Below are positions 1 to 64,000 of a DNA stretch of 64,000 bases, one piece after another. Source of the DNA: Candidatus Parcubacteria bacterium (GTDB taxonomy: Bacteria; Patescibacteriota; Patescibacteriia; Patescibacteriales; UBA12075). Both the position numbers and the translations under genes were made by a program. Numbering within the stretch: position 1 is the stretch's first letter; the number at the start of each line of letters is the position of its first letter. The stretch covers positions 7,275 through 71,274 of the forward strand of contig PKTK01000012.1 of NCBI GenBank assembly GCA_002869165.1, written 5' to 3'. Under the pieces are notes generated by a model that made no database searches, had not been told where the DNA came from, and saw only the letters and a list, made by a program, of their open reading frames with translations.

Positions 1-99
1 ATTTTCGAAATAACATTTTCAAAACTTTAACACAAAAATTTACAATTATCAACTATGACCCTATATCAAAAACGGTGATCACTTTTGTCATTTCGTAAC

Positions 100-340
100 G
101 TAGTGAAGAAATCCCTTAAACGTGTTATGTTTTTGTTATTATTGGGTTTTATCAAGACGTGGAAGGGATTCACCCAAGGGGGCACTTCACCTCCAGTCGC
201 TTCGCTCCTTACAAAATGACAAGTTGTACCCACAGGGCATGATAAATTGCGAAGTAAAACAAGGTGAATCACGAAGCCCACCTGTATGAAATTACTTTCG
301 GGCAGGTGAGGGGAGATCCCCTGGGGTACAAAATATCTGA
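100..340. other. G+C-rich, inverted-repeat-dense non-coding block; candidate structured RNA of unknown class
   Basis: G+C visibly above the flanks. Complementary pairs: GTACCC 226-231/GGGTAC 324-329, CACCTG 279-284/CAGGTG 303-308, GGGG 310-313/CCCC 318-321. Only short overlapping ORFs (66-281 minus, 264-452 plus) with no RBS or recognisable motif. Confidence 0.25.
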
Positions 341-426
341 TTATTTGAAAAAAATAACTTCTGATAACCTTTTATTGGGGAAAATAGACTTTTGCACCAC
401 CGTTAATATTTTAGAATCTCAACTAT

Positions 427-453
427 TTGACCAATTTAAGAAATTGATATAAT
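427..453 (+). promoter_or_regulatory. sigma70-type promoter candidate with extended -10
   Basis: TTGACC 427-432, 15-nt spacer, TGaTATAAT 445-453. The mini-ORF ATG lies about 9 nt downstream. Confidence 0.3.
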
Positions 454-461
454 ATAAAAGA

Positions 462-580
462 ATGAAAAAAATAAACCAACAAAACAATAATAACAATAAT
501 AGCTACGGGCGACTATAGTTTTGGTTTGTAAATTCAATCAAAGATAGTCGCCTGAGACAAAGGCGATTTTTTGTTTTTTT
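462..580 (+). promoter_or_regulatory. candidate leader-peptide attenuator: mini-ORF MKKINQQNNNNNNSYGRL (462-518) plus alternative hairpins
   Basis: GGCGACTAT 508-516 can pair with ATAGTCGCC 544-552. Alternatively TCGCC 548-552 pairs with GGCGA 562-566, followed by a T-run at 567-580. The stop codon TAG 516-518 lies in the first arm. Confidence 0.3.
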
Positions 581-601
581 TAAAACAATAGGGAGGGAAA
601 A

Positions 602-778
602 ATGTATTCAAAATGTAATTGCTGTAAAATTGTCAAAATTATTAGCAATGCTTGCAAATTTTGCCCAGTAACCTTTGATTGGGCGGAGTGGAAACCAAAA
701 CAAGAAATACAAAAATCTAAATCGTTTTCAAAGCGAACACCCTCAGCCTCAGAAGTAAATTTAGATTTACCAGTCTAA
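602..778 (+). CDS. small Cys-rich protein, 58 aa (MYSKCNCCKIVKIISNACKFCPV...), below the ORF-track cutoff
   Basis: GGGAGGG RBS 591-597 upstream of ATG 602. Contains CxCC and CxxC motifs. Terminator directly downstream. Confidence 0.45.
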   Translation: MYSKCNCCKIVKIISNACKFCPVTFDWAEWKPKQEIQKSKSFSKRTPSASEVNLDLPV

Positions 779-796
779 AAACTCTCTATTAATCTA

Positions 797-828
797 AGGC
801 ATTCAACAATCCGTTGAATGCCTTTTTA
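797..828 (+). terminator. rho-independent terminator
   Basis: AGGCATTCAAC 797-807 pairs with GTTGAATGCCT 813-823, followed by TTTTT. Confidence 0.6.
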
Positions 829-1123
829 AATAACTTAATTACATAAATTAAAAGCGGATTTAAATATTAATTTTTTTGCTAGTTTCTGGCATTTCAAAAT
901 AATCAAATGCCTCTGGAATTTCCAGCCTATATCCAAAACTGCCATTTCCAAACACTAGACTCTTTTTTGTCTTCTTTCTCTTTTTTAAAAAAGAATTGTT
1001 TAGGTACTAATTTACATTTCTTTGACCCTGCCAAAATCATGCGCCCTTTTACAATTTTTGACATATATTTAAGTATAAATCAATATATAATATTTAATAT
1101 TAGCTAAAATAATAATATAATAA

Positions 1124-1152
1124 TTGACAAAATTTCTAAAATATGCTATGAT
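1124..1152 (+). promoter_or_regulatory. sigma70-type promoter candidate
   Basis: TTGACA 1124-1129, 17-nt spacer, TATGAT 1147-1152. Confidence 0.45.
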
Positions 1153-1210
1153 AAAATGTTGGAATAATCCAACTATTTGTATATTAAAAATTATATCACA
1201 GGAGGACATC

Positions 1211-2440
1211 ATGGAAAAAGTCACTCATTTGGAACCGGAAAGCTTTTGCAAATTTGTAGGAGCAATCATGGAAGGGATGAAAAAGGGTGCTTCTGATGAT
1301 GACCTCTTTACAAGTATTTCGGAAAAAGTTTCAGGCTACTCTGATCATCTGATCAACTCAGGTATCAAAAAAGCTCGAAGCAATTATGAGAAAATCCAGG
1401 CAAAAGAACGGGAAAAACAGACATGGTTCAATACTGAGATCCTCACACCAATTCTCAATTCTGCTGATACTGAGATTGGTCTCAGGGAACTCCTGACCAC
1501 CGAACCAAAAGAGCTTACAGAAAAATGGCTACAGATGATCAAGTCTTCGCACAATGTCATCTACGCCGGTATCTCCCAGGCAGCCAAGATCTCTCTTGAG
1601 AAAATGGTTGAAGAAAAGTTTCACTACAATCATCTGGCCATGAGCATTCCCGACGCTGCCAAGGATATAGCCAACATGTGGATGCTACCCCGGTATTTTT
1701 TTACTCTCTGCTCCACAGTTGAAGCAAAGATCGCCCAGGACAAGGAGAGGCTCGAAACCAAGCGGGAAAATGCCAGGAAAAAGGCCAGAGAGGCAATCCA
1801 AAAAACTCAGGCTGAACTTGCCAAAAAGCAAGAAAAGAAAAGCCGGAGAAAAAGCCGGAGAAAAGAAAGCGTCGAAGCCTTATTGAGTCGACCCAAAGAA
1901 ATGGTCAGCCTCAAAGGCATCAAGATCCCGGTTATCATTATTGAGTCGAATCAAGAACTTGACCTTATCGGTACCGAGGAATTCTGTCAGCTTTCAGGTA
2001 TCATTCCCGACAAGCCAGTGCTGGTCAAGATGGACGGTGAATACTTCTGGATCTCCAAAACCAAAAGCGGTCGAACCAACAAGAACCTGGCCGAAAATGT
2101 TTCCAAACTTCAGACGAAAAAAGACAAACCTGAGATCGTTGACAACACCATTATTCCGCAAAACTTTACAGCAATGTGGGTAAAGGTAAATGGAAATGTA
2201 ACCAGGGCCATTATCGTCCCTAGTGATCTCTGGGACAACTCTGAGGTTATAAACAAACTAACAACTCCTCGGTACTTGATGAATACTGCTCCCAGCAAAG
2301 AAAACCGGGAGCCTGTATTCTATCATGACGGTCGAAAAATCGCCAAACTCGGTGAAGCCCGTCAGGCAACTCCTGAAGAAAGGAGATCTGCCAAAAATCC
2401 AAAAAGGGGAAAGGTAGACTGGTCCTCAACCAGTCTTTAA
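1211..2440 (+). CDS. hypothetical protein, compositional outlier with a Lys/Arg-rich coiled-coil middle
   Basis: AGGAGG RBS precedes ATG 1211, an internal Met of ORF 1124-2440. Long open frame with no motif I recognise. G+C visibly higher than neighbours. Confidence 0.7.
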   Translation: MEKVTHLEPESFCKFVGAIMEGMKKGASDDDLFTSISEKVSGYSDHLINSGIKKARSNYEKIQAKEREKQTWFNTEILTPILNSADTEIGLRELLTTEPKELTEKWLQMIKSSHNVIYAGISQAAKISLEKMVEEKFHYNHLAMSIPDAAKDIANMWMLPRYFFTLCSTVEAKIAQDKERLETKRENARKKAREAIQKTQAELAKKQEKKSRRKSRRKESVEALLSRPKEMVSLKGIKIPVIIIESNQELDLIGTEEFCQLSGIIPDKPVLVKMDGEYFWISKTKSGRTNKNLAENVSKLQTKKDKPEIVDNTIIPQNFTAMWVKVNGNVTRAIIVPSDLWDNSEVINKLTTPRYLMNTAPSKENREPVFYHDGRKIAKLGEARQATPEERRSAKNPKRGKVDWSSTSL

Positions 2441-2452
2441 AAAACAAAATAT

Positions 2453-2487
2453 GGGTATCTAGTGTAAACTAGATACCCGTTTTTTTA
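2453..2487 (+). terminator. rho-independent terminator
   Basis: GGGTATCTAGT pairs with ACTAGATACCC, followed by T7. Confidence 0.7.
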
Positions 2488-2536
2488 TACTTTAATAAAT
2501 ATGTTATAATGTAATTAAATATTAATAAAAAAACAT

Positions 2537-4297
2537 ATGGAAATAATTCTAACATTGATATTGTTTTTTATTCTACTTAGTAGACAAAACAATATTCAAA
2601 AAGAGCTTAATAGGCTAAAACAAACATTAAATGAAAGTTCGCCAATCAATATCCCCCAACCTCCTAGCCCTGAATCAAAAAGTCCTGAAAACATAAAAAC
2701 CGAACAATTCAGTCAAGACGATTTTTCTTTCTTGCAAGAAAATAAAACAGAAACTAATAACACAGAAAAAGTGGAAGAACATAAGGATATATTTTACCAA
2801 TTCATCGCTTGGATGATGAAAGATCCTCTTCTTAAAATCGGGGCCTTCTTGATGATACTAGCTGTTGCTTGGTTTATAAGCTATGCTTTCATGAATAACT
2901 GGATTGGTCCAATTGGTAGAATAACTCTTGGGATTGTTTCTGGATCTTTACTTATGCTCTTTGGACTTAAAAGAGCTGAAAAATTCCTTGACCAAGGTGC
3001 AGTATTTATAACTCTTGGGGGGGTTATTGCAATTATCAGTATTTTTGTAGCTCGAGAATTATACTCCCTTCTAACGCCACTAATAGCGCTGGGAAGCATA
3101 TTTTTAATTGCTTCTTTTATGGCTTATGTAAGTTTGAAATACAAAAGTCTCGCTCTATCGGTTCTAGCAATTTTTGCTGGTGGCATAGCACCACTTCTAA
3201 CTAACACACCCGAACCAAGCATGGTCGGGCTTTTTTCTTATTTATTCATCCTATCTGCTTCTGTTTTAATGATAGTTTCGGCAATGGGATGGCGAATACT
3301 AGCTCCTGTTTCATTTTCAATTGTTTTTCTCTATAACTTACCCTATATATTTTCTTACCATCTAAGCTCAACAGAAAAATTAAATGCAATTTTATTTGCT
3401 TTTGCTTTTGCTCTTCTTTTTTATTTAACCAGTGTTATAAATATTGTTATTCACAAAAAAGCAACTAACTCTGATCTAGCTCTAAGCGCTTTAAATGCAT
3501 TACTTTTAATTATTTGGATATCAATAGCTGTAATTGAAAATTTCCAGGGCTTAATAAGTCTTGCCACTGCTCTAGTTTTTGTCTTTGGTGCCTTTATAGT
3601 CTTTCAATTTTCCCGTATCAAAGAACCTTTTTACACTTATCTGGGAATAGCTCTTATATTTATCGGAGCAGCCACCATCTTTGAACTAGACGGATATGCT
3701 TTAGCGATTGCCTTTGTTATTGAAGCTACTACTGTGTCATTTTTGGCTTCAATGTTTGGTAAAACCAGAAACGATATCATTGTTCCAGCTTTTACTCTAA
3801 TCGTGCCTTTTATTTCAACAACCATGATAATTGATGACTTCCTACCAAGATACTTCAGCTTGAATGATTTTATCTTCTTACTCATCACCAGTCTTGCCTT
3901 ATTTATTCTCTTTTTACAATATTATTTCGTACAATACAAAAGAAATATTCACATTTCTCCTCTACCTCAATTAGTAGGTGTGGCTTCAATAGTTTATTTA
4001 TTTATTAATGTCTGGTATAGCTTAGAAACAATTATTTATTCTGACATGGCGGCTCATATGTTTGCCCTCATCTTTTACACTATTTTTGGACTTTCTATGT
4101 ATATCATCGGAGTAAATAATCATAGAAAAACTCAAATTAAAATTATCGGCGGTTCTATTCTAGGTCTAGTAGTAATTCGCTTACTCTCAGTTGAAGCATG
4201 GAATATGACTCTAAGTTTACGTATAATAACATTTTTTGTGATTGCTATTATTCTAATTGGCACAGCTTTCATTGGTAATAAATCTAAAGAACAATAA
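2537..4297 (+). CDS. polytopic membrane protein, DUF2339-like layout
   Basis: 586 aa. N-terminal TM, polar linker, then more than 12 hydrophobic helices. Confidence 0.7.
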   Translation: MEIILTLILFFILLSRQNNIQKELNRLKQTLNESSPINIPQPPSPESKSPENIKTEQFSQDDFSFLQENKTETNNTEKVEEHKDIFYQFIAWMMKDPLLKIGAFLMILAVAWFISYAFMNNWIGPIGRITLGIVSGSLLMLFGLKRAEKFLDQGAVFITLGGVIAIISIFVARELYSLLTPLIALGSIFLIASFMAYVSLKYKSLALSVLAIFAGGIAPLLTNTPEPSMVGLFSYLFILSASVLMIVSAMGWRILAPVSFSIVFLYNLPYIFSYHLSSTEKLNAILFAFAFALLFYLTSVINIVIHKKATNSDLALSALNALLLIIWISIAVIENFQGLISLATALVFVFGAFIVFQFSRIKEPFYTYLGIALIFIGAATIFELDGYALAIAFVIEATTVSFLASMFGKTRNDIIVPAFTLIVPFISTTMIIDDFLPRYFSLNDFIFLLITSLALFILFLQYYFVQYKRNIHISPLPQLVGVASIVYLFINVWYSLETIIYSDMAAHMFALIFYTIFGLSMYIIGVNNHRKTQIKIIGGSILGLVVIRLLSVEAWNMTLSLRIITFFVIAIILIGTAFIGNKSKEQ

Positions 4298-4298
4298 T

Positions 4299-5423
4299 AT
4301 GAAAAAACTTTTAATTTTTACATTTTTTTTGTTGTTTGCCTGGCAAGTTCAAGCAATCACCTTTTCTGATATAGAAAAAAATAAAACTGAGGCTTTCAAG
4401 TCAGTGATTGAAATTAACGACCTAGAACTCCAAGTCCCCACTGTTGTTGAAGTGCCAATTAATGACGAAAGTATTGAAAGATATGAATTTGCTGTTTTTG
4501 AATCAAGTTCAAATTCATTTCAACCAAGCCTGCTTATACGAAAAAATCTTAATTATATTATCCCATCAACTGTAAAGTCTAATTCAGATAATTGCCAAAA
4601 TTTAAATGATGATGATTATAGCACTTATTGTCAGTATAATATACCTGAAACTGGAATAGGATCAGTCACCATCACAGAAACTGGTACAAAAGAAATCACT
4701 TCTTCTCAACTAAACATCCAGCTTGATCAATATGTGGCCTTACCTATAAAAATTGAAATCAAAGCTGATGACACTATTGTTTATGCTTTGAGTAAAATGA
4801 CTAGTAACATAATAAAATTTCCTGAAACCAAGGCAAAAAAATGGGAAATAAAACTCTACTACTCTCAACTCCTGAGAATTTCTGAATTTGATCTAGTACA
4901 AAAAAGATTAAACAATGCCAATACTCATGGTCTCCGCTTCTTGGCTCGCCCAACTAGTAACTATCATATATACTATAAGCCAGACAGATTGGCTGACATT
5001 AATATTAGTACTGGAGAAAGCGCAAACATTAGTAACAACACAGGGATTAAAATAACTAGAACCTATGTAGGAGAACTTAACCCAGCCTACAGAGAATCTG
5101 ATATCGACAATGATGGGATCACAGATTTACTTGATAACTGCGTTCAAGCTCCAAACGCAGACCAGGAAGACATTGATAAAAATGGTAGAGGTGATATATG
5201 TGAAGATTTTGATAGAGATGGTATTCTAAATTATCAAGATAATTGCCCTGACCAACCAAATAGAAACCAATTGGATCAGGATGGTGATGGTATAGGAGAT
5301 TCTTGTGACGGTGAGGAAAGTAGACTTACGGAAAAATACTCTTGGCTGCCCTATCTCGGGATCGGTATTACAGTAATCCTCATTTTAATTATGTTTATCT
5401 CAGTTTTCAAAAGTAAAAAATAA
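4299..5423 (+). CDS. secreted, C-terminally anchored protein with thrombospondin type-3-like Ca-binding Asp repeats
   Basis: Signal peptide MKKLLIFTFFLLFAWQVQA from the internal Met. Repeats DIDNDGITDLLDNC..DQEDIDKNGRGDIC..DFDRDGILNYQDNC..DQDGDGIGDSCD. C-terminal TM. Confidence 0.75.
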   Translation: MKKLLIFTFFLLFAWQVQAITFSDIEKNKTEAFKSVIEINDLELQVPTVVEVPINDESIERYEFAVFESSSNSFQPSLLIRKNLNYIIPSTVKSNSDNCQNLNDDDYSTYCQYNIPETGIGSVTITETGTKEITSSQLNIQLDQYVALPIKIEIKADDTIVYALSKMTSNIIKFPETKAKKWEIKLYYSQLLRISEFDLVQKRLNNANTHGLRFLARPTSNYHIYYKPDRLADINISTGESANISNNTGIKITRTYVGELNPAYRESDIDNDGITDLLDNCVQAPNADQEDIDKNGRGDICEDFDRDGILNYQDNCPDQPNRNQLDQDGDGIGDSCDGEESRLTEKYSWLPYLGIGITVILILIMFISVFKSKK

Positions 5424-5430
5424 AATAAAT

Positions 5431-5465
5431 AAAAAACACCTTTTTAACAAAAAAGGTGTTTTTTA
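5431..5465. terminator. bidirectional terminator between convergent genes
   Basis: AACACCTTTTT pairs with AAAAAGGTGTT, flanked by A- and T-runs. Confidence 0.7.
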
Positions 5466-5473
5466 TTAGAAAA

Positions 5474-6220
5474 TTAATTCAATACTTTGGCTTGTTTCCA
5501 GAGAAGTTCATAGATTAAATTAATAGCTGAAACAATAGCTTCTGACTCAAAAACTACACTATACATATCTTCTCCAAGTGAAGTTAGACCAAACTTATTG
5601 TCATACAAAACAAAATTTATTTCTAAGCCGTTTAGTCCGTCCATGCACCTAACTGGCTTATCAGTTTCAATCACTCCTTTTATCTCTGGTCTTTCTGCTT
5701 CATTACAGGGAATAAGATAGCGAGAATTTTGCGGGTTGCGAAGCATTTTGTACTCCTTGTGCCATTTATCAAATATTCCTGGAAACTTTTTTTCGATAGC
5801 TGAGTACGATGCCAGATAGCTTACTTTTTTAGCTTTGGCCATTTCATTAAAAACTCTGAGTATCCCTTCTGTTGAATCATAATATTTTATCATGGATGAT
5901 TCATTATTCTTTTTCTGTCCCATTCTTTTAAGAAGAGGTAACATCTCACCAAAATACTTGGTAGTAACATTTAGATGATTAAGAATCATACTAGGATCAC
6001 TAGCTGAAAAAGTATGTACCTTAGAATTTGGCGCTTTAGCAACCAAACCCTTTTTGATCAAGTCTTCAATAATAACATAAAGACCTGTTCTTTTTAGTTT
6101 GGTAATATCAGAGATCTCTGATATTTTACATTCACCATTCTCAAGTAAAGCCAAATAAACCAAGGCTTCTTTTTCATTCAAACCAGAATCATTGAGAAGT
6201 TTTAGTATTTGCTCATCCAT
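5474..6220 (-). CDS. TrmB-family transcriptional regulator
   Basis: N-terminal winged HTH (LNEKEALVYLALLENGECKISEISDITKLKRTGLYVIIEDLIKKGLV) plus a C-terminal TrmB-type domain length. Confidence 0.75.
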   Translation of the reverse strand: MDEQILKLLNDSGLNEKEALVYLALLENGECKISEISDITKLKRTGLYVIIEDLIKKGLVAKAPNSKVHTFSASDPSMILNHLNVTTKYFGEMLPLLKRMGQKKNNESSMIKYYDSTEGILRVFNEMAKAKKVSYLASYSAIEKKFPGIFDKWHKEYKMLRNPQNSRYLIPCNEAERPEIKGVIETDKPVRCMDGLNGLEINFVLYDNKFGLTSLGEDMYSVVFESEAIVSAINLIYELLWKQAKVLN

Positions 6221-6412
6221 GTTTTTAATTAAATAATTAATAATTTATAATAACTAATTAAAACAAAAATGTCAATTCTTTTGACAAAATATAAAAAAAT
6301 TTATTTAATATTAGTTAATTTTATTATTATTTAATATTTTTTCTTTGACGTTTTGATTTAATTATTATAAATTTCTAAACACAATACGTTATTTAACAAA
6401 AGGAGATTAATT

Positions 6413-6622
6413 ATGGCAGAAAACGGAATGCATGAAATAAAATGCAAAGACTCTGAAGGTAAAACTTTTAGTAGATTTTTTGGAAGGAAAATAAATGCTA
6501 ATAAGGCAATAAGGCACTGGGTTGATCAGCACAATCTTCACAAAGCAGAATATCTTGGAGCTACAAATCAAATTGGCGCCTATCCGCCAGATGACCCAAG
6601 ATATGGTGAAGAATCCTGGTAA
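6413..6622 (+). CDS. hypothetical small protein
   Basis: AGGAG RBS. 69 aa. First gene of a small operon divergent from the TrmB regulator. Confidence 0.5.
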   Translation: MAENGMHEIKCKDSEGKTFSRFFGRKINANKAIRHWVDQHNLHKAEYLGATNQIGAYPPDDPRYGEESW

Positions 6623-6654
6623 AGTTTAAACAAATATATTAAAAGGAGATAAGC

Positions 6655-7179
6655 ATGAGTTATAAAAACCTCTTTAATGATCCATTTAACCCACGTTTTG
6701 ATCCCACTCTTGGGAAAAAGCCTGATCCCTACATTAAAGAAATTGATAATCCTAAATCACCGTTTAATCAAAAAAATGTATTTTATTGTGGTGAACCTGG
6801 ATGTCCTGGACACACTAACGGTAGCAAGTGTCCAAAAATCGGATTCTTCTGTAGTGAGCCTGGTTGTAAGGGTGTGCACTTTTCACCCAAAGATAAATGC
6901 CCACCAATAATAACATTTTGTGAGACAGTGGGATGCAAAGGTCATATAAATCCCTGGGAAAAATGTAATCCTCTGCCCTACAAATGTCCGGCAAATAATT
7001 GCCCAGGACATGCCAATCCCAATCGTATGTGTTTATCAATGTATTGCGTTGAAGAGGAATATGTAATTTTAAATGATTGTGGACACGAAAACTGTCCTGG
7101 TCATGAAGACTCTAATGAGACTTGTATTGGTTTAATTCTCGAAGCAATTTTAAAAGGAGACTACAAATTCCCTAAATAG
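6655..7179 (+). CDS. protein with five tandem C-x4-C-x-G-H-x6-7-C (CCHC knuckle-like) repeats
   Basis: AGGAGA RBS. Repeats: CGEPGCPGHTNGSKC, CSEPGCKGVHFSPKDKC, CETVGCKGHINPWEKC, CPANNCPGHANPNRMC, CGHENCPGHEDSNETC. Confidence 0.65.
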   Translation: MSYKNLFNDPFNPRFDPTLGKKPDPYIKEIDNPKSPFNQKNVFYCGEPGCPGHTNGSKCPKIGFFCSEPGCKGVHFSPKDKCPPIITFCETVGCKGHINPWEKCNPLPYKCPANNCPGHANPNRMCLSMYCVEEEYVILNDCGHENCPGHEDSNETCIGLILEAILKGDYKFPK

Positions 7180-7233
7180 GGATTTATATACGGCAACAAT
7201 TGATCATAATAAGAACAATTAAACCTAGGAGAA

Positions 7234-7329
7234 ATGCATAAAATGGCAGACAATTCCATTCAAGAAAGCCAGACAAAATTTGAATGCAATAAACATTCCG
7301 AGATTCTCCAAACACTAAGCCCTGTTTGA
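7234..7329 (+). CDS. possible 31-aa ORF (MHKMADNSIQESQTKFECNKHSEILQTLSPV)
   Basis: AGGAGA RBS. The stop is embedded in the terminator stem. Too short for composition support. Confidence 0.25.
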   Translation: MHKMADNSIQESQTKFECNKHSEILQTLSPV

Positions 7330-7356
7330 TATAAATCAAACAGGGCTATTTTTTTC
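7318..7356 (+). terminator. rho-independent terminator
   Basis: AGCCCTGTTTGAT pairs with ATCAAACAGGGCT, followed by a T-run. Confidence 0.7.
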
Positions 7357-7388
7357 TTTTAATTATTATTTTTTGCTATAATTAAAAT

Positions 7389-8153
7389 ATGAATAGAAAA
7401 ATTAAAAATCTTATATACATATTACTAATCACAGTTTTTGCTGTGTCTTTTTTTAAACTAAAAGACCTTCCAGATAAATCTAAAATTTTAAACAGCTTAT
7501 ACCAGGAGCCAATTCAAGCTAGCTCCACCTCTTTGAATAATTTTAGCTTTGATTATCTTGACACTAATTACAATGTAAAACCAATAGCTGACTATGATCT
7601 CTGGGGGCTAGTGGTCTCTGTTAACAACATCAAAGCCTGGTATAATATGTATCATGACAAAACCTCAGTTAACCTAAAAGACATCTGTGTAATCTGGGGA
7701 GATAATTTGCGTAACGATATTTACAAAGAAGTTAATTATAAAAGTGGTGAATGGACCTGCTATGCTAGCTGGGGAGCAAGTGCAAGTGGCAAATTCGACA
7801 TGCATCAACTCTCTAACAATCACTTGTTTAGTGATGATGAAAACGTAAGAGACGTGATCAAGGACATGAGAATTGGCGATCAAATTTATCTGCAAGGCAC
7901 TCTGTCAGAGTACGCTAAAAATGGACAGACGAATTATCGTGGCACTAGTCTTAGTCGTGATGATTCGGGTAATGGTGCTTGTGAAACTATTTATGTACAA
8001 AAGGCAGAAATTCTCGACTCTAGCAATACTAATTGGTATTTGATTAATAAAATTTCTAAACTATTATTTATTTTATTATTGCTACTTCAATTTATTATTT
8101 TTGTAATCAACTCAATCAAAACAAATTTAGAATTAAAAAGGTTTCAAAATTAA
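7389..8153 (+). CDS. hypothetical protein with N- and C-terminal TM anchors
   Basis: 254 aa open frame with hydrophobic termini. Confidence 0.6.
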   Translation: MNRKIKNLIYILLITVFAVSFFKLKDLPDKSKILNSLYQEPIQASSTSLNNFSFDYLDTNYNVKPIADYDLWGLVVSVNNIKAWYNMYHDKTSVNLKDICVIWGDNLRNDIYKEVNYKSGEWTCYASWGASASGKFDMHQLSNNHLFSDDENVRDVIKDMRIGDQIYLQGTLSEYAKNGQTNYRGTSLSRDDSGNGACETIYVQKAEILDSSNTNWYLINKISKLLFILLLLLQFIIFVINSIKTNLELKRFQN

Positions 8154-8205
8154 ACACTTGATTTTTAATTATTTAATACTAGTTTCGTTTTTAAATTTAC
8201 CGATA

Positions 8206-8374
8206 GGGGATGGAGTTCGCGTTGTTGCTAGTGGCAGGAAGATAAAAATTTGTACTAGCGAATCGGAATCCCCAAAATTTTTTATTACTTTTTCCCTTAC
8301 AAAAGTAAGTTTACACAAGCTATTAATATTTAGTGCGCCATTCTAAATTCCCGACTTCGCGGGAATAACAAAAA
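8206..8374. repeat. composite intergenic repeat, copy 1 (long imperfect hairpin + TTTACA box + ATTCC..GGAATAACAAAA palindrome)
   Basis: Collinear with 63604-63758: GGGGAyGGAGTTCGCGT...CTAGCGAATCGGA..CCCCAAAAyTTTT...GTTTACAMAA...ATTCC(n10)GGAATAACAAAA. Confidence 0.7.
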
Positions 8375-8390
8375 AGATGGGATGTTCACT

Positions 8391-8429
8391 GGATTCCCTT
8401 CCCTCGCTTCGCTCGCCGGGAATGACAAA
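8391..8429. repeat. member of the TGTCATTCC/GGAATGACA palindromic element family
   Basis: GGATTCCCTTCCCTCGCTTCGCTCGCCGGGAATGACAAA. This is the reverse complement of the 9549-9586 copy. Confidence 0.65.
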
Positions 8430-8485
8430 GAAAGCGCTCAAATGATACGCAAGAAAAAACTAAAATTTAGGGAGGTTTTAAAATA

Positions 8486-8514
8486 TTGACTTTTTTGAGC
8501 TGTTCTGTTACACT
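8486..8514 (+). promoter_or_regulatory. sigma70-type promoter candidate for the rpsP operon
   Basis: TTGACT 8486-8491, 17-nt spacer, TACACT 8509-8514. Confidence 0.45.
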
Positions 8515-8612
8515 AATCTTAGCTTTTAGTAAAAGAAAAGCTTTTTTATTTAAAAAAACTAAAGCAATCTGAACCGTCGTTCATGCTCAAAATTGCTTTA
8601 ATACTCGCAAAA

Positions 8613-8987
8613 ATGTTAACAATCAGATTATCAAGAATTGGTAAAAAGAAAAAACCAATGTATCGACTTATTGTATCTGAAAAAACTAGAGATCCTTATG
8701 GAAGAGCTCTGGAAATTTTAGGTTCATATAATCCTTTTACAAAGGAATTACAAGTAAAAAAAGATAGAATTGAATATTATATAGGAAATGGTGCTGGAAT
8801 GTCTAAAACCATAAATAATCTTTTAATTGAAAAAGATATAATTAAAGGTGAAAAAATAAGAGCTTCGAAGAGCGGAAAAAAGAAAAATACAGAAGAAGAA
8901 GCTAAATCTAGCGGAAAAACAGCTGAAAAACCTGCAGAAGATACTAAAACAGAAGAAGCTCCAAAAGAAGAAGCTAAAGCTGAATAA
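8613..8987 (+). CDS. rpsP: 30S ribosomal protein S16 with a Lys/Glu-rich C-terminal tail
   Basis: MLTIRLSRIGKKKKPMYRLIV..RDPYGRALEILGSYNP is the canonical S16 N-terminus. The start is at an internal Met of ORF 8583. Confidence 0.9.
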   Translation: MLTIRLSRIGKKKKPMYRLIVSEKTRDPYGRALEILGSYNPFTKELQVKKDRIEYYIGNGAGMSKTINNLLIEKDIIKGEKIRASKSGKKKNTEEEAKSSGKTAEKPAEDTKTEEAPKEEAKAE

Positions 8988-9115
8988 GCTAAGTTATTTG
9001 ACAAAAACTGTAAAATATGATATTATTTAAATATCAATTAGCCAATTTAGGCTAAATTATTATTAAAAACCTTTCGAAACAATTCTTTTTAAGAGTTGAT
9101 AGAAAGAAAAAACGT

Positions 9116-9439
9116 ATGGCAGAAAATTTCCAAGACCAAGAATTCCTAGAATTTGTAGTTAAGTCTATTGTAGGAACTCCTGACAAGGTTACTACAGACA
9201 GAACTGTAGACGAAAGAGGTGTTCTTCTAACACTTAACATTGATCCATCAGACATGGGCTATGTTATTGGAAGAAGAGGACAAACAGCACAAGCTATTAG
9301 AACTCTACTAAAAATCGTAGGTGCTAAACACAATGCTCGTGTTAATTTGAAAATCAACGAACCAGAAGGATCTCAAAGAAATGCTCCAAGAATGGATGCT
9401 GATATCGATACTTCTTCTGTTGACGATTTGAAAATCTAG
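9116..9439 (+). CDS. KH-domain RNA-binding protein (UPF0109/KhpA-like)
   Basis: VIGRRGQTAQAIRTLLKIV GxxG KH motif. Sits in the conserved position between rpsP and trmD. Confidence 0.8.
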   Translation: MAENFQDQEFLEFVVKSIVGTPDKVTTDRTVDERGVLLTLNIDPSDMGYVIGRRGQTAQAIRTLLKIVGAKHNARVNLKINEPEGSQRNAPRMDADIDTSSVDDLKI

Positions 9440-9548
9440 ATTTGAAACGCGACGCTACGAATGTCGCACATACGAATCAATAAAAAGACAACAAAATCAA
9501 ATATCAAAAAACCACACGCGCCAAGTTTGTGGTTTTTTGTTCACTTAC

Positions 9549-9586
9549 TGTCATTCCTGGCTGAGCGAAGCGAGGGGAAAGGAATC
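9549..9586. repeat. TGTCATTCC-family palindromic element
   Basis: TGTCATTCCTGGCTGAGCGAAGCGAGGGGAAAGGAATC. Confidence 0.65.
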
Positions 9587-9611
9587 TCGTCAATTCTAAT
9601 CTTCACGATAT

Positions 9612-9666
9612 CCCCTTCCCTATCTGCCGGCAGGCAGGCCTCCTTTCGGTCGCCGGGGATGACAAA
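9612..9666. repeat. TGTCATTCC-family element (GGGGATGACAAA end)
   Basis: CCCCTTCCC...CGGTCGCCGGGGATGACAAA. Confidence 0.55.
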
Positions 9667-9673
9667 TTTTCAC

Positions 9674-10381
9674 ATGACTTTTCACATTATTACAATTTTC
9701 CCTGAAATTTTTAACTCTTATTTTAATGAGAGTATTCTTGGACGTGCGCTAAAAGAAAAGAAAATAAAAATCAACATAGTTAATTTGCGTGACTACACCG
9801 AAGACAAGCACAAAACTGTTGATGATACTCCTTTTGGTGGTGGAGCTGGAATGTTAATAAAAGTAGAGCCACTATACAAAGCCTTAGAGTCTTTGAGTTT
9901 CCAATTTCCAATTTCCAATTTCCAAAAAAATTCAAAATTACAACCACCAAACACAAAAAACAAAGTATTTTTAACTTCTGCTAAAGGGAAAAAATGGAAT
10001 CAGCAACAAGCACAAAAAAATACCCAGCTTGATAATATTATAATAATCTGTGGTCGCTATGAAGGGGTTGATGAGAGAATTTTGAATTGGGTGGATGAAG
10101 AAATATCAATTGGAGATTTTGTTTTAACTGGAGGAGAGATCGGTGCCATGACCATAGTTGACTCTATCACTAGACTAATCCCTGGAGTACTTGGAAATGA
10201 TAACTCGTCTGTGAGTGAATCTCACTCCGAACCTGGAATTCTTGAGTACCCGCAATACACTCGCCCTGAAATTTTTATTGACAAAAAAGGAAGGGAACAC
10301 AAGGTGCCAGATGTACTTTTGTCAGGACATCACAAGAAAATTGAGAAGTGGAGAAAATCTCACAAATCACAAACCACATAA
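9674..10381 (+). CDS. trmD: tRNA (guanine37-N1)-methyltransferase
   Basis: MTFHIITIFPEIF..., GGGAGML and ICGRYEGVDERI motifs. The upstream 213 nt of ORF 9461 are repeat elements. Confidence 0.9.
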   Translation: MTFHIITIFPEIFNSYFNESILGRALKEKKIKINIVNLRDYTEDKHKTVDDTPFGGGAGMLIKVEPLYKALESLSFQFPISNFQKNSKLQPPNTKNKVFLTSAKGKKWNQQQAQKNTQLDNIIIICGRYEGVDERILNWVDEEISIGDFVLTGGEIGAMTIVDSITRLIPGVLGNDNSSVSESHSEPGILEYPQYTRPEIFIDKKGREHKVPDVLLSGHHKKIEKWRKSHKSQTT

Positions 10382-10405
10382 CACATATCACTTTTTATTT
10401 TTTTT

Positions 10406-10438
10406 AAAAGAGAGAGCTTAAAGCTCTCTCTTTTTTTG
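10406..10438. terminator. bidirectional terminator between trmD and ftsH
   Basis: AAAGAGAGAGCTT pairs with AAGCTCTCTCTTT. Confidence 0.7.
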
Positions 10439-10459
10439 TTATGTGATTTATGATACGTG

Positions 10460-12289
10460 TTATGTGATTTCCGGTTTTTCACCAAGAAGTTTTTCAAACT
10501 CTTCTTTTTCAATTGTCTCTTGCTTTAGCAGTAAATCAACTATTTTTTGTAATTCTTCTTTTTTATCTCTAATGATTTCATCGGCTTTTTTAACTGCTCG
10601 ATCAATAAATTTAGAAATTTCAGCGTCAATCTGTTCAGCTATTTTTTCAGAATAATCTTTTTGTTCGTGAATCTCACGACCCAAAAATATCATTTCTTCC
10701 TTTTGCCCAAATGTTCTTGGTCCAAGCTCATCTGACATACCAAAGTCAGTTATTAATTTTCTAGCTGTTTGAGTAGCTCGACGTAAATCAGAAGTAGCCC
10801 CAGTAGTTACTTCATTGTAAATATACTTCTCTGTTAAAAATCCAGCCAATAAAACTGACATCTCTTCTAAGTATTCTGACTTGGTGTGCATATGCTTGTC
10901 TTGACTAGGAAGTTTGAGAGTATAACCACCAGCCCGACCACGAGCAATAATTGATATCTTGTGAACTGGATCAGTGTTTGGCAAAAAATGTGCCACCAAA
11001 GCATGTCCTGCTTCGTGATAAGCTGTTATCTCTCTTTCTTTTTTGGTAATCACTCTTGACTTTCGTTCTGGACCTAACATAGTTTTTTCAATAGCTTCAA
11101 AAAGTTCTTCCATTTCAATGGTTTTGCGATTCTTCCTGGCTGTTAAAATAGCGGCTTCATTTAAAAGATTAGCTAAATCAGCACCAGAAAACCCGGGAGT
11201 TCTTTCAGCGATTCTTCTAAGCTCGACATCTTTTGATAATGGTTTTTTCTTGGCGTGAATTTTAAGTATTGCTTCTCTGTCAGCAATATCAGGATTATCA
11301 AGTATTACTTGTCTGTCAAAACGACCAGGTCTAAGAAGAGCTGGATCCAAAACGTCTGGTCTGTTAGTTGCTGCCATTACTATCACATTGGTATGAGGAT
11401 CAAAACCATCCATTTCAACCAATATTTGATTCAAGGTTTGTTCACGTTCATCATGTGATCCCCCTAGACCAGCACCTCTACGTCTACCAACAGCATCAAT
11501 CTCATCAACAAATACAATACAAGGGGAATTCTTTTTGGCCTTCTTGAATAAATCTCTAACTCTACTCGCACCGACACCAACAAACATCTCAACAAACTCA
11601 GAACCCGAAATATGAAAGAAAGGTACACCAGCCTCTCCGGCCACTGCTCGAGCCATTAGAGTTTTTCCTGTTCCTGGGCTACCAAGAAGCAATACACCAC
11701 GAGGAATACGAGCTCCGAGGTCTAAAAACTTTTTTGGATTGCGTAGAAATTCAACTACCTCGCTAAGCTCTTCTTTTGCTTCTTTTACTCCAGCTACATC
11801 TTTGAAGGTCACTTTATTCTTTTCGTCTTTATTGAACTCCTTGGCACCTGATTGACCAAACATAAGCGCTCTAGAATTAGCTCCTTGAATACTACGCATC
11901 ATGAAATAAATAAATACACCAATCAGCAAAAAAGGCAAAAGGAATGGTAAAATACTTCCCAAAACATAAGATGCTCCTTCATTTTCCCTTATATCAATAT
12001 TTATTTTGGTTGATTTTTCTGGCTCAACACCGTAATTCTTAAATAGCTCTGACAAAGACTCACCAGTTTCTTTTTTCACAACCTCCTTAGTATCATCATG
12101 TAGAGTTACAACCATTTTTGAACCTTCTACTACCACTTCTTTGACCTGTTCATTATTGACCTGTGTAATAAATTCCTGAATTCCTACTCTTTCTGGTTCT
12201 GTGCTAAAACCTGAAAAAGATGAAAAAACCACCGCAATTAACAAAAAAGCGGCTAATATTATTAAAAAATTCTTTAGTAAATTTCCCAT
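10460..12289 (-). CDS. ftsH: ATP-dependent zinc metalloprotease FtsH
   Basis: GPPGTGKT Walker A, DEIDA Walker B, HEAGHAL zinc site, N-terminal TM pair. Confidence 0.95.
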
Positions 12290-12316
12290 TTTTTTATCTA
12301 CTTTATTTATAATTAC

Positions 12317-12345
12317 TTGACATTTTTATAAAAAAATGATATAAT
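12317..12345 (+). promoter_or_regulatory. sigma70-type promoter candidate with extended -10
   Basis: TTGACA 12317-12322, 17-nt spacer, TGaTATAAT ending at 12345. Confidence 0.5.
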
Positions 12346-12438
12346 TATAATATATAGTTACTAGTTATTTTTTAGTTTATACCTAAAAAGTATAACGTAT
12401 ATAACGCTATTTGACAATAGAAAAAGGAGGAAAATAGT

Positions 12439-12840
12439 ATGAAATCCAGGATTATTGTGTTTTTTTTGGTTATTTTCAGTCTTTGTTCATGTGTTCAATA
12501 TGACAGGGCGCCAAACCAAGAATTACGCCCTCAACCAAGTCAGGGCGAAGGTTATTCTGTAATTAAAGTTGTCAACACTGCCGGTGATGTTGTTTTCAAT
12601 AGAGGAGTACTAAATGGGCTTATCCTAGCCCACCACCAAATGACTTTTGTTGAAATCCCCTGGGGAGCTCACAGAGTTTGCTGGTCACAAGCTCTACTCA
12701 ACGATAGGGTTGTGACATTCTGCCAAGACTTCATCATCACCAACCGGACTATGTCTATGGTGATTCGTCCACCTCGGAATGAAAGCGTGTTTCGCTACCG
12801 AGGACGAGGCAGTCTCCAGCTGTACGATTTTGACTATTAA
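12439..12840 (+). CDS. putative lipoprotein, compositional outlier
   Basis: AGGAGG RBS. Signal peptide ending in a lipobox-like LCSC. G+C visibly elevated. Confidence 0.6.
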   Translation: MKSRIIVFFLVIFSLCSCVQYDRAPNQELRPQPSQGEGYSVIKVVNTAGDVVFNRGVLNGLILAHHQMTFVEIPWGAHRVCWSQALLNDRVVTFCQDFIITNRTMSMVIRPPRNESVFRYRGRGSLQLYDFDY

Positions 12841-12845
12841 ATAAA

Positions 12846-12881
12846 AGGCGCTTATTCTTTCTACGAATAAGCGCCTCTTTT
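12846..12881 (+). terminator. rho-independent terminator
   Basis: AGGCGCTTATTC pairs with GAATAAGCGCCT, followed by a T-rich tail. Confidence 0.7.
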
Positions 12882-12894
12882 ATTTGAAAAATTT

Positions 12895-13311
12895 TTATGC
12901 TCCAATTATTCCACCAAGTGCCCTGAAAACAAAAGCTGAAATTATGTAAGCGGCTAGTATTATAATCAAACCAATTACTCCTCTGTTTAATGTAGCTTTG
13001 GCCTTAGCAGCCTTATCATCATTACCCGCTGCTGTCATCCAATTAAAACCACCTATAATAATCATAACTAAAAATATAATTCCCAAAAGCCCCAAAAAAG
13101 CTTGTATTATTGTTCCCATTACATCTCCAATCAAAAAATCACCTTCTCCTCCTTGAACATTATAATTACCTCCTCTTCCGCTGTCTTTGAGGTTATTAGT
13201 AACACTATTTTGCCCCTCATTATTTAGTAGCTGAGCATTTACTTAAAAAGCTACTATTAATCCAAAAAGTGAAAATGAAATATTAATTATTTTCTTGTAT
13301 ATTTTTTTCAT
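12895..13311 (-). pseudogene. TrbC/VirB2-like pilin paralogue interrupted by an in-frame TAA (13243-13245)
   Basis: ATG 13311 gives MKKIYKKIINISFSLFGLIVAF, then TAA, then 36 more in-frame sense codons joining ORF 12895-13134. The C-terminal core GGFNWMTAAGNDDKAAKAKATL is conserved. Confidence 0.6.
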
Positions 13312-13313
13312 AT

Positions 13314-13688
13314 TTATCCGACTATTGAATAAACAACAAACTGACTTATAGCATAAGCTGCTACCACTATAATCAAACCAACAGTTGCTCTGATCAAAGT
13401 AGTCTTAGCCTCATCTATCATTTGATCACGACCAGCTGCAATCATCCATCTAAAGCCAGCATATACTATCAAAACCAAAAAGATAATGCCAAGTAGACCC
13501 AAGAACACACTAATGATATCTCCTACAATAGTAGGCAAATCTGTGCTACTCTTACTGGTCTCAAATCCACCTTCTCCACCAACATTCTGCAGTCTATCCA
13601 TCGGACTATCAGCAAAAACAAAATAAGGCATAAGCATCACAGTAACAAGAGCTAGAACGATTAAGGTTGATTTAATAAATTTTAGCAT
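13314..13688 (-). CDS. TrbC/VirB2-like pilin family protein
   Basis: Signal peptide plus core AGFRWMIAAGRDQ..AK..L..VGLIIVVAAYAI. Confidence 0.75.
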   Translation of the reverse strand: MLKFIKSTLIVLALVTVMLMPYFVFADSPMDRLQNVGGEGGFETSKSSTDLPTIVGDIISVFLGLLGIIFLVLIVYAGFRWMIAAGRDQMIDEAKTTLIRATVGLIIVVAAYAISQFVVYSIVG

Positions 13689-13746
13689 ATATTTTTGTTT
13701 TTTATCACCTTTTATATTTAATTTGAATAAAAAGGCAAGTATTTTT

Positions 13747-14139
13747 TTAAAAGTCTAATGTAGATTTTGTTAGATTTTCTATTACAAAGGCGCTCAAAGC
13801 ATACGAAGCTACCACTATTATCATACCCACTATGGCAGCAGTTAATAAACTCTTGGCTTTTTCAATCTGAGATTCATTTCCCCTAGCAGTCATCCAAAGA
13901 AAACCACCATAAATTGCTAAAACCAAAAATATCACACCCAAGAAAGATAAGGCAAATCTAATAATAGTAGCAATCATTGGTTCAACAGAATCAACCTCAG
14001 TGTCATAGCCTGCTCCATTAGAACCAGCTGTATCATCTAACATGTTTTTCCAGTCACCTAAATTTTGTGCCAATGCAAAATCAGGCACAAAAGAAAAAAT
14101 CATAACCATTAATACTAATATCCAAATAAAATATTTCAT
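13747..14139 (-). CDS. TrbC/VirB2-like pilin family protein
   Basis: Signal peptide plus GGFLWMTARGNESQIEKAKSLL..IVGMIIVVASYAL. Confidence 0.75.
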   Translation of the reverse strand: MKYFIWILVLMVMIFSFVPDFALAQNLGDWKNMLDDTAGSNGAGYDTEVDSVEPMIATIIRFALSFLGVIFLVLAIYGGFLWMTARGNESQIEKAKSLLTAAIVGMIIVVASYALSAFVIENLTKSTLDF

Positions 14140-14143
14140 AATT

Positions 14144-14530
14144 TTAACTAAAAATACTTGCTATAGTTACGGTTATAGCATAAGCCGCTAAGACCACAAT
14201 TATACCAATTATTGCATTTTGCAAAGTCTTTTTTGCATCTCCTATTTTATCATCGTTGCCGGCTGAGGTCATCCATTTAAAACCAGCATACAATGCTAAA
14301 ATCAAAAAGAATACCCCAATAAAAGTTAAAACAAATCTAATAATGTCAGCGATTATTTCAGACAATGGCCTATTAATAACAACTGCATTATCTGATCCAT
14401 AAGCGTTTGTGCCAGTCACAAAAGCACCACTATCAGTTTCAAAATCATATGCTTGTGCCAGTCCTTGAAAAGAAAAAAACATCATTAGCAACAATATAAA
14501 AATATAAACTTTTTTATAAAACTTTATCAT
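14144..14530 (-). CDS. TrbC/VirB2-like pilin family protein
   Basis: Signal peptide plus AGFKWMTSAGNDDKIGDAKKTL..IIGIIVVLAAYAI. Confidence 0.75.
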   Translation of the reverse strand: MIKFYKKVYIFILLLMMFFSFQGLAQAYDFETDSGAFVTGTNAYGSDNAVVINRPLSEIIADIIRFVLTFIGVFFLILALYAGFKWMTSAGNDDKIGDAKKTLQNAIIGIIVVLAAYAITVTIASIFS

Positions 14531-14535
14531 AATTA

Positions 14536-14961
14536 CTATCTAGAATATACTCCCGCATCACTAGAGGTTAAGGCACTACCAATAAATACAGTAATAGCAT
14601 AGGCAGCTAGAACTATTATCATACCAATTATCGCAGACTGGATTATAGATTTTGCTTTTTCCACATTCTGTTCATTTCCTCTCGCAAACATCCAAGTAAA
14701 ACCACCATAGATCATCAAAAGAAAAAAGAAAACTCCAACAAGAGACAAAACTATTCCAACAATCCTACCGATAGCTTGAGGAATATCCGTCATAACACTA
14801 TTTCCATTCAAGCCCCCAGTACCAACTTCATTTCCCAAATATCCTGTATTAGCTGCCTCATTAAGACCTTCAAAAGCATTGTTAGCCATAGCAAACAACG
14901 GTGTCATTAATAACACAGCGAATAAAAAACTAAAAATATATTTTCTAAAAAATATTTTCAT
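14536..14961 (-). CDS. TrbC/VirB2-like pilin family protein
   Basis: The internal Met start (MKIFFRKY...) avoids overlap with the upstream gene. Core GGFTWMFARGNEQNVEKAKSII. Confidence 0.7.
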   Translation of the reverse strand: MKIFFRKYIFSFLFAVLLMTPLFAMANNAFEGLNEAANTGYLGNEVGTGGLNGNSVMTDIPQAIGRIVGIVLSLVGVFFFLLMIYGGFTWMFARGNEQNVEKAKSIIQSAIIGMIIVLAAYAITVFIGSALTSSDAGVYSR

Positions 14962-14965
14962 TATT

Positions 14966-15361
14966 TTAACCAATTGAAGTTTGTATTGCATTTAACACAA
15001 AAGTAGCTAAAGCAAATGCTGCTAATATTATAACTAAGCCAATGGTAGCATTAGCTAGTAATTTTTTGGCTTCTGTAACTTTATCTTCATTTCCTCCAGC
15101 TGTCATCCACTTAAAACCTGCAAATAATATTAGGCAAATAGCAACGATTCCCAAAAAACCCAAAACAACATTTATAATATCAGCTACTATTAATCTTGGA
15201 TCCTTTTCAGTGAAGCCTCCCATTTTGTTTCCAACTTCTTCTTTGTTTGGAAATATGTCAACTTTCGTATTGTCAGCTGAAACGCTAAGAGGAGTAGACA
15301 TAAAAGAAAAAGCTAATGACAAAAAGAAGACAAAAGCAAGTGTATTTTTTAAAAATTTCAT
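14966..15361 (-). CDS. TrbC/VirB2-like pilin family protein
   Basis: Signal peptide plus AGFKWMTAGGNEDKVTEAKKLL..IGLVIILAAFAL. Confidence 0.75.
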   Translation of the reverse strand: MKFLKNTLAFVFFLSLAFSFMSTPLSVSADNTKVDIFPNKEEVGNKMGGFTEKDPRLIVADIINVVLGFLGIVAICLILFAGFKWMTAGGNEDKVTEAKKLLANATIGLVIILAAFALATFVLNAIQTSIG

Positions 15362-15374
15362 TTTTTTTATTTAA

Positions 15375-15776
15375 TTATAAATCATTAGTTGTTACTCTAA
15401 AAATCGCATCCAAAACAAATGATGCTAGAGCATAAGACGCTAAAATTATTACCAAACCTATAACACCTGCTGACAAAGTCTTTTTGGCTGAATCAACTTG
15501 ATCGGTATTGCCCGCAGCAGTCATCCATCTAAAGCCAGCATATAGAATAATGCACACTGAAAGTATTCCTAAGAATCCTAATATTAAATTTATGATATTT
15601 GCAGCGATCAGTCTAGGATCATCATTTCCCAGTGCAGTTCGTGACTGAATATTTTCAGCTTGTCCTCCCCAAACAACATTATTTGCACTTCCAGAATTAG
15701 CATCAACTGCTGTGGCTAAACCTAAAAACAAAGAAAAGAGTAAAACAAAACTAAATATTTTTTTTGCTATTTGCAT
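15375..15776 (-). CDS. TrbC/VirB2-like pilin family protein
   Basis: Signal peptide plus AGFRWMTAAGNTDQVDSAKKTL..IGLVIILASYAL. Confidence 0.75.
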   Translation of the reverse strand: MQIAKKIFSFVLLFSLFLGLATAVDANSGSANNVVWGGQAENIQSRTALGNDDPRLIAANIINLILGFLGILSVCIILYAGFRWMTAAGNTDQVDSAKKTLSAGVIGLVIILASYALASFVLDAIFRVTTNDL

Positions 15777-15886
15777 CTTATTTATTTAATTATTAGCACC
15801 TTTTCCCAAATAATAATTTACTTGGGAAAAGGTGCTGCCCAAATATTTGAGCAACACAAAATTTCTAAAACCGGTTTTAGAAAATT

Positions 15887-16351
15887 TTAAAATCCTACGT
15901 TTGAGCCACTTGTTGTTACACGGAAAATAGCATCTAATACAAATGCGGCCAAAGCGTAAGCAGCTAGAATGATAACTAAACCAATCACACCTGAAACCAA
16001 AAGTCTCTTAGCTTCAGTTACCTTGTCCTCGTTACCTGCTGCAGTCATCCATTTAAATCCACCGAACAAGATCAAAACAACAGCTAAAATACCAAGGAAA
16101 CCTAGCATTAGGTTAATGATATTAGCTGCAATGTTTCTTGGATCATCATTTCCAAGAGAAGTTCTTGCTTGAATGTCATTGTTTCTAGTGTCCCATAGAG
16201 TATTGTTGGCACCTCCAACTTGAGTATTCCACCCTGTTCCACCTCCGACATCATTGTCATTACCTGCCATTGCTACTGTAGCGCTAAGCATAGAGAAAGC
16301 GAATACAAAAATAACAATAGCAGTGCTTATTTTTTTCAAAAATTTTGTCAT
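15887..16351 (-). CDS. TrbC/VirB2-like pilin family protein, first gene of the array
   Basis: Signal peptide plus GGFKWMTAAGNEDKVTEAKRLL..IGLVIILAAYAL. Followed by two hairpins at 15777-15886. Confidence 0.75.
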   Translation of the reverse strand: MTKFLKKISTAIVIFVFAFSMLSATVAMAGNDNDVGGGTGWNTQVGGANNTLWDTRNNDIQARTSLGNDDPRNIAANIINLMLGFLGILAVVLILFGGFKWMTAAGNEDKVTEAKRLLVSGVIGLVIILAAYALAAFVLDAIFRVTTSGSNVGF

Positions 16352-16606
16352 AAGTCACCCCCTATTCTATTTTATTTCAAAACAAAAAATTATTTCATTC
16401 CGAAATATATTTTAGTTATTAACATTTTCTTAATTTTACCATTTTTCTAAACTTTCTACAACATTTTTTTGGTTTTTTTTCAAATTTTTCTATTTTTCTT
16501 GATATTTTCTAAAAATCATTGTATTATTTTTGAGTAACTTGTAGTTTGTAACTTTTATCTTTTAGTTGCCCTAGAAGCTAAAAGCTAAGAACTAAAAACT
16601 AAATAA

Positions 16607-17671
16607 ATGTCATTATCAATTGGTATTGTCGGATTACCTAATGTTGGCAAATCTACACTATTCAACGCTCTGACTAACAAAAAAGCAGAGGCCTCAAATT
16701 ATCCTTTTTGTACAATTGATCCTAACGTAGGAATTGTAAAAGTTCCTGATGCTAGACTGGAAAAATTGGCTAATATTTCAAAATCTAAAAAAACAATCCC
16801 CACAACTATCGAATTTGTAGATATTGCCGGGCTGGTTAGTGGTGCTAGTGAGGGTGAAGGCTTAGGAAATAAATTTTTAGCTAATATAAGAGAATGTGAT
16901 GCTATTTGTATGGTTATCAGAAATTTTGAAGATGCTAATATCAATCATGTAAATGGAAAAATTGATCCTAAAGAAGACAAAGAAACAATTGAAATTGAAC
17001 TAATATTAGCTGACCTAAAAACTGTTGAAAAACGACTTGAGAAAGCCACCAAAGAAGCAAGATCAAATGATAAACTAGCTATAAAAAACAAAGAAATGCT
17101 AACTAGACTAGAAAAGCATTTGACAGACAACCAGCCAGCCAGGAGTTTTTCTCTGCTTGACGATGATGAAAAATCTCTTATAAGAGACCTTCACTTGTTA
17201 ACTATCAAGCCGATTCTTTATGTTATAAACACTCATGATAATAATGATGCTCAGATCGATTTTCAAAACGCCAAAGTTCTGAAACTTAATATAAAACAAG
17301 AAGAAGAAATATCATCACTATCAGAAGAAGAGCAAAAGGAATATATCGAAGAACTAGGACTTGAATCAAGCGGACTTGATAAACTCATCAAAGCATCATA
17401 TGAACTACTTGGTCTGATTACTTACTTTACATCTGGTGAACCAGAAACAAGAGCCTGGACTGTCAGGGAAGGATCAAAGGCACCTCAAGCAGCTGCAGTA
17501 ATCCACACTGATTTCGAAAAAGCTTTTATAAGAGCTGAGGTGGTAAACGTTGACACCTTCATAGATCTTGGTGGCTGGACCGGAGCCAAAGAAGCAGGCA
17601 AATGCGCCACCGAAGGAAAAGATTATATTGTAAAAGATGGTGATGTTTGTTATTTCCTAATCAATAAATAA
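16607..17671 (+). CDS. ychF: ribosome-binding ATPase YchF
   Basis: GIVGLPNVGKSTLFNALT P-loop, DIAGLV, C-terminal TGS-like GKDYIVKDGDV. Confidence 0.9.
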   Translation: MSLSIGIVGLPNVGKSTLFNALTNKKAEASNYPFCTIDPNVGIVKVPDARLEKLANISKSKKTIPTTIEFVDIAGLVSGASEGEGLGNKFLANIRECDAICMVIRNFEDANINHVNGKIDPKEDKETIEIELILADLKTVEKRLEKATKEARSNDKLAIKNKEMLTRLEKHLTDNQPARSFSLLDDDEKSLIRDLHLLTIKPILYVINTHDNNDAQIDFQNAKVLKLNIKQEEEISSLSEEEQKEYIEELGLESSGLDKLIKASYELLGLITYFTSGEPETRAWTVREGSKAPQAAAVIHTDFEKAFIRAEVVNVDTFIDLGGWTGAKEAGKCATEGKDYIVKDGDVCYFLINK

Positions 17672-17706
17672 AAGTGGGTTATAGTAACTAGAATATATAA
17701 TGAAAA

Positions 17707-17823
17707 GATACAAGGATACAAAACACAAACAAATTAAAATGCACAAATAAAAAATAACCAAACAGCGTAATGATGTTTGGTTATTTTTATTCTAATTTGT
17801 TTGTTTTTTGTGTCCTTGTGTCC
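17707..17823 (+). terminator. nested hairpin downstream of ychF: outer ~34-nt arms enclosing an inner terminator
   Basis: GATACAAGGATACAAAACACAAACAAATTAAAAT pairs with ATTCTAATTTGTTTGTTTTTTGTGTCCTTGTGTCC. Two of the four mismatches (T17709, T17719) are U-G wobbles on the plus strand only. Inner stem AATAACCAAAC pairs with GTTTGGTTATT, followed by a T-run. Confidence 0.55.
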
Positions 17824-17830
17824 TGTTTTT

Positions 17831-17918
17831 TGTCATTCTCGAGCCACTCCCTGTGTCATTATGCCTGTCCCGTCTTTTCTGCTGTTTACGGAATTCTTCG
17901 CTTATGCTCAGAATAACA
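17831..17918. repeat. TGTCATTC...GAATAACA palindromic-family element (degenerate)
   Basis: TGTCATTCTCGAGC...GCTCAGAATAACA termini. Confidence 0.45.
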
Positions 17919-17955
17919 CTTAAGGAAGGATATTCTTAATTCTTAAATACATTAC

Positions 17956-19137
17956 TTATTTTTTCTCCAATACAACGATCTCTCGCCAAACTTTCTGGCC
18001 ATCTCGACCATAAAGTAAATTATTTCTAAAACTTAAATTTCTTTTCAGCTTACTATTCAGTTCTTTTGGTAAAACATTTATATTCTTAAATCCTTTTATG
18101 TCTGGATCTAAATACAATTTCTTTTCTCCCAAGATTCTAACCGGCCATACCATTACCACTCGACCCTTGTCTTTTAAGATTTTATGGAAATTTTTTAAAG
18201 CTACCGAATACAGTTCATCAAGCTCTATCTTAATCTTTCTTTGATCAACTTGTCCTCTTTGTGGACCTAGATATGGTTCGGTAACTATTTTATCAACTGA
18301 TCTTTCATCTATTTCCTTGCTTAATTTTATTACATCACATTGAAAAATTTCTTTTTTACTTTTTTGAGTGATAAATGTTTTTTCAAACCAAGTTAAATTA
18401 TTTTGTGTATCTTTGACAGCTTTTGCGGAAACATCTGTGCCAATTAAATTTTCAACCCCCATGAGCAATGCTTCTCCCAAAACAGTTCCCGAGCCACAAA
18501 AAGGATCAAGCAATACATCATCTTCTTTTACTCCTGATAAATTAAGAAATATTTGAGCCAGCTTTGGCGGAAGCATGCCTGACTTATCATCACGACTTGG
18601 CCGGCCATAATCTCTTCTTGAGAGTTCTTTGAAAGCCTGGACTGATTTAGTCTGCGCTACCAGTCTTCTATCACCACTACCAAGCAAAACTATCTCCACC
18701 CCATTGTCTTTCATTAGATTTTGTTCTACTACCACACTGGACAAGGTTTTTTCCTTGGAAGTAACCCAACGACAAGATCTTGAAGCATCTTTTAGATTCC
18801 TTTTGATAACCATAGCCAATTTCTGTTCCTTTTTAAAATTTGCTTTTAGCGAATAATCAGAAATACCAAATTTTATTTTACCCTCGCTTACTAATAAGTC
18901 TGTCATAACTTTTTTATAAATTTCATCCCCATCAATCTGCTTGGTTTCAAAACTTACTTTACCAAATTTTATCACCCCACCCATTCGCTTGATAATATCT
19001 GAAGGAATTTTCTTTTTTGTTTCAATTAAAAAAACATCGTCATTAATTAATTCCCATGAATCAATATTGACGACTACTGATAATATTTCAGCAATGCTTA
19101 TTGCCTTGTTTTTTCCCAAAACAAAAAAGTATTTCAT
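17956..19137 (-). CDS. SAM-dependent RNA/DNA methyltransferase (UPF0020/Trm11-RlmL-like)
   Basis: LDPFCGSGTVLGEALLMG SAM motif and TEPYLGP (NPPY-like) motif. Confidence 0.7.
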   Translation of the reverse strand: MKYFFVLGKNKAISIAEILSVVVNIDSWELINDDVFLIETKKKIPSDIIKRMGGVIKFGKVSFETKQIDGDEIYKKVMTDLLVSEGKIKFGISDYSLKANFKKEQKLAMVIKRNLKDASRSCRWVTSKEKTLSSVVVEQNLMKDNGVEIVLLGSGDRRLVAQTKSVQAFKELSRRDYGRPSRDDKSGMLPPKLAQIFLNLSGVKEDDVLLDPFCGSGTVLGEALLMGVENLIGTDVSAKAVKDTQNNLTWFEKTFITQKSKKEIFQCDVIKLSKEIDERSVDKIVTEPYLGPQRGQVDQRKIKIELDELYSVALKNFHKILKDKGRVVMVWPVRILGEKKLYLDPDIKGFKNINVLPKELNSKLKRNLSFRNNLLYGRDGQKVWREIVVLEKK

Positions 19138-19183
19138 ACCTAAACTATAACAGCTTTTTTATTTTTTTCAAGCAATGGTAAAA

Positions 19184-19206
19184 GGGGCTCTTTTTTAGGG
19201 AGCCCC
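19184..19206 (-). terminator. orphan minus-strand terminator in a 0.73-kb gene-free gap
   Basis: On the minus strand, GGGGCTC-loop-GAGCCCC is followed by TTTTA. No annotated minus-strand gene lies upstream of it. Confidence 0.4.
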
Positions 19207-19873
19207 TCCGGACAGCTGATTTTTGTCAGCTTTCCTAGCAGTTGTCTCAATTTTGCTCAAAAGCATTTCTGCTTTATTTGGATTTTCTCCAAAAAACAAA
19301 CTGGTGGGTTTATTTTTCTTGTCATCCCTTGTCTAACAAACGAGTTCTTCCGTTTTTTTCAAAAAAGCGAAGTATCAAGGGCTATAAGCTTTTTTGAAAA
19401 TGAGCGAATCCCCACTATAACATTAAAGTTATATAACTTACCCTGATAGGGGCTTGCCAACGCTACTACGCGTTGCGGAGAATAGTTCTTTTGAGGCAAC
19501 TACGTTTTAATTATAAGGGATAATTATTAAGTTTTTATTAATTTCATTGTTATTCTTGCCAAAAACAAAAAATCCTGCTAATATAACCATACAATTAATT
19601 ACCTTTCCCAAATATTTGCTTAAATTAGCTAAATAAGTTATGGAAAATAACTAAAGGTATCCGAAAATTTATGAATTTTGCAAAATCATAAGGGATATCT
19701 TATGGTTTTTTTATTAAATTAATTGCTAAATAACTATATGGTTAAATTGTTAAAAATTTCAAATAACAATTTTGCCATATAACAATTTAACAATTAATAA
19801 AATCATAAGAAACATGTCTTAATTTGCAGATTACAAAATTTACGAATTAAAGATAAATACAAAAAGGAAATTT

Positions 19874-20374
19874 ATGGCAAAGAACAAAGATTCAAAAATG
19901 CCACATTATGAACTTCTTTTCATCATCCCAAATAAATATACAGAAGATGAAACAAAAGATGTTATAAATCATGTTCACAAGATAATTGAGGACATGGGTG
20001 GTAAAAAGACCTTAGATGAATTCTGGGGTAAGAAAAAATTCTGCTATCCGATTAATCATGAAATGCATGGTTATTATTCACTAGTAGAATTCGATTTAGA
20101 AGCAGAAAAAATCAACAAACTAAATCAAGAACTCAGAATGTCAGCCGAAGTTTTACGTCACATGATTGTAAATCGTGCACCAAAGACTGATGAGCAAATT
20201 GCTGCTGAAAAAAGATTACTTGAAAAACGCATCAAGAAATCTGAAAGCAAAAAAGAAGAGCCTAAAAAAACTGAAAGCAAAAAAGAAACAAAAACAACAA
20301 CATCCGAAAAGGTAGACACCAAGGAGCTTGATGACAAGCTAAACAAAATCTTGGAAACAGATGATCTATTGTAG
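19874..20374 (+). CDS. rpsF: 30S ribosomal protein S6 with a Lys/Glu-rich tail
   Basis: YELLFIIPNKY...GYYSLVEFD...LRHMIV. rpsF-ssb-rpsR synteny. Confidence 0.9.
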   Translation: MAKNKDSKMPHYELLFIIPNKYTEDETKDVINHVHKIIEDMGGKKTLDEFWGKKKFCYPINHEMHGYYSLVEFDLEAEKINKLNQELRMSAEVLRHMIVNRAPKTDEQIAAEKRLLEKRIKKSESKKEEPKKTESKKETKTTTSEKVDTKELDDKLNKILETDDLL

Positions 20375-20543
20375 CTCGCTACTCTCTACCCAAATATAAA
20401 TGGGTACATCCAAATATATCTATCTAATATTATAATATTAAACCAACATTAATAATATAATAATTATATTTCTCGGATTATAAAAAATAACATCTTGTAT
20501 TAGGCTCTCCTCTAATGGTTAGTCACATCAAGATAAAAATAAT

Positions 20544-21026
20544 ATGGATCTTAATAAAGTACAAATTATCGGTCGTCTAACTCGTGACCCAGAAATTAGA
20601 ACTACTCCCAATGGTCAATCTGTTGCTCAAATTGGTGTAGCTACTAACTTCGTTTGGACAGACGCACAAGGACAAAAACAAGAGAGAGTAGAATACCACA
20701 ATGTAGTAGCTTGGAGAAAATTAGCTGAAATTATTGGCCAATATCTTAAAAAAGGTGCCAAAGTTTATTTTGAAGGCAGACTACAAACAAGAGATTGGAC
20801 AGGCCAAGATAATGTAAAAAGATACCGAACTGAGATCATCGCAGAAAACATGATTATGTTGGATTCTCGTGGCGGTAGCGGAGCACCATTTAATAACTCA
20901 GCACCATTCCCAAGTGATGCACCAGCACCAAGCACTCCTCAAAACGACACTCCAGTAATCAATATTGACGAACCAACCGATAACTCCCCTGAAGACGAAA
21001 TAAAGGTTGAAAATATACCTTTCTAG
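20544..21026 (+). CDS. ssb: single-stranded DNA-binding protein
   Basis: [26 protein letters not shown]-fold N-terminus. Acidic C-terminal tip ...[10 protein letters not shown]. Confidence 0.9.
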
Positions 21027-21120
21027 CTTATAGCTTTTAGCTATTAGCTTCTAAAATAAATAATCTATAGTTTGTGTTTGTGACCTAAAAGCTACAAACT
21101 ACAAGCTAAAAGCTAAATAA

Positions 21121-21342
21121 ATGAAAGAACAACTTCAAAATGAAAAGGCTTGTTACTTTTGTGTAAATAACATTGATAATATCGATTACAAAGATATTCA
21201 TACCATCTCTAGATTTGTTAATATGTATAAAAAAATATTACCAAAAAGAAGAACTGGTACATGTTCAAAACACCAAAGACAACTTGCAACTGCAATTAAA
21301 AGAGCTAGAATCATGGCCCTTTTACCATTTACTAATCAATAA
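21121..21342 (+). CDS. rpsR: 30S ribosomal protein S18
   Basis: CYFC...IDYKD...RRTGTCSKHQRQLATAIKRARIMALLPF. Confidence 0.9.
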   Translation: MKEQLQNEKACYFCVNNIDNIDYKDIHTISRFVNMYKKILPKRRTGTCSKHQRQLATAIKRARIMALLPFTNQ

Positions 21343-21355
21343 AAATAGATAAACT

Positions 21356-21410
21356 GATAACAGACGACAGATAACAGTATACTGTCGTCTGTTATCTGTC
21401 GTCTGTTATC
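21356..21410 (+). terminator. 22-bp perfect-stem hairpin built from CTGTYRT heptamer words
   Basis: GATAACAGACGACAGATAACAG 21356-21377 pairs with CTGTTATCTGTCGTCTGTTATC 21389-21410. Confidence 0.55.
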
Positions 21411-21417
21411 TTAGTTT

Positions 21418-21975
21418 ATGTTAAGCATAAGTGATATTAAACTAGGAAAGATAATCCTAGAAAAAAATGAACCATATATTGTTGTAAAAGCAGATCATCA
21501 CAAAATGGGCAGAGGCGGAGCAGTTCTCAAAACTAAGCTTAAAAATCTCATTAACGGCAACATTCTAGAAAAGACATTTCAAGGCAATGATAAAGCTGAA
21601 CCTGCTAACACTGAAAGAAAAAAGGCAAATTTTATGTACAAAGATGACTCTCAAGCTTATTTGATGGACAATGAATCCTATGAACAATTTAGTCTCGAAC
21701 TTGAATCAATAGGCGAAAAACAGAAATTTCTAAAAGACGGGATTGATGTTGATGTGCTCTACTTCAATGGCCAGGCGGTTTCTCTTGATCTTCCTATCAA
21801 AATGGAATTCAAGGTTACCATGGCACCTCCAGGAGTAAAAGGCAACTCAGCTGGTAATGTACAAAAACAAATTGAAATCGAAACTGGCGCCACTCTACAA
21901 GCTCCTTTGTTTATAAACGAAGGTGATCTAATTAGAGTAAATACTGATACTGGTGAATATGTAGAAAGAGTGTAG
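21418..21975 (+). CDS. efp: elongation factor P
   Basis: DIKLGKII..EPYIVV..HHKMGRGGAVLKTKLKNL; 185 aa. Confidence 0.9.
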   Translation: MLSISDIKLGKIILEKNEPYIVVKADHHKMGRGGAVLKTKLKNLINGNILEKTFQGNDKAEPANTERKKANFMYKDDSQAYLMDNESYEQFSLELESIGEKQKFLKDGIDVDVLYFNGQAVSLDLPIKMEFKVTMAPPGVKGNSAGNVQKQIEIETGATLQAPLFINEGDLIRVNTDTGEYVERV

Positions 21976-22164
21976 AAACAATTACGATTTACGATAAAAA
22001 GAAGAGCTTAGCTCTTCTTTTTTGTTTATGAAAATATTTATAATTAACATTATCTTATAGACTGTTCATGCTAGCAGACACCTAAAGTGAATTATTCAAT
22101 ACCAAGACTAAGTAATTGCTCTTCGTCATCCGCAAACTGGTTGAAAACTAATCAAAACAAAAAA

Positions 22165-22222
22165 GTGTCATCCTGGTAGTAGTGAAGAATTCCGAGCTTC
22201 TTCGCTACTATCAGGATGACAC
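22165..22222 (+). repeat. GTGTCATCC...GGATGACAC palindromic element (25-bp arms)
   Basis: The two arm mismatches are both G-U/U-G compatible on the plus strand only. Confidence 0.55.
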
Positions 22223-22262
22223 CTAGGGATAAATTATTCTAAATTATTATTTGCTAACTGAT

Positions 22263-23309
22263 TTATTCATCGTTTTCTTTTTCCATAGCTTTGATTTCTT
22301 TAATTATTTCTTTGCGAATATCTTTTATCATTTTTTTATCTCCTCTTAGCGTTCTTTTAGCATTCTCTCTACCCAATCCAAGTTTTATTTCATTGAAAGC
22401 ATATGAATTACCTGATTTCTTAACTACGTTATAAGCAACTCCCAAATCAAGCAAATCTCCTGCAATTGAAATACCCTCGTTATACATAATATCAAACTCA
22501 CAAGTCTTAAATGGCGCTGCTACTTTATTCTTTACAATCTTGGTTTTTACACGATTGCCAATAATCTTATCAGCTTGTTTGATTTGAGCACTACGTCTGA
22601 CTTCAATTCTCACAGATGAATAAAACTTGAGAGCATTACCGCCAGTAGTTGTTTCTGGATTGCCAAAAAATACTCCAATCTTATGCCTAATCTGATTTAT
22701 GAAAATAACCACTGTTTTAGATTTGGAAACAACTCCGGTAAGCTTACGCAGAGCCTGGGACATAAGTCTAGCCTGTAAACCCATGTGTTGATCTCCCATC
22801 TCTCCTTCAATTTCCTTTTGGGGAACCAAAGCAGCCACTGAATCAACTACCACCACATCAATTGCATTTGATCTAACTAACGTCTCCAGGATCTCTAGAG
22901 CTTGCTCACCGGTGTCAGGCTGAGAAATAAGCATGTCTTTTACATTCACACCAATTTTGGCAGCGTAGTCAGGGTCAAGTGCGTGCTCAGCATCTATAAA
23001 AGCAGCTATCCCGCCGAGTTTTTGCACCTCAGAAACTATATGTTGGGCCAAGGTTGTCTTTCCTGAAGACTCAGGACCAAAAATCTCTATAATCCTCCCT
23101 CGAGGGACACCACCTATCCCTAGAGCTAAATCAAGCGATAAGCATCCAGTTGGCACAACATCTACATCAACCTTTTTGGCTTCACCAAATTTCATAATAG
23201 CCCCATCGCCAAATTTTGTTTTTATCTGGTCCATTGCAGCTATTGCTGCATCAGCTCTTTTGTCTTTTTCCTGGTTTTTTGATTGTTTTTCTTCTTCTTT
23301 TTTTGCCAT
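22263..23309 (-). CDS. recA: recombinase RecA
   Basis: [11 protein letters not shown] Walker [10 protein letters not shown], and L1/L2 loop motifs. Confidence 0.95.
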
Positions 23310-23465
23310 ATGTTTAAGAGAAAAAAACGTAATATTTTTCTAAAAAAATCTATTTTCGTTTTTTGTTCGTATTTTTTAGCCTTTAAAAAAGGAGTTTTTA
23401 TCTCCTTATCAACATTATAGCAAATTTTTTACTTTTAAACAATCTTTTTTATCCACATCCAAAAA

Positions 23466-24143
23466 TTATGGGTTATTAACCAATATTTTTCTTTCTTGTT
23501 TATTTTCTCGACTGTACTTTTTACTCGCTACCACCACAATCGTATTAAGGCCAGATTTTAACTTTATGGATTTCTCAAAGCTCCCTGTTTGATTGGTAAG
23601 GACTAAAACATTATTTATATAAACTTCTGCTTCTACATCACTTTGACCTTGAACTAAAACCTCCTTTTCTATGGTGACAAAATCTTCTGGCGGATAAATA
23701 ATCTGCAGTTCAGGTGGAGCTATAATATTGTTCAAATAAAAAGCCAAATAAACTAAACAAAAACTAACAGCAACTACAATGAGTAAATTTTTGATTAGTT
23801 TTGGAATAGTAACAAAATAATGTACATTGGTAGCTTTTTTTACAAAATAATTATTTATATTTACTTCTTTTTTTTCTTTTTCAGTTTCACCAAAAAGAGC
23901 TGTCAGCTCTTTGGCTGATAGCCCTAAATATATTGCATATTCTCTTAAAAAATTAACTCTATATACTCCAGTTGGCAATTCTTCAAAATTCCCTCTTTCT
24001 AAGGCTTCCAAATATTTCTGGTTCATTTTTAAATCTCTAGAGGCATCTTTCAAACTGATTTTCTTTTCCTGTCTGGCTCTTCTTAATTCTTTGGCAATAA
24101 TTTCATTATTTTCCAAAATTTTATAAGTATGAAACTCTTTCAT
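23466..24143 (-). CDS. RodZ-like HTH membrane protein
   Basis: N-terminal XRE-type HTH, a single TM, and a C-terminal beta-rich domain. Confidence 0.6.
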   Translation of the reverse strand: MKEFHTYKILENNEIIAKELRRARQEKKISLKDASRDLKMNQKYLEALERGNFEELPTGVYRVNFLREYAIYLGLSAKELTALFGETEKEKKEVNINNYFVKKATNVHYFVTIPKLIKNLLIVVAVSFCLVYLAFYLNNIIAPPELQIIYPPEDFVTIEKEVLVQGQSDVEAEVYINNVLVLTNQTGSFEKSIKLKSGLNTIVVVASKKYSRENKQERKILVNNP

Positions 24144-24147
24144 TTTT

Positions 24148-24564
24148 TTAAGGGGTTACATTCCAGTTAGAATTACTATTTTCTGTTCCCTTTATCCCTT
24201 TCATAAAGTAGTCTACAGCTGTATAGGCAAACAAAACAATTATAAGCCCCACTACTGCTGCAATTATTGCACTTTTTCCTTTGCTTATCATGTCCTTGTT
24301 TCCAGCTGCCAATATAAACATAAGTCCACCCACTATAAAAGCCAGCAAAGATAGTGAACCTGATAAATACAAAACCCATTTAGAAATAGTCACTAATACC
24401 AATATTAAATCATTTGCTGTATAGTCGCCAGTCTCCTTTCCGCTTTCAGGAACAATATGTTCATTAGCCAAATTACCAGCCTGAACTGAATCAATAGCTC
24501 CACTCAAAAAAATTCCCAGCAAAAAAACGGTAAATAAAATTATTAATACTTTTTTTGATTTCAT
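24148..24564 (-). CDS. TrbC/VirB2-like pilin family protein (dispersed copy)
   Basis: Signal peptide plus GGLMFILAAGNKDMISKGKSAI..VGLIIVLFAYTA. Confidence 0.65.
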   Translation of the reverse strand: MKSKKVLIILFTVFLLGIFLSGAIDSVQAGNLANEHIVPESGKETGDYTANDLILVLVTISKWVLYLSGSLSLLAFIVGGLMFILAAGNKDMISKGKSAIIAAVVGLIIVLFAYTAVDYFMKGIKGTENSNSNWNVTP

Positions 24565-24588
24565 AAAAAATAATAAATAAAACTATAG

Positions 24589-26013
24589 CTAATCATTCAA
24601 AAGACTTGCATTTATAGTCTGCTGAACTTTCTTTTCGGTATTTTTAATTGCTTTTCTCATCTCAACTTCTCCTGACAATACATTGGTAATCATATCTTTC
24701 ATGGCTTGTTCGGCGCTATTGGCATCATTGCCTTTGTACCATGACTTGGCTGTAAGAACCTGATCTACATAAGCTTCTAAATCAAGTTCTTCTTTTTGTA
24801 CATTCACTAAACTACGCAATGCAGTGGTCTTTCTGGTTGCATCAAGATAATTTATAGCATTTTGCGCTTGAGTAGCAAAGAGAATAAAATCCCAAGCCTC
24901 ATTTTGATGTCTACTTTTACTAGCAACTGACTCTACCCAATAATTAGCAAAATTAACAGGTGTATTTCCTTGAATTTGCGGAAATCTAGTAACCACTAAA
25001 TTCATTTTTGGATTTCCTGCTTCAATTTGAGGAATCATATAAGAATAACCAAACATTATTGCTAATTTACCACGAATAAACAGATCAAGCGAATTATCCA
25101 TACTACCATTCCAACAATACACTTCTTTAGCAGGATTGGCAAAATCTGTATAAAAACGTAAAGCATCTTCTCCTGGTGATTCTGAAATATTCTCATAATC
25201 ATCAGGTGTTTTAGATATTGTTACATTGGTAAAGGTCAAATCCATCATCTCTGTTCCGTTTTGCATCATTAGAGCTGAAAGAATATCACTAGACCTTTCA
25301 ATATTTTCACTTCCTCCAAGCGCTACACCTGATTGAATGATCTCGCCTTTATTGTTTTGCTTAGTTAATTTTCTAACAGTTTGCTGAAAATCTGTATCCC
25401 AATAGCTTGGAATATCAGTGATGCCAGCATTATTAAGCAAATCTCTGTTTACAAACATAAGCAGAGTATCAACCGCTACCGGAAGACCATAAACATAATT
25501 TTTCACTTGCTTGGTTTGACCATCTTTCACGCTAATAACCACATCATCATAAACTACATCAACAAACTCACTTTTAATATCATTAAGAGTTGGGCTGGCT
25601 TGAGTTTTTACAACTGGGACCAATTCTTTTTTGATAGTTCCCCTAGTTTCTGTAAAAAGCATAGTAGTAGTATCAGGCATTGGAGCTATCCAATCTCTAC
25701 TTTGATATTTTCGGGTCCAAGTATTATGAATAGAAAATATATCAGGCACCTGATCAGAGGCAAATGCTTCCAGTAATTTCTGCTCGTACTCTTCATAACG
25801 AATTAATTTATAATTTACATTCACAAATGGATGTAGAGCGTTATATTCATTGATAATAGTTTGGAATGTTTCTGACTCATCCCATACTCGCCAATATTCC
25901 AAAGTAACGTCCTGGCCCAATGAAGCTGTATTACTAGAAACACATTTACACCCAAAACCAGATAATAATATAAAAATAATAACCAATACAAATAAATTTA
26001 GATTTTTTCTCAT
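24589..26013 (-). CDS. ABC-transporter extracellular solute-binding lipoprotein (sugar-type SBP)
   Basis: Lipobox LLSGFGC from the internal Met. Size and motif pattern fit family-1 SBPs. No permease or ATPase genes adjacent. Confidence 0.65.
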   Translation of the reverse strand: MRKNLNLFVLVIIFILLSGFGCKCVSSNTASLGQDVTLEYWRVWDESETFQTIINEYNALHPFVNVNYKLIRYEEYEQKLLEAFASDQVPDIFSIHNTWTRKYQSRDWIAPMPDTTTMLFTETRGTIKKELVPVVKTQASPTLNDIKSEFVDVVYDDVVISVKDGQTKQVKNYVYGLPVAVDTLLMFVNRDLLNNAGITDIPSYWDTDFQQTVRKLTKQNNKGEIIQSGVALGGSENIERSSDILSALMMQNGTEMMDLTFTNVTISKTPDDYENISESPGEDALRFYTDFANPAKEVYCWNGSMDNSLDLFIRGKLAIMFGYSYMIPQIEAGNPKMNLVVTRFPQIQGNTPVNFANYWVESVASKSRHQNEAWDFILFATQAQNAINYLDATRKTTALRSLVNVQKEELDLEAYVDQVLTAKSWYKGNDANSAEQAMKDMITNVLSGEVEMRKAIKNTEKKVQQTINASLLND

Positions 26014-26134
26014 ATTTATAATAAAAAATATTTTATAAACTACCAATATTATAACACAAACAGAAAAAATTTGAAATTTTTAATTTTCAATCTTTTAAAC
26101 TACTTTAAATTATTAATATTATAATTTTTCATTA

Positions 26135-27664
26135 TTAAACCGCCTCCTGATTAACTGGTCTATACTGCAAACTTTCAGCGACATGTTTAGCATATATTGC
26201 TTCTTGGCCTTCCAAGTCTGCTATAGTTCTAGCAAGTTTTAATAATCGATAATAGGATCTAGCTGATAAATGAAGTTTTTCTACTGCACTTTTTAAAATT
26301 TGTTTTGACTCATTATCAAGTACGCAAAATTGTTTAACCATTTCTGAATTCATTTCTGTATTTGTTACTATTGGCAATTTGGCAAATCTTTTTGCTTGGA
26401 TCTTTCTAGCAACTTCTACTCGTTTTTTAATAAATTCAGAACTTTCTCCTTCACCCACTTCTGATAATTTTTCAAAATCAATTCTCGGGACCTCAATATG
26501 CAAATCTATTCTATCCATGATTGGCCCAGATATTTTCTTGCGATAATTAATAACCTGATTTGGTGAACAAGTACAAGTCCTATCAGGGTCGCTTGAATAA
26601 CCACATGGACAAGGATTCATGGCTGATACTAAAATAAATTTAGCAGGAAAACTCAAATTTCCGGCTGCCCGGGAAATATGAATCACTCCATCTTCAAGGG
26701 GCTGACGCAAATTTTCAAGAATTGACCGAGAAAATTCAGCAAACTCATCCAAAAACAATACCCCTCGATGAGCCAACGATATTTCTCCTGGCCTTGGCCA
26801 AGTTCCCCCTCCCACCAAGGCTACTCCAGAAGATGTGTGATGAGGTGATCTAAATGGCCTATTGTCAACTAGGGCTTGTTTTTCGGGTAATTCTCCAGCT
26901 ACAGAATATATTTTGGTTATCTCCAAAGCTTCTTCCAAAGTTAAATTAGGCAAAATTGACGGCATGGTTCTGGCTATCAAAGTTTTTCCAGAGCCAGGAG
27001 GACCAGACATCATCATATTATGAGCCCCTGCTGCGCTTATCTCCATGGCCCGCTTCACATGTTCTTGTCCTTTGATATGCGCCATATCAAAAAGTATTTT
27101 TTTATTTTGAAAATTAAATTCTTTCTTTTTTTCTGGAGATAAAAAAATCTGACCAGAAAGATGCTTGGCCAGCTCAAGTAAATTACTAACACCAATTACT
27201 TCAATATCTTTCACTAAACTTGCCTCAACTGCATTTTCTTTGGGTAAAAATATTTGTTTGATTCCTTCGCGCTTAGCCTTCAAAGTAATCGGTAATACCC
27301 CATTCACTCTTCGTAAATCACCGTTTAAAGCTAGCTCACCAACAAACAACATCTTCGTAAAATCACCATTAACGGTCAATTTACCTGAGGCTAAAAGAAC
27401 AGCTACAGCGATGGGTAGATCATAACTTGGCCCATGTTTACGCAAATCAGCTGGGGCTAAATTAACAACTAAACGTCTCTTGCTAATAGGTAAGTTAGAA
27501 TTTTTAATAGCTGAACGGACCCGCTCCTTAGATTCAGAAACTGCCATGTCAGGAAGACCGACTATGGCTATATTTCCCATCTCACCATGACCAATATCAG
27601 CTTCTACTTCAACAATCTCAGCATCAAGTCCGACTACAGCTGCGGAAAGAACTTTTGAAGACAT
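26135..27664 (-). CDS. YifB/ComM-family Mg-chelatase-like AAA ATPase
   Basis: N-terminal Lon-like domain, GPPGSGKT, LFLDEFAEF, C-terminal ChlI-type helix bundle. Confidence 0.9.
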   Translation of the reverse strand: MSSKVLSAAVVGLDAEIVEVEADIGHGEMGNIAIVGLPDMAVSESKERVRSAIKNSNLPISKRRLVVNLAPADLRKHGPSYDLPIAVAVLLASGKLTVNGDFTKMLFVGELALNGDLRRVNGVLPITLKAKREGIKQIFLPKENAVEASLVKDIEVIGVSNLLELAKHLSGQIFLSPEKKKEFNFQNKKILFDMAHIKGQEHVKRAMEISAAGAHNMMMSGPPGSGKTLIARTMPSILPNLTLEEALEITKIYSVAGELPEKQALVDNRPFRSPHHTSSGVALVGGGTWPRPGEISLAHRGVLFLDEFAEFSRSILENLRQPLEDGVIHISRAAGNLSFPAKFILVSAMNPCPCGYSSDPDRTCTCSPNQVINYRKKISGPIMDRIDLHIEVPRIDFEKLSEVGEGESSEFIKKRVEVARKIQAKRFAKLPIVTNTEMNSEMVKQFCVLDNESKQILKSAVEKLHLSARSYYRLLKLARTIADLEGQEAIYAKHVAESLQYRPVNQEAV

Positions 27665-27812
27665 AAAAAATAAATTAAGGATAAATGATAATTTAATTAT
27701 AGCACATTAGGCACATATCACGTATCATATAACACAAAACAAATTTTTTGATTTTCTAAAATAAAAATCCCTGAAACTTATTTTTAAGTTTCAGGGATCA
27801 AGAAATTATAAA

Positions 27813-28130
27813 TCATTTGAAAGCCCCTCTCATACGATGAAATTCTTCATGAGCTCTGGACTCTTCAACCAGGTGCTTGAAAGAATAACTTTCTTTGGAC
27901 CACACCTGTTTCTGTCCAATTCTCTCGCAAGCAAAAATCATTTCCTGGACCTTTTTGAAAACGCCCAGAGAAACTCTCTTTCCTACAGGCGAAAAACGAT
28001 TGTTTTTCCAAATCCACTTAACAGGAGATTTGGGATAATCTTTGCCAGTGATTTTTACGAAAAATTCATTAGAATTATTTCTATTCTGCCACACCTCTAT
28101 ATTTTCTATATTTTGCATTTTTTCCTCCAA
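27813..28130 (-). CDS. hypothetical protein, G+C-richer than its surroundings
   Basis: 105-aa ORF with a GGAGG-like RBS. No motif recognised. Confidence 0.5.
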   Translation of the reverse strand: MEEKMQNIENIEVWQNRNNSNEFFVKITGKDYPKSPVKWIWKNNRFSPVGKRVSLGVFKKVQEMIFACERIGQKQVWSKESYSFKHLVEESRAHEEFHRMRGAFK

Positions 28131-28325
28131 AAGAAATAAATTATTTTAAGGCACGATTTTATATAATAATTATATCATATTTATATAAATTTGTCAATGC
28201 TATTTAGGTTAATTTTTTCTATTATTAGCAATTATTAATATAATTACTTTTGACTTTTTATAAAAATAATGCTAAAAAAATAAAATAATATGCCCTTTTA
28301 AAAACCTATATTTATGAGGTAAAAA

Positions 28326-29219
28326 ATGATAAAAAATACAGTAACTTCACTGGAAAATGATTTTTTAGAAATCAGTACTCGAAATACTGGCGGAGGAATC
28401 AAGCATCTTTCTTTTGTTGAATCAAGAAAAGATGGTTCACAAATACCCAAACACAACAAAATTATAAACAGCTTGCAAATCCTGTCACCAGTAATAAAAG
28501 TACCGAATTTCAAACTAGAAAATCATCCAAAAACAAGCCTGATCTTAGATAGAATATTTGAACAAGCCCTTGCCAAAAAATCCACACTTTCATCTTTGTC
28601 TACAGACAAAAGACAACTTGTAGCTATTTCCAACAAAACAGAAAAGCAAAAGCAATTTGATCATCAATCAAAGGGTGTGTTTTCTCGAGTGCCAGATTTT
28701 GGAGATCTTAGACATTCGTCATGGACGCTAGAAAATAAGGCTGAAAATTCATGTATCTACAAGTACTATTATTGTCGATACGGAGTTGAACTCAATTTCT
28801 ATATCAATTATTTTCTTCTAGGAAATTCTTTAGCTATTATCTGCTTAATCGAAAATCTACAAGGCCTCCCAATTCCCATTCAATTTGGCTTGGCAATCAG
28901 TTTTAAAAATCAAAATGGCTACAATATGAGTTTTAGCGACAAAAATGGAGCTACGGTATTTTTTGGTAAATATAAACTTCTCAATCTTTCTTTGATTGAT
29001 AAATTTTATTTGGATCTAGTGGACAAGGCGAGAATTTCTTTAAAAGCTGACAAACAATTTGCTCAAGGGTTTATACAAATTGAAAGTCGAGATAATGAAG
29101 TCATGCTCATACCAATGCTAACAAAAGTCACTGATTTTGATACTGAAAAATCAATGATAAAAGGTTATGAAAAGATAACAGCAAGCTTGTCAATTAACTT
29201 TGAAAAATGGGAAGACTAA
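28326..29219 (+). CDS. hypothetical protein
   Basis: 297-aa ORF with a GAGG RBS. Confidence 0.6.
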   Translation: MIKNTVTSLENDFLEISTRNTGGGIKHLSFVESRKDGSQIPKHNKIINSLQILSPVIKVPNFKLENHPKTSLILDRIFEQALAKKSTLSSLSTDKRQLVAISNKTEKQKQFDHQSKGVFSRVPDFGDLRHSSWTLENKAENSCIYKYYYCRYGVELNFYINYFLLGNSLAIICLIENLQGLPIPIQFGLAISFKNQNGYNMSFSDKNGATVFFGKYKLLNLSLIDKFYLDLVDKARISLKADKQFAQGFIQIESRDNEVMLIPMLTKVTDFDTEKSMIKGYEKITASLSINFEKWED

Positions 29220-29455
29220 TGAAAGAATCTTTCAAAGCAAGCGCTACCTTAAGTCTTGCAGAATATCTTGATTTCATGAAACTTATCAGTGACTTTGAGA
29301 TTATAGATAATATTGAATTGGAACATACTGACAACGAAAAAGATATTAATCTCACTGTCAAAGCCCAAGGAAAAGCCGCAAAAGAACTAAAAACTGGCTT
29401 CAAAACTGGTATATTGAATTTCTTTAACTGGGACAAGTGTTTTACAATCACTTAA
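29219..29455 (+). CDS. hypothetical protein, translationally coupled (TAATG)
   Basis: ATG 29219 overlaps the stop of the upstream gene. Confidence 0.5.
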   Translation: MKESFKASATLSLAEYLDFMKLISDFEIIDNIELEHTDNEKDINLTVKAQGKAAKELKTGFKTGILNFFNWDKCFTIT

Positions 29456-29457
29456 AC

Positions 29458-29487
29458 CAAAAAGGAGACTCCTGAGTCTCCTTTTTT
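29458..29487. terminator. bidirectional terminator
   Basis: GGAGACT 29464-29470 pairs with AGTCTCC 29475-29481, flanked by A6 and T6. Confidence 0.7.
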
Positions 29488-29653
29488 ATTTATTCCAATC
29501 TTTTATAACTAATTCATTACCCTTTCTAGTAACTATTAATTTTTGATTATCCTGCCAACCAAGTTTTCTAATTTCTGAAATGGGCAAAGTAATAGCATAC
29601 GAGCTGTTACTTTTAAATAATTTTCTAATGTTTTGTTCTTCAATTTTTCTCAT
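29486..29653 (-). CDS. AbrB/SpoVT-type DNA-binding protein, 55 aa (not in the ORF track)
   Basis: My translation is MRKIEEQNIRKLFKSNSSYAITLPISEIRKLGWQDNQKLIVTRKGNELVIKDWNK. It follows the swapped-hairpin pattern (xxYxITLPxxIRKxLGWxxxxKL). Confidence 0.6.
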   Translation of the reverse strand: MRKIEEQNIRKLFKSNSSYAITLPISEIRKLGWQDNQKLIVTRKGNELVIKDWNK

Positions 29654-29693
29654 ATTATTATAATATTATATTTACAGTCTAGCATTTTTTATC

Positions 29694-29749
29694 TTTAATG
29701 TATATACATATCTCTATACATATGTATAGAGATATGTATATACATTAAA
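29694..29749. repeat. 56-bp perfect zero-spacer palindrome
   Basis: TTTAATGTATATACATATCTCTATACAT|ATGTATAGAGATATGTATATACATTAAA, verified base by base. Lies 41-96 bp upstream of the AbrB-like start. Confidence 0.9.
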
Positions 29750-29791
29750 AAAGAGAGCTAAAAAATAGCTCTCTTAAATGTTTTTTATTTC

Positions 29792-30082
29792 TTACAGACT
29801 TTGCACTTGCCTATGAAGTTTATTGTCTTCTTCAGCGATTCTTCCAGATCGACAATAATTACTCCATTTTAAATTTTCAGTAGCAAGTAACTCACTTTTT
29901 TTATCTTTTGACAGTTTTCCTCTTTTACTTGAGAAAATAATATCATTGGCCAATTCTTTCCACTGTTGTCTCTGATCTTTTGTTGCATTCCTTTCGATGT
30001 CGGCTCTTCGCAAATACATCGAAATAATAGCAAAGCTTCCCAAAAGAACAATTCCTACCAAAATAGTTTGCAAAGCTGTCAT
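29792..30082 (-). CDS. hypothetical N-terminally anchored protein
   Basis: GGAGGAG RBS. N-terminal TM. 96 aa. Confidence 0.55.
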   Translation of the reverse strand: MTALQTILVGIVLLGSFAIISMYLRRADIERNATKDQRQQWKELANDIIFSSKRGKLSKDKKSELLATENLKWSNYCRSGRIAEEDNKLHRQVQSL

Positions 30083-30471
30083 TTTCTCTCCTCCTGTTTC
30101 AAAAAATATGATTCACAAATCTTTTTTCTAAACTTTCACACCCCTTTTTCTTTAATAGAAAATTATAGATTCCAAATATATCTTTTCTCCTTTTTAAATT
30201 TTAAAATGAGCTGTTTTATTATTTTATAATAATAATTATTATCATTTTTCTATTTTTTTGTCAATCAAAATTTTACCTGAAACTTTTCACAAAAAACAGC
30301 CGCTTTCGGAAATGCTCTTCTTGTTATAAACGGGTAATTCCCCTTCGTTTCACTTCGAAGGGACACAGCGGGAGTTAAATGGGCTCTCGCATGTTTTCAA
30401 ACTCGAACACATATTTTTTATTATTTATTATTTGTACTGCCAAGCTACTCTTGATTAAATATTTTTCACTT

Positions 30472-30567
30472 CTACCACAAAGGGGTTGATTCGATACACA
30501 GCTCATAATACAAAAAAAACCTTTTTCGAGGTTACTTCTGTATTATGAGCTCCAAACGCGATGGTAG
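30472..30567. other. nested long hairpin (candidate structured RNA or terminator module)
   Basis: CTACCA 30472-30477 pairs with TGGTAG 30562-30567. AGCTCATAATACA 30500-30512 pairs with TGTATTATGAGCT 30539-30551. Inner stem AACCT/AGGTT. Confidence 0.35.
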
Positions 30568-30690
30568 TCAAACCTGTTTATATCAATTATTGCTGGAAGT
30601 AAAAATAATATAAAGAATGCTAAGTTGTTACAATAAATAAAATAGCCAAAATTAGGTAAATATGTAATTTGAATAAAAATTACGTTATGC

Positions 30691-30719
30691 TTGACAAAAT
30701 ATTTATTATGTGGTATATT
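30691..30719 (+). promoter_or_regulatory. sigma70-type promoter candidate
   Basis: TTGACA 30691-30696, 17-nt spacer, TGgTATATT ending at 30719. Confidence 0.5.
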
Positions 30720-30787
30720 AATATATAAACATTGTTAATTTTTTTATATAAACAAACAAATAAACGCTCATTACAAGGAGAAATTAA

Positions 30788-31348
30788 ATGGAAAAAACAA
30801 TCGTTTTGTCGAGTACACAGAAAGGTTACATATCAGATTACTTCTGGGCAATCATCTGGTCTGTGGGATTATGGATTTTTGCATCATGGTGTTGTAGTTT
30901 TTATGAAACCATGATGGACTCATATGCCCCGTTTCAGTTTCTTGTATTTATTTTTGGGGTTTTGACTTACATCGCAATAGCAGCTATCGCCCTGTACAAC
31001 ATCCATTCGGCCATATATAAAACCAGGACAGTAGACACCTTTTATCTGAATGATAAAGGATATTGGAATAAACTTTCCAGTAACAGCTACGGATTCCCGT
31101 TTTCAAAATCAAACAAGCAAGTTGTCTTTGACAGAATCATCCACATTGATGTTGACCAAGGAAGTATTTGTCGAATTTTGAATACGGGAATCCTGAAAGT
31201 CAAAATGATTACCTTCACCAATGCGGATTCTAAGGAAGAAGACTGGAATATTTACGGTATCAAAAATCCTTATGACCGAAAAGCCGAACTTGAAAAGGCT
31301 CTTTTGGACCATGAAGGATTAATGGTAAAAATGTCTGCTGACAAATAG
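30788..31348 (+). CDS. membrane protein with a bacterial PH (bPH_2/YdbT-like) domain
   Basis: AAGGAG RBS. Two TM helices, then ..VVFDRIIHIDVDQGSICRILNTGILKV... Confidence 0.6.
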   Translation: MEKTIVLSSTQKGYISDYFWAIIWSVGLWIFASWCCSFYETMMDSYAPFQFLVFIFGVLTYIAIAAIALYNIHSAIYKTRTVDTFYLNDKGYWNKLSSNSYGFPFSKSNKQVVFDRIIHIDVDQGSICRILNTGILKVKMITFTNADSKEEDWNIYGIKNPYDRKAELEKALLDHEGLMVKMSADK

Positions 31349-31454
31349 TATTTATTCCATTTTTCTTCAACAAAAGCCCTCAGTTTTGATCGAGGGCTTT
31401 TTTCTTTTCAATTATATTGTTTTTAGACAATAAATAAAATGATATACTAAATAT

Positions 31455-31643
31455 ATGAGCAAAAAATATAAACAAGAAAAACTAGAACAAAGATATAAAG
31501 CAATTTTTTCAACCTCAAAAAGCAAAATAGATTTTCCCTTTTTTCTGGCAATTAACGAATATGTAAAATCTATTGACCAAGATGATTATTTGAGAAATTT
31601 GATGTATCGGTCAAAGCCATTTGTAAAAATCAAATCCATATAA
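31455..31643 (+). CDS. hypothetical small protein
   Basis: 62-aa ORF. Weak support only. Confidence 0.3.
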   Translation: MSKKYKQEKLEQRYKAIFSTSKSKIDFPFFLAINEYVKSIDQDDYLRNLMYRSKPFVKIKSI

Positions 31644-31733
31644 TTTACTAATTGAAAGAGGTCTATCCGGCAACTGACATAAACCAAGTTTTCAAAAATA
31701 AAATATCAATATCAGATCTTTAATCATAGGGCT

Positions 31734-31781
31734 CTGTAATAGTGTCATCTATAGTGTACACTATAGATGACACTATTACAG
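31734..31781. repeat. 48-bp perfect zero-spacer palindrome
   Basis: CTGTAATAGTGTCATCTATAGTGT|ACACTATAGATGACACTATTACAG, verified base by base. Confidence 0.9.
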
Positions 31782-31841
31782 ATATGATATTGAATGCCTA
31801 ATACAAAAAAACAAGCTCTTTCGAGCTTGTTTTTATATTCT

Positions 31842-32026
31842 GAGCGGGTAACGGGAATCGAAGTGGCGGAAGCCACACACCATCACTTATTTATGTTTTT
31901 TTATCTTAAATTCAATAATCTTTTATTTTTATATTCTATTATTTAAATACGCTTCTCAATCAGATTCATTACCGAAACTCACTCAGAAATAACAAAACAG
32001 CTCTGTTCGAGCTGTCTTGTTATTTC
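31842..32026 (-). mobile_element. cargo-less mini-insertion at the tRNA-Gly 3' end (element C)
   Basis: 31842-31862 is 21/21 identical to 32029-32049 (tRNA T-loop to 3' end), offset 187 bp. A hairpin GTGGC-TTCC-GCCAC (tRNA orientation; 31863-31876) abuts the ghost copy. A terminator follows each copy. Confidence 0.5.
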
Positions 32027-32101
32027 TGGAGCGGGTAACGGGAATCGAACCCGTCTATCCACCTTGGCAAGGTGATGTAATAGCCACTATACCATACCCG
32101 C
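32027..32101 (-). tRNA. tRNA-Gly (anticodon GCC), CCA encoded
   Basis: Reverse complement: GCGGGTATGGTATAGTGGCTATTACATCACCTTGCCAAGGTGGATAGACGGGTTCGATTCCCGTTACCCGCTCCA. The cloverleaf and T-loop GTTCGATTC are intact. Confidence 0.9.
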
Positions 32102-32282
32102 AAGTTTATAATTTTCAATTTCAAAACAAATAAGTTCTTTTTGAAAAGAAAAGAAAAGGCTTTTGGCCTTAACTAAATGTATTATAGATAATATTTTAAT
32201 ATTTGGCAAGGGCTTGATTTTGTTTTAAAATTAGGATATAATCAGACAGATATGTCAATTATGACATAAATGTATAAAAAAT

Positions 32283-32744
32283 ATGCCAGTACTAGCAATA
32301 AACAAAAGAGCGAAATTTGATTATGAAATCATCTCATCTCATGAGGCTGGGGTTGTTTTGTTTGGGCATGAAGTTAAATCTATTAAAACTAGAAAGCCAA
32401 GCATGAAAGGCTCTTTTGTTACTATTAAGTCTAGTGGTAAAAATGCTGAATTATTTTTGACCAATTGCCATATCTCTCTTTATGATAAGACTACTACTGT
32501 AGAAAACTACAATCCCGAAAGACCAAGAAAACTTCTAATGCATAGAAAAGAGATTGATAAATTAATTGGCAAAAAACAAGAACAAGGACTGACCCTGGTG
32601 CCGATAAAAATATATACCAAAGGCAATCTGATTAAACTTGAGTTCGGAGTGGGTAGAGGAAAAAAGAAACATGATAAGCGTGAAGATATAAAAAAGAGAG
32701 ATACAGACAGACAGATCAGACGAGTAATGAAAGAAAGAAGGTAA
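32283..32744 (+). CDS. smpB: SsrA-binding protein SmpB
   Basis: NKRAKFDYEI...GHEVKSIK...L.NCHISLY...RPRKLLMHRKEI. Confidence 0.9.
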   Translation: MPVLAINKRAKFDYEIISSHEAGVVLFGHEVKSIKTRKPSMKGSFVTIKSSGKNAELFLTNCHISLYDKTTTVENYNPERPRKLLMHRKEIDKLIGKKQEQGLTLVPIKIYTKGNLIKLEFGVGRGKKKHDKREDIKKRDTDRQIRRVMKERR

Positions 32745-32749
32745 TATTT

Positions 32750-32773
32750 TGTCATTCCCTACCGGAAATGACA
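32750..32773. repeat. short TGTCATTCC...GAAATGACA palindrome
   Basis: TGTCATTCCCTACCGGAAATGACA lies between smpB and ssrA. Confidence 0.5.
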
Positions 32774-32849
32774 AAATTTTGAACATTAAAAATTAAATAT
32801 ATAAATTGTTTAAAAATTTAAAATAACATAATTTAAAATTTTTAATTTT

Positions 32850-33237
32850 GGGGATGCTGGGTTTCGATAGAGAGACTATCATTTTGCATTCGAGATGAGT
32901 TCGTGGGAGTCTCATAAAAACTTTCACACCTAAATAAGTGCAAAAAATGTACTAGCAAAAGCTAAAGCTGCTTTCAGCATGCCAGCTTTTGCACCTGTTG
33001 TCGCTTAAAATTGCCACAACCATCCGACTTCTTGATGTCTAGTAGGGAAGACCCGGGTGTCATATCACTAGACTGGACCCGAGTGTGCGGTTAACTTTGG
33101 TCGAGATTTATCAAACTGCTCGCTGTTTATTTTTTTGTTTGGTTTTTAGATAAACAGTTAAATCACAAACTAATCTAGTCTTCGTAAAATTGTAAAATGT
33201 AACTTTCTAGACGCGAGTTCAACTCTCGCCATCTCCA
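32850..33237 (+). ncRNA. ssrA: tmRNA (SsrA)
   Basis: 5' GGGGATGCTGGGTTTCGA. 3' T-arm GCGAGTTCAACTCTCGC plus acceptor CATCTCC-A with the G3:U pair. Candidate tag ORF 32940-33008 is AKNVLAKAKAAFSMPAFAPVVA*. Adjacent to smpB. Confidence 0.9.
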
Positions 33238-33238
33238 C
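33216..33238 (+). repeat. attL core (part of the functional tmRNA 3' end)
   Basis: Identical to 41857-41879. Confidence 0.85.
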
Positions 33239-34418
33239 AATCAGAAGCAGAACCGAAAGGTTCTGTTTTTGGTTTATTGTTAGCATTAAACTGGACTCCT
33301 AATGACTTCATAATATCTACAAATTGAGCCTTGTTTATTTGCTCACTGTCCATATACTGTCCTTTTTTAGACAAAAGCTTGATTGAGTCCTCTAAAGTTG
33401 AAGGTGAAAGATGGGCGTATCGCATCGTAGTGGAGACACTGCTGTGTCCCATTAACTTTTGAATAACGACTATTGGACAGCCTTTCATCGCCAGATGACT
33501 GGCAAAACTGTGACGAAGGGCGTGCCACATAATCTTTCTGTCTTCCTTATTTTTTAGGTCTAAATTGCTTATAGCTTTTTTTAATGCCCTACGAGCGAGG
33601 TTTTCCTCAAGAAAGTTTCCATTTTTGTCTGTAAAAACAAAACCTTTTGATTTTTTCCTTCTTTCAAATATTTCACGAACCTCATAATCAAAAGGAATAT
33701 GTCTTTCCTTGCTGTTTTTTGGCACTCCTAATATATTTCGGTAGAAAGACTTTCTGACTGAAATAACATTCGTCTCAAAATTTATATCTGACCAACTTAA
33801 TGCACGAATTTCGCCATAACGAAGTCCTGTTCGCAAAACAAGCAATATCATATCTTTTAACATCCCATCAGTTGAACTTAATAATAAATCACTTTCTTCA
33901 AATGAAAGAAAATCATAATCTTGTGGAGGGACTTTTAAAAGTTTTATTTTAGGTTTCTTTTCAAGTTCGCTCCACTCAACCGCAAATTTAAGTATCGTGT
34001 TTAGAACAGTGATGTGTTCATTGATAGTCTTGTTGGCTAATCCCTTATTTTTGTTTAATGCCTTAAACTCTTCTATATTTAAACTTGTAATTAAATCCAG
34101 TTTTTTCTTTCCAAAAAAGGGGATGAGGTGCTTATTGAGAATGCTTGCCCTACCACGCACTCCTGAAATTTTACAATTATTCTTCACATAAACTTCGTGC
34201 CATTTCCAGGCAAATTTTTCAAATACTTCAACTTCCTTTTGCACTTTCTTAACAAAAGGATTTTCACCCTTTACCAATTTTTGCATTATCAATCTTTCAA
34301 AAGCTAAAGCTCCGTTTCTACTATTTTCAGGAGACTTCTTTCTGTATCTTTTACCTTGGTAACGAATATCAATGAACCACTTATTATTGGTGGTGTGTTT
34401 ATTTTTTATTACTGCCAT
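33219..34418 (-). CDS. tyrosine-type site-specific integrase
   Basis: Motifs: TGLRYGEIRAL (Arg I), HALRHSFASHL (H-x-x-R), GHSSVSTTMRYAHL (catalytic Tyr). The start is taken at MAVIKNK.... The last codons run into attL. Confidence 0.9.
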   Translation of the reverse strand: MAVIKNKHTTNNKWFIDIRYQGKRYRKKSPENSRNGALAFERLIMQKLVKGENPFVKKVQKEVEVFEKFAWKWHEVYVKNNCKISGVRGRASILNKHLIPFFGKKKLDLITSLNIEEFKALNKNKGLANKTINEHITVLNTILKFAVEWSELEKKPKIKLLKVPPQDYDFLSFEESDLLLSSTDGMLKDMILLVLRTGLRYGEIRALSWSDINFETNVISVRKSFYRNILGVPKNSKERHIPFDYEVREIFERRKKSKGFVFTDKNGNFLEENLARRALKKAISNLDLKNKEDRKIMWHALRHSFASHLAMKGCPIVVIQKLMGHSSVSTTMRYAHLSPSTLEDSIKLLSKKGQYMDSEQINKAQFVDIMKSLGVQFNANNKPKTEPFGSASDCGDGES

Positions 34419-34614
34419 ATACATCTTCAATACTGTCAATATTAAAACTATTTTTGACCTTATCAAGATTAAAACGGATTTGTCTGCCGACTTTAAAAAA
34501 AGGAATTTTGCGTTCTGTTACAAGACGATAAACAGTTGTAACAGAAACTTGCAACTCATCAGCAAGTTCTTCACCCTTTAAAAAATCTTTAGTTTTATTA
34601 TATTCAGTATTCAT
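34399..34614 (-). CDS. excisionase / MerR-AlpA-type HTH DNA-binding protein
   Basis: LKGEELADELQVSVTTVYRLVTERKIPFFKVGRQIRF. Lies immediately upstream of and overlapping the integrase. Confidence 0.8.
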   Translation of the reverse strand: MNTEYNKTKDFLKGEELADELQVSVTTVYRLVTERKIPFFKVGRQIRFNLDKVKNSFNIDSIEDVYGSNKK

Positions 34615-34704
34615 TACAATTTTTAAGGAGCAACATAGAGCCGACGGGTGATGTCGGGTGGACTATGTCGCAACCTTATCACAATTTTTATTAAATTCAA
34701 ATAT

Positions 34705-35580
34705 CTAATTTCTATTTAAATATTTTTCTAAAATTTTCTCCATTTCTCTTTTTTCTTCCTCTGTAATCTCTACTGATTTATTTATATCTGCAATTACATC
34801 CAAAAAATCATTTTCAGCCAAATTTTCATTCATTATACTACCTCTTTTATTAAGTTTATTGTAAAAATCAATAATGGTAATTATACTTTCATTTTCCAGA
34901 AATTTTTTAATTTCATTTTTATAGTCATCAACCAGCTCCCAGTCGGATTTTTTAATAAAATTTATATCATAATTTGAATGTATTAAATCAATTAAGTATA
35001 AATGCTTTTGAATGTGTTTAATTGCTTTTACTGTGTTTACTAATTTTCTTTGAAAAATAATATTTGGCTGGTTGTTTGGCTCAAGCTCTTCTGGCTCAAC
35101 ACCTTGAGGCGAAAAATAATCAATAAGCTTGATTACATCAAAACCTAAATAATTTTTATCATCAAAAATTTCTTCTATTTTTTTGAACACCCTGTCAGCA
35201 TCCTCTTGGTCTAAACTTTCATTCAATAAATTATAAATTTTCTCTAAATTATTTTCTTCTTTTCTTAATAAAATAAGTTTTACATCAAGCCCAATTATAA
35301 AAGTGTTTAAACTATTTAAAGCTGATTTATAATTTAAATATGCGGTTTGTAAATCCAGGATTATATAAGTAAAACTATTATAAAAAGCAATTAGCTTATT
35401 ATATTCTTCAACTTCTCTTGGGGTGGTGCAAATACCATTCTCCAGCCTCTCTTGCTCTAAAACGCTTATTATTCGCTCTCCACCATCAGTAACTGAATTA
35501 TTATTGGCAAACAATAACTCCACTTTCTCTTTAAAGGGTAAATTTTTTGATAAATTTTTAAAATCAATTTTGCTCTTCAT
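34705..35580 (-). CDS. hypothetical island protein
   Basis: 291-aa ORF. No motif recognised. Confidence 0.55.
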   Translation of the reverse strand: MKSKIDFKNLSKNLPFKEKVELLFANNNSVTDGGERIISVLEQERLENGICTTPREVEEYNKLIAFYNSFTYIILDLQTAYLNYKSALNSLNTFIIGLDVKLILLRKEENNLEKIYNLLNESLDQEDADRVFKKIEEIFDDKNYLGFDVIKLIDYFSPQGVEPEELEPNNQPNIIFQRKLVNTVKAIKHIQKHLYLIDLIHSNYDINFIKKSDWELVDDYKNEIKKFLENESIITIIDFYNKLNKRGSIMNENLAENDFLDVIADINKSVEITEEEKREMEKILEKYLNRN

Positions 35581-35584
35581 ATGT

Positions 35585-35962
35585 TTAGTTTAATTTTATT
35601 TTCTTTTTAACCACTATTGCTTCAATGGTTTCAATTTTTGACTTGATAGATATTTGCTCATAAGCTTTTAGTAGTTGCCCAGAAAGAACTCCGATGCAGT
35701 TGGCAGTTTTGTTATCCATTCTTCCTCCTCTAACCTCATTTATTACTTCGTTTAGTAGAGAAATTATATCCTCTGCTTGTTTAATCTCTATGGGATGTAA
35801 GTTGTGTTTAATTAAATTTTTATTTGCAATACCACCATTTCTGCGAGCTTGCATTTTTTCTTTTTCAGATATTTTTTCACTGTGCCAAAAACAGTGCTGT
35901 TCTCCTTTCAATGCCCGTGATAAACATTGACCTCCTTTTTCTTTTTTGTGTTCACATTGCAT
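35585..35962 (-). CDS. hypothetical island protein with an N-terminal C-x10-C-x12-C-x2-H knuckle
   Basis: MQCEHKKEKGGQCLSRALKGEQHCFWH resembles the CxxKxxxGxxCxxxAxxGxxxCxxH motif common in phage and plasmid proteins. Confidence 0.55.
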   Translation of the reverse strand: MQCEHKKEKGGQCLSRALKGEQHCFWHSEKISEKEKMQARRNGGIANKNLIKHNLHPIEIKQAEDIISLLNEVINEVRGGRMDNKTANCIGVLSGQLLKAYEQISIKSKIETIEAIVVKKKIKLN

Positions 35963-36080
35963 ATAAGTTAACTTATGGGGGGGCTATATTGTTACTCTAT
36001 TGTTTGTTTATTTAACCTTAAAGGAGATAACTATATAGTTCCTATATTTAGTATTATAGTAATATACTACTGTTCTATAA

Positions 36081-36425
36081 TTAAAAATTAATTTTATCCA
36101 CTTCAATTTCCGTGTCATTATCACGAATACTTTTGCCTATTAAATAGTTATCATACTCTTCGCTAAACTGATTTAATGCTTTTTTTGTCAATTCGTCCCA
36201 AAATATTTTATCTTCTGTAAAAAATATTTTCTTCCATTTTTTGTCCCCATAAGGCACGGACGGAGGGTAAAGAACAAATTGTTGGGTATTAGTTTCAAAT
36301 TTTGATTTACGAATTGTAAATCCGTTGATTTCAAATTGAGCAACTAACATTGTTCCGATTGCTGGCAATTTTTCATCATCACGATAAGTAAATTTAAAAT
36401 TTACATCCTCAATGCTAATTTTCAT
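36081..36425 (-). CDS. hypothetical island protein
   Basis: 114-aa ORF. Confidence 0.5.
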   Translation of the reverse strand: MKISIEDVNFKFTYRDDEKLPAIGTMLVAQFEINGFTIRKSKFETNTQQFVLYPPSVPYGDKKWKKIFFTEDKIFWDELTKKALNQFSEEYDNYLIGKSIRDNDTEIEVDKINF

Positions 36426-36583
36426 AAAAATATATTAATAATTAAAAAACCTATACTAATTATATTATTAGTATAGGCTATAAATATTGGCTAAAAATAA
36501 TAGGTTACATTATTTATTTTTTTAATCAATTTTGTAAATTATTAATAAATTCCACTATAATAAATAATCTAACGGGTTACATT

Positions 36584-37597
36584 TTAGGTTACATTCTTTT
36601 TTCTGTGCTTATTAACCTTTCTTGCATTTCTTTTCCTTTTGCATTCTGGTCTAATTTTTTCCGAACAAACTTCACCTGAATACCTTCTTCCATCTGGATT
36701 AAATAAAGGTAAAATTCTATTACATTCTGCACATCTTCGGACTTCATTTTCAGAAAGATAAAGTAATTCATAATATAAAAGCGATTTATAGTCATTAAAT
36801 ACTATTACACAATCCTCTCTTTCGTCAAAGGTGCATCTTTTAGTAAAGTTTTCAATGTTTTTTTTATTTATTTTTTTAGTTTTTAGTGCATTATTATTCA
36901 GAACTCCATCACACATCTCTACTAATTCCCATATTGCCTTGTTGCAATTAAAAATTTTCTTATACTTTAAATCTTGTCTTAAAAATTCAACATCCTCTTC
37001 TGTTATTTGGTTTAAATATATTTTTTCTTCATATTTTTTTATTATTTTGTATATTTTATTTGCCTCATCTTGTGTAATTCCAAAAATATCTAAATTATCT
37101 TTTTTTTCAAAAACATCAGTAAAGCTATACATTCTCCATTCCAGCAAGCCACCATAATCTACATACTCCACATTTATAGCAGGCATTGTCTTGTATGTAA
37201 TATCATCTTTCATATTGCTAAAATATTGTTTAATAGAGTCGCTACCCTTGGGCATTAAAGACCCTTTTAAGTATACTTGATTTCCAGCATTGTGATATTC
37301 CACAGAAACTAAAAAAACCAAGGAAAATTGCTTGTCATAAGGAGGTGATAGTTCGTAATTAAAAATATCACAAGAAACAGTAATATCACAAACTTCATTT
37401 ACTATCCTTTCAAGCTCGCCCTCATTTTTAAGGTATAATTCTACCAAGGAATTATCTTCCTTTTCTATATCTAAATCTTCTAATTTTAATTCGCTTGCTT
37501 GCCATCTCGGTATTATAGCAATACATTTATGTTCAACATAACCCAAATTTTCATTAATAACATCTCTTGCCCTTTTTGTTGTATACTTTTTAGCCAT
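36584..37597 (-). CDS. hypothetical island protein with a C-terminal Cys cluster and basic tail
   Basis: 337 aa, ending ...RRCAECNRILP...GEVCSEKIRPECKRKRNARKVNKHRKK. Confidence 0.6.
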   Translation of the reverse strand: MAKKYTTKRARDVINENLGYVEHKCIAIIPRWQASELKLEDLDIEKEDNSLVELYLKNEGELERIVNEVCDITVSCDIFNYELSPPYDKQFSLVFLVSVEYHNAGNQVYLKGSLMPKGSDSIKQYFSNMKDDITYKTMPAINVEYVDYGGLLEWRMYSFTDVFEKKDNLDIFGITQDEANKIYKIIKKYEEKIYLNQITEEDVEFLRQDLKYKKIFNCNKAIWELVEMCDGVLNNNALKTKKINKKNIENFTKRCTFDEREDCVIVFNDYKSLLYYELLYLSENEVRRCAECNRILPLFNPDGRRYSGEVCSEKIRPECKRKRNARKVNKHRKKNVT

Positions 37598-37803
37598 TTT
37601 AAAAATTAAAAAACTATGTCATTATAGCCGAGAAGCTATTCAGAGACGCAGAAAGGTTTAACTCCTCTGGACAAGAAGAGTAATCTCTAAATTAAATCTC
37701 GGCTACAAGGACAGAGCCATAATTTATTTCCTTTCTGCTTTGTTAATGTTTAAATGAAGTGTCCAGTTTCACTATTATTAATATATCAATTATATTATTA
37801 TAG

Positions 37804-38667
37804 TCAATTATTTTTAATTGTATTTTTAATAATAAATTCTAAATACTCTTTGTTATTGCCAAAAACTGTTTTTGCACTTCTAACTGTTCTTTTGATTATA
37901 TTATCAAACTGCCTTTCGGTTATATCAATATATTTTATATCGTTATTGGTAAGTAGGTCCCAGTTTGCATACAAAACAATATTAGAAGTTAAAGGCAAAG
38001 TAAACTCTATGTCTTTATGTCCAAACCCAGCTCTTGCACCAATTGCGTTAGGTCCAAATTTTTTTTCTCTTTCAGGGCTACATATATGTGCTGGATTATC
38101 AGAGGATATAAAATTTTTATCCTTTGGTGCTGTTAATAGCTTCCAGTGCATATTATATAAATAATTTGCAACATACAAAGAAGTGTTCATTGAACTATTT
38201 GCGAAGTGCGAATTAAAATTTTCTAAACCTTCTTTAATTTCGTCTATGCTAACACCCTTACCAGAAGAGGCTGGAGGCAAATAACTATCACTGTTATTTA
38301 CAGAAAAATTTTTTGAGCTTTCTGCAATATCATTCAAAAATCCCCTAAACTGCTCTCTATTTAATCTAATTCTGTTAAAAATTGTTGATGTATAAATGGA
38401 TAGCCATAATTTATCGGTGGTGTTAATTGGTTCTTTATTATTTATTTTATTTTTAATAATTTTTGAATATTCACTTTCTAATTCCGACAAACTCTCCTCA
38501 ATATCAAGAGAGCCATTAACAGTATTATAATGACCTTCTTTAAATTTATTTAGCGGGTTAGTTTTATAAATCCTGTCGTCCTCTTCTAAAACCCAAATTT
38601 TACCATCTTTATCGGCAAAATTTTTCTGGTAAGTTACACTAATGTAATGGTGATAGACTTTTTTCAT
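37804..38667 (-). CDS. DUF4238-family protein
   Basis: N-terminal HHYISVTYQKNF and C-terminal W..L......FISSDNP are signatures I associate with DUF4238. Confidence 0.6.
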   Translation of the reverse strand: MKKVYHHYISVTYQKNFADKDGKIWVLEEDDRIYKTNPLNKFKEGHYNTVNGSLDIEESLSELESEYSKIIKNKINNKEPINTTDKLWLSIYTSTIFNRIRLNREQFRGFLNDIAESSKNFSVNNSDSYLPPASSGKGVSIDEIKEGLENFNSHFANSSMNTSLYVANYLYNMHWKLLTAPKDKNFISSDNPAHICSPEREKKFGPNAIGARAGFGHKDIEFTLPLTSNIVLYANWDLLTNNDIKYIDITERQFDNIIKRTVRSAKTVFGNNKEYLEFIIKNTIKNN

Positions 38668-38718
38668 AATTTTAGATTATTATATGTAGTTACTATATTA
38701 TTTTTTATATAATTAAAC

Positions 38719-38766
38719 AAGAAAAAACCTGCGAAAGCGTTGTTTTGCTATCGCAGGTTGTGTTGT
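38719..38766 (-). terminator. terminator, copy 1 of a duplicated ~48-bp module
   Basis: On the minus strand, CCTGCGA...TCGCAGG is followed by TTTTTTCTT. It nearly matches 40122-40169. Confidence 0.6.
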
Positions 38767-38782
38767 ATAAAGTTTCAAGTTT

Positions 38783-39436
38783 TTAACTTATGATATTTTT
38801 TGCATTATGTATAAATGCTTTTAATTTTTCATTGCTTTTAAATCCGCTTTCTCCTTTCGTGCCAGAGTTGGCATCAACACCGAAAGGTTTTACTGCCTGG
38901 ATTGCCTCATTAACATTTTCAGGATTAAGTCCTCCTGCTAAAAAGACAGGCTTTCTGTATTTTTCTACTATCTCACGACTTAAATCCCAATCGTGTGTTA
39001 TTCCGGTTCCTCCAACTTGGTCAGTTTCAAGGTTCACGGTATCCAACAATATTGCATCTACGGCATTTAAATATCCATAACCATTAGCAATAGATTTTTC
39101 ATTTACCACGTGCAGGGATTTAATCAGTTTTATATATGGTATTTTCTCCCTGATAATTTGGGCGTCATCTGGCGTGCTGTCACCGTGCAACTGAATAGTT
39201 GTTACTCCGATGAATTGAGCAAGCGAAACAATTTCTTCATTATCAACAAGATGGGTTACAAATACGGATGAACAAAATGGAGGCAAATGACTCACTATTT
39301 TTTTAGCAAATTCTTTATCAATAAAATCAGTTGATGAATGTTTTTGCCCAACCAGCAAACCGATTGCATCAGCACCATAGAATACTGCCATCAATGCATC
39401 CTCTGTGCTTTTTATACCGCATACTTTAACTCTCAT
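38783..39436 (-). CDS. trpF: phosphoribosylanthranilate isomerase
   Basis: MRVKVCGIKSTEDA...GADAIGLLV...TIQLHG...GGTGITHDW...FLAGGLNPENV...PFGVDANSG matches canonical TrpF along its full length. AAGGAG RBS. The ORF-track N-terminal extension is rejected. Confidence 0.9.
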   Translation of the reverse strand: MRVKVCGIKSTEDALMAVFYGADAIGLLVGQKHSSTDFIDKEFAKKIVSHLPPFCSSVFVTHLVDNEEIVSLAQFIGVTTIQLHGDSTPDDAQIIREKIPYIKLIKSLHVVNEKSIANGYGYLNAVDAILLDTVNLETDQVGGTGITHDWDLSREIVEKYRKPVFLAGGLNPENVNEAIQAVKPFGVDANSGTKGESGFKSNEKLKAFIHNAKNIIS

Positions 39437-40019
39437 TTTTTTCTCCTTTTGTTCTATGTTTAAGAATAAGTTCAAGTAAAATTTCAGCATACCAGTCTGC
39501 GACTTCAACCATTGCATCGGTTGCTTCCTTGTCATTGGAATAAAGTCTCTTGCCAAAGTTATCAATTTTTCTTTCGCATTTTGAAAAAAGAATACTAACA
39601 AGAGAGGAATGGTGGTTGCATAGACAAAATTCAATATATGCAATCATTGCTCTTTTGAGAAATTCTGGAGACTCTGCATTAATACAGTCAATAAAATGTT
39701 CTGCTATTGCGTTAGCCACTTCTTTGTCATCGCCAGCTTCTGTGAAATGGGCATAAGGCAACAAAAAAAGCATTTCAGTTTCTTTGTTGAAATCAATCAC
39801 TTCCTCAAGATAGCCCTTAACTTCAACTATTGCCTTTTTCGCTAAATCACTCAAAATGCCTGGATAATGCTCTTTATCTAAATACACAGCAAGAGCTTCA
39901 ACACCATCACCTCCGTTATTAAAAACAGATGCTTCCATAATCATCTTTTTGTTCAATCCAATAATATATGGTATTTCGTGCCATTTGATTGCTCCAACTC
40001 CACCGCCTATTGTAAGCAT
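39426..40019 (-). CDS. hypothetical island cargo protein
   Basis: 197 aa with a GGAGGAGG RBS. Overlaps the trpF start by 11 nt. Confidence 0.6.
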   Translation of the reverse strand: MLTIGGGVGAIKWHEIPYIIGLNKKMIMEASVFNNGGDGVEALAVYLDKEHYPGILSDLAKKAIVEVKGYLEEVIDFNKETEMLFLLPYAHFTEAGDDKEVANAIAEHFIDCINAESPEFLKRAMIAYIEFCLCNHHSSLVSILFSKCERKIDNFGKRLYSNDKEATDAMVEVADWYAEILLELILKHRTKGEKNES

Positions 40020-40121
40020 AATTTCCTCCTCCAGTTTGAATATTTTGTATTACAAATTATTATCAAGGTTCAAATATGATTATATATGTTTATCATATTT
40101 TATATAAAAAATCAAGAATAA

Positions 40122-40169
40122 AAGAAAAACCTGCTAAAGCGTTGTTTTGCTCTTCGCAGGTTGTGTTGT
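40122..40169 (-). terminator. terminator, copy 2 of the duplicated ~48-bp module
   Basis: AAGAAAAACCTGCTAAAGCGTTGTTTTGCTCTTCGCAGGTTGTGTTGT compared with 38719-38766. Confidence 0.55.
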
Positions 40170-40184
40170 TTGTGGGTTTATTGG

Positions 40185-40415
40185 TTAAAGCCACCAAAAG
40201 GTTTTGTTGTTTTTGGCTAACCCTTTTCCAATTTGCTCACGGACATCTGCAAATGAATGAAGGGCGAAAAGATTGAAAGTTTTTCCATCTCTTTCTATGC
40301 TACGACCGGTGTCACTCACTTCCATAGCGTCAAAATCAATCATTAGCATTCCGCCGTCTTTTACAGACATTATCCGTAGTTCGTCAAAATTTGCGTCTAC
40401 TGCTATTACAGCCAT
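40185..40415 (-). CDS. hypothetical small island cargo protein
   Basis: 76 aa with an AAGGAGGG RBS. Confidence 0.55.
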   Translation of the reverse strand: MAVIAVDANFDELRIMSVKDGGMLMIDFDAMEVSDTGRSIERDGKTFNLFALHSFADVREQIGKGLAKNNKTFWWL

Positions 40416-40427
40416 TGAAGCCCTCCT

Positions 40428-40931
40428 TTATTCATCGTAAAGATAATTAGCCAACACGGCGAATATCTCGTTGTTGTTTCTTTTGGCGATGTCTTCTGCG
40501 TTTATAAGGGACAACAAATCCAGTTCAATGGCGACAGCCATCATCACGGCTTCATCGGCTTGTTCAGGCAGTCCAGAAAAGGAAAGGATGTAGTTGTCGG
40601 CAACGATAGCTCCGCCCCATTTCCCGTTATCAGGGTCACGGCTTTCATAGCTGGTCATATGACCAAGCTCAAAGTGTGTAGAAATAAGCCTTGCTCCTTT
40701 CTCTTCGGAGTTGTAGGAGTAAGCTGACCATTTTTCTTGCGGAACAGGTTTGCCGACAATACTTACAAACTCAAGTCTTTTAGCGCCAAGGCTGTAAATA
40801 CTGACATAGCCTCCTTTTTTGAGGATGCCTTTACTTGTTGCAAGTTCTGGGTAATTTTTAACAAGAATGTTAACAATCTCCCCGGTTTTTTCAATTACCT
40901 TTTCAACAACTTTTGCTGTAAATTCGTTCAC
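40428..40931 (-). CDS. hypothetical protein with a GlcG/DUF336-like C-terminal motif
   Basis: GTG start with an AGGAGGG RBS. WGGAIVADNYILSFSGLPEQADEAV parallels the DUF336 GGA(I/V)..G..IGAIGVSG....DE motif. The call is weak. Confidence 0.5.
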   Translation of the reverse strand: MNEFTAKVVEKVIEKTGEIVNILVKNYPELATSKGILKKGGYVSIYSLGAKRLEFVSIVGKPVPQEKWSAYSYNSEEKGARLISTHFELGHMTSYESRDPDNGKWGGAIVADNYILSFSGLPEQADEAVMMAVAIELDLLSLINAEDIAKRNNNEIFAVLANYLYDE

Positions 40932-40943
40932 GCTTCCCTCCTG

Positions 40944-41252
40944 TTATTTAGATTTTTCGGTTTTCATTTCACCAGCCGAGAAAAACCCCTCAACCGCCAT
41001 TGTTTCAGTGTCAATATCAATATTGGCTTCTTTGAGCTTTTCCTTGATTTCATTGCGTGTTTTTTCTTCGGTGGAACAGATGCGGATGTAAGGTGCTGAT
41101 TTGACACTGCTATCAAAAGTCCACACAGTAGATGGGACAAATGTAACAATTGCGTCTTTCTGCAACCCCATATCGTGCATTACCAGTCCGATAATTGAAG
41201 TAAGGTTGCTTGCCTTATTTTCATCCATTCCAAAAATCATAATGTTTGGCAT
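40944..41252 (-). CDS. hypothetical protein starting Met-Pro (tautomerase-superfamily-like N-terminus, speculative)
   Basis: 102 aa beginning MPNIMIFG.... Confidence 0.5.
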   Translation of the reverse strand: MPNIMIFGMDENKASNLTSIIGLVMHDMGLQKDAIVTFVPSTVWTFDSSVKSAPYIRICSTEEKTRNEIKEKLKEANIDIDTETMAVEGFFSAGEMKTEKSK

Positions 41253-41305
41253 TTTCTTTCTCCTAATAAGTCTGTGTTTAAATAATGATAAATAATAAAT
41301 AATAA

Positions 41306-41560
41306 TTACAAAATAGATTTTTTTATTTCAATTTTTGGATTTGACAAGGTGATTACCATTTCAAATTCTAATGTTTTTAACATTTTAATCAAGGTTTCAA
41401 AAGATAAATTTTTTTTACCACCTTCAACAAGTGCAATATAATTTGAGGTTAGCTCCATTTTATCAGCCAGTGTTTTTTGAGATATGCCGTTGTTTATTCT
41501 TGCAGTCTTTAATAAGATGCCCATATCTTTCATTGCTTGTATCTTTATTTTTTCTATCAT
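41306..41560 (-). CDS. XRE-family HTH transcriptional regulator
   Basis: LKTARINNGISQKTLADKMELTSNYIALVEGGKKNLSFETLIKM. Confidence 0.8.
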   Translation of the reverse strand: MIEKIKIQAMKDMGILLKTARINNGISQKTLADKMELTSNYIALVEGGKKNLSFETLIKMLKTLEFEMVITLSNPKIEIKKSIL

Positions 41561-41856
41561 TTAACTCTCCTTTTTCGCTTTATATAATTGTAAAATGAAC
41601 AAAAATTAATATTACAGTATATCACGAAAACTACAAAAAGTCAACTATTTTAGCTGACTCTGAAATTTAATCCCTAATGTCACTTCCTCTATGTTGCATT
41701 GAGCATTTCACTGCCCAAATACTGTCCACGAAGTGGTAATTAATGATTAAATGTGAATAGTAGTGACGACTTCTGCAAATCGGTTTTTTCTTTAAGTTAA
41801 AGCAAATTATTGAATTTTGTTTAACCTTGCAGAAATACTCAATTTGCCTCTTTTAC

Positions 41857-41879
41857 AGTTCAACTCTCGCCATCTCCAC
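41857..41879 (+). repeat. attR core (displaced native tmRNA 3' end, continues ..CCA plus native terminator)
   Basis: Identical to 33216-33238. Followed by an 18-bp-stem terminator at 41881-41922. Confidence 0.85.
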
Positions 41880-42068
41880 CATAATAAAACAGTCATTTGA
41901 AATGGCTGTTTTATTATGGTGTAAATGGTGGGTATGTTTAAATTGCTATGATTATACGCATTATTATCACAAAAAAAACAAATAGCAGGTAGACGGTACA
42001 AAACAGAAAAATTAAAAATATTTTGAGGGGGTGAGGCTTCTGCCTCTCTACTCTCACCATCTCCACCA
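41880..42068 (+). mobile_element. cargo-less mini-insertion at the tmRNA 3' end (element B), in tandem with the island
   Basis: A degenerate third copy of the tmRNA end, TCTACTCTCACCATCTCCACCA 42047-42068 (offset 187 bp), is preceded by TTGAGGGGGTG 42023-42033 and hairpin GAGGC-TTCT-GCCTC 42033-42046. Confidence 0.5.
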
Positions 42069-42139
42069 ACATAAAACAACCACACAAAGTGGTTGTTTTA
42101 TTTTATAAGACTATTGAAAATAAAGTTACTATAAATTAT

Positions 42140-42508
42140 TTAATAATTTAATGCTTTTATAAAATTAAAAATAATAGAAAAAATAAACCAAAAAATAAAT
42201 GCAATAAAAACAATAAAACGGACTTTTCTATATACTGATCTATACGCTAAACCAAGTTTTTTCAAAATGTTAATTATTTTAATTCGTTGTTCCATGGAAA
42301 GAAGCCCCACATATAATGAATAGCCAATACCTACAAAAATCATTGGACCAAAAATAAAATACAGCCAAGCTGGGTTATTTATAAATATACTTAACAAATC
42401 AGAAAAATCAAAATCTTTATCTAGGAAGATAAATATTGGTATTATAAGAATTAAACCAATCAAAGCTATTATAAGATCTCTTTTGTTCAATTTACGATCT
42501 TGATCCAT
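42140..42508 (-). CDS. small polytopic membrane protein
   Basis: 122 aa with 3-4 hydrophobic helices. Confidence 0.55.
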   Translation of the reverse strand: MDQDRKLNKRDLIIALIGLILIIPIFIFLDKDFDFSDLLSIFINNPAWLYFIFGPMIFVGIGYSLYVGLLSMEQRIKIINILKKLGLAYRSVYRKVRFIVFIAFIFWFIFSIIFNFIKALNY

Positions 42509-42693
42509 TTTTTATTATTATTTCAAATTATACCATTAAATTAGCAATTAGAAAATATAAAAAAGACATTTAAGAAGTCGAACAATTATCCATAAAGCAG
42601 TGACTACCAATTAGTAAAGACTTAAACAATTAATATAATATGTATTATAAATAAAAAACGCCCAAATTATATTAGGGCGTTTGAATTTTTGAA

Positions 42694-43131
42694 TTAATTT
42701 TTCTGAGTACTGAAACCTGCTTGCACAACTGACCGAAAAGCAATATCATGAGCTCCTTCATTGTTTTCATCATCCAGAGAAATACCGATTGCACCTATCA
42801 ATGACTGACCATTATATATCGGTACTCCGCCACCTTCACAGATAAATCTCTCTGTCTGAATTCCCATAATCTCAGGTGTTGTTCCTCTTTCATCAAGTGC
42901 ACGTTGACAGTACTTAGTACTTTCACCAGTCCACAATGATTGTCTGGCTTTCAAAAAAGCCTCGTTGGATAAACCTGGGCTCATGTTTTCCATTATGCTT
43001 CTGGCAATCTCTACGCCACTCACATTAACAATTTTGATTGATGCATTTAACATTCTCTCCGTGGTCTCATTGTATGCCAAATTAAGTATTTGCATAGCCT
43101 CTTTGGCAACTAGCGATTTAACTTGTCCCAT
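42694..43131 (-). CDS. GlcG/DUF336 (heme-binding-like) family protein
   Basis: GGGVPIYNGQSLIGAIGISLDDENNEGAHDIA. Confidence 0.7.
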   Translation of the reverse strand: MGQVKSLVAKEAMQILNLAYNETTERMLNASIKIVNVSGVEIARSIMENMSPGLSNEAFLKARQSLWTGESTKYCQRALDERGTTPEIMGIQTERFICEGGGVPIYNGQSLIGAIGISLDDENNEGAHDIAFRSVVQAGFSTQKN

Positions 43132-43277
43132 TTAATTCTCCTTTTTTAAAGTAACGTTTAAAAAAATATCAAGTACATTATATTAATATTTTTATCTCAA
43201 AATGTCAAATTTATGTTGACATTTTTACTAAAGTATAATATTTTTATTAAAATTGATCTTTTAAAATGAGGTGAATA

Positions 43278-43616
43278 ATGTTTGCAAAAAACTCCGATAA
43301 TATAAACCTAGTATTTCGTGAAATAAATGAATTTATTCTACTGATAAACAATACTCAAAAATGTTTATATATTATCAAAGAGCATGAAACGCATATAGAT
43401 ATTTACAAAATATGTTATGTAAATAAAAGAGGTAAAGCAGAATTAATCAAAGAACAATTACTAGCAAATCATAACTGGGAAATCGTGTCTAGAAAAGACC
43501 TAGAAGACAAAAAAGATATTGCTGATAAAATAGTGGCGATGTGTCTTGAAATAGTATCAATTTCTAACAAAAATCTAAACAAATTGAATAATCAAATCGA
43601 AAACATTTTTTATTAA
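43278..43616 (+). CDS. hypothetical protein
   Basis: 112-aa ORF with a GAGGTG RBS. Confidence 0.5.
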   Translation: MFAKNSDNINLVFREINEFILLINNTQKCLYIIKEHETHIDIYKICYVNKRGKAELIKEQLLANHNWEIVSRKDLEDKKDIADKIVAMCLEIVSISNKNLNKLNNQIENIFY

Positions 43617-43629
43617 AAAAGGAGAACTC

Positions 43630-44082
43630 ATGCATAATACAATTGATATTGAAGATTTAAAACCCTTCTATAAACTTGATGATGGAAAAGTATTTTTAGC
43701 TTGTTTTATTCATAAGCCCCATCTAACTTTAATAATAAATGTTAAAGATGATATAAATGAAAATACCTACTTTCTAAAATTAAAAAAGAGTGACAAAATA
43801 TGGTTGCTTCTAATAACGGCCGTAGCTGAAAAAGTTTGTGATGAAGACTTTCATCTTTATGAGCCCATTATTGATTTTGACTGTGAAGTAGTAGGCCTGG
43901 ACTATTCAACACCAAATTTAATTGACATTAATTTAAACTATAGGACACTTGAGCATCTAGCTATTAAAGGAACAAAAAAGGCTCTAAGTAATAAAAATGT
44001 TGACTGTAAAGTGTTTAATGTTGGTAAAATTAGAGCTGAGATTAAGAAGGCTCTTATAGATAAATTTGCAGATTTGATCTAA
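43630..44082 (+). CDS. hypothetical protein
   Basis: 150-aa ORF with an AAGGAGAA RBS. Confidence 0.55.
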   Translation: MHNTIDIEDLKPFYKLDDGKVFLACFIHKPHLTLIINVKDDINENTYFLKLKKSDKIWLLLITAVAEKVCDEDFHLYEPIIDFDCEVVGLDYSTPNLIDINLNYRTLEHLAIKGTKKALSNKNVDCKVFNVGKIRAEIKKALIDKFADLI

Positions 44083-44138
44083 ACATCAAAAAACGGACCC
44101 ACAAAGTCCGTTTTTTTATTTTTTCAAAGTTATCAACA

Positions 44139-44168
44139 TTGACTTGAATGGTAAAAATATGCTATAAT
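44139..44168 (+). promoter_or_regulatory. sigma70-type promoter candidate
   Basis: TTGACT 44139-44144, 18-nt spacer, TATAAT 44163-44168. Confidence 0.5.
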
Positions 44169-44227
44169 AGTAACATAAAGATCAAAAAATACTCTTTTTT
44201 GATATAAAAAAACAAAAATAAAATACT

Positions 44228-47191
44228 TTGCCAAAATTAGCAAAGAAAAATAAAAATATGTTAAAAAATTATCTTCATAGCTTGACCACAATACTAGGTA
44301 TAACTATTGTGGTTTTTTTGTTGTCTATAAGTGTTAGACAAATACTGGCGGTAGACACAAGTACTACCAAAATAAGTTTAGGTTTTAATCAAGAATCAGC
44401 TACAAATTCCAATTTATTATCTGCTACAAGTGATGTTTATGCATTAATAGACGAAAGTTTAATTGCAAACACTGATATTAATGAAGTAATTCTTTATGTT
44501 GTTCCAGAAAATGGTGTCTATGTAACATATAACATGAATAAAAGCGATAATCCTTTGAAATACGTTGTTAGCTTAGATACTACCATCTTTGAAGATAATT
44601 ACTACAAAATATATGCAATTGCTAAAATAGGGGATATTGACTATAAATCAGATGTTCAAAATATTGCCTTTGATAACACTGAGCTTAATTTTATCAATTT
44701 GTCCAACTACAACACAATTAAAGGACATTTTTTACTCGAGTCGACCAGTATTGGTTTAAACCAAATTGTAACGCTTGAAATAATGGATTTATATGAAAAT
44801 GTTGTATATACTATGGATTTATTTTTTAACTCAGATAGTAACACAAATTCTTACACGATATTAACAGAATATTACGACAATGGGTCATTTTATTTTAAAA
44901 TATCCGGTTACAGTACTTTTGATAAATACCACGAAAATACCATCCTTGTAAATATAAATAATTCTGAAATTACTAGCCATAATCTAACAATTACCTCAGA
45001 AGATATTATTGGTGGTGTTGTTGAATCTTCAAATATTACAGTTAACTTAAACATAGCACCTACTCTAAATCCAAATCATATTGATGTAAAATTTTTAGAT
45101 AATAATGGAATCACAAAAGATACAATTGTTTATGATAAAAATATCTCTGATTCAACTATTCTAAATCCTAGTGATGGTAATTTTATATTAGAAAATTATA
45201 ACATAAACCACTTAGACAATGGAGCTTACACCATTCAAGCTTATGCTGAATTTGATAATGAATCAATTAATAGCAATATCCTTATCTTTCAATTATCCAA
45301 TACTTCAACTGAAGTTACAGATGTAAACAATAGTGAGGAAACAAGTAGTACCAATACAGAAGAAACTATTAGCAATACAAACACAACAAATGATAGTGAA
45401 ATCACACAAACAACCGCCGAAGAAGAACCACAAATCATTCAAAGAAATTTAACTTTTATTAATAGTTCAAACTATATTGAAGGAAACGCAGATTTTTTTA
45501 TAGAAACAGATTTTCAAATACAAGAATTAAAATTTGTCCTGAAAAACAGACAAACACAAGAAACTACTCAGGGCAATGGCACGATTGTTTCAACTTATTC
45601 TGGTAAATACAGTTTTGTTGCTGACTCATTCCCTGAAGGTCAATATACTATTTATGCTTTGGTAACACCAGTCGATAGTACCATTGCTTTACAAAAAGAT
45701 TTTAACTTTGAATACGCTCTACCGGTAATTGAAGCCCCTATAGTAGAAGAGCCAGTTGATGTCACGCCCATAACAACACCGGACCCCGAACCAGAAACAA
45801 ATACAAAAATCACTAACAGCTATGTTCCTGAAACAGAGAATACACCCAAAGAAATTCAAACACCTATTGAAGAAAAAAATGAAACCATCACTCCCCAAAC
45901 AACTCCACAAACCACAGCCAAAGATGTAAGCTATGTTGAAAAAAGAGAACTGTGTGTCAAATTCGATATAACTAATAAATATAAATGTGACCGTTTGATG
46001 AATATGCCAGCAGTTTGTCAGGAAAAGGGAATTACATCTGTATCAGAATGTGAAATGCTTGAGTATCTTCCTCAAACATGTATTGATGCCGGTATTTTAG
46101 ATAGAAACGAATGCTCAAGTTTAATGGAAAAATTATCTTTACCAACAATATGTAAAGAAGCAAATATAGAATCTCAAGAAGAATGTTTTAATTATCAGAT
46201 TGCAAAAAGTTTGCCAAGTGAATGTGTAGAAAAAAATATTTATAATATAGGTGACTGCGAATCTTTACTCAACGAGCAGAGCAAAATCGAAGAACTTGAC
46301 GAAAAATGCATAAAGAACAACATCCTTGATGAAAAAGATTGTCAGGCTTTTATTCTTGGAATAAAACTTGATCCAATATGTATAGAAAATGGCATCATAG
46401 ATCTAAATGAATGTGATGCATTTTTGTTAACAAAATATAAAAAAGAAATTTGCTCAGAGATAAATGTTCTATCCTCTTCTCCCGCTTGTGAATCATATAT
46501 AAAAAATAAGTTTATAAACCAAGCTACCTGTGATACTGACAACTGGAATTGTCTTTTAATGATTCAAAATAACATCGGTCAAATAGCTAAAAAAGAATAT
46601 ACATACAAAAAATTGCTAGATATTTCCATGAGCGAAAATAACCACACTGATACGCTAAGCCTGAAAAATGCTTTAGAAGAAAATAAAGACGTCGTCTCTC
46701 TAACAAGTAATGAAATTGAAATAAGTTTTATTCAGGCTAAACCGGAGTTTAAGATTGAAGATGATATTGAAAAAACATCACCGGTAATTATCATTATAGA
46801 CTCAGATCAAGATGGTTTAAATGATGACTTAGAAAAAATAATTGGTACAAATATAAACTTAAAAGACACTGACCAAGACGGTTATGATGACTTTACTGAA
46901 TACAAAAGCGGTTATAATCCACTCGGGGCTGGAAAAATGAATGACTCAAGTAAAGTAAATATAATGACAGTGCTGGCTGATAAAAAAATCGAACATCCAA
47001 AAACAAATGGAGATATAAGTTCAAATATTATCTTTAATAATCCTAAAAATTCAGATCAAGAAGGAATTGTTCTTTCAGGTAAAGCTAATCCTAATCAAGA
47101 CTACCTACTCTATATTTATTCAGATCTACCTATTTTAACAACTGTTGAAACTGATGAATACGGTAACTGGAAGTACAACTTCAAAGAATAA
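44228..47191 (+). CDS. large secreted surface protein (Ig-like-repeat style N-half, Thr/Pro/Glu linker, Cys-pair repeats, Asp-rich Ca-binding motifs)
   Basis: 987 aa. N-terminal TM/signal peptide. About 8 repeats of P..C...GI.....EC. Contains DSDQDGLNDDLE..DTDQDGYDD. Ends at a TAA that is followed by 92 in-frame sense codons. Confidence 0.8.
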   Translation: MPKLAKKNKNMLKNYLHSLTTILGITIVVFLLSISVRQILAVDTSTTKISLGFNQESATNSNLLSATSDVYALIDESLIANTDINEVILYVVPENGVYVTYNMNKSDNPLKYVVSLDTTIFEDNYYKIYAIAKIGDIDYKSDVQNIAFDNTELNFINLSNYNTIKGHFLLESTSIGLNQIVTLEIMDLYENVVYTMDLFFNSDSNTNSYTILTEYYDNGSFYFKISGYSTFDKYHENTILVNINNSEITSHNLTITSEDIIGGVVESSNITVNLNIAPTLNPNHIDVKFLDNNGITKDTIVYDKNISDSTILNPSDGNFILENYNINHLDNGAYTIQAYAEFDNESINSNILIFQLSNTSTEVTDVNNSEETSSTNTEETISNTNTTNDSEITQTTAEEEPQIIQRNLTFINSSNYIEGNADFFIETDFQIQELKFVLKNRQTQETTQGNGTIVSTYSGKYSFVADSFPEGQYTIYALVTPVDSTIALQKDFNFEYALPVIEAPIVEEPVDVTPITTPDPEPETNTKITNSYVPETENTPKEIQTPIEEKNETITPQTTPQTTAKDVSYVEKRELCVKFDITNKYKCDRLMNMPAVCQEKGITSVSECEMLEYLPQTCIDAGILDRNECSSLMEKLSLPTICKEANIESQEECFNYQIAKSLPSECVEKNIYNIGDCESLLNEQSKIEELDEKCIKNNILDEKDCQAFILGIKLDPICIENGIIDLNECDAFLLTKYKKEICSEINVLSSSPACESYIKNKFINQATCDTDNWNCLLMIQNNIGQIAKKEYTYKKLLDISMSENNHTDTLSLKNALEENKDVVSLTSNEIEISFIQAKPEFKIEDDIEKTSPVIIIIDSDQDGLNDDLEKIIGTNINLKDTDQDGYDDFTEYKSGYNPLGAGKMNDSSKVNIMTVLADKKIEHPKTNGDISSNIIFNNPKNSDQEGIVLSGKANPNQDYLLYIYSDLPILTTVETDEYGNWKYNFKE

Positions 47192-47470
47192 ATTGTCGAT
47201 GGTAGACATGAAATTTATTTAACAGTCAACGATAACACTGGAAAGATACTAGAAAAAAGTTCAATACTAGAACTATTCATCAAAGAAGCCAAAGCTGTTT
47301 CAGCTGAAGACTTTGTAAATACTGCTTTACTTGATGACAAAGACGAATCTGATTCAATGATAATGATCTATATACTAACTGCTCTATTTGCAACCTTTGG
47401 CGCTATTCTTATATTTATTGCTTACTTCAAATTCCTCAAAAATACTAATAACACAAACAATGAGGTTTAA
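47192..47470 (+). other. in-frame continuation of the surface-protein gene beyond TAA 47189-47191, encoding an Ig-like strand pattern and a C-terminal TM anchor
   Basis: My translation is IVDGRHEIYLTVNDNTGKILEKSSILELFIKE...MIMIYILTALFATFGAILIFIAYFKFL..., with no stop for 92 codons in A+T-rich DNA. Confidence 0.55.
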
Positions 47471-48842
47471 AAACTACATAGATCAACACAGAGAAATAGC
47501 TCAAATTATTTATGGGGTGGTTTTAATTATTCTCATACCTCTTTTGATTAGTTATAATACAATTTCAATAATCTCTAAGTACAATCAAAGTATTGATGTA
47601 ACCTTGCAACGACAAGCCTTGAGTCTGGTTAACACTATCAATGCTTTAATAAGTGACGAGCTGAATGATCATGACAAACTACAAGATAAAATTGAAAATA
47701 TCAAAGAAAGAGATTCAGATATTATTGAAATTTCGGTTTTAATTCCCCAAGGTGATGATTTTATAATAATTGCTGCTGATAATCAAAATATTGTTGGAGA
47801 AAATATTAATTATTATTACTATAATGTAGCTTGGGCGCAAAAAAACTCCGATGCCTTAGTTACTGACTCGATTAAATTATCAAGACTTGATAAAAGCACA
47901 AGTTTTCAAACTGAAAACAACGAAAGATTTTGGTTGGTTACAAAAACTCTTACCAATGAAGATGGTAAAAAAATTGCCCTACTATCACTTAATATTTCTT
48001 CTGAAATTGTTGATCAGCTCACTGAGAGCAACCGCAACTCCTCCTTGCTTATTTTGTTTGCTACGATAATAATAACTATCCTGTTTTTAGTAATTGCTGT
48101 TAGGCTTTGGGATTATGTTCTGCTTTACAAAAAAATCAAAGAATTAGATAAAATGAAAAATGAATTCATTTCGATTGCTTCACACGAACTTCGAACTCCA
48201 ATTACTAGTATAAAAGGTTACAGTTCAATGGTATTAGATGGTACTATGGGAAAGATAAATGACGATGTTAAAAACGCAGCAAAAGTTATAAAAGACTCTT
48301 CAGTAAGACTTGGCACCCTGGTTGAGGATTTATTAAATGTGAGTCGTATAGAGCAAAATCGAATACAAATAAACCTTCAAGTAATTTCTCCAAAAAAAAT
48401 TATTGAAGAAGCTATAACAGAACTCAAAGTACAAGCCAAAAATAAAAATTTATCACTCAAATTTTTACCCCACAACAAAAAATTACCTTTATTAAACATT
48501 GATCCAGAAAAACTAAAACAAATTTTAATTAATTTGATTGGAAATTCCATTAAATACACTAACAAGGGCGGCATTGAAATAAAAACTCAAGAAAAAGAAA
48601 ACAAATTTTTAGAAATTATAATCAAAGATACAGGTATAGGCATGACCAGCAAAGAAAAGGAGAAGCTTTTTCAAAAATTCTATCGAGTAAAAAATGAAGA
48701 CACTGAAAAAATAACTGGCACAGGACTTGGACTGTGGATCACTAAAGAGCTAGTAGAGATGATGGATGGAAAAATTACATTAGACTCTATAAAAGACGTT
48801 GGTACACAAATAAACCTCATATTCAAAATTGAACAAATGTAA
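47460..48842 (+). CDS. sensor histidine kinase (no cognate response regulator in the window)
   Basis: HisKA H-box SIASHELRTPITSIKGY. HATPase N and G boxes (NLIGNSIKYT, DTGIGM, GTGLGLWI). The start at MRFKNY overlaps the end of the preceding frame. Confidence 0.85.
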   Translation: MRFKNYIDQHREIAQIIYGVVLIILIPLLISYNTISIISKYNQSIDVTLQRQALSLVNTINALISDELNDHDKLQDKIENIKERDSDIIEISVLIPQGDDFIIIAADNQNIVGENINYYYYNVAWAQKNSDALVTDSIKLSRLDKSTSFQTENNERFWLVTKTLTNEDGKKIALLSLNISSEIVDQLTESNRNSSLLILFATIIITILFLVIAVRLWDYVLLYKKIKELDKMKNEFISIASHELRTPITSIKGYSSMVLDGTMGKINDDVKNAAKVIKDSSVRLGTLVEDLLNVSRIEQNRIQINLQVISPKKIIEEAITELKVQAKNKNLSLKFLPHNKKLPLLNIDPEKLKQILINLIGNSIKYTNKGGIEIKTQEKENKFLEIIIKDTGIGMTSKEKEKLFQKFYRVKNEDTEKITGTGLGLWITKELVEMMDGKITLDSIKDVGTQINLIFKIEQM

Positions 48843-48885
48843 CTATAAAAGGAGATTTTTGAAAATCTCCTTTTTTTCATTTTTT

Positions 48886-49164
48886 TCATAATTCTCCAAT
48901 ACTCCAACCTGGTATTGTTTTATTTAAATACTCTCCAAACAATGGCCGGATATCTCCTTTTACAAGTTCAACCAAATTTCTCTCTCTATCCAGTATAAGC
49001 ATACTGTCATTTACAGTTTCAAGCCAAGGATCATCTGCTTCCTTTTTTGCCTCTTCTTTGGCTAAAAACAAATTGTTAGAAAAACTTGAAAGAACTAAAT
49101 ACAAATGCTTGTCTTTTTTTTGAAAACACAAAGTTTCAAATCTTTTATTTCTATTTTTATACAT
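48886..49164 (-). CDS. hypothetical protein
   Basis: 92-aa ORF with a GGAGG RBS. Confidence 0.5.
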   Translation of the reverse strand: MYKNRNKRFETLCFQKKDKHLYLVLSSFSNNLFLAKEEAKKEADDPWLETVNDSMLILDRERNLVELVKGDIRPLFGEYLNKTIPGWSIGEL

Positions 49165-49306
49165 ATTCTACCTCCAGTTTATTTATATTAGTATTTGTCT
49201 TTTCATTTTTTTGTATTTAAACTAACATTATCACAAAATAATTAAATATTTATTAGACTATTTAACTTGATTTGTTGTATTAACTAGAATATAATATAAT
49301 TTATAT

Positions 49307-50488
49307 ATGAATAAATTTCTAATATTTTCAATTCGAGTCGGGGCATTTCTAGTGCTTTGTTTTTTTATTCTTCAAACACTTGCTTTTTTTGGAGTAAAAT
49401 ATGAGCTAACAAAAGTTTTGGGTGAAATTGATGACAACTCTGCAGAATACAATAAGATTGCAAAAGAAAATGCCAAATTAATTGAAGATAACTACAAATT
49501 GATTAAAAATTCAAGAAATTTAAACACTTTTTAAACAACAACGAAAAACAAGTTTGCTTTACCAAAAAATATTTCTATTTATGGGCCAAGAGCAGATGAA
49601 AACTGGTGTAAAATAAAAGTTGCTAGCCAGTATAATGACTTTACAACCAATTCAATCTTCAAAGCCTATCGAGATTCAAAATCAGAAATACTTCTAAACA
49701 ATATGTTGCTTGCTTTGGAATTGCGACATCCAAACAAAGATGAATTTTCCAATGATTTGCTTACCTGTCAAAATACCACCGAAAGTTTTGTTCCTGAGGA
49801 TTTGGAAGAATTATTTTTTGAAATAAATGATAAAAATCTATATTCATGGCAAAATGGCGAACCATGGCAGATAATTTCCAAGGCAATAAAGAAGGACAAA
49901 GATCTTATTTACAAAACTTCTGAACTGAGCGGAGTTCAGCCAAGACTTTTAGTTTCTGTTGCTATTGTTGAACAACTTAGATTGTACTACACTCAACGAG
50001 AACTTTTTGAAAAAGTCTTTAAGCCTTTAGAAATATTGGCTAATGCCAATAAAATGGCCTGGGGGATAATGGCTATCAAAGAACGAATGGCTATTGAAAC
50101 CGAAGACCATCTTCATGATATTAATTCTGATTTTTATTTAGGTTCTTCAACCGAAGCATTACTTGACTATAAGGAGGGAGATGATAAAGGAAGAATCCGT
50201 TATAATCGCTTGACTGATAATAGTTCGCATTATTGGTCTTATCTTTATGGCTCTTTGATTATTGCCCAACTTGAGAATCAATGGGAAAAAGCTGGATATT
50301 CTATCAAGTATAGACCTGAGATTATTGCCACCTTATTTAACATAGGATTTTCAAAATCCAAACCAAAAGACAATCCACAAGTCGGGGGCTCAACTCTTCA
50401 AATAGAAGGAGATAAATATTTTTTCGGATCACTGGCCTTTGAATTTTACTATTCTGGAGCTTTAATAGACGAATTTCCTTTTGAATAG
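49307..50488 (+). pseudogene. membrane-anchored protein with a single in-frame TAA (49532-49534); alternatively two genes, 49307-49534 and 49703-50488
   Basis: Both ORFs are in the same frame. 56 stop-free codons link the TAA to the first Met of the downstream ORF. There is no RBS or alternative start in between. Confidence 0.5.
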
Positions 50489-50636
50489 ACAATACTACTA
50501 TGTAAAATATATCAATTACACCCTATTTATAAAAATACAAAAAATTTAAATTCATTGCTTTGACAAAATAAAATAAATAACATATAATATTCAAAGTAAT
50601 ACCTCTTTAGACAGGTATTTATTTTTTTCAAATCTA

Positions 50637-50720
50637 GCCCAGGTGGTGGAATTGGTAGACACGAGGGACTTAAAATCCCTTGGCCGCAAGGCTGTGCGAG
50701 TTCGATTCTCGCCCTGGGCA
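50637..50720 (+). tRNA. tRNA-Leu (anticodon UAA), long variable arm, CCA not encoded
   Basis: GCCCAGGTGGTGGAATTGGTAGACACGAGGGACTTAAAATCCCTTGGCCGCAAGGCTGTGCGAGTTCGATTCTCGCCCTGGGCA. Confidence 0.9.
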
Positions 50721-50901
50721 CAAAAAGGAGAAAACTGAAAAGTTTTCTTTTTTTGTGAAGCCAGGGTGGAAGCGAACTCGCATATGAAGTGCAAAGACTT
50801 CCATTAAAAAAAGGCTCATAAAAAAATAATATTAAAATTGAAAACAAAAAAAATTCTTGAGGGGGTGCCCTTTTCAGGGCTTCGATTCTAGCCCTGGGCA
50901 C
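50721..50901 (+). mobile_element. cargo-less mini-insertion at the tRNA-Leu 3' end (element A)
   Basis: 50881-50901 repeats 50701-50721 (20/21), offset 180 bp. TTGAGGGGGTG 50857-50867 and hairpin GCCCT-TTTC-AGGGC 50867-50880 abut the ghost copy. Terminators at 50729-50755 and 50909-50928. Confidence 0.5.
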
Positions 50902-50960
50902 ATAAATACCTTCTTTTGAAGGGTTTTTACATAAATGTTCTTATAAAAAGGAGAGGAATA

Positions 50961-51719
50961 ATGGGATGGGTTTTAGCTTTGAGGACACATGTTTCATTTG
51001 TTTGTTTGCTAATAACTATAGCAAGTTTCAAGTTAAACGGCTGGGATGAGAGTGTGTGGCTATGTTCATTTTTTGTATTTCTATCTTGTTCATCATCCAT
51101 GCTTTATAATGACTGGATTGACCGAGATCATGACAAAAGAAAAGGCAAATATTTCACATCAGAAAAAGAAAAATATTTTTTCTGTTATGTTGTTATTTTC
51201 TACCTTGCACAAATTGCTTATTGTGTCTATCTGTTCAAGATAAACAATTTTTATGGCATCATCGGTTTATGCATGATGATACTAGGAGTCTTATACAACT
51301 ATGTAAGAAACTTTGACTTACTTTCAAACCTAATTGTTTCCTTATCATTTGCCTTAACTTGTTTGTTTGCTATTACAAATAGTTATACACTTGAAGGGAT
51401 TGTTTGGATGGTATTTATTTTTTTAACTGCTTACGCTCGGGAAATAATTAAAGACTTAATTGATATGGGAATAGACAAGGGCTACAAAAGATCAATGGCT
51501 CTTAGATTTGGAACCAAGACTACTTCAATTTCTGCTGCTTATATTTTGGTTTGGTCAATGATATTGCTTTTTTTTATCGGAAAAATTGCCTTAGCTTACA
51601 GTGTGCCAGTTTTTATTTATGTTATTTATCTAGCTACCAAAAATGTTCACTATAGACAATCAAAACACTCTATAGATCTGGCTCTTTTTATTTGTTCTTT
51701 GGCAATTATCCTTACCTAA
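50961..51719 (+). CDS. UbiA-family prenyltransferase
   Basis: NDWIDRDHDKRKG (NDxxDxxxD) motif, about 8 TM helices, AGGAGAGG RBS before the internal Met. Confidence 0.7.
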   Translation: MGWVLALRTHVSFVCLLITIASFKLNGWDESVWLCSFFVFLSCSSSMLYNDWIDRDHDKRKGKYFTSEKEKYFFCYVVIFYLAQIAYCVYLFKINNFYGIIGLCMMILGVLYNYVRNFDLLSNLIVSLSFALTCLFAITNSYTLEGIVWMVFIFLTAYAREIIKDLIDMGIDKGYKRSMALRFGTKTTSISAAYILVWSMILLFFIGKIALAYSVPVFIYVIYLATKNVHYRQSKHSIDLALFICSLAIILT

Positions 51720-51737
51720 ATTATAAAACCGCTGATT

Positions 51738-51932
51738 TTAATCAGCGGTTTTTTTGTTTAATTTATTGAAAAAAGATCGGTTCATTCTAGAAATGCGCTC
51801 AAGATTTGGATCATGCCTTTTTACTTGAGAATGAAATTCTTCAATACTTGACCTACCCTGCCTTCTCATCTTTTCTCTATGATTATAAAGATCGCTTACA
51901 CCTGAGTCAATAAAAAAATACTGTTTTGGCAT
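51738..51932 (-). CDS. hypothetical small basic protein
   Basis: 64-aa ORF with a GGAGGA RBS. Confidence 0.45.
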   Translation of the reverse strand: MPKQYFFIDSGVSDLYNHREKMRRQGRSSIEEFHSQVKRHDPNLERISRMNRSFFNKLNKKTAD

Positions 51933-51982
51933 TTTATCCTCCTTTTTTTATTTATCTTAAAACAAATTAATAAAAAATCAAC

Positions 51983-52513
51983 TTAGGTCCATTTTTCAAG
52001 TAGCTCATCATTTATCTTTTTTATTTCATCACTTTCCAAGTCTCTATCCCCGTCTTCACTTTCTTTGTTTGTTTTTCTATCCAAAATATCTAGAAATATA
52101 TCATTCTTTATTATTTTGACCCTAACCCCTTCCTCTCTCACTTTCTCTATCTTATTCGTTAAATCAATGTCATCACTTACAAATGTTAAACCTTCTTTGT
52201 CTAATAATTCAAACAGTGATTTGTTTATTTTGATGTCTTGATCTTTTATAAAGTCCTCCCACTCTCTTGTAATTTCTATAATTTTGTCATCAGCATTGTT
52301 ATAATATTCATCTCTTGGAGTATAAATTGAAATTATTTCTCCATCAATCCGCTTATCTCCCATCTTTTCTAAACTATCGAACACCAAAATAATTTTCTTC
52401 TGCTTGTCTCCTAACCACTTGCTGATTTTCTCAACTAAAAGCATATCAAAATCTTCTTCATCCAAGATTCCAATTTTACCTGCTAAATTATTGGCATCAA
52501 TTAAATAGTTCAT
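51983..52513 (-). CDS. YacP-like NYN/PIN-type nuclease-domain protein (tentative)
   Basis: MNYLIDANNLAGK......ILVFD pattern typical of NYN_YacP. Confidence 0.5.
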   Translation of the reverse strand: MNYLIDANNLAGKIGILDEEDFDMLLVEKISKWLGDKQKKIILVFDSLEKMGDKRIDGEIISIYTPRDEYYNNADDKIIEITREWEDFIKDQDIKINKSLFELLDKEGLTFVSDDIDLTNKIEKVREEGVRVKIIKNDIFLDILDRKTNKESEDGDRDLESDEIKKINDELLEKWT

Positions 52514-52522
52514 TTACTTAAA

Positions 52523-52620
52523 GGCTACGAAAATACAAATCGGTACGAATTTACAAATAATTTTAACACGTTCGTGATGAACCAATTCGTAAATTCGTAC
52601 CGATTTGTATTTTCGTAGCC
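52523..52620 (-). terminator. 32-bp perfect-stem hairpin downstream of tig
   Basis: GGCTACGAAAATACAAATCGGTACGAATTTAC 52523-52554 pairs with its exact complement at 52589-52620. Confidence 0.6.
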
Positions 52621-52636
52621 TGTATTTTATTTTCTA

Positions 52637-53923
52637 CTATTTAGCAACATTCCATTCAAGCAACTTATCTATTGTTTTTCTAGAAGTCTGTACATTTACA
52701 AAATAATTTCGATATTCAGGAGTACCCAACCTCTTAATCACATCTGCATTTTCCTTATAGTGCATTTTCATATGCTCAATATGTTCATCGATTTCCTTGT
52801 CTTCCACTTTAATATTTTCTTTTTCTGCAATTTCCCTGATTAATAAAGAAACTTTTACTCTATTAGTAGCATCAGGCAACATATCAATCTGCAATTGCTC
52901 TCTGGATTTACCAATACTTTTCAGGTAATCATCAAACTTAGCACCTTGTTGCGCGAGACCATTTTCCAACTCAGATAACATAGTTTGACCCTCCTGTTCA
53001 ATCAACATTGGAGGGATATCACCAAATTTTGTATTTTTAACAATTTTATCAAGCAACTCCTTCTCTGTCTCTCTTCCTTGTTCTTGCTCTTTTTGTCCTT
53101 TAATACTTTTTTCGATATTTTCTTTCAGTTCTTTGAGACTTTTAAGTCCAAAAGCGATAGCAAATTCATCGTTTAGCTCAGGAAGCTTTCTGTCATAAAC
53201 TTCTTTAATATCAACTTTAAAATCAACCATTTTACCAGCAATATTTTTCATATAATTATCTTCTGGATATGGCAAGCTAAATTCCTTATGATCACCCTTT
53301 TTAGCACCATTAAGCTGTTTATCAAAACCTGGCACTAAAAAATCCTTGCCCATCAATACAGCTGTGCCTTGAGCCTGTCCTCCTTCAATTGGAACATTAT
53401 CGTGAAACATCTGAATATCTACAAGCACTTTATCACCTTCTTTTACTTCTCTATCAGCTAGGGTTTCAACCACTCTTGATTCTTTTAGTTCATCAAGGGT
53501 TTTAGTTATTTCATCTTCTTCAACTTTAATTTCTTTTGGTTTAATTTTTAAATCTTTGTAACTTTCAATGGCAACTTCTGGAATAATAGCTACAGATATT
53601 TTATATTCTACAGGGTTATTTGGAGCTAACTTTACAATATCAACTTTTGGTTGACCTATTAGTTTGCCGTCTCCAAGTTCAGCGAGAGCTTTTTCAATTG
53701 TTTTATTAATAGCTATTCGTGCAGCTTCCTCTAATATTGCCATTTCACCAATTTTCCCTTTCAAAACATCATAAGGAATTTTTCCTGATCTGAAGCCGTC
53801 AATTTTTACTTCCTTAGAGATCTTGGATACACCCTGATCGATGTATGGCTTGAACTCATCAACTGAAAGTTCAACTGTAAGTTCTATTTGAGATTTTACA
53901 ATCTCTCCTTTTTTTACATTCAT
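52637..53923 (-). CDS. tig: trigger factor
   Basis: N-terminal ribosome-binding GFRSGKIP motif, central FKBP-like domain, 428 aa. Confidence 0.9.
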   Translation of the reverse strand: MNVKKGEIVKSQIELTVELSVDEFKPYIDQGVSKISKEVKIDGFRSGKIPYDVLKGKIGEMAILEEAARIAINKTIEKALAELGDGKLIGQPKVDIVKLAPNNPVEYKISVAIIPEVAIESYKDLKIKPKEIKVEEDEITKTLDELKESRVVETLADREVKEGDKVLVDIQMFHDNVPIEGGQAQGTAVLMGKDFLVPGFDKQLNGAKKGDHKEFSLPYPEDNYMKNIAGKMVDFKVDIKEVYDRKLPELNDEFAIAFGLKSLKELKENIEKSIKGQKEQEQGRETEKELLDKIVKNTKFGDIPPMLIEQEGQTMLSELENGLAQQGAKFDDYLKSIGKSREQLQIDMLPDATNRVKVSLLIREIAEKENIKVEDKEIDEHIEHMKMHYKENADVIKRLGTPEYRNYFVNVQTSRKTIDKLLEWNVAK

Positions 53924-54000
53924 AATATATTTTATTAATTTATTATTTAAGTTCTTGATTTTTTAAATTTTGGCAGGACTTTTTAGGGTCCTGCCTTTTT

Positions 54001-54216
54001 TTATACGCAACCGCAAGTTTGCCCACCTCCTGGAATGTAGTTTTTACGTAAATACACCGGTGTTGTAACTAGAATGCCTGTATCCTTTCCACAAACCACA
54101 CATCTTTCAGTCTCTTTACTTATATCACCAGTAAATATTTTTCCGCAATCAACACAATCAATTCTTCCGCCTTCAGTAATATTAAATCTTTCACAAGCAC
54201 ATTCTTCACATTTCAT
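54001..54216 (-). CDS. small zinc-ribbon protein
   Basis: CEECAC..., CVDCG and CVVCG motifs. 71 aa. Confidence 0.55.
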   Translation of the reverse strand: MKCEECACERFNITEGGRIDCVDCGKIFTGDISKETERCVVCGKDTGILVTTPVYLRKNYIPGGGQTCGCV

Positions 54217-54226
54217 TTTTTCTCTC

Positions 54227-55156
54227 CTATTTGTCGAATTCTTCTGAAAATTTTGGAGCTACCTGTTTTTTTCGTGACATTATTCCATCAATATACAGTC
54301 TTTTATTCTCCAAACTAGAGCCTAAGGCCTTCTCTACTCTAGCTTCATCAGTACTAGTTACTAAAAATCTTGAGCCTCCTTTGATTATATCCGTTAAAAA
54401 CAGTACTACACTATGATATGCTTCTTGCTCTATCATTTCTTCCATTTTTTCAAGTAGTGCACCTTCTCTTGGTTCAAAAACACTTAAATCAGCTGTTTCT
54501 ACTTGTCCGATGCCAAACTTACCATCTTTAAAATTAAAATCTTTAAAATCGCTTTTAATTATTTCTTCATCGCTTAAATCGGAAATATCACTGCGAACTT
54601 TAAATATTTCCATGCCAAAGTCCTCGAATGAAGAAACTTCTGCTACTCCTGACAAATGTTTAATAAGTTCTATGTCAATATCAGTACAAGTTGGTGATTT
54701 GGTAATAACAGTATCAACTAACATAGCAGCAAGCATACAAGTAGCCATACTCTTCTCAATTTCTACTAAATTCTGCATATAAAGAGATGTAATAATAGAA
54801 CAACTTGCCCCCCATGGCTTAATAATAACTTCAATTGGATTGCTATATTTAAAATCAAGCTTATGATGATCAAGGATCTCAACAATTTCAGCATCTTCAA
54901 TTCCTTCTTGGGCTTGGGCAAATTCATTATGATCTACCAAGATTACTTTTTTCCCTGCTAATGAGTCAAGTTTTTCTGGTAATGCTACATTATATTTTTC
55001 CAAAATATATTTAGTTTCTTTGTTGGCTTCACCCGCTATTACAGGTTTGTAGATATCGGTATTCTCAATCTTATTCTTTAGATTAGCGTATGAAATTGCT
55101 GCCACCACTGAATCTAAGTCTGGTGACTTATGACCGATTACATAAATATTAGACAT
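54227..55156 (-). CDS. ppaC: manganese-dependent inorganic pyrophosphatase (family II, DHH)
   Basis: VIGHKSPDLDSV, VDHNE, LDHHKL and the DHHA2 region. Confidence 0.9.
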   Translation of the reverse strand: MSNIYVIGHKSPDLDSVVAAISYANLKNKIENTDIYKPVIAGEANKETKYILEKYNVALPEKLDSLAGKKVILVDHNEFAQAQEGIEDAEIVEILDHHKLDFKYSNPIEVIIKPWGASCSIITSLYMQNLVEIEKSMATCMLAAMLVDTVITKSPTCTDIDIELIKHLSGVAEVSSFEDFGMEIFKVRSDISDLSDEEIIKSDFKDFNFKDGKFGIGQVETADLSVFEPREGALLEKMEEMIEQEAYHSVVLFLTDIIKGGSRFLVTSTDEARVEKALGSSLENKRLYIDGIMSRKKQVAPKFSEEFDK

Positions 55157-55167
55157 ATTGTTTTGCT

Positions 55168-55262
55168 TGTCATTTCAAACGAAGTGAGAGATCTGTGTTT
55201 ATAATCAAAAATAATTTTGTATTATCAATTTATCTCTTCATTTCGCTACGTTTAAAATAACA
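55168..55262. repeat. TGTCATTTC...AAATAACA palindromic-family element (degenerate)
   Basis: TGTCATTTCAAACGAAGTGAGAGAT...ATCTCTTCATTTCGCTACGTTTAAAATAACA. Confidence 0.45.
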
Positions 55263-55282
55263 AAAATAATAATTTCTAAAAA

Positions 55283-56530
55283 CTATTTTTCTTCGGTTGG
55301 TGCTTCTGTTTCAATTTCTGCTTTTTCTTCAAGCTCCTTTTCTTCAAGTGTATCATCATTATCTTCTTCTCCTTCAAGTTGAAGGACATCAATATTCCAA
55401 CCAGTTAATTTGGCAGCTAGTCTTGCATTTTGACCTGATTTTCCAATTGCAAGCGACAACTGATCAGAACTAACAAAAACCTTAGCTTTTTTACTTTCCT
55501 CATCAGTCTCTACTTTAATAATCTTAGCTGGAGATAAAGCATTGGAAATATATGCCACAGGATCATCATCGTATTCAATAATATCAACCTTTTCACCACC
55601 AAGCTCGGTTATAATTGTTTGGATACGAGCACCACGTTGACCCACACAAGATCCGATTGGGTCAACATTTTCTGAGTCAGTAAAAACTGCTACTTTTGAT
55701 CTAGCGCCTGCTTCCCGGGCTACTCCTTTTAGATCAATTAAACCGTTTGAAATCTCTGGAATTTCTAAATAGAATATTTTCTTCAAGATCTCTTCTGACG
55801 TTCTTGAGAGTAAAATTTCTGGTCCTCGAGGTTTAAGAGACACTTGTTTTACATAAACTTTAATTCTCTCGCCTGGTAAGTATTTCTCGCCTCTGATTTG
55901 TTCATCCATTGGAAGAACTCCAACGGATTTACCCAAGTCTACCAAAATAACTGAACCTTCTCTTCTTTGCACAGAACCGCTAACTACTTCGCCTTCTTTG
56001 TCCTTAAATTCAGAAAATACCATTTCTCTTTCAGCTTCTCTAAGTTTTTGGATAATAACCTGTTTGGCAGTTTGAGCTGCCATTCTACCATAAGCAGGAG
56101 GAGTCTCTAGTTTTATTTTTAATTCGTCGCCAACTTTGACTGTTTTTTTGATCATCTTAGCATCTGATATTTGAATATCAGTTTTGTGATTAAATTTTCT
56201 TTCTTCTTCCTCGCCGTCCTCTTCAACTTTTACTGTTTCAATCTTTTTGTCTTCCTTTTTTTCTTTTTTATTATCTTCTTTTTCTTCCGCTTCTCCCTCT
56301 TCAAGCTCTTGAAGTTCTTCTTCAGGTAAATCGTCTACCACTGTTTTTACATCATAGATTTTAGACTTAGTAATTTCTTCAGCAAACTCTACTTTAATAT
56401 TTTGGTTCTTTTTACCAAAATCTTTTCTATAAGCAGCTGCTAGAGCTGATTCAATAGTTTCAATAACAGCATCATATTCCAGCTGTTTTTCATCACAAAT
56501 TTGCTTAATAGCATTTGTAATTTCTTTCAT
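55283..56530 (-). CDS. nusA: transcription termination/antitermination factor NusA
   Basis: S1 domain and two KH domains (GQRGARIQ, GKSGQNARLA), with an acidic insertion and tail. Confidence 0.9.
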   Translation of the reverse strand: MKEITNAIKQICDEKQLEYDAVIETIESALAAAYRKDFGKKNQNIKVEFAEEITKSKIYDVKTVVDDLPEEELQELEEGEAEEKEDNKKEKKEDKKIETVKVEEDGEEEERKFNHKTDIQISDAKMIKKTVKVGDELKIKLETPPAYGRMAAQTAKQVIIQKLREAEREMVFSEFKDKEGEVVSGSVQRREGSVILVDLGKSVGVLPMDEQIRGEKYLPGERIKVYVKQVSLKPRGPEILLSRTSEEILKKIFYLEIPEISNGLIDLKGVAREAGARSKVAVFTDSENVDPIGSCVGQRGARIQTIITELGGEKVDIIEYDDDPVAYISNALSPAKIIKVETDEESKKAKVFVSSDQLSLAIGKSGQNARLAAKLTGWNIDVLQLEGEEDNDDTLEEKELEEKAEIETEAPTEEK

Positions 56531-56705
56531 ATATTTATTTCTATCCTCCTATTTAATTGGAGTTATTAATAATTAAAAAATTTAAAAAAAATACTAGTTT
56601 ATCGATATTGATAACTAGTCTTAATATGAATTATACTAACATATAAAAATGTAAATGTCAAACTCCCATACCGGTTTATTAATATCTAATAATTATCACA
56701 CACTT

Positions 56706-56776
56706 TGTCATTCCCACGAAGGCGGGAATCCACAACAATGCTACAAACCTGAATTCCCGCCTTCGTGGGAATGACA
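56706..56776. repeat. archetypal TGTCATTCC palindromic element (24-bp perfect arms)
   Basis: TGTCATTCCCACGAAGGCGGGAAT 56706-56729 pairs with ATTCCCGCCTTCGTGGGAATGACA 56753-56776. Confidence 0.85.
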
Positions 56777-56864
56777 AAAAAATAAAACTAAAACGGCAAA
56801 ACAATTAAATAAAAAATGTACATACATATGTACGTACATTTTTTATTTAGATTATTTCAAGATT

Positions 56865-59267
56865 TTATTTTTTCTTTTTCTTTCCCTTAAGACTTTCTTC
56901 TTTCTTGTTAACTGCAATTGTTGTTTTTACAACTGTGTCTGGGATCAAAGAAATGGAATCGATACCACATTCAACTAGGAATGTTGCAAAGTCTGGAAAA
57001 TCAGATGGAGCTTGACCACAGATTCCAACTTTGGTCTTTGTTTCCTTGGCAACTTCAATTAAGTATTTTACCAGCGTCTTTACAGCTTCGTTCTTTTCGT
57101 TAGAAACACCAGCTACTTCCAAAGTTCCACCTGCATCACGATCAATTCCTAGAGTTAATTGAGTCAGATCATTAGATCCGATTGAAAAACCATCGAACTC
57201 TTTGGCAAACTCATGAGCTAAAATAATATTTGCAGGAATCTCTGCCATCACATAAATTTCAAGTCCGTTCTTGCCTCTCTTGAGCCCGTGTTTAGCCATA
57301 ATTCCTTTTACCTTTTTACCTTCTTCAACGGTTCTACAAAAGGGAATCATAATTTTAATATTTGTTAGCCCCATATCATCTCGGACTTTTCGTAAGGCTT
57401 CACATTCGAGTTCAAAAGCAGGTAAAAATAAATCTGAATAATACCTGCTAGCACCACGCCAACCAATCATTGGATTTGATTCAACTGGCTCATATTCTCG
57501 CCCACCTATCAAATTAGCATATTCGTTAGATTTAAAATCAGAAAGTCTAACAATCACATCCTTTGGATAAAAAGCTGCTCCAATTGTAGCAATTCCTTCA
57601 GCCATTTTGTCCACAAAAAACTGTTTTTTGTTATTGTAGTCCTTGGTAATCTCAGCAATTTCTGCTTTTACTTTTTTGTCCTTTAGTTTGGCAAAATTCA
57701 TTAAAGCCAAAGGGTGAACTTTGATAAAATTGTTGATAATAAACTCAAGGCGAGCCAAACCAACTCCATCATTTGGAATAAATGAATCAGCAAATGCAGC
57801 ATCAGGTTCTCCGACATTCATCATAATCTTGGTCTTTGGCCTCTTTAAATCCTTGATATTAGTTTTACCAACTTTGTAAGGTAAAATTCCAGAATATACA
57901 AAGCCGTCTTCCCCTTCAGCACAACTTACTGTTATGTTGGCTCCTGTTTTTATTTTTTGAGAAGCAACCTCTGTTCCTACCACACAAGGAATTCCCATCT
58001 CCCGAGAAATAATAGCAGCGTGACAAGTTCTACCACCTTTATCAGTTACAATAGCTCCCGCAATCTTCATAATTGGCTCCCAGTCAGGATCTGTCATGTC
58101 AGTTACTAATACTTCACCTGCTTTAAATTTATGAATATCTTTAATATCCATTATACGATTCGCTTTACCGGCGCCAATTTTTGAACCAACTGATTGACCT
58201 TCGAGTATTGGTTTGGCAGAGCCTTTTTCTATTTTATATTTCTCTATAACATTCACGTCCTTTTGTGATTGAACTGTTTCAGGTCTAGCTTGCACGATAT
58301 AGAGTTGCTTATCAACACCATCCAATGCCCACTCCATATCCATAGGACGCTTATAGTGCTTCTCAATTATCATTGCCCATTTTGCCAACTTCTTTGCCTG
58401 TGCATCTGTGATAGAATATTTCTTCTGATCTTTTACAGGAACTTTTATATCCTTAACTGGGTTTGCTGGATCATTTGAGTAAACCATTCTCAATCCTTTT
58501 TTACCCAGTTTTTTTGAAATAATAGCTCCAGTCGGTTTAAAGACAAAAAATTCATCTGGATTAACCTTGCCTTGTACGATATTTTCTCCTAGTCCATAAA
58601 TTGAATTGATTAAAACCGCGTTTTCAAAACCACTTTCAGTATCAATTGAAAACATAACACCTGAAGCTGCCTTATCTGAACGAGCCATTTTTTGAACTCC
58701 AGCTGACAAAGCAATTTTAAAATGATCAAAACCCTTATCAACACGATATGAAATTGCCCTATTAGTAAACAATGAAGCAATACATTTCTTCACGGCTTCA
58801 AGTACATATTTTTCTCCCTTCACATTCAAGAAGGTTTCTTGCTGACCTGCAAATGAAGCATCGGGCAAATCCTCAGCTGTAGCTGAAGAACGAATCGCTA
58901 CATCGACATTAGCTTTCTTGTAAGTCTTGGAAAGTTTTTTGTAAGCTTTAGCTACTTCGTCTTCAAGTTCTTTAGGTACTTTAGCTTTTAAAATTGTTTT
59001 TCTAACTTCAGCCCCTCTTTTCATAAGATCACGAACATCACCTGTATCGAGTCCCTTTAAGATTCTCTTGATCTCTTTTTTAAGTCCGGCCTTTTCCATG
59101 AAATAATCATAGGCATAAGCTGTGGTTGCAAAACCATTTGGTACCTTAACACCTTCTTTTGTTAGGTTTCGATACATTTCACCAAGACTGGCGTTTTTAC
59201 CACCAACACTTGGCACATCCTTGATGCCTAACTCATCAAAAAATTTAACGAATTGTTTTTTTGCCAT
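56865..59267 (-). CDS. ppsA: phosphoenolpyruvate synthase (pyruvate, water dikinase)
   Basis: 800 aa. GGKNASLGEM, swivel phospho-His GGRTCHAAIISRE, C-terminal PEP-utilising GSNDLTQ. Confidence 0.9.
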   Translation of the reverse strand: MAKKQFVKFFDELGIKDVPSVGGKNASLGEMYRNLTKEGVKVPNGFATTAYAYDYFMEKAGLKKEIKRILKGLDTGDVRDLMKRGAEVRKTILKAKVPKELEDEVAKAYKKLSKTYKKANVDVAIRSSATAEDLPDASFAGQQETFLNVKGEKYVLEAVKKCIASLFTNRAISYRVDKGFDHFKIALSAGVQKMARSDKAASGVMFSIDTESGFENAVLINSIYGLGENIVQGKVNPDEFFVFKPTGAIISKKLGKKGLRMVYSNDPANPVKDIKVPVKDQKKYSITDAQAKKLAKWAMIIEKHYKRPMDMEWALDGVDKQLYIVQARPETVQSQKDVNVIEKYKIEKGSAKPILEGQSVGSKIGAGKANRIMDIKDIHKFKAGEVLVTDMTDPDWEPIMKIAGAIVTDKGGRTCHAAIISREMGIPCVVGTEVASQKIKTGANITVSCAEGEDGFVYSGILPYKVGKTNIKDLKRPKTKIMMNVGEPDAAFADSFIPNDGVGLARLEFIINNFIKVHPLALMNFAKLKDKKVKAEIAEITKDYNNKKQFFVDKMAEGIATIGAAFYPKDVIVRLSDFKSNEYANLIGGREYEPVESNPMIGWRGASRYYSDLFLPAFELECEALRKVRDDMGLTNIKIMIPFCRTVEEGKKVKGIMAKHGLKRGKNGLEIYVMAEIPANIILAHEFAKEFDGFSIGSNDLTQLTLGIDRDAGGTLEVAGVSNEKNEAVKTLVKYLIEVAKETKTKVGICGQAPSDFPDFATFLVECGIDSISLIPDTVVKTTIAVNKKEESLKGKKKKK

Positions 59268-59333
59268 ATAAAAATTTTTACAATCAGTAAAGTCGTTCCT
59301 TTACTCCTTGTTGTTATTAAATTATTAGAGTAT

Positions 59334-59699
59334 TTAAAATTTTAGATATTTACTTGCATAAGAACCAATATAAGGAAGCTCTTTCTTGTCTCCGTTATTA
59401 GCATTGATAATGCCCATAACTGCAAGAACTAAATATGCAGCATACAAAAGCGGATACAAAAGCATGCCAATCAAAGTCAAAGCAACCAGGATACTTACCG
59501 CAATATCTGCAATTATCAAACCAAGGGCTTGTTTAACATGAAATTTGGCAAACTCGCTTTTTTTCATTTTCTCATCTAGAAAAAACCAAATAACGCCAAT
59601 TAGCAAATATGCCAAAATAGCGCAGACTTTTTCATTCTCCACTTTTTTGTTTTCTTCTTTTTTTTCTTCCTCTTTTTTTACTTGTTTTTCTTCTTGCAT
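59334..59699 (-). CDS. DUF4870-like small membrane protein
   Basis: CAILAYLLIG..FAKFHVKQAL pattern with three TM helices. Confidence 0.55.
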   Translation of the reverse strand: MQEEKQVKKEEEKKEENKKVENEKVCAILAYLLIGVIWFFLDEKMKKSEFAKFHVKQALGLIIADIAVSILVALTLIGMLLYPLLYAAYLVLAVMGIINANNGDKKELPYIGSYASKYLKF

Positions 59700-59872
59700 A
59701 AAGTTTCAGATAAACATACAATCAAGACAAGCCTGGTTATATGTTTAGATAGATTTTAATCTTTTTTATTATAACATATTTTTTGATATAATTGTAATGA
59801 ATTACAATTATAAGCGCATATACCAAATCAACAAACACAAATTCAAATCTCATAAATAAATCAAACCCAAAA

Positions 59873-61531
59873 ATGAATTTTTTCACAAACAAACTAAAAA
59901 AAATTCTTCCTTGGTTTAGTTTTTACTTAGCTGTCTTTTTTTTGGCTTTAAATATTTCATATTCTTATCTTGATTATGATCTTGGTTGGCACTTACAGGT
60001 TGGAAAAACTATCTTAGAAAACAAATCAGTTCCCCATATAAATACTGATTTAAATATTATAGGACCAATCGAGTGGGTTGATCACGAGTGGCTTCTAAAT
60101 CTAGGTAATTATTATATTTTCAATAATTTTGGCTATTTAGCGCTAAATATTATCTATGCTCTTCTTCTTTGCTTGTTTGTATATCTGGTTCAAGTACTTT
60201 TTTACAGATTTTACCTAGAACCGAAACTAAGCAACAAAAAAAGCAAAGATATCTCTCTTTATAATAGAGCATTTTTTATATTTAGTTCCCTTTCTTTTTT
60301 TGCTGTGATAGCCATGTCTCCTTTCATCGGGATTCGCTTCCAAATATTTGGTAATATTCTATTTGTTCTGCTCTTATTAATACTTGCTCAAGCTAGCCAC
60401 AAAACTTATTTATATCTTTGGTGGCTGTCTCCCTTATTTATTGCTTGGGTAAATCTTCATGGAAGTTTTTTGATAGGTATAGCTGTGATGTGGATCTTGT
60501 TGTTTTATGTTTTGGTCTCAAAATTTTTCCGCAACAGCTTTTTTGCTAAATACTTTTATTTTGAATTACTTCAAAACAAAATTAGAATATTTGTCTTTGT
60601 TTTAGTCGCTTCTTTTTCAACTCTGATAAACCCATACTGGATTAAACTTTTTTCTTTTTTAAAAGATTATTCCAACACTCTCTATATGAAAAAGATAGTT
60701 GAATGGCGAAGTTTTTATGAATTACCAATTTTATATAATGAATTTTTATATACTGCTATTTTTGCTTATGCTCTAAGTATCATTGGGCTAAATATTTTTC
60801 TAAAAAATAAAAATAGTGGGTTTCTGATATATATAAAAAAAATAAATGCTTGGTATTTTTTTCTTGGAATATTCTTTTTCTTAATGTCGCTCAAATCAAA
60901 AAGACATTTCCCTTTGTTTTTCGTTACTAGTTTGCCCTTATTGCTTCAATTTATTTATTTTGAATTTTCAGATATTACCAAAACTCGCGCTTTTGAAATT
61001 ACAAACAAATATTTAAAAATATTATCTACAATAATCTTTTTTATTTTATCAATATATTATTTTATTAACATTAATTTTTTTACTGATCCTTTTGATAATA
61101 AATATTGCGCCTTCCAGCCCTGTAAGGTTTTTTCCTTCGTTCAAGCACTACCTGATTATCAGGAATTAAACATATTGAATGAATATTCCTGGGGAGGATA
61201 TATGCTCTGGAAAGATTCAAATAAAGGCGTTTTTATAGATGGGCGTATGCCTCAACTTAGCATGAAAGGCTCAAGCATTCTTGAGGAATATTTAAGCTTT
61301 TTTGATACCACAACAAACCAAGAAAAATTGGATGAATACGATATAGATTTGATAATCCTAAAAAAAGAAGCTAAACTAAAGCTAAGCAAACTAGAACAAA
61401 GTTTTCTAGACTTAAATCCAGATGACTACAACTATGAGGAAGAAAACATTGTGACATTTCTTAATACTAGCTCTCTGTGGAGCAAGGTTTACGAAGACAG
61501 TATTAGTCTAGTATATCTTAAAAATTTATAA
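59873..61531 (+). CDS. large polytopic membrane protein (possible GT-C-type glycosyltransferase)
   Basis: 552 aa with more than 10 TM helices and a C-terminal soluble domain. Adjacent to a GT2 gene. Confidence 0.6.
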   Translation: MNFFTNKLKKILPWFSFYLAVFFLALNISYSYLDYDLGWHLQVGKTILENKSVPHINTDLNIIGPIEWVDHEWLLNLGNYYIFNNFGYLALNIIYALLLCLFVYLVQVLFYRFYLEPKLSNKKSKDISLYNRAFFIFSSLSFFAVIAMSPFIGIRFQIFGNILFVLLLLILAQASHKTYLYLWWLSPLFIAWVNLHGSFLIGIAVMWILLFYVLVSKFFRNSFFAKYFYFELLQNKIRIFVFVLVASFSTLINPYWIKLFSFLKDYSNTLYMKKIVEWRSFYELPILYNEFLYTAIFAYALSIIGLNIFLKNKNSGFLIYIKKINAWYFFLGIFFFLMSLKSKRHFPLFFVTSLPLLLQFIYFEFSDITKTRAFEITNKYLKILSTIIFFILSIYYFININFFTDPFDNKYCAFQPCKVFSFVQALPDYQELNILNEYSWGGYMLWKDSNKGVFIDGRMPQLSMKGSSILEEYLSFFDTTTNQEKLDEYDIDLIILKKEAKLKLSKLEQSFLDLNPDDYNYEEENIVTFLNTSSLWSKVYEDSISLVYLKNL

Positions 61532-61685
61532 TTATTAATTTAAAATTTGTAAACAATTTATAATATTTTTTTAAATTACAAAATAACTTTTTTATCCGCC
61601 TTCTCTTCTACGATCGAAAGACCTCAGACGTCCCGGGGACGTCGGAGGTCTAAATAGCTCGAATAATGTTATAAATCTATAAATA

Positions 61686-62429
61686 ATGTATCTATCTCTA
61701 ATAATTCCAATTTATAACGAAGAAGAAAATCTGGAAAACAATATTTTTCAAATTTTGTCATACTTAAAAACACGGAAGTTTCCTTTTGAAATAATTTTAG
61801 TTAATGACGGCTCCACTGATGATACACTTAAAATTGCCAAAAGGCTTAGCAAAAAACACCAATCTATCAAACTAATCTCATATAAACAAAACAAAGGCAA
61901 AGGTCATGCCATCCGCCAAGGATTACTGGCTGGAAAGGGTGAATATCTAGGCTTTGTTGATGCTGACAATGCCAGTCCGATTAAAAACATCCAAAGATCT
62001 TTGATTAGCTTGCAAAATGCATATGATGTGGTTATTGGCAGTAGAAATGAAGCGGATGTTTTTGGAGCTAGACAAATCAAACCACAAAATAGAATTAAAA
62101 GAGTCCTAGGTACTGGTGGAAATAAATTAATTAAGATAATTATCAGACAAAACATCAATGACACTCAATGTTGTTTTAAAATGTTTACTAGAAGATTTGT
62201 TGACTCAGTAATCCCTAAAACAAAAATCAATCGCTGGGCGATTGATGTTGAAATACTACTACTTGCCAAAAGGCATAATTACAAAATAGACATTATTCCA
62301 ATTGAATGGACTTGTGGACCAGTAAGTCGGGTTGGAGTGCTTGGGTATTTTATAACCCTAAAAGAATTATTAGAAATATTGCTAAGAGATACACGAGGAA
62401 TATACAAGAATACAAGAAATAAATTATAA
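61686..62429 (+). CDS. GT2-family polyprenol-phosphate glycosyltransferase
   Basis: LSLIIPIYNEEENL, ILVNDGSTD, FVDADN and the QCCFK region. Confidence 0.8.
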   Translation: MYLSLIIPIYNEEENLENNIFQILSYLKTRKFPFEIILVNDGSTDDTLKIAKRLSKKHQSIKLISYKQNKGKGHAIRQGLLAGKGEYLGFVDADNASPIKNIQRSLISLQNAYDVVIGSRNEADVFGARQIKPQNRIKRVLGTGGNKLIKIIIRQNINDTQCCFKMFTRRFVDSVIPKTKINRWAIDVEILLLAKRHNYKIDIIPIEWTCGPVSRVGVLGYFITLKELLEILLRDTRGIYKNTRNKL

Positions 62430-62482
62430 TTATTATTTTTCAAATAACAAAAATAAAGTTCTTTATCAAAAAGTAGGAGAAT

Positions 62483-62680
62483 ATGGCTATTGGTTGTTTT
62501 AGGTTAAATGCACCTCGCAAAAGCAAAGGAATTAAAATTTCTGAGAATATTCAAACTGTTTGCAGTGCATGTAAATGTGATAATTGCAAAGATGCAAATT
62601 GTGAAAAAAGAATAAGGCCAGACGGAACAAAAGTACCCGTCTCTGTAACCAATCGTCGCATTTCTGTAAAAGAAGACTAA
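62483..62680 (+). CDS. small Cys-rich protein
   Basis: AGGAGAA RBS. Contains CSACKCDNCKDANC. Confidence 0.5.
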   Translation: MAIGCFRLNAPRKSKGIKISENIQTVCSACKCDNCKDANCEKRIRPDGTKVPVSVTNRRISVKED

Positions 62681-62802
62681 AAGTCAAAAAACCAAACTTA
62701 TTTATGTTTGGTTTTTTTATTATTCCCATTTGTAGTAATGCGCTTTAGTAAATTACATCGGATAGGTAAATCTACGCATTAAAGTATAGTTGCGTGTAGA
62801 TT

Positions 62803-62852
62803 CTCTTCCCTTCTGCCCTTGCCTTCGGCGAGCTTCAACCGGGAATGACAAA
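62803..62852. repeat. half TGTCATTCC-family element overlapping the truB 3' end
   Basis: ...CGGCGAGCTTCAACCGGGAATGACAAA. The last five truB codons (FVIPG) and the stop are encoded by it. Confidence 0.55.
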
Positions 62853-63521
62853 TTGTAGCCAAGAATCTCCACTTAAATCATCTAAATTTACAGCATCTTT
62901 AATATCAAAATCCCCGATCCTCGTTCTTCTTAAATTCTGGCAATACGCTCCTGTCTCTAGTTTCTCGCCAATATCATTTACTAATGAACGGATATACGTT
63001 CCACTTGATACATGTGTTCTTATTTTCAGACTAGGATAGTTATAATCTAATATCTCAATATCAAATATCTCAATCTCTCGTGGCTTGCGCTCAATCTCAA
63101 TCCCTTTGCGAGCAAGATTGTACAATTTCTGACCATTAATCTTGATAGCTGAGTGCATGGGAGGAATCTGTTCTTGTTTTCCTTTAAATGTTTTGACTAT
63201 AGTTTCAACCTCGTCTTCACTTGGGATGTTGTCGTTGACCTTTTTTATCTCCCCTTCTGGATCCATGGTGCTAGACACTTCACCAAGTTTAAGCTCGGCT
63301 TCATAGACTTTGTTTTGTTTAACAAACTTGTCAATCTCTCTGGTGGCTTCTCGGCCAATAGCCACTATCAAAAGACCGGTCGCAAAAGGATCCAAAGTCC
63401 CAGCATGACCGATCTTCTTGATCCCAGTAATTTTTCTGAGTTTGGCAATAACTGAAAAAGAAGTGATACCAGCTGGTTTGTCTATCAGAATATTTCCTGA
63501 TTTATTATTTTCTTTGTTCAT
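62835..63521 (-). CDS. truB: tRNA pseudouridine(55) synthase
   Basis: DKPAGITSF...GHAGTLDPFATGLL catalytic Asp motif. Confidence 0.9.
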   Translation of the reverse strand: MNKENNKSGNILIDKPAGITSFSVIAKLRKITGIKKIGHAGTLDPFATGLLIVAIGREATREIDKFVKQNKVYEAELKLGEVSSTMDPEGEIKKVNDNIPSEDEVETIVKTFKGKQEQIPPMHSAIKINGQKLYNLARKGIEIERKPREIEIFDIEILDYNYPSLKIRTHVSSGTYIRSLVNDIGEKLETGAYCQNLRRTRIGDFDIKDAVNLDDLSGDSWLQFVIPG

Positions 63522-63603
63522 GTATAAATAATATCACGTATCACGTATCACGCAACATCATAATTTTTTATTATTAATTATTTCTAAGTCACCATGGGGG
63601 TTT

Positions 63604-63758
63604 GGGGGACGGAGTTCGCGTCATTGCTTACATTACGAGTAATAATCCTTGCGCTAGCGAATCGGAGACCCCCAAAACTTTTGCTTCTTTTAATTATAAA
63701 AGAAGGTTTACAAATTTAACTTAATTTCTGGATTCCTGCATTAGCAGGAATAACAAAA
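63604..63758. repeat. composite intergenic repeat, copy 2
   Basis: Collinear with 8206-8374. Confidence 0.7.
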
Positions 63759-63797
63759 TATTAAAAAACGGAGCAAGGTTAATCGCTCCGTAAATAT

Positions 63798-64000
63798 TTA
63801 TTTTTTTTCAAACAATTCAATAGCTTCTTCAACTGTATGTTTTTTTTGTAAATTATTAATTATTATTACCTTGCCTGTTTTTACTGCAACCATTAATCCC
63901 AAATGATGTATATCTGGAATTTTTGTTTCAAGCGTAACTTTTCCTTCTGGAATTCCTAGCTGATTTGCAGCAGTTTCAACAACTGCGTCATAAATACTCA
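63798..64000 (-). CDS. 3' end of a gene truncated by the window edge, unknown product
   Basis: The open frame reads ...SIYDAVVETAANQLGIPEGKVTLETKIPDIHHLGLMVAVKTGKVIIINNLQKKHTVEEAIELFEKK*. Confidence 0.5.
   Translation of the reverse strand, partial: SIYDAVVETAANQLGIPEGKVTLETKIPDIHHLGLMVAVKTGKVIIINNLQKKHTVEEAIELFEKK

What the first reader, a model, noticed from the sequence alone, without database searches (positions are those of the whole stretch)
38719..41560. G+C-richer island cargo operon: XRE regulator, Met-Pro protein, GlcG-like protein, two unknowns and an orphan trpF, punctuated by a duplicated terminator
The genes at 40944-41252, 40428-40931, 40185-40415, 39426-40019 and trpF (38783-39436) all have strong GGAGG-type RBSs and tight spacing or overlap. 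They look richer in G+C than the rest of the island. TrpF matches canonical phosphoribosylanthranilate isomerase along its full length, yet no other trp gene is nearby and the gene rides on a mobile element. Its partners are a protein beginning Met-Pro (tautomerase-superfamily style, speculative) and a protein with a DUF336/GlcG-like GGAI...SFSGL....DEA motif. A second, clearer GlcG-like gene lies just outside the island at 42694-43131. Two nearly identical ~48-bp terminator modules (38719-38766 and 40122-40169) end the two halves, suggesting cassette-wise assembly. The set may be a small-molecule (ribosyl/Amadori-type) modification or salvage module rather than tryptophan biosynthesis.
Basis: partly seen in the sequence, partly recalled or inferred. 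Interest (0 to 1): 0.55.

Follow-up and report, generated by a model that had tools for sequence, protein, structure and literature searches.

The report
Island cargo genes with orphan TrpF
The far end of a small mobile island in a Parcubacteria genome carries two short gene units pieced together from unrelated genes, including a stand-alone relative of the tryptophan enzyme TrpF that lacks the residue that grips TrpF's normal substrate, so it probably does a different job.

Summary
All six minus-strand genes, their GGAG(G) ribosome-binding sites, the tight spacing, and the two near-identical terminators are real.

They sit at the attR end of an 8.6-kb island integrated into the tmRNA gene of a Candidatus Parcubacteria genome.

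**Tested guesses**
- Supported: the Met-Pro protein (B) belongs to the tautomerase superfamily (AlphaFold pLDDT 96; Foldseek hits MIF/4-OT/DUF1904; Pro1 conserved in at least 90% of 47 relatives).
- Not supported: the "GlcG-like" protein (C) has no Pfam, profile or fold link to GlcG. It belongs to a very rare family.
- D has no detected relatives; E matches only itself among 5.8 billion proteins.

**TrpF**
- It keeps the catalytic Cys and Asp and the phosphate-binding motifs.
- It belongs to a widespread stand-alone clade in which the anthranilate-binding Arg36 is Asp (117 of 119 members).
- Clade members checked are never next to trp genes. Canonical Arg-type TrpFs in the same scan are.

**Linkage**
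- About 100 related loci show no conserved linkage among B, C, D, E and TrpF.
- Base composition separates three layers: XRE and the island backbone, B-C-D, and E-TrpF.

The cluster is best read as mosaic cargo in two transcription units, not a conserved pathway. The Asp-type TrpF clade is the one lead worth following.

The parts
32850..33238 (+). tmRNA gene; its 3' end is the island attachment site (attL, 33216-33238)
   Evidence: ARAGORN; Rfam RF00023, 116 bits; direct-repeat family D2
33219..34466 (-). Tyrosine integrase of the island
   Evidence: Pfam Phage_integrase E 1.9e-31 and Phage_int_SAM_3
37804..38667 (-). DUF4238 protein, the next island gene downstream of terminator 2
   Evidence: Pfam PF14022 E 1e-24; partial PADLOC DUF4238-Pers hit, E 1.4e-6
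38719..38766 (-). Intrinsic terminator 2 (after TrpF), copy of the repeated module. Homology extends to about 38681 and includes a TATAAT-like box
   Evidence: -19.1 kcal/mol, z -6.7; repeat D1 and alignment A2
38783..39436 (-). Stand-alone TrpF-like (beta-alpha)8 isomerase of the Asp-type clade
   Evidence: Pfam PRAI 114.8 bits. Best NCBIfam equivalog scores 166.9, below its cutoff of 215. Cys6 and Asp132 align with T. maritima TrpF (tmTrpF) Cys7 and Asp126, and Asp37 aligns with Arg36
39426..40019 (-). E, a 197-aa ORFan translationally coupled to TrpF (11-nt overlap)
   Evidence: GGAGGAGG ribosome-binding site; only itself found among 5.8 billion proteins; no Pfam, PHROG, PADLOC, NCBIfam or PDB match
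40079..40108 (-). Candidate promoter of the E-TrpF unit (TTTATA-18-TATAAT), part of the repeated module
   Evidence: Consensus scan, 10 of 12 matches; inferred only
40122..40169 (-). Intrinsic terminator 1 (after D), copy of the repeated module
   Evidence: -15.6 kcal/mol, z -5.1; 42 of 45 identical to terminator 2
40185..40415 (-). D, a 76-aa protein of unknown function
   Evidence: GGAGG ribosome-binding site, 12 nt after C. No match in any profile library, PDB, the phage collection or the fetched loci. Not searched against the large protein databases
40428..40931 (-). C, a 167-aa member of a very rare family (7 relatives found). Alpha/beta sandwich, not GlcG-like
   Evidence: alignment A1 with 27 invariant residues; AlphaFold pLDDT 88; no PDB or BFVD fold match; no Pfam hit
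40944..41252 (-). B, a 102-aa tautomerase-superfamily protein with an N-terminal Pro
   Evidence: 92 relatives; P2, N3, G8, P54, E83 and F90 at least 90% conserved; pLDDT 96, two beta-alpha-beta units; Foldseek hits MIF, DUF1904, 4-OT and CHMI at E 1e-5, TM 0.6-0.66
41306..41560 (-). XRE-family helix-turn-helix regulator
   Evidence: Pfam HTH_3 E 6.5e-9. Sub-threshold similarity to HipB, C-protein and CapH models. G+C 26.7%, like the island backbone
41616..41659 (-). Candidate promoter (TTGACT-17-TATACT with TG) and a 21-bp palindrome overlapping its -35 box; possible XRE operator
   Evidence: function inferred
41857..41887 (+). attR: direct repeat of the tmRNA 3' end (90% identical)
   Evidence: repeat family D2
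42044..42074 (+). Older, degraded copy of the att repeat (74%); scar of an earlier island
   Evidence: repeat families D2 and D3

Best explanation
**What it is**
The region is the cargo end of an 8.6-kb integrase-mobilised island inserted in the tmRNA gene of a Candidatus Parcubacteria (CPR) bacterium. It is a mosaic of unrelated accessory genes arranged as two transcription units. It is not a conserved pathway.

**Unit 1**
- A sigma-70-like promoter carries a 21-bp palindrome over its -35 box. It drives XRE, then B, C and D, and ends at terminator 1.
- XRE has the A+T-rich composition of the island backbone. It is probably the island's own repressor, binding the palindrome (inferred).
- B-C-D is a G+C-richer insert read from the same promoter.
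- B is a Pro1 tautomerase-superfamily enzyme. Its relatives are stand-alone genes among housekeeping genes in three contexts, at least one from a Patescibacteria MAG.
- C is a rare, enzyme-like alpha/beta protein. D is unknown.

**Unit 2**
- A copy of the same terminator-plus-promoter module drives E and a translationally coupled TrpF-like gene. The unit ends at terminator 2.

**The TrpF-like protein**
- It does not work in tryptophan synthesis.
- It belongs to a horizontally spread, stand-alone clade.
- The clade keeps the Amadori-rearrangement machinery: general base Cys, general acid Asp, and the phosphate-binding loops.
- The clade replaces the Arg that salt-bridges the anthranilate carboxylate with an invariant Asp.
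- Most likely (inferred) it isomerises a different N-(5-phosphoribosyl)amine, one presenting an amino or cationic group. The closest analogy is the Chlamydia TrpF that acts on a ribosylamino-pyrimidine.
For: **Island**
- tmRNA, integrase and att repeats.
- Source organism named as Candidatus Parcubacteria.

**Two transcription units**
- Strong hairpin terminators.
- Repeated module of about 100 bp.
- Promoter-like sites at 41644-41616 and 40108-40079, and a unique palindrome.

**Mosaic origin**
- GC3 z-scores: B 2.5, C 2.8, D 1.4, against E -0.1, TrpF -0.1 and XRE -0.3. Backbone genes are 26-34% G+C.

**No conserved linkage**
- C homologues sit in three other contexts without B, D, E or TrpF.
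- Asp-type TrpF neighbours are gatA/gatB, GyrI-like, GYD, an integrase, a methyltransferase, DUF952, DUF2726 and PanK.
- B relatives lie among LeuRS, sigma factor, YceG, L19, Gmk, SerRS and TopA genes.
- HMM and tblastn searches over about 100 loci find no co-occurrence.

**TrpF residues**
- Cys7 is conserved in 118 of 119 and Asp126 in 119 of 119. The GG and S-G phosphate motifs are kept. Position 36 is Asp in 117 of 119.
- The roles of Cys7, Asp126 and Arg36 are stated in PMC2667513.
- Solved TrpFs from Thermotoga and Thermus have Arg there.
- Of 80 metagenome loci, 34 Arg-type genes are 31-42% identical to the window protein. Four of the five checked sit beside trpC, trpB, trpA or trpD.
- No trp genes occur in the window.

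**Precedent**
- Chlamydia TrpF converts the GTP cyclohydrolase II product to dihydroneopterin monophosphate (PMC4161248).
Against: - B, C, D, E and TrpF do sit together, all with strong ribosome-binding sites. Chance assembly of two isomerase-type enzymes is not proven.
- A 120-aa protein starting MPVIKVW lies 48 bp upstream of the C homologue in L006-L008. This hints at a recurring Pro1-protein/C pair, but hhalign gives only E 0.0065 over 38 residues and the B-family HMM does not detect it.
- Promoters and the operator are consensus matches only.
- The Arg36-to-Asp change rests on alignment across a loop with a 2-residue insertion.
- No substrate was tested, and Chlamydia TrpF was not checked at this position.
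- Only about a dozen Asp-type neighbourhoods were examined.
Confidence: 0.62

Rival explanations
1. B (tautomerase), C (ligand-binding or enzyme-like), D, E and the TrpF-like isomerase act together, under XRE control, as one small-molecule ribosyl/Amadori modification or salvage pathway.
For: - Both recognisable enzymes are proton-shuffling isomerases. An Amadori rearrangement ends in an enol-to-keto step that a tautomerase could assist (established chemistry).
- All genes share orientation, strong ribosome-binding sites and tight spacing.
- A possible second case of a Met-Pro protein directly upstream of a C homologue.
- A C-like gene overlaps a phosphoribosyltransferase gene in L009.
Against: - No co-occurrence of any two families in about 100 loci.
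- A strong terminator and a separate promoter-like site lie between D and E.
- B-C-D and E-TrpF differ in composition.
- E is an ORFan.
- B relatives are stand-alone genes in housekeeping contexts.
Confidence: 0.12
2. The gene is an ordinary TrpF. It supplies the phosphoribosylanthranilate isomerase step of tryptophan biosynthesis, or of a partial anthranilate salvage route, for the host.
For: - Full-length Pfam PRAI match with the catalytic Cys and Asp conserved.
- Public sources name clade members phosphoribosylanthranilate isomerase.
- Chlamydia TrpF keeps PRA isomerase activity alongside its second role.
Against: - The Arg36 equivalent is Asp in 117 of 119 clade members.
- The protein scores below every NCBIfam TrpF equivalog cutoff.
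- No trp genes occur in the 64-kb window.
- About a dozen clade members checked are never beside trp genes, while Arg-type genes are.
- CPR bacteria generally lack amino-acid biosynthesis (PMC7567580 abstract).
- Some clade members come from Mycobacterium. From my own knowledge, PriA already covers the TrpF step there.
Confidence: 0.06
3. The XRE-led cluster is an anti-phage defence or toxin-antitoxin-type cassette carried by the island. The small proteins act as effectors or sensors.
For: - The location is a mobile island, next to a DUF4238 gene that partly matches a PADLOC candidate-defence model.
- XRE resembles HipB-type antitoxins, restriction-modification control proteins and CapH regulators at sub-threshold scores.
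- Rare and ORFan genes are typical of defence islands (general knowledge).
Against: - No PADLOC or PHROG hit for B, C, D or E, and no PADLOC hit for TrpF. TrpF's only PHROG match is a family of unknown function.
- B relatives sit among housekeeping genes.
- Neither C nor Asp-type TrpF is found on IMG/VR viral contigs.
- No nuclease, ATPase, NAD-degrading or membrane effector domain was recognised.
Confidence: 0.1

Closest known systems
Canonical phosphoribosylanthranilate isomerase TrpF (Pfam PF00697; T. maritima TrpF, PDB 1LBM)
   Same: - Same length and (beta-alpha)8 family, aligned end to end at 38% identity.
- Catalytic Cys7 and Asp126 equivalents and the C-terminal phosphate-binding motifs are conserved.
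   Different: - The Arg36 that binds the anthranilate carboxylate is Asp.
- The surrounding loop carries the clade motif G-Q-x-H-x-S-x-D-F with a 2-residue insertion.
- The protein scores below all NCBIfam equivalog cutoffs.
- The gene is never in a trp operon, and here it sits on a mobile island in a CPR genome.
Chlamydia trachomatis TrpF (Adams et al. 2014, PMC4161248)
   Same: A TrpF retained outside a complete trp pathway. It performs an Amadori rearrangement on a non-anthranilate substrate, 2,5-diamino-6-ribosylamino-4(3H)-pyrimidinone 5'-phosphate. It is the best functional precedent for an orphan TrpF.
   Different: - The Chlamydia enzyme still isomerises phosphoribosylanthranilate.
- Its residue at position 36 was not checked here.
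- No folate, pterin or riboflavin genes were seen next to Asp-type clade members.
Tautomerase superfamily, long forms (MIF, D-dopachrome tautomerase, CHMI, DUF1904)
   Same: - B is predicted with high confidence to have two beta-alpha-beta units.
- Its N-terminal Met-Pro is conserved in at least 90% of 47 relatives.
- Top Foldseek hits are MIF, DUF1904, 4-OT-like and CHMI structures.
   Different: - No Pfam or PDB sequence-level match.
- The family has its own motifs (MPNIEIxG, PYIRICST).
- The contexts seen are Patescibacteria-type genomes.
- No substrate is known.
tmRNA (ssrA)-targeting integrase islands and prophages
   Same: Tyrosine integrase next to the tmRNA 3' end, a direct repeat of that end at the far boundary, and accessory cargo at the end opposite the integrase.
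   Different: The island is very small (8.6 kb) and has no recognisable replication, capsid or transfer genes. The host is a CPR bacterium.
GlcG/HbpS-like (DUF336, PF03928) proteins
   Same: C shows a superficially similar local pattern: GG-x-I, a strand, then an acidic helix. A true family member lies 1.8 kb away at 42694-43131.
   Different: No profile, profile-profile or fold similarity was found for C. Membership is rejected.

Membership tests
TrpF / phosphoribosylanthranilate isomerase (functional equivalog) | Full-length match to the PRAI (beta-alpha)8 domain | tested here: met
   Pfam PF00697, positions 1-193 of 193, 114.8 bits against a cutoff of 22.7
TrpF / phosphoribosylanthranilate isomerase (functional equivalog) | Catalytic general base Cys7 and general acid Asp126 (T. 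maritima numbering) | tested here: met
   Cys6 and Asp132 of the window protein align with them. They are conserved in 118 of 119 and 119 of 119 clade members. Roles are from PMC2667513
TrpF / phosphoribosylanthranilate isomerase (functional equivalog) | Arg36, which salt-bridges the anthranilate carboxylate (the S-x-R motif) | tested here: not met
   Asp in the window protein and in 117 of 119 clade members. Arg in Thermotoga and Thermus TrpF and in 35 Arg-type loci
TrpF / phosphoribosylanthranilate isomerase (functional equivalog) | Score above a curated equivalog threshold | tested here: not met
   Best NCBIfam hit NF002298 scores 166.9 bits against a cutoff of 215. All 13 TrpF models are below cutoff
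TrpF / phosphoribosylanthranilate isomerase (functional equivalog) | Genomic association with other trp genes or a complete pathway | tested here: not met
   None in the window. None beside about a dozen clade members. Positive control: Arg-type genes are flanked by trpC, trpB, trpA or trpD. The whole genome was not available
TrpF / phosphoribosylanthranilate isomerase (functional equivalog) | PRA-to-CdRP isomerase activity | not testable with these tools
   Needs an enzyme assay or complementation of a trpF deletion
Tautomerase superfamily (protein B) | Beta-alpha-beta fold (two units in the long forms) | tested here: met
   AlphaFold pLDDT 96.3 with elements E-H-E ... E-H-E. Foldseek PDB hits MIF, DUF1904, 4-OT and CHMI at E 1.4e-5, probability 1.0, TM 0.6-0.66
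Tautomerase superfamily (protein B) | Conserved N-terminal proline (Pro1 after Met removal) | tested here: met
   P2 is conserved in at least 90% of 47 relatives
Tautomerase superfamily (protein B) | Sequence-profile match to a described family (PF01361, PF01187, PF08921 and others) | tested here: not met
   No such Pfam hit for any of 47 members. No PDB sequence hit
Tautomerase superfamily (protein B) | Trimer or hexamer assembly and tautomerase activity | not testable with these tools
   Needs biochemistry
GlcG/HbpS-like, DUF336 (protein C) | Match to PF03928 or to a family member by profile | tested here: not met
   No Pfam hit for 8 members at E up to 10. hhalign against the window's own PF03928 protein gives probability 0.1%
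GlcG/HbpS-like, DUF336 (protein C) | GlcG-like fold | tested here: not met
   Model pLDDT 88. No GlcG, HbpS or PduO-C structure among the 50 best PDB matches. Best E 0.075, TM below 0.45
Integrase-mobilised genomic island at tmRNA | Tyrosine integrase adjacent to the tmRNA 3' end, plus a direct repeat of that end at the far boundary | tested here: met
Integrase-mobilised genomic island at tmRNA | Empty target site in a related genome, or an excised circle | not tested
   Both related assemblies found (L001, L002) carry the island or its attR-side cargo genes
Rho-independent terminator | Stable G+C-rich hairpin followed by a U-run, placed after a stop codon | tested here: met
   The hairpins start 16-17 nt after the D and TrpF stop codons
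Conserved operon / functional module (B-C-D-E-TrpF) | Recurrent co-localisation of the gene families in unrelated genomes | tested here: not met

The most novel reading that the evidence does not exclude
The Asp-type TrpF clade may be an undescribed family of stand-alone Amadori isomerases.
- **Clade markers:** the motif G-Q-x-H-x-S-x-D-F, with catalytic Cys and Asp retained.
- **Primary substrate:** it would not be phosphoribosylanthranilate. It would be another 5-phosphoribosylamine, for example a ribosylamino-pyrimidine from GTP or nucleotide breakdown.
- **Spread:** the clade would move horizontally between CPR bacteria, mycobacteria and methanogens. It is sometimes fused to a TudS-like desulfidase.
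- **Role in CPR:** it would give auxotrophic CPR cells a salvage or repair step.
- **Stronger version:** in this island it would cooperate with the Pro1 tautomerase B and the rare protein C.
Probability: 0.3. Interest if true: 0.6.

Novelty: new variant of a known kind. Interest (0 to 1): 0.36.

Why it matters
**As an operon, the finding is ordinary.** It is a patchwork of accessory genes on a small integrative island.

**Two by-products have some value.**
1. Automatic annotation calls a large, cross-domain set of genes "phosphoribosylanthranilate isomerase".
   - These genes lack the anthranilate-binding arginine and never sit in trp operons.
   - Metabolic reconstructions of CPR bacteria, mycobacteria and methanogens would therefore wrongly credit them with a tryptophan step.
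   - The real substrate could reveal a new salvage or repair reaction of the TrpF/HisA type.
2. Protein B defines a family of tautomerase-superfamily proteins absent from Pfam. The genomes where it was seen are Patescibacteria-type.

The locus also documents tmRNA-targeted island traffic and cassette-wise cargo assembly in a CPR genome.

Tried and rejected
- **Profile libraries:** PADLOC, PHROGs and NCBIfam gave nothing for B, C, D or E.
- **Fold and sequence searches:** fold searches of C against PDB and BFVD found no significant match. PDB sequence searches of the C, D and E sequences and the B profile found nothing.
- **GlcG hypothesis for C:** rejected.
- **Phage and plasmid collections:**
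  - tblastn found no hits for D in phages or B in plasmids.
  - Plasmid TrpFs are all below 40% identity and so lie outside the 47-70% Asp-type clade. Their position-36 residue was not checked.
- **IMG/VR scans:** no C or Asp-type TrpF.
- **Genome-contig scan:** the single TrpF protein returned only two distant genes, and that scan was wasted.
- **The search for related loci with B-family alignments:** failed for lack of a conserved stretch.
- **Rfam:** only tmRNA, with no riboswitch or leader in the cargo region.
- **Literature:** searches for orphan TrpF in CPR, or for TrpF-TudS fusions, found nothing directly relevant.
- **L006 120-aa "MPVIKVW" protein as a B-family member:** the evidence is too weak to accept.
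- **Terminator module as a dispersed repeat:** only two copies occur in the window.

Full report
**Setting**

The window is A+T-rich (32.6% G+C). It carries typical housekeeping genes of a Candidate Phyla Radiation bacterium: FtsH, TrmD, YchF, RecA, EF-P, SSB, S6, trigger factor, NusA, PPDK, TruB and T4SS-pilin-like small proteins. Protein E is identical to an NCBI entry from "Candidatus Parcubacteria bacterium".

A tmRNA gene lies at 32850-33238. A tyrosine integrase on the opposite strand follows immediately at 33219-34466. The last 23-31 nt of the tmRNA recur at 41857-41887 (90% identical) and, more degraded, at 42044-42074. The segment from about 33.2 to 41.9 kb is therefore an 8.6-kb integrative island, with the scar of an older one beside it. 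The finding is the attR-proximal third of this island.

- All six ORFs exist on the minus strand at the stated coordinates.
- Each has GGAG or GGAGG upstream. None of the seven backbone genes of the island does.
- Spacing is 53, 12 and 12 nt for XRE, B, C and D. A 165-nt gap follows, and E overlaps TrpF by 11 nt.
- The two terminators fold at -19.1 and -15.6 kcal/mol (z -6.7 and -5.1; none of 200 shuffles does as well). Each is followed by a T-run.
- Their cores differ at 3 of 45 positions. Similarity continues for about 100 bp, through a TATAAT-like box. What is duplicated is therefore a terminator-plus-promoter module.
- Only two copies occur in the window.
- The best promoter-like site on this strand is TTGACT-17-TATACT with an upstream TG, at 41644-41616, just ahead of XRE. 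A unique 21-bp palindrome overlaps its -35 box.
- A second promoter-like site (TTTATA-18-TATAAT, 40108-40079) lies between terminator 1 and E.
- I therefore read two transcription units, XRE-B-C-D and E-TrpF. The promoters and the operator are inferred from consensus only.

**Composition**

Measured against 35 host ORFs, it resolves into layers:

| Gene | GC3 z-score |
|---|---|
| B | 2.5 |
| C | 2.8 |
| D | 1.4 |
| E | -0.1 |
| TrpF | -0.1 |
| XRE | -0.3 (26.7% G+C overall, like the backbone) |

This argues for at least three origins. It also suggests XRE belongs to the island rather than to the cargo.

**The individual proteins**

- **XRE** is a plain HTH_3 protein. It has sub-threshold similarity to HipB antitoxins, restriction-modification control proteins and CapH.
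- **B** has no Pfam, PHROG, PADLOC or NCBIfam match.
  - An exhaustive HMMER search found 92 distant relatives of about 100 aa.
  - In 47 aligned members, M1 is invariant, and P2, N3, G8, P54, E83 and F90 are at least 90% conserved.
  - AlphaFold gives pLDDT 96.3 and two beta-alpha-beta units.
  - Foldseek returns MIF, DUF1904, 4-oxalocrotonate-tautomerase-like and CHMI structures at E about 1e-5, probability 1.0 and TM 0.6-0.66.
The family is not in Pfam.
- **C** has only seven relatives among 5.8 billion proteins.
  - It has 27 invariant residues, which gives it an enzyme-like look.
  - Its model is confident (pLDDT 88), but it matches nothing in PDB or BFVD. The best E is 0.06-0.08, with weak resemblance to GAF, LuxR-ligand-binding and roadblock-type sandwiches.
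  - No family member hits PF03928 or any Pfam model, even at E 10.
  - hhalign against the true GlcG-like neighbour gives 0.1% probability. The GlcG idea is rejected.
- **D** has no detected relatives. It was checked against the profile libraries, PDB, the phage collection and the fetched loci, but not against the large protein databases.
- **E** has no relatives at all.

**TrpF**

- The protein matches PRAI over its whole length and is 38% identical to T. maritima TrpF.
- It falls below every curated NCBIfam TrpF cutoff.
- Its closest 119 relatives (52-70% identity) come from Patescibacteria, Saccharimonadales, Mycobacterium/Mycolicibacterium, Methanosarcina and many metagenomes.
- In this clade the catalytic Cys7 and Asp126 and the phosphate-binding glycines are essentially invariant. 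Position 36 is Asp in 117 of 119, inside a clade motif G-Q-x-H-x-S-x-D-F.
- In T. maritima TrpF, Arg36 forms the salt bridge to the carboxylate of the bound product analogue (PMC2667513).
- Thermotoga and Thermus TrpF have Arg there.

Classifying 80 metagenome loci by these positions gives three groups:

| Type | Loci | Identity to the window protein |
|---|---|---|
| Arg-type (canonical) | 34 | 31-42% |
| Cys-Cys type, with MPSGPG in place of S-x-R | 32 | 36-42% |
| Asp-type | 14-15 | 41-70% |

- As a positive control, four of the five Arg-type loci examined have trpC, trpB, trpA or trpD next door.
- Asp-type genes have unrelated neighbours: gatA/gatB, a phage-type integrase, GYD, methyltransferases, DUF952, DUF2726, pantothenate kinase and GyrI-like genes. 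None has a trp gene beside it.
- The Cys-Cys type is likewise solitary.
- Two Asp-type clusters are fused to a C-terminal PF04463/TudS-like domain. TudS enzymes prefer 4-thio-UMP, another 5'-phosphoribosyl compound (PMC10611767).
- The window itself has no trp-pathway family.
- A documented precedent for a TrpF working outside tryptophan synthesis is Chlamydia TrpF. It rearranges the GTP cyclohydrolase II product to dihydroneopterin monophosphate (PMC4161248).
- I therefore infer that this gene keeps Amadori chemistry but targets a different phosphoribosylamine. The substrate is unknown, and no folate or riboflavin genes were seen nearby.

**Is it a module?**

- C homologues sit in three other contexts without B, D, E or TrpF.
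- B relatives are stand-alone genes among housekeeping genes.
- HMM and tblastn searches of about 100 fetched loci find no pair of these families together.

Two weak hints remain:
- A 120-aa protein beginning MPVIKVW lies 48 bp upstream of the C homologue in L006-L008. hhalign aligns only its first 38 residues to the B family (E 0.0065, probability 5.8%), and the B HMM misses it.
- A C-like gene overlaps a phosphoribosyltransferase gene in L009.

These keep a B-C partnership alive at low probability.

**Verdict**

- The sequence features are real.
- The cluster is mosaic island cargo in two units, not a conserved pathway.
- The tautomerase call is right and the GlcG call is wrong.
- The orphan-TrpF point is right. 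It extends to a widespread, apparently undescribed Asp-type TrpF-like clade whose annotation as a tryptophan enzyme is doubtful.
- Interest is moderate to low for the locus as a whole, and moderate for the TrpF clade.

Noticed in passing
window 41857-41887 and 42044-42102: There are two successive copies of the tmRNA 3' end (90% and 74% identical). Each is followed by a terminator-like hairpin. This points to repeated island integration at this site and a leftover scar of 187 bp.
   Followed up: partly
window 33219-38667: The seven island backbone genes show no Shine-Dalgarno motif in the 22 nt upstream of their starts. All six cargo genes and some neighbouring host genes have GGAG(G).
   Followed up: no
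window 37804-38667: This is a DUF4238 protein (PF14022, E 1e-24) with a partial match to the PADLOC candidate-defence model DUF4238-Pers (E 1.4e-6). It may be the island's defence-type cargo.
   Followed up: no
window 41639-41659: A unique 21-bp palindrome, AGTCAACTATTTTAGCTGACT, overlaps the -35 box of the best promoter-like site upstream of XRE. It is a candidate operator.
   Followed up: partly
L015, L028, L030-L035, L039-L040 and about 22 more metagenome loci: A second stand-alone TrpF-like group has Cys-Cys at the catalytic position (RVKICCI) and MPSGPG in place of the S-x-R motif. It accounts for 32 of 80 loci. It is not next to trp genes in the 5 loci checked.
   Followed up: partly
proteins P0058 and P0090: An Asp-type TrpF-like domain is fused to a C-terminal PF04463 (TudS-like thiouracil/4-thio-UMP desulfidase) domain. 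The two TudS/RudS papers checked do not mention this fusion.
   Followed up: partly
L010 5014-5664; L018 1398-2078: In L010 an Asp-type TrpF gene is inserted between gatA and gatB, overlapping the gatA stop. In L018 another lies directly downstream of a phage-type integrase. Both fit a mobile, stand-alone gene.
   Followed up: partly
L009 6779-8552: A distant C-family member (P0006, 37% identical) overlaps by 17 nt the end of a 412-aa protein with a Pribosyltran domain.
   Followed up: no
L006 7591-7953 (also L007, L008): A 120-aa protein starting MPVIKVW lies 48 bp upstream of the C homologue P0004. It may be a second Pro1-type protein paired with the C family, but the evidence is weak.
   Followed up: partly
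window 1124-2440: This ORF has the highest G+C (43%) and GC3 (0.47) in the window and no Pfam match. It may be another foreign gene.
   Followed up: no
window 14536-14991 and 15887-16351: Two small secreted or membrane proteins match the T4SS_pilin Pfam family.
   Followed up: no
plasmid hits H6-H8 (Corynebacterium aurimucosum and C. striatum plasmids, 25-29 kb): These small corynebacterial plasmids carry an annotated TrpF that is 35% identical to the window protein. It is another case of a mobile trpF.
   Followed up: no

Follow-up and report, generated by a model that had tools for sequence, protein, structure and literature searches.

The DNA behind the 8.6-kb island at the tmRNA gene (ssrA) contains one member of an abundant, structured and gene-less family of T-loop mini-elements in Patescibacteria. 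We lean towards reading positions 41859-42045 as a copy of a small insertion element of 187 nt, non-coding and non-autonomous, that targets the ssrA 3' end specifically, and 42046-42068 as the end displaced by it; insertion of the unit by an integrase is plausible. The family is apparently undescribed: we found no description of these units in the literature, and Rfam 15 has no family for them, only tRNA and tmRNA passing its thresholds and the weak matches being at chance level.

Positions are those of the window, that is, the whole stretch of 64,000 nucleotides that was analysed. Its source is a Patescibacteria (CPR) bacterium, the best SmpB matches (60-70% identity) being mostly to Parcubacteria and Falkowbacteria MAGs. 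The ssrA locus is composed of the following features:

32283-32744: smpB, directly upstream of ssrA (SmpB Pfam match)
32850-33238, plus strand: ssrA, the tmRNA gene (ARAGORN; Rfam RF00023, 116 bits; SmpB Pfam match for the smpB neighbour)
33218-33238, plus strand: S0, the current ssrA 3' end from T54 and attL of the island; ends CCACAA, CCA not encoded
33219-34466, minus strand: tyrosine integrase of the island (Pfam Phage_integrase, 1.9e-31), the ORF ending inside the ssrA T loop
33239-41858: the 8.6-kb island, from the integrase to an HTH regulator, with ends that have no box, hairpin or antisense arm
41859-41881, plus strand: S1, a perfect copy (0 mismatches) of the ssrA 3' end from T54 and attR of the island; encodes CCA

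The tmRNA-end 23-mer TTCAACTCTCGCCATCTCCACCA matched three sites at up to three mismatches, namely 33218-33240 (1 mismatch), 41859-41881 (0) and 42046-42068 (3), where 100 shuffles led us to expect none. The third, degenerate tmRNA 3' end that a sequence-only reading of this DNA had placed beyond attR is thus real: the distal copy ends 187 bp past the attR copy, and the one indel and two substitutions attributed to it are as parsimonious as three ungapped substitutions. Since the integrase gene abuts the first tmRNA-end copy, the 8.6 kb up to the second copy form a conventional T-loop-integrated island, whose integrase is the sole recombinase found in a Pfam scan of about 40 window ORFs. The integrase ORF crosses the terminator after ssrA and has its stop codon in the ssrA T loop (TCA, 33219-33221), so that the C-terminus of the enzyme is encoded across the att core. 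S1 was the functional ssrA end before the island came, and we infer that 42046-42068 (S2) is the original, displaced one. The proposed order, ssrA - island - 3'-end copy - unit of about 187 bp - degenerate distal copy, was borne out, and the most decayed state of the distal copy fits its being the oldest.

The present ssrA end, CCACAA (33236-33240), does not encode CCA, like nearly all relatives, and both displaced ends (41877-41881 and 42064-42068) encode CCACCA. A look-up by exact SmpB retrieved four other, identical contigs of this strain, three of which reach the locus, all with island and mini-element; no isogenic empty site occurs among these three. The oldest ssrA end and the tRNA-Leu promoter stand about 8.5 kb apart; the genes in this interval (42105-50630) include those for an HbpS-like protein and a histidine kinase as well as a 987-aa ORF, and a search for a fourth ssrA copy at its border before tRNA-Leu found none. 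In relatives (loci are given by L numbers), tRNA-Leu(taa) lies 15-510 bp after ssrA in most loci that have both, the distance being 844 bp in L001, with a tRNA-Ala between them. A different type of insert occupies the ssrA 3' flank in L001 (3869-4500), L004 (2299-2750), L010 (10935-11320) and L012 (11015-11520); it begins TTCGAC(T/C)CGC...CTCAGTGCAGGC, has internal repeats and bears a small ORF ending ...KREKQLKGW..K.KKINLIK.GHP, which resembles small GIY-YIG-type proteins. In this clade the 3' flank of ssrA is generally a hotspot of insertion.

The unit behind ssrA and the displaced end are built as follows:

41859-42045, plus strand: the ssrA unit (187 nt), with all family parts present
41882-41916, plus strand: T1, a near-perfect palindromic A-tract/T-tract hairpin, terminator-like, flush with S1 and A1
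41917-41946, plus strand: A1, an imperfect antisense of tmRNA positions 49-76 (TGGTGTAAATGGTGGGTATGTTTAAATTGC), located by local alignment
41947-42022, plus strand: motif 1 (TATGATTATACGC), then an A-rich spacer
42023-42033, plus strand: the G/T-rich box TTGAGGGGGTG (family consensus TGAkGGnGTG)
42034-42045, plus strand: H, the hairpin AGGC-TTCT-GCCT, abutting S2; 5 bp including G42033:C42046
42046-42068, plus strand: S2, the degenerate distal copy of the ssrA end, with three substitutions when ungapped
42069-42104, plus strand: T2, a hairpin following S2, terminator-like and without sequence relation to T1

When folded, S1, T1 and A1 form one long hairpin. The antisense arm, absent from the sequence-only reading, aligned with a score of 23.5 against 12.9 +/- 2.2 in shuffles (0 of 1000 dinucleotide shuffles reached it), and was also seen as a minus-strand match at 41919-41930. 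Terminators had been claimed after both tmRNA copies, and palindromic terminator-like hairpins do stand there; our simple terminator scan needs at least three G-C stem pairs and hence lists neither of them. T2 also faces a convergent 122-aa ORF (42140-42508). The exact box TTGAGGGGGTG has only two sites in 64 kb, 42023 and 50857, each with a 4-5-bp hairpin behind it and a t(m)RNA 3'-end copy 13-14 nt downstream. Its count alone is weakly significant (at least two matches in 6 of 100 shuffles, one mismatch allowed), and the match is convincing because of the shared position. The box and hairpin said to be common to the tmRNA and tRNA-Leu units were therefore recovered at the same relative position, and the two units are homologous in architecture; their A-rich stretches do align (71% identity), but against a family background median of 62% this likeness is weak, hardly exceeding what composition alone gives.

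Each of the three t(m)RNA genes of the window bears one unit (187, 180 and 187 nt); the third unit, behind tRNA-Gly(gcc) at 32049-31840 on the minus strand, had escaped the sequence-only reading:

50701-50927, plus strand: unit behind tRNA-Leu(taa), with S1 50701-50721, T1 50722-50754, A1 50755-50782, box 50857-50867, H 50868-50879, S2 50881-50901 (1 mismatch) and T2 50909-50927
31803-32049, minus strand: unit behind tRNA-Gly(gcc), with S1 32049-32027, T1 32026-31985, A1 about 31985-31961, box GTGATGGTGTG 31886-31876, H (TGGC-TTCC-GCCA) 31875-31864, S2 31862-31840 (2 mismatches) and T2 about 31834-31803

The score of A1 was reached by 0 of 1000 dinucleotide shuffles for tRNA-Leu and by 3 of 1000 shuffles for tRNA-Gly, and A1 starts within 6 nt of the hairpin end in the ssrA and tRNA-Leu units. 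The distal terminator T2 of tRNA-Gly(gcc) is a diverged homologue of the proximal T1, which suggests an insertion beside an older remnant. Just past this unit lies a perfect palindrome of about 48 nt (31734-31781, CTGTAATAGTGTCATCTATAGTGTACACTATAGATGACACTATTACAG). Directly after the tRNA-Leu unit, a UbiA-family gene (50916-51719) is absent at the matching position in L134, L004 and L009; in these loci the gene next to tRNA-Leu is a convergent homologue of window 51983-52513, and the UbiA-family gene may have come in as cargo of a further insertion at tRNA-Leu.

The window and 80 loci fetched via SmpB were searched for downstream copies of the last 20 nt of each t(m)RNA gene. Recurrent copies began 158-167 nt downstream of tRNA-Leu(taa) in L001, of tRNA-Leu(cag), tRNA-Ala(cgc) and tRNA-Gly(tcc) in L006, and of the tmRNA and tRNA-Leu(taa) in L026. 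A metagenome scan with a hairpin plus T-loop pattern yielded 32 loci, about 26 of which are true units immediately behind a gene; they follow tRNA-Ile, Gly, Pro, Tyr, Arg (two isoacceptors), Leu (three further isoacceptors), Cys, Glu, Thr, Val, Lys and Asn as well as tmRNA, and a follow-up scan added a unit behind tRNA-Ser on one metagenome contig. Altogether about 17 tRNA species are followed by this architecture, as is tmRNA; besides the metagenome loci, it occurs in MAGs of Parcubacteria and Falkowbacteria (L001, L006, L026).

The existence of the family and its anatomy are established, the order of parts being constant: S1 - T1 - A1 - optional A-rich spacer - box - H - S2. S1 is the gene end from T54, T1 a near-perfect A-tract/T-tract palindrome that is different in each element, and A1 an imperfect antisense copy of positions 49-74; the box is G/T-rich (consensus TGAkGGnGTG), H is a GC hairpin with a TTCN loop, and S2 starts at T54, the identity of S1 and S2 extending from there to position 74/75. 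Unit length is bimodal (106-117 or 168-187 nt), as are the gap from the gene to the start of the downstream copy (86-97 or 148-167 nt) and the distance from A1 to S2 (24-26 or 95-102 nt). The A-rich spacer of the long units lies between direct TGA(T) repeats, yTGAT after A1 and nTGAT before GGTGTG (for example at 41949-41953 and 42024-42026 in the window, and in L127, L115 and L120); it adds a constant 74-76 nt or so, perhaps as an insertion nested within the unit. The units are devoid of ORFs. Among 93 ORFs flanking 25 loci with elements, a Pfam scan revealed no recurrent linked recombinase, the neighbours being housekeeping genes; scans of viral contigs for a phage attP with the box, H and T-loop patterns gave chance coding matches or nothing, and neither in 145 loci nor in the viral contigs did we find a larger gene-bearing partner with a box and H end kilobases from a tRNA.

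The recurrence of the family also bears on a local accident, such as replication slippage or quasi-palindrome template switching at a terminator, or a mere chance resemblance. S1-T1-A1 is indeed a quasi-palindrome centred on the terminator loop, as such an event could leave behind, but the box and hairpin are conserved across unrelated loci and genomes and the copies are far beyond chance; family-wide recurrence effectively refutes this explanation, to which we give next to no credence.

Other structures were met in the same loci. A second kind of unit stands behind tRNA-Gly or tRNA-Ser (L018 5844-6060, L140 8270-8472, L076 1880-2126), with 199-223 nt to the downstream copy, a GC-rich spacer with repeats of the CGAGCGAG type, a terminator and a short antisense arm; its identity with the gene starts later in the T loop (ATAATTCC...). 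In L133 (4460-4700), an orphan unit (T1-A1-spacer-box-H-S2-T2) directly follows a 1477-aa ORF without a tRNA gene, the proximal 3'-end copy being present only in badly decayed form. The published tRNA group I introns of Patescibacteria concern the anticodon loop and are unrelated to the units.

Several comparisons point to the insertion of whole units. Orthologous genes can be empty, as are tRNA-Leu(taa) in L004, L006, L008 and L009 and tRNA-Gly(gcc) in L001, L004, L007 and L008. The ssrA flanks of relatives are very different from one another, with a unit in only some of them (L026, L134), so that the segment is not part of the conserved ssrA downstream region that the sequence-only reading had named as the alternative. 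Tandem arrays of at least two units occur in L127, L134, L060 and L036, and the number of units is not the same in the related contigs L125 and L144. T1 and T2 mostly show no relationship in sequence. In L132 the next tRNA gene begins 4 nt after S2, hence the terminator is not native and arrived with the insert. In L006 the last 25 nt of tRNA-Gly(gcc) and tRNA-Gly(tcc) are identical and their T1-A1-motif 1 segments are, by eye, roughly 85-90% identical, the Gly(gcc) copy being truncated before the box. T1 and A1 therefore travel with the element.

The two gene-end copies also differ in how they age. S2 gains changes that break tRNA pairing and S1 does not; among 14 elements with differing copies, the tRNA 5' half fits S1 better in seven, S2 in one (L127) and both equally in six, and the near-identical strains L121 and L143 differ in S2 only. 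As a marker of which copy is native, this 5'-half fit was discarded as uninformative, S2 being the better in L127 only. T2 resembles T1 at some loci, being identical in L137 and diverged in L117 and in the window tRNA-Gly unit, and in L126 a partial second unit follows; such loci are best read as new insertions beside remnants of older units, and it counts against the insertion reading that a T2 identical or homologous to T1 requires re-integration next to such remnants. A circular junction was sought and none was found.

Within one sample, the spacer, box and H of a tRNA-Cys element (L126) and a Leu-like element (L131) are 88% identical, their S, T1 and A1 being unrelated, and linkers are genome-specific across different tRNA targets (L116, L134). 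Each tRNA species thus has its own S and A1 and yet shares core and linkers with others, for which simple site-specific integration is insufficient; a core shared on different tRNAs calls for module recombination between co-resident elements or for a templated re-arming of the core. The same observations favour a scheme in which the spacer-box-H core alone is mobile, and each insertion copies A1 and the distal 3' end anew from its target, by fold-back or template switching or in a guide-like manner, so that a match to any tRNA would be automatic. A1 moreover spans the insertion point and is best conserved at positions 49-56, as a splint or guide would be. We nonetheless hold this scheme to be unlikely: A1 is about 73% complementary, in a non-random pattern, and so cannot have been copied freshly; between the two L006 Gly genes, T1 has moved together with A1, and the L132 terminator cannot be native; and a signature of reverse transcription was not found. 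An origin by reverse transcription was itself rejected, as no CCA is added to the copies, which end like the genes, and the CCA difference of the window is not general.

Selection appears to act on the structure of the unit. Across the family, all five pairs of H change on both sides, H being 88% paired and its score reached by none of 500 shuffles. In 28 elements A1 is 73% identical to a perfect antisense, with a complementarity of 77-100% at positions 49-56, except position 53 (64%); these positions take in the 5' strand of the T stem, which is not part of the duplication. Positions 61-68 are 63-86% complementary (77-93% with wobble pairs included), and opposite TTCGA loops A1 has an A facing G57 and a G facing A58 in 12-13 of 17 cases, giving a tandem G.A motif. 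Where A1 deviates from the perfect antisense, changes that preserve G:T(U) pairs in the sense strand predominate, C>T plus A>G (sense) numbering 63 versus 19 for G>A plus T>C (antisense). The circularly closed unit has a mean fold energy of -50.8 kcal/mol in the sense strand versus -42.3 in the antisense strand, the sense fold being the lower in 27 of the 28 elements (Wilcoxon p = 2e-6); the fold loses stability when A1 alone is shuffled (mean z -3.1), and in the minimum-energy fold 66% of the S nucleotides pair with A1, a pairing confined to the sense strand. Structural conservation and strand asymmetry are firm on these figures, and the sense-strand unit is predicted to be rod-shaped, an S:A1 stem being capped by T1 and flanked by H at its other end.

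Three other structural identities were considered and rejected. For a bent double-stranded minicircle, A-tract autocorrelation had no 10.5-bp phasing, weak peaks lying near 8-9 and 16-17; for a tRNA-like or ribozyme identity, ARAGORN and Rfam found nothing in the units; and for a hammerhead-like layout (TGAnGG - hairpin - TCGAA), the core nucleotides fail as judged by eye.

The covariation of H and the maintained pairing of A1 imply selection on the small unit itself, which weighs against its being a CIME-like deletion remnant of an ordinary integrase-bearing ssrA island, reduced to its two att-proximal arms. Such a remnant would account for the direct repeats of the ssrA 3' end that flank the unit, for the active-looking, T-loop-targeting integrase island that adjoins it and for the existence of truncated copies (L006 tRNA-Gly(gcc), L126, L137). 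We consider it quite improbable, since dozens of loci, independent of one another and representing about 17 tRNA species, have units of just two narrow length classes, and the units never show gene fragments inside, have no full-length version among the loci found and share neither box, H nor A1 with the ends of the co-resident island.

The same island ends set aside the analogy with ICE/CIME pairs drawn in the sequence-only reading: without the family motifs at its ends, the island and the unit are two ssrA insertions of different kinds, the unit belonging to a size-constrained, gene-less family. ICE/CIME pairs in streptococci are a case of tandem accretion at tRNA/tmRNA att sites. Another is provided by the tycheposon arrays of Prochlorococcus (bioRxiv 10.1101/2020.12.28.424599). 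The present locus resembles both in its successive insertions at a t(m)RNA 3' end with partial gene copies between them, in an outermost copy that is oldest and most decayed, and in non-autonomous partners without an integrase. However, those elements are kilobases long and carry an integrase or derive from integrase carriers, whereas the units are gene-less, 106-187 nt long, endowed with a conserved secondary structure and an antisense arm of their own, and have nothing in common with the island ends. Compared with a T-loop island, the units have the flanking gene-end repeats from the T loop and no tyrosine or serine recombinase of their own, no ORF fitting into 106-187 nt; compared with a CIME, they have no att-flanking arms in common with the co-resident island as an autonomous partner.

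The structural signals lie in the transcribed strand and would suit a function as RNA just as well; the unit could then be a host-maintained, non-mobile module, such as a 3' trailer with structure or a small A1-H-S2 RNA by which the acceptor/T-arm of the tRNA is mimicked or sequestered, with a possible role in processing, termination or regulation. Sense-specific folding, G:U-compatible substitutions and tandem G.A pairs are typical RNA features, T1 and often T2 look like intrinsic terminators, and the A1-H-S2 stem looks like a minihelix of acceptor and T-arm with the discriminator base at its end. This is, in our estimation, improbable: the units are patchy over orthologous genes even in close relatives, form tandem arrays and partial copies, differ in copy number and let S2 decay freely; T1 should end transcription before A1, the short forms have no room for a promoter, and no Rfam family matches.

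For the insertion element that we favour, the comparisons and folds suggest the following course. By site-specific strand exchange in the T loop, the element would insert between G53 and T54, bringing the last 21 nt or so of the gene (S) and its own terminator (T1). With S and T1 thus supplied, the gene would stay intact and the old end would decay. The A1 arm would pair with positions 49-74 and the GC hairpin H would abut the crossover point, so that in the sense strand S:A1, capped by T1 and H, could form a rod or dumbbell; given this fold, the active form would most likely be a folded single strand, like attC or the CTX attP. A recombinase encoded elsewhere in the genome would act on the folded strand, its type and any circular or single-stranded intermediates being conjectural; the predicted circle or tandem junction of the ssrA unit is GAGGCTTCTGCCTC joined to TTCAACTCTCGCCATCTCCACCATAATAAAAC. 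The native ssrA ending in S2-T2 would thus have received the mini-element and then, by means of its own integrase, the 8.6-kb island, whose integration at the same T-loop site would have shifted both the mini-element and the oldest end downstream by 8.6 kb. A more far-reaching version, which we advance with considerable doubt, is that the units are integrated rod-shaped single-stranded minicircles of about 110-190 nt, in which A1, as a splint across G53/T54, sets the target and the core (spacer-box-H) can be re-armed with a new tRNA-matched arm.

Among known folded substrates, integron attC sites and the attP(+) of CTX-phi/IMEX are similar in being imperfect palindromes with a variable, well-paired centre and conserved outer triplets (here G53-T54-T55 opposite AAC), a breakpoint G|TT about 5 nt from the stem base, strand-specific folding, a recombinase that acts (or here would act) in trans, and gene-less or promoter-less units in tandem. 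The helix of about 5 bp on the 5' side of the breakpoint, formed by the T stem in the gene and by H in the element, likewise recalls the folded single-strand substrates of tyrosine recombinases. In contrast to attC, polarity is reversed, GTT being in the 5' arm here and AAC in that of attC; unlike in both systems, the target is the T loop rather than attI or dif, and one arm of the palindrome belongs to a functional gene. No IntI or Xer gene was found among the window ORFs scanned, and the units have no cassette ORFs.

REPINs, which RAYT transposases mobilise, and IS200/IS605-derived PATEs are also non-autonomous, about 100 nt long and folded into a long hairpin in one strand; a genome has many copies of them, and the enzyme that moves them is presumably encoded elsewhere by a single-copy gene. 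They differ in that their arms are element-specific and that they make no long target duplication and no gene-specific insertion, whereas here the arms copy the 3' end of the adjacent tRNA and any one copy belongs to a single tRNA species. IS200/IS605-type PATEs or omega-RNA-bearing ends should have like subterminal hairpins at both ends and no target duplication; here T1 is unrelated to H, the duplication is 21 nt long, and Rfam gives no IS605 or HEARO-type match. MITEs such as Correia/NEMIS are comparable in size, in the absence of coding capacity, in inverted-repeat ends (here A1 and S2) and in built-in terminators, but their inverted repeats are the same in every copy and bound by a transposase, and their target duplications are short; in the units the inverted repeats vary with the tRNA species, and a gene end of 21 nt forms the direct repeat. 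No related IS was found that would support a MITE.

If our reading is true, the small genomes of CPR bacteria carry a large, overlooked set of ultra-small site-specific elements on their tRNA and tmRNA genes, which they leave unbroken, and the family extends what little is known of mobile DNA in Patescibacteria. The partial tRNA copies that the units create will pass for island boundaries in methods that pair a tRNA gene with a downstream fragment. An antisense arm of about 27 nt across the crossover, with no linked enzyme and with versions for nearly every tRNA, raises the question of how target specificity is written and rewritten, and the recombinase behind the units would be of interest for targeted DNA insertion. 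Should the minicircle version be true as well, the units would represent a naturally re-programmable, protein-gene-free family of site-specific elements on most tRNA species of Patescibacteria.

Follow-up and report, generated by a model that had tools for sequence, protein, structure and literature searches.

Gene-less units of about 0.18 kb that repeat the 3' ends of tRNA and tmRNA genes in Patescibacteria: candidate integrative micro-elements

Why should an intact tRNA-Leu(UAA) gene be followed, exactly 180 nt further on, by a second copy of its own 3' end with no gene in between? The question arises in a 64-kb stretch of DNA from a Candidatus Parcubacteria bacterium (the whole stretch is called the window here), in which similar intervals lie beside a tRNA-Gly gene and within a series of copies of the tmRNA 3' end. 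The original prediction was that the three intervals are miniature integrative elements mobilised in trans. A gene-less family with a patchy distribution was indeed found, and the in-trans helper is putative. The interpretation that we favor, and hold to be on balance probable, is that the three intervals are lineage-restricted, gene-less, non-autonomous integrative micro-elements of Patescibacteria, about 170 to 190 bp long, mobilised in trans by a candidate recombinase. The intervals are referred to as units A, B, and C. The features of unit A, at the tRNA-Leu gene, are as follows.

50560-50588: perfect sigma-70-type promoter of tRNA-Leu(UAA)
50637..50721, plus strand: intact tRNA-Leu(UAA) (ARAGORN, Rfam)
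50701..50721, plus strand: X_L, the left direct repeat, from the T loop to discriminator plus 1, within the functional gene
about 50727..50755, plus strand: proximal terminator hairpin and T run, the apex of a long X/X' palindrome
50755..50781, plus strand: X', a diverged inverted copy of the T arm and acceptor 3' strand
50785..50791, plus strand: left TGA box, TGAAGTG (evidence includes family comparison)
50792..50856, plus strand: A/T-rich spacer
50857..50866, plus strand: right box TTGAGGGGGT (family consensus TGAKGGKGT)
50867..50880, plus strand: hairpin P2, GCCCT-TTTC-AGGGC, directly against the ghost
50881..50901, plus strand: X_R, the ghost copy, 20/21 identical to X_L
50909-50928: distal terminator, 3' of the ghost

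The repeat of 50701-50721 at 50881-50901, the two terminators, and the right box followed by a hairpin that abuts the ghost had all been predicted, and each was seen again. The "GTGAA..GGTGG box" that had been described behind the first terminator is present (50755-50781), but it is not a free-standing box; it is a diverged copy, in inverted orientation, of the T arm and acceptor strand. Reading the unit as a plain attP remnant leaves this copy unexplained. The proximal and distal terminators of unit A are unrelated to each other. The spacer differs in sequence between units, and no promoter-like site was found in the spacer or elsewhere within unit A.

The tmRNA gene had been placed next to position 41880. 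It actually lies at 32850-33238, and 41859-41880 is a ghost of its 3' end (attR) at the far end of an integrated island. The locus and unit B are laid out as follows.

32283-32744: smpB, just upstream of the tmRNA gene
32850..33238, plus strand: tmRNA gene, ssrA (ARAGORN, Rfam)
33239..41856, no strand assigned: integrated island of 8.6 kb, of the ordinary kind
33219-34466, minus strand: tyrosine integrase of the island, ending inside the tmRNA 3' end
41859..41880, plus strand: X1, first ghost of the tmRNA 3' end
41884..41915, plus strand: terminator hairpin (evidence includes inverted repeat I4)
41916..41943, plus strand: X', a diverged inverted copy of the tmRNA T arm and acceptor strand (evidence includes inverted repeat I4)
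41949..41955, plus strand: left TGA box, TGATTAT (evidence includes family comparison)
42023..42046, plus strand: right box TTGAGGGGGT and hairpin GAGGC-TTCT-GCCTC
42047..42068, plus strand: X2, a second, more decayed ghost (evidence includes direct repeats D1 and D6)
42070-42104: terminator 3' of X2, homologous to the terminator after X1

Unit C reads on the minus strand.

32027..32101, minus strand: intact tRNA-Gly(GCC) (ARAGORN, Rfam)
32027-32049, minus strand: X_L, within the tRNA gene
31985..32026, minus strand: proximal terminator
31961..31984, minus strand: X', GAGTGAGTTTCGGTAATGAATCTG on the tRNA strand
31950..31960, minus strand: left TGA box, ATTGAGAAGCG on the tRNA strand (evidence includes family comparison)
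31863..31886, minus strand: right box GTGATGGTGT and hairpin GTGGC-TTCC-GCCAC
31840..31862, minus strand: X_R, the ghost (evidence includes direct repeat D13)
about 31808-31836, minus strand: distal terminator, homologous to the proximal one

The layout is the same in all three units: X (the RNA gene from the T loop to the 3' end), a terminator, X', the left TGA box, an A/T-rich spacer of 54-73 nt with 11-35% G+C, a right box with the consensus TGAKGGKGT, and a covarying 5-bp hairpin, P2, set against the ghost of X. The direct repeats are identical at 20/21, 22/23, and 19/22 positions, at spacings of 180, 187, and 187 nt, and the genes are intact by ARAGORN and Rfam. Same-layout units had been predicted for tRNA-Gly and the tmRNA series, and both were found at a spacing of 187 nt (ghost 31840-31862 relative to 32027-32049, and 41859 relative to 42046). 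Within the 64 kb the exact box TTGAGGGGGTG has just two occurrences, both in units. In units B and C the repeat outlasts the RNA-gene segment and continues through the homologous terminators (D6: 56 nt at 79%). Unit B (41859-42068) lies beyond the integrase island, so that the order of the locus is tmRNA gene, island, unit B, and X1 is shared: it is both attR of the 8.6-kb island and unit B's left repeat. The ends of the island have no right box, P2, or X' and are unrelated to the unit ends. Open reading frames that overlap units are only spurious; the units are gene-less, with repeat spacings of 168-187 nt. In a scan with Rfam only tRNAs and tmRNA passed the gathering threshold. The best sub-threshold match to units A and B was a long-hairpin microRNA model, at 29 bits against 73 (A) and 26 against 150 (B).

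A search with a box, hairpin, and T-loop pattern gave 77 matches in 185,579 species genomes. The hairpin had at least 4.5 of 5 pairs in 10 of the 77, and all 10 were in Patescibacteria; among these good-hairpin matches from the 185,579 genomes, none was a unit in another phylum. Wherever enough upstream DNA was available, the match lay 168-187 nt 3' of an intact tRNA and repeated the 3' end of that tRNA. The layout, with this same spacing, was found at at least 10 different tRNA or tmRNA genes in at least 7 other Patescibacteria genomes or metagenome contigs. The further units are at Leu(taa), at two Leu(caa) loci (one with two tandem units), and at Leu(cag), Val(cac), Lys(ttt), Ile(tat), Pro(ggg), Ala(cgc), Gly(tcc), one unidentified tRNA, and a second tmRNA. 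Viral contigs scanned with two patterns yielded only chance matches in coding DNA and no units.

One other class-1 unit (L087) was found among 42 tmRNA genes in 741 kb around smpB of relatives, and no relative examined carried a class-1 unit 3' of tRNA-Gly(gcc). At that gene L086 has a solo left arm only, and L087 and L089 have class-3 units. The distribution of units is patchy among these distant relatives (46-72% SmpB identity). Solo left arms, which consist of X, terminator, X', and left box and lack the right end, occur twice, in L060 and at tRNA-Gly(gcc) of L086. The short class-2 and class-3 units of relatives resemble pseudo-tRNA copies with hairpin insertions, and this leaves room for an origin by duplication. 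For example, X' lies directly against a third copy in the class-3 units of L087 and L089, and the ghost in L073 is a whole pseudo-tRNA. The proposal that further copies exist in related genomes held, with a family at at least 10 RNA genes and a patchy presence in relatives, and the proposal that the three intervals form one family is sustained by a fixed architecture that recurs in Patescibacteria. As judged from sequence, the three intervals are not chance.

Two parts of the units appear to be maintained as structures. In P2, 98.8% of cells are paired, and compensatory changes affect 4 of the 5 pairs in 19 cells. The observed covariation was reached by 0 of 500 shuffles, and slid controls were far lower. 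The other structure is the palindrome formed by X and X', which are separated by the terminator (about 30-45 nt); a long X/X' hairpin is predicted in 17/17 units (z = -3.7 to -8.7). The mean duplex energy of X' is -20.7 kcal/mol with its own X and -13.7 kcal/mol with the X of other units. This best pairing with its own X indicates that X' matches its own tRNA. When X' in tRNA genes was scored by duplex-energy z-scores, it was significant in 18 of 118 genes, most of them ghost-bearing, and thus it is not a general feature of tRNA terminators. X' also complements the 5' strand of the T stem, which lies outside the duplicated X, and in L060 and L063 the inverted copy reaches the variable arm. The palindrome is therefore complete only when the unit is integrated, which is a poor fit to a folded free attP.

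The changes in X' are not evenly spread. Relative to a perfect complement, C>T (37/105) and A>G (16/94) make up the majority, and both kinds of change leave a G·T pair in place on the tRNA-sense strand. Transitions the other way are rare (G>A, 14/160; T>C, 4/61). Wobble-preserving changes thus number 53/199, versus 18/221 for the opposite transitions (Fisher p = 4.5e-7). The sense strand is predicted to fold more stably than the antisense strand in 16/17 units with RNA parameters and in 15/17 with DNA parameters, and its advantage is greater with the RNA parameters. As far as sequence comparison can tell, this strand asymmetry points to a folded single strand. Ghosts are identical to the functional copy at 21/21 positions in 8 of 12 units, and X' diverges from the perfect complement at about 27% of aligned positions. 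Near-identical ghosts together with a diverged X' fit an element that inserted recently with an X' that had evolved beforehand. The right box, P2, and left box are kept across unrelated tRNAs and genomes and, with the exception of L060, are not derived from the local tRNA. A-tract phasing in the spacers showed no periodicity that would be a sign of intrinsic bending.

Evidence on mobility came from an independent assembly of the same strain, ERZ794999. Contig NODE_10 begins with window positions 50835-50880 (spacer, right box, and P2) joined to 50701 onward, and it is identical to the window for 1000 nt from that point. Contig NODE_49 ends at window position 50755. Together these two contig ends are the de Bruijn signature of a loop. 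The two X contexts share no exact match longer than 12 nt, well short of k = 55. A circular or excised junction had been proposed as something to look for; the right-to-left junction was found, and it marks either tandem copies or a circle, as contigs alone fit both. Slippage between the 21-nt repeats, giving a tandem duplication, is an alternative source of the junction. The tRNA-side contig of ERZ794999 has no branch to an empty site, and unit A is contiguous and single-copy in two other assemblies. No right-to-left junctions were seen at units B and C, where contigs are contiguous; L168 (4x coverage) just begins inside ghost C.

Searches for an empty site and for an enzyme were negative within the DNA covered. 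The only other contig with the UbiA gene that flanks unit A is from the same strain and has the same single copy, and no UbiA homologues were present in the Patescibacteria loci examined. An all-versus-all comparison of open reading frames from 14 unit-bearing sources (13 loci and the window) returned no recurrent neighbor other than the smpB anchor. A phmmer search for homologues of the island integrase in the Patescibacteria loci examined gave one distant match, 6 kb from a unit. No recombinase was found near units among the loci examined, and the window has a single integrase, that of the 8.6-kb island. Neither the Patescibacteria loci examined nor the viral contigs contained an autonomous element with unit arms. 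Ghosts at long range, up to 25 kb, were limited to that of the window's own island. The second, partial unit of L060 was considered as the end of a large element and rejected, as the genes downstream of it are housekeeping genes.

Entry by site-specific recombination in the T loop is the most likely route. The element would bring a terminator and its own copy of the target from the T loop to the 3' end. A crossover at the 5' edge of the T loop, or within it, would splice the element into the tRNA or tmRNA gene, and the copy carried by the element would complete a functional gene. The original 3' end would be displaced about 180 nt downstream and left as a ghost. Newer insertions would land beside the gene, and older units and islands would become distal. 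Such gene-proximal insertion would account for the order at the tmRNA locus, with the gene followed by the island and then by unit B. The element-specific parts would be the imperfect palindrome of X, terminator, and X', the left TGA box, the right TGAKGGKGT box, and the GC hairpin. In the palindrome an inverted, wobble-tolerant copy of the target would pair with X, and the covarying GC hairpin would be placed exactly at the crossover boundary. We infer that a recombinase supplied in trans may read these parts as a folded single strand in the tRNA sense, with possible parallels in the attC sites of integrons and in the attP of phage CTXphi, which is likewise folded. The target would then be specified by the nucleic acid that the element carries rather than by a dedicated integrase for each tRNA, and the A/T-rich spacer would be a linker only.

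A bolder version of this model is tentative, and we regard it as possible rather than probable. It holds that recombinase-less 0.18-kb elements integrate as folded single strands in which the X/X' hairpin mimics the T arm and acceptor of the target, next to a structural hairpin and two boxes that one host or helper enzyme reads. Target choice would reside in nucleic acid, and therefore one enzyme could serve elements for many tRNA genes. This would amount to an attC- or CTXphi-like system redirected to RNA genes, which natural uptake of DNA may have spread.

The closest described concept is that of the microCIMEs of streptococci, which are gene-less, 130-220 bp long, and flanked by att repeats of the 3' end of their target (Lao et al. 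2020, PMC7563491). The size class had been thought undescribed, a claim that these published elements contradict. MicroCIMEs occur in tandem with an integrase-bearing element, always most distal from the target gene; they are thought to depend on a recombinase from another element and are regarded as decay products (PMC7563491). They are found in Firmicutes, at the 3' ends of the protein genes rpmG, rpsI, fda, and rplL, and all those detected stood in tandem with an ICE or IME, the method being blind to solitary elements (PMC7563491). The units resemble them in lacking genes, in their spacing of 168-187 nt, and in their att-type repeats. Unit B is likewise distal to an island, whereas units A and C are solitary. 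The units differ in lying at at least 10 RNA genes in Patescibacteria and in carrying X', two boxes, and a covarying hairpin, whereas no internal architecture has been reported for microCIMEs. A deletion parent with the same att arms was not found for the units in the limited loci and viral contigs searched.

Integration into tRNA and tmRNA genes reportedly falls into sublocation classes, among them a T-loop crossover, as set out by Williams in 2002. Such tRNA and tmRNA islands are like the units in that the repeat runs from the T loop to the 3' end, the element restores the gene, a motif accompanies the distal repeat, and tandem arrays form. At the ssrA islands of Dehalococcoides, for example, a conserved element-side motif lies against the direct repeat (PMC3146451). 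However, these islands are described as kilobases long with a tyrosine or serine integrase beside attL, and the units have no gene. The inverted target copy and the boundary hairpin are features of the units that the island descriptions consulted do not mention.

CTXphi-type IMEX elements use dif as their target, and host XerCD performs the reaction. CTXphi prophages form tandem arrays, as do the units, and both CTXphi and attC sites show conservation of structure and tolerance of G·T wobble on one strand. The units are similar in that structure rather than sequence is kept and only one strand tolerates G·T wobble. They also share with CTXphi the lack of a recombinase and the inverted target-like sites around a short spacer that form a strand-specific hairpin. 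In CTXphi the two attP sites, which are oppositely oriented and separated by about 90 nt, pair as the stem of a forked hairpin in a single strand, and after integration the target site is present in one functional and two non-functional copies (PMC3089051). The units differ in that their target is a tRNA or tmRNA T arm and not dif or attI, that X' mirrors the 5' strand of the T stem, that they are 0.18 kb long without a replication gene, and that a single-stranded intermediate is putative.

One alternative is that the units are inert scars, the minimal left and right arms that remain after internal deletion of integrase islands, as in the decay of microCIMEs, and that they are immobile and functionless. 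The decayed, most distal microCIMEs of 130-220 bp are a published precedent, and unit B likewise lies beyond the 8.6-kb island; truncated solo left arms and decayed ghosts exist, and no enzyme was found near units. We nonetheless consider this alternative unlikely, because independent deletions would not yield a constant 168-187 nt and the same ordered motifs at at least 10 RNA genes. In addition, compensation in P2 and wobble preservation in X' indicate purifying selection on structure, the ends of the sole island present are unrelated to the units, a parent element with these arms was not seen in the loci searched, and there is polymorphism at the junction. Another alternative is local rearrangement, in which snap-back template switching at the palindromic terminator and the T-loop TTCGAA produced a tandem inversion duplication that was later remodelled. 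Such duplications reportedly arise by snap-back at quasi-palindromes in Salmonella, according to Kugelberg and Roth. They have the same direct, inverted, direct order of copies (X, X', X) and a first junction centered on a hairpin, which in the units is the terminator. The overrun of the inverted copy past X into the T stem and, in L060 and L063, the variable arm, the third copy or whole pseudo-tRNA in L087, L089, and L073, and the tandem arrays all agree with it. Yet a single local step would make X' and X_R equal in age, whereas X_R is typically 21/21 identical and the inverted copy is much older, about 27% diverged and wobble-biased. The boxes and P2 cross loci and genomes and do not come from the local tRNA (L060 excepted), and unit A has proximal and distal terminators that are unrelated. 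We judge local rearrangement to be improbable.

Strand-specific folding is also expected of HUH-type single-strand transposition by an IS200/IS605 TnpA, a RAYT, or an IS91-like enzyme, which would make the units palindrome-associated mini-elements cut beside P2. Palindrome-associated elements are gene-less and about 180 bp in size, as are the units. Covarying hairpins at a sharply defined end and the absence of terminal inverted repeats and of short target-site duplications also agree with such an origin. However, these families produce no 21-nt target repeat, and insertion would be expected 3' of a fixed tetra- or pentanucleotide, whereas the flanking bases vary at both boundaries. The two end hairpins should be alike, but P2 is unlike the X/X' palindrome, and no such transposase was seen in the window. 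We consider HUH transposition highly improbable. Equally doubtful, in our estimation, is a module that acts as RNA, either a sense transcript from X' to X_R that forms a tRNA-like or minihelix noncoding RNA, or a guide RNA made of the box, P2, and the 21-nt X. In the guide version a handle hairpin, a guide of roughly 20 nt, and a terminator would aim an RNA-guided enzyme at tRNA genes. The G·U-type wobble is kept on the sense strand, RNA parameters enlarge the sense-folding advantage, and a 5-bp hairpin with a 4-nt loop is followed by a 21-nt target-identical segment and then a terminator. The hairpin abutting a target-identical segment recalls Cas12-type crRNA geometry. Against both versions, unit A has no internal promoter-like site and the terminator and T run of the tRNA lie upstream of X', the spacer (54-73 nt, 11-35% G+C) is unconserved, there is no match to an Rfam family, and no repeat arrays, cas or tnpB genes, or recurrent gene lie nearby. 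A guide identical to the functional gene would also hit the host itself.

Other readings were rejected. A MITE mobilised by a DDE transposase does not fit because the sole inverted repeat, X'/X, varies with the tRNA and the duplication is at least 21 nt rather than 2-10 bp. Pairing of the two TGA boxes as a k-turn or C/D box, a T-box leader, a retron RNA, an IS110 bridge RNA, a casposon-like target duplication, and start or stop codons within the boxes also failed to fit.

If our favored interpretation of the units as integrative micro-elements is correct and they are active, they would rank with the smallest known site-specific integrative elements and would illustrate how elements of this kind survive in very small genomes with few recombinase genes. 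The inverted copy, the wobble, and the boundary hairpin suggest a recombination site for tRNA genes that is read from single-strand structure. To our knowledge, recombination of this kind is established so far only for integron cassettes and Xer-exploiting phages. If the units are scars only, they would be a compact signature of past integration events in uncultivated lineages. The units flag the 3' flanks of tRNA and tmRNA genes as insertion hot spots in Patescibacteria. Ghosts and inverted copies risk being mis-annotated as tRNA fragments, and the units break assemblies, as at NODE_10 and NODE_49.

Three RNA genes were identified in the window with both ARAGORN and Rfam, and the repeated segments and conserved parts associated with them are as follows:

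32027-32101, minus strand: tRNA-Gly(GCC)
32850-33238: tmRNA
33219-34466, minus strand: tyrosine integrase gene of an island, its 3' end inside the tmRNA 3' end
50637-50721: tRNA-Leu(UAA)
50857-50866: right box of unit A (the tRNA-Leu insert), TTGAGGGGGT
50867-50880: hairpin of unit A, GCCCT-TTTC-AGGGC, which with the right box adjoins the second copy of the tRNA segment

The segment of tRNA-Leu from the T loop to the 3' end (X) at 50701-50721 is repeated 180 nt downstream at 50881-50901 (20 of 21 positions identical), and each copy is then followed by a terminator. The original prediction described this interval accurately, with the repeat, terminators, box, and hairpin all where it had placed them, and the same arrangement that it proposed for tRNA-Gly is present on the minus strand with a spacing of 187 nt. 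Its tmRNA near 41880 was misplaced, the gene being at 32850-33238. Directly 3' of this gene is an 8.6-kb island, the far end of which is 21 nt identical to the 3' segment of tmRNA (41859-41879). Unit B (187 nt) occupies the interval between this copy and another that has decayed further (42047-42068). Thus, the order at the tmRNA locus is gene, island, unit, and native flank. The ends of the resident island are unrelated to the arms of unit B.

Other genes of the island (33219-41856) include those that encode HTH_17 (excisionase-like), DUF4238, PRAI/TrpF-like, and HTH_3 regulator proteins. Its integrase is intact in the window and in the ENA assembly and, in the same strain's JGI assembly, is divided into two open reading frames (ORFs). 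At 49532-49534 an in-frame TAA breaks a gene that in the JGI contig, which has TCA, is a continuous 393-aa ORF, a one-base difference. A perfect 50-bp palindrome (25-nt arms, zero spacer) is found at 31733-31782, just past the distal terminator of the tRNA-Gly unit, and a Logan contig of the same strain starts ca. 5 nt before its center.

In the orientation of the RNA gene, the layout is the same in all units:

X: T loop to discriminator
terminator: hairpin and T run
X': 24-28 nt, an inverted copy, with divergence, of the 3' strand of the acceptor and the entire T arm
left box: form TGAKNAWK
spacer: 54-73 nt, 11-35% G+C, unconserved
right box: TGAKGGKGT
P2: 5-bp G+C-rich hairpin with a TTYY loop
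ghost X: begins directly after P2; in most cases another terminator comes next

The predicted GTGAA..GGTGG box is present as sequence, but its identity is X', the inverted acceptor and T-arm copy. The stretch from X through the terminator to X' is a long imperfect palindrome, and when folded as single-stranded circles all 17 units examined adopted the same Y shape (z = -3.7 to -8.7 versus shuffles).

One genome per species (185,579 species) was scanned for the right box, hairpin spacing, and T loop. Only 10 of the 77 matches had a hairpin with at least 4.5 of 5 pairs, and all 10, as well as one weaker match validated by context, were from Patescibacteria, namely three Candidatus Falkowbacteria MAGs and two MAGs labeled only "Patescibacteria group". 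Wherever there was enough upstream DNA, an intact tRNA was found 168-187 nt upstream, and the sequence past the hairpin repeated that tRNA's own 3' end. The tRNAs were Leu(taa), Val(cac), Lys(ttt), Ile(tat), Pro(ggg), and Leu(caa) (two loci). In a less biased sample, comprising 80 metagenome loci (741 kb) anchored on relatives of smpB, a single contig had further units at tRNA-Leu(cag), Ala(cgc), and Gly(tcc). The closest long relative in this sample has a tmRNA unit with no intervening island. Two units stand in tandem at one locus of the family, L063. The pattern scan of viral contigs yielded no units. The family is sizeable and restricted to Patescibacteria, and the three elements originally suspected of being related are genuine members of this larger family, which spans many tRNA genes in the genome and metagenome scans.

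P2 is paired in 98.8% of cells, with compensatory changes at four of its five pairs (19 cells), a level that none of 500 shuffles reached and that slid controls fell far below. This covariation is not an effect of the hairpin filter because the matches were validated independently through their tRNA context. X' follows its own tRNA, with a mean duplex energy of -20.7 kcal/mol with its own X versus -13.7 kcal/mol with the X of other units. The commonest departures of X' from the perfect complement were C>T (37/105) and A>G (16/94), which retain G·T pairs on the tRNA-sense strand, whereas the mirror transitions were rare (G>A, 14/160; T>C, 4/61; Fisher P = 4.5e-7). Folding of X-terminator-X' was likewise more stable for the sense than for the antisense strand, in 16 of 17 units (RNA parameters) or 15 of 17 (DNA parameters). 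This asymmetry, together with the sense-strand stability, argues that the sense strand works as a folded single strand, whether DNA or RNA. Action of the unit at the RNA level is disfavored, as X' is downstream of the terminator's T run, the interior of unit A has no promoter-like site, the spacer is not conserved, and there were zero matches to Rfam families.

Snap-back replication at the terminator palindrome could generate the direct-inverted-direct order locally, with no insertion. Consistent with such an origin, X' reaches into the 5' strand of the T stem, and for two units at tRNA-Leu(caa) as far as the variable arm; furthermore, other classes of short units in relatives resemble pseudo-tRNA copies with hairpin insertions. 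However, for the class found in the window a single local step would not be expected to leave a ghost identical to the functional copy (21/21) in 8 of 12 units and an X' that departs from the perfect complement at ca. 27% of aligned positions, with changes that are constrained and strand specific. Near-identical ghosts beside a diverged X' indicate that X' is old and the duplication of X recent. Nor are the boxes and P2 derived from the local tRNA, as they are common to unrelated tRNAs and genomes, with the exception of one locus at which TGAGGG is the local T-stem strand. Local origin is further countered by the proximal terminator of unit A, which is unrelated to the distal one, and by the finding that X' was significant in only 18 of 118 genes, mostly ghost bearing, and thus is not a general tRNA-terminator feature. 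In L063 the current 3' end completes the T stem less well than either ghost, as would be expected if an element had brought in this end.

The same strain was located in several assemblies via the flanking UbiA protein. In two of them the sequence matches the window exactly and a single unit is present. The locus in ERZ794999 is divided over two contigs: NODE_49 passes through the tRNA and stops at window position 50755, and NODE_10 starts with 50835-50880 (spacer, right box, P2) joined to 50701 onward, followed by the full unit, the ghost, and UbiA (1000 nt identical). This structure indicates the existence of reads in which the right end is connected to the left end. The 55 nt at the start of NODE_10 correspond to the k-mer that is also present in the ghost context, as far as the C/A difference at X position 10. 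The longest exact match between the two X contexts is 12 bases, making an artifact of the k = 55 graph unlikely. The junction represents either a tandem duplicate or a circle, and, as read from the contig, the exchange would lie 5' of X position 10, within TTCGATTCT. No branch to an empty site was present on the tRNA-side contig of ERZ794999, and therefore simple excision at appreciable frequency is unsupported. The look-up via UbiA found no empty site in a near relative.

Mobilization in trans of miniature integrative elements, as originally proposed, is the best available explanation for these putatively mobile units and on balance a probable one, but it is incomplete. No recombinase or other recurrent gene was found near units in the window and compared loci, and no autonomous element with unit arms was found in the compared Patescibacteria loci or viral contigs. 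The presence of an inverted copy of the target and of structure specific to one strand suggests a more specific mechanism.

Elements of this size are not new, although the original prediction knew of no such elements at tRNA or tmRNA genes: microCIMEs of Streptococcus salivarius are gene-less, att-flanked, and 130-220 bp long, and they form tandem arrays with ICEs or IMEs in which they invariably hold the position farthest from the target gene (PMC7563491). They are the closest published concept, and the position of unit B matches theirs. However, microCIMEs are at protein genes, are seen as decay products, and have no reported internal architecture (PMC7563491), whereas the units are at tRNA and tmRNA genes and have a defined one. 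Dehalococcoides ssrA islands, with T-loop insertion and a conserved element-side motif abutting a 20-bp direct repeat (PMC3146451), share both features with the units. In CTXphi, two inverted dif-like sites form a hairpin in the plus strand, and integration yields one functional and two nonfunctional site copies (PMC3089051). The units are most like CTXphi in the nearby inverted target copy, strand-specific folding, lack of an encoded recombinase, and tandem arrays; they differ in target and enzyme, and their palindrome is complete only when integrated. This likeness may serve as a working analogy only. Integron attC sites are a second parallel. The architecture and distribution of the units appear to be undescribed in the literature searched.

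Other short units were observed in the Patescibacteria loci (L numbers) compared with the window, whose own units are class 1:

L143 and L144, ~11070-11470: second class
L123, ~10950-11170: second class
L111, ~3810-4420: second class
L087, 3850-4165, minus strand: third class
L089, 170-495, minus strand: third class
L073, 7560-7840, minus strand: third class
L097, 10920-11120: third class
L060, ~6600-6700, minus strand: solo left arm
L086, ~9230-9320, minus strand: solo left arm

Second-class units are ghost bearing, lie downstream of tmRNA, and have the order X', ATCGAAAGMCGGAG ... CGTGACCGA, and tmRNA 3'-end ghost. The L111 copy contains a small ORF that, judged by eye, may encode a GIY-YIG nuclease, and a similar small ORF follows tmRNA in L085. 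Third-class units are ca. 100 nt (ca. 180 nt in L073), with two in tandem in L087. Their ghost duplicates the 3' part of the tRNA, or in L073 is an entire pseudo-tRNA-Val; it is broken by G+C-rich hairpins of ca. 30 nt, and X' directly abuts the third copy. Solo left arms consist of X, terminator, X', and left box, without right box, hairpin, or ghost; in L060 housekeeping genes come next. L090 (1205-1680) has a small ORF between the tmRNA gene and tRNA-Leu(taa), putatively resembling, by eye, the four-helix-bundle proteins of rRNA intervening sequences, and a decayed tRNA-Leu ghost ca. 240 nt past tRNA-Leu(taa). In L105 (4200-4700, minus strand), a G+C-richer relative, tRNA-Asp(gtc) and a terminator are followed by GAGGGTTCGAAGGGATTCGAAGGG, a patchwork of T-arm fragments, some direct and some inverted, that is of another kind than the units.
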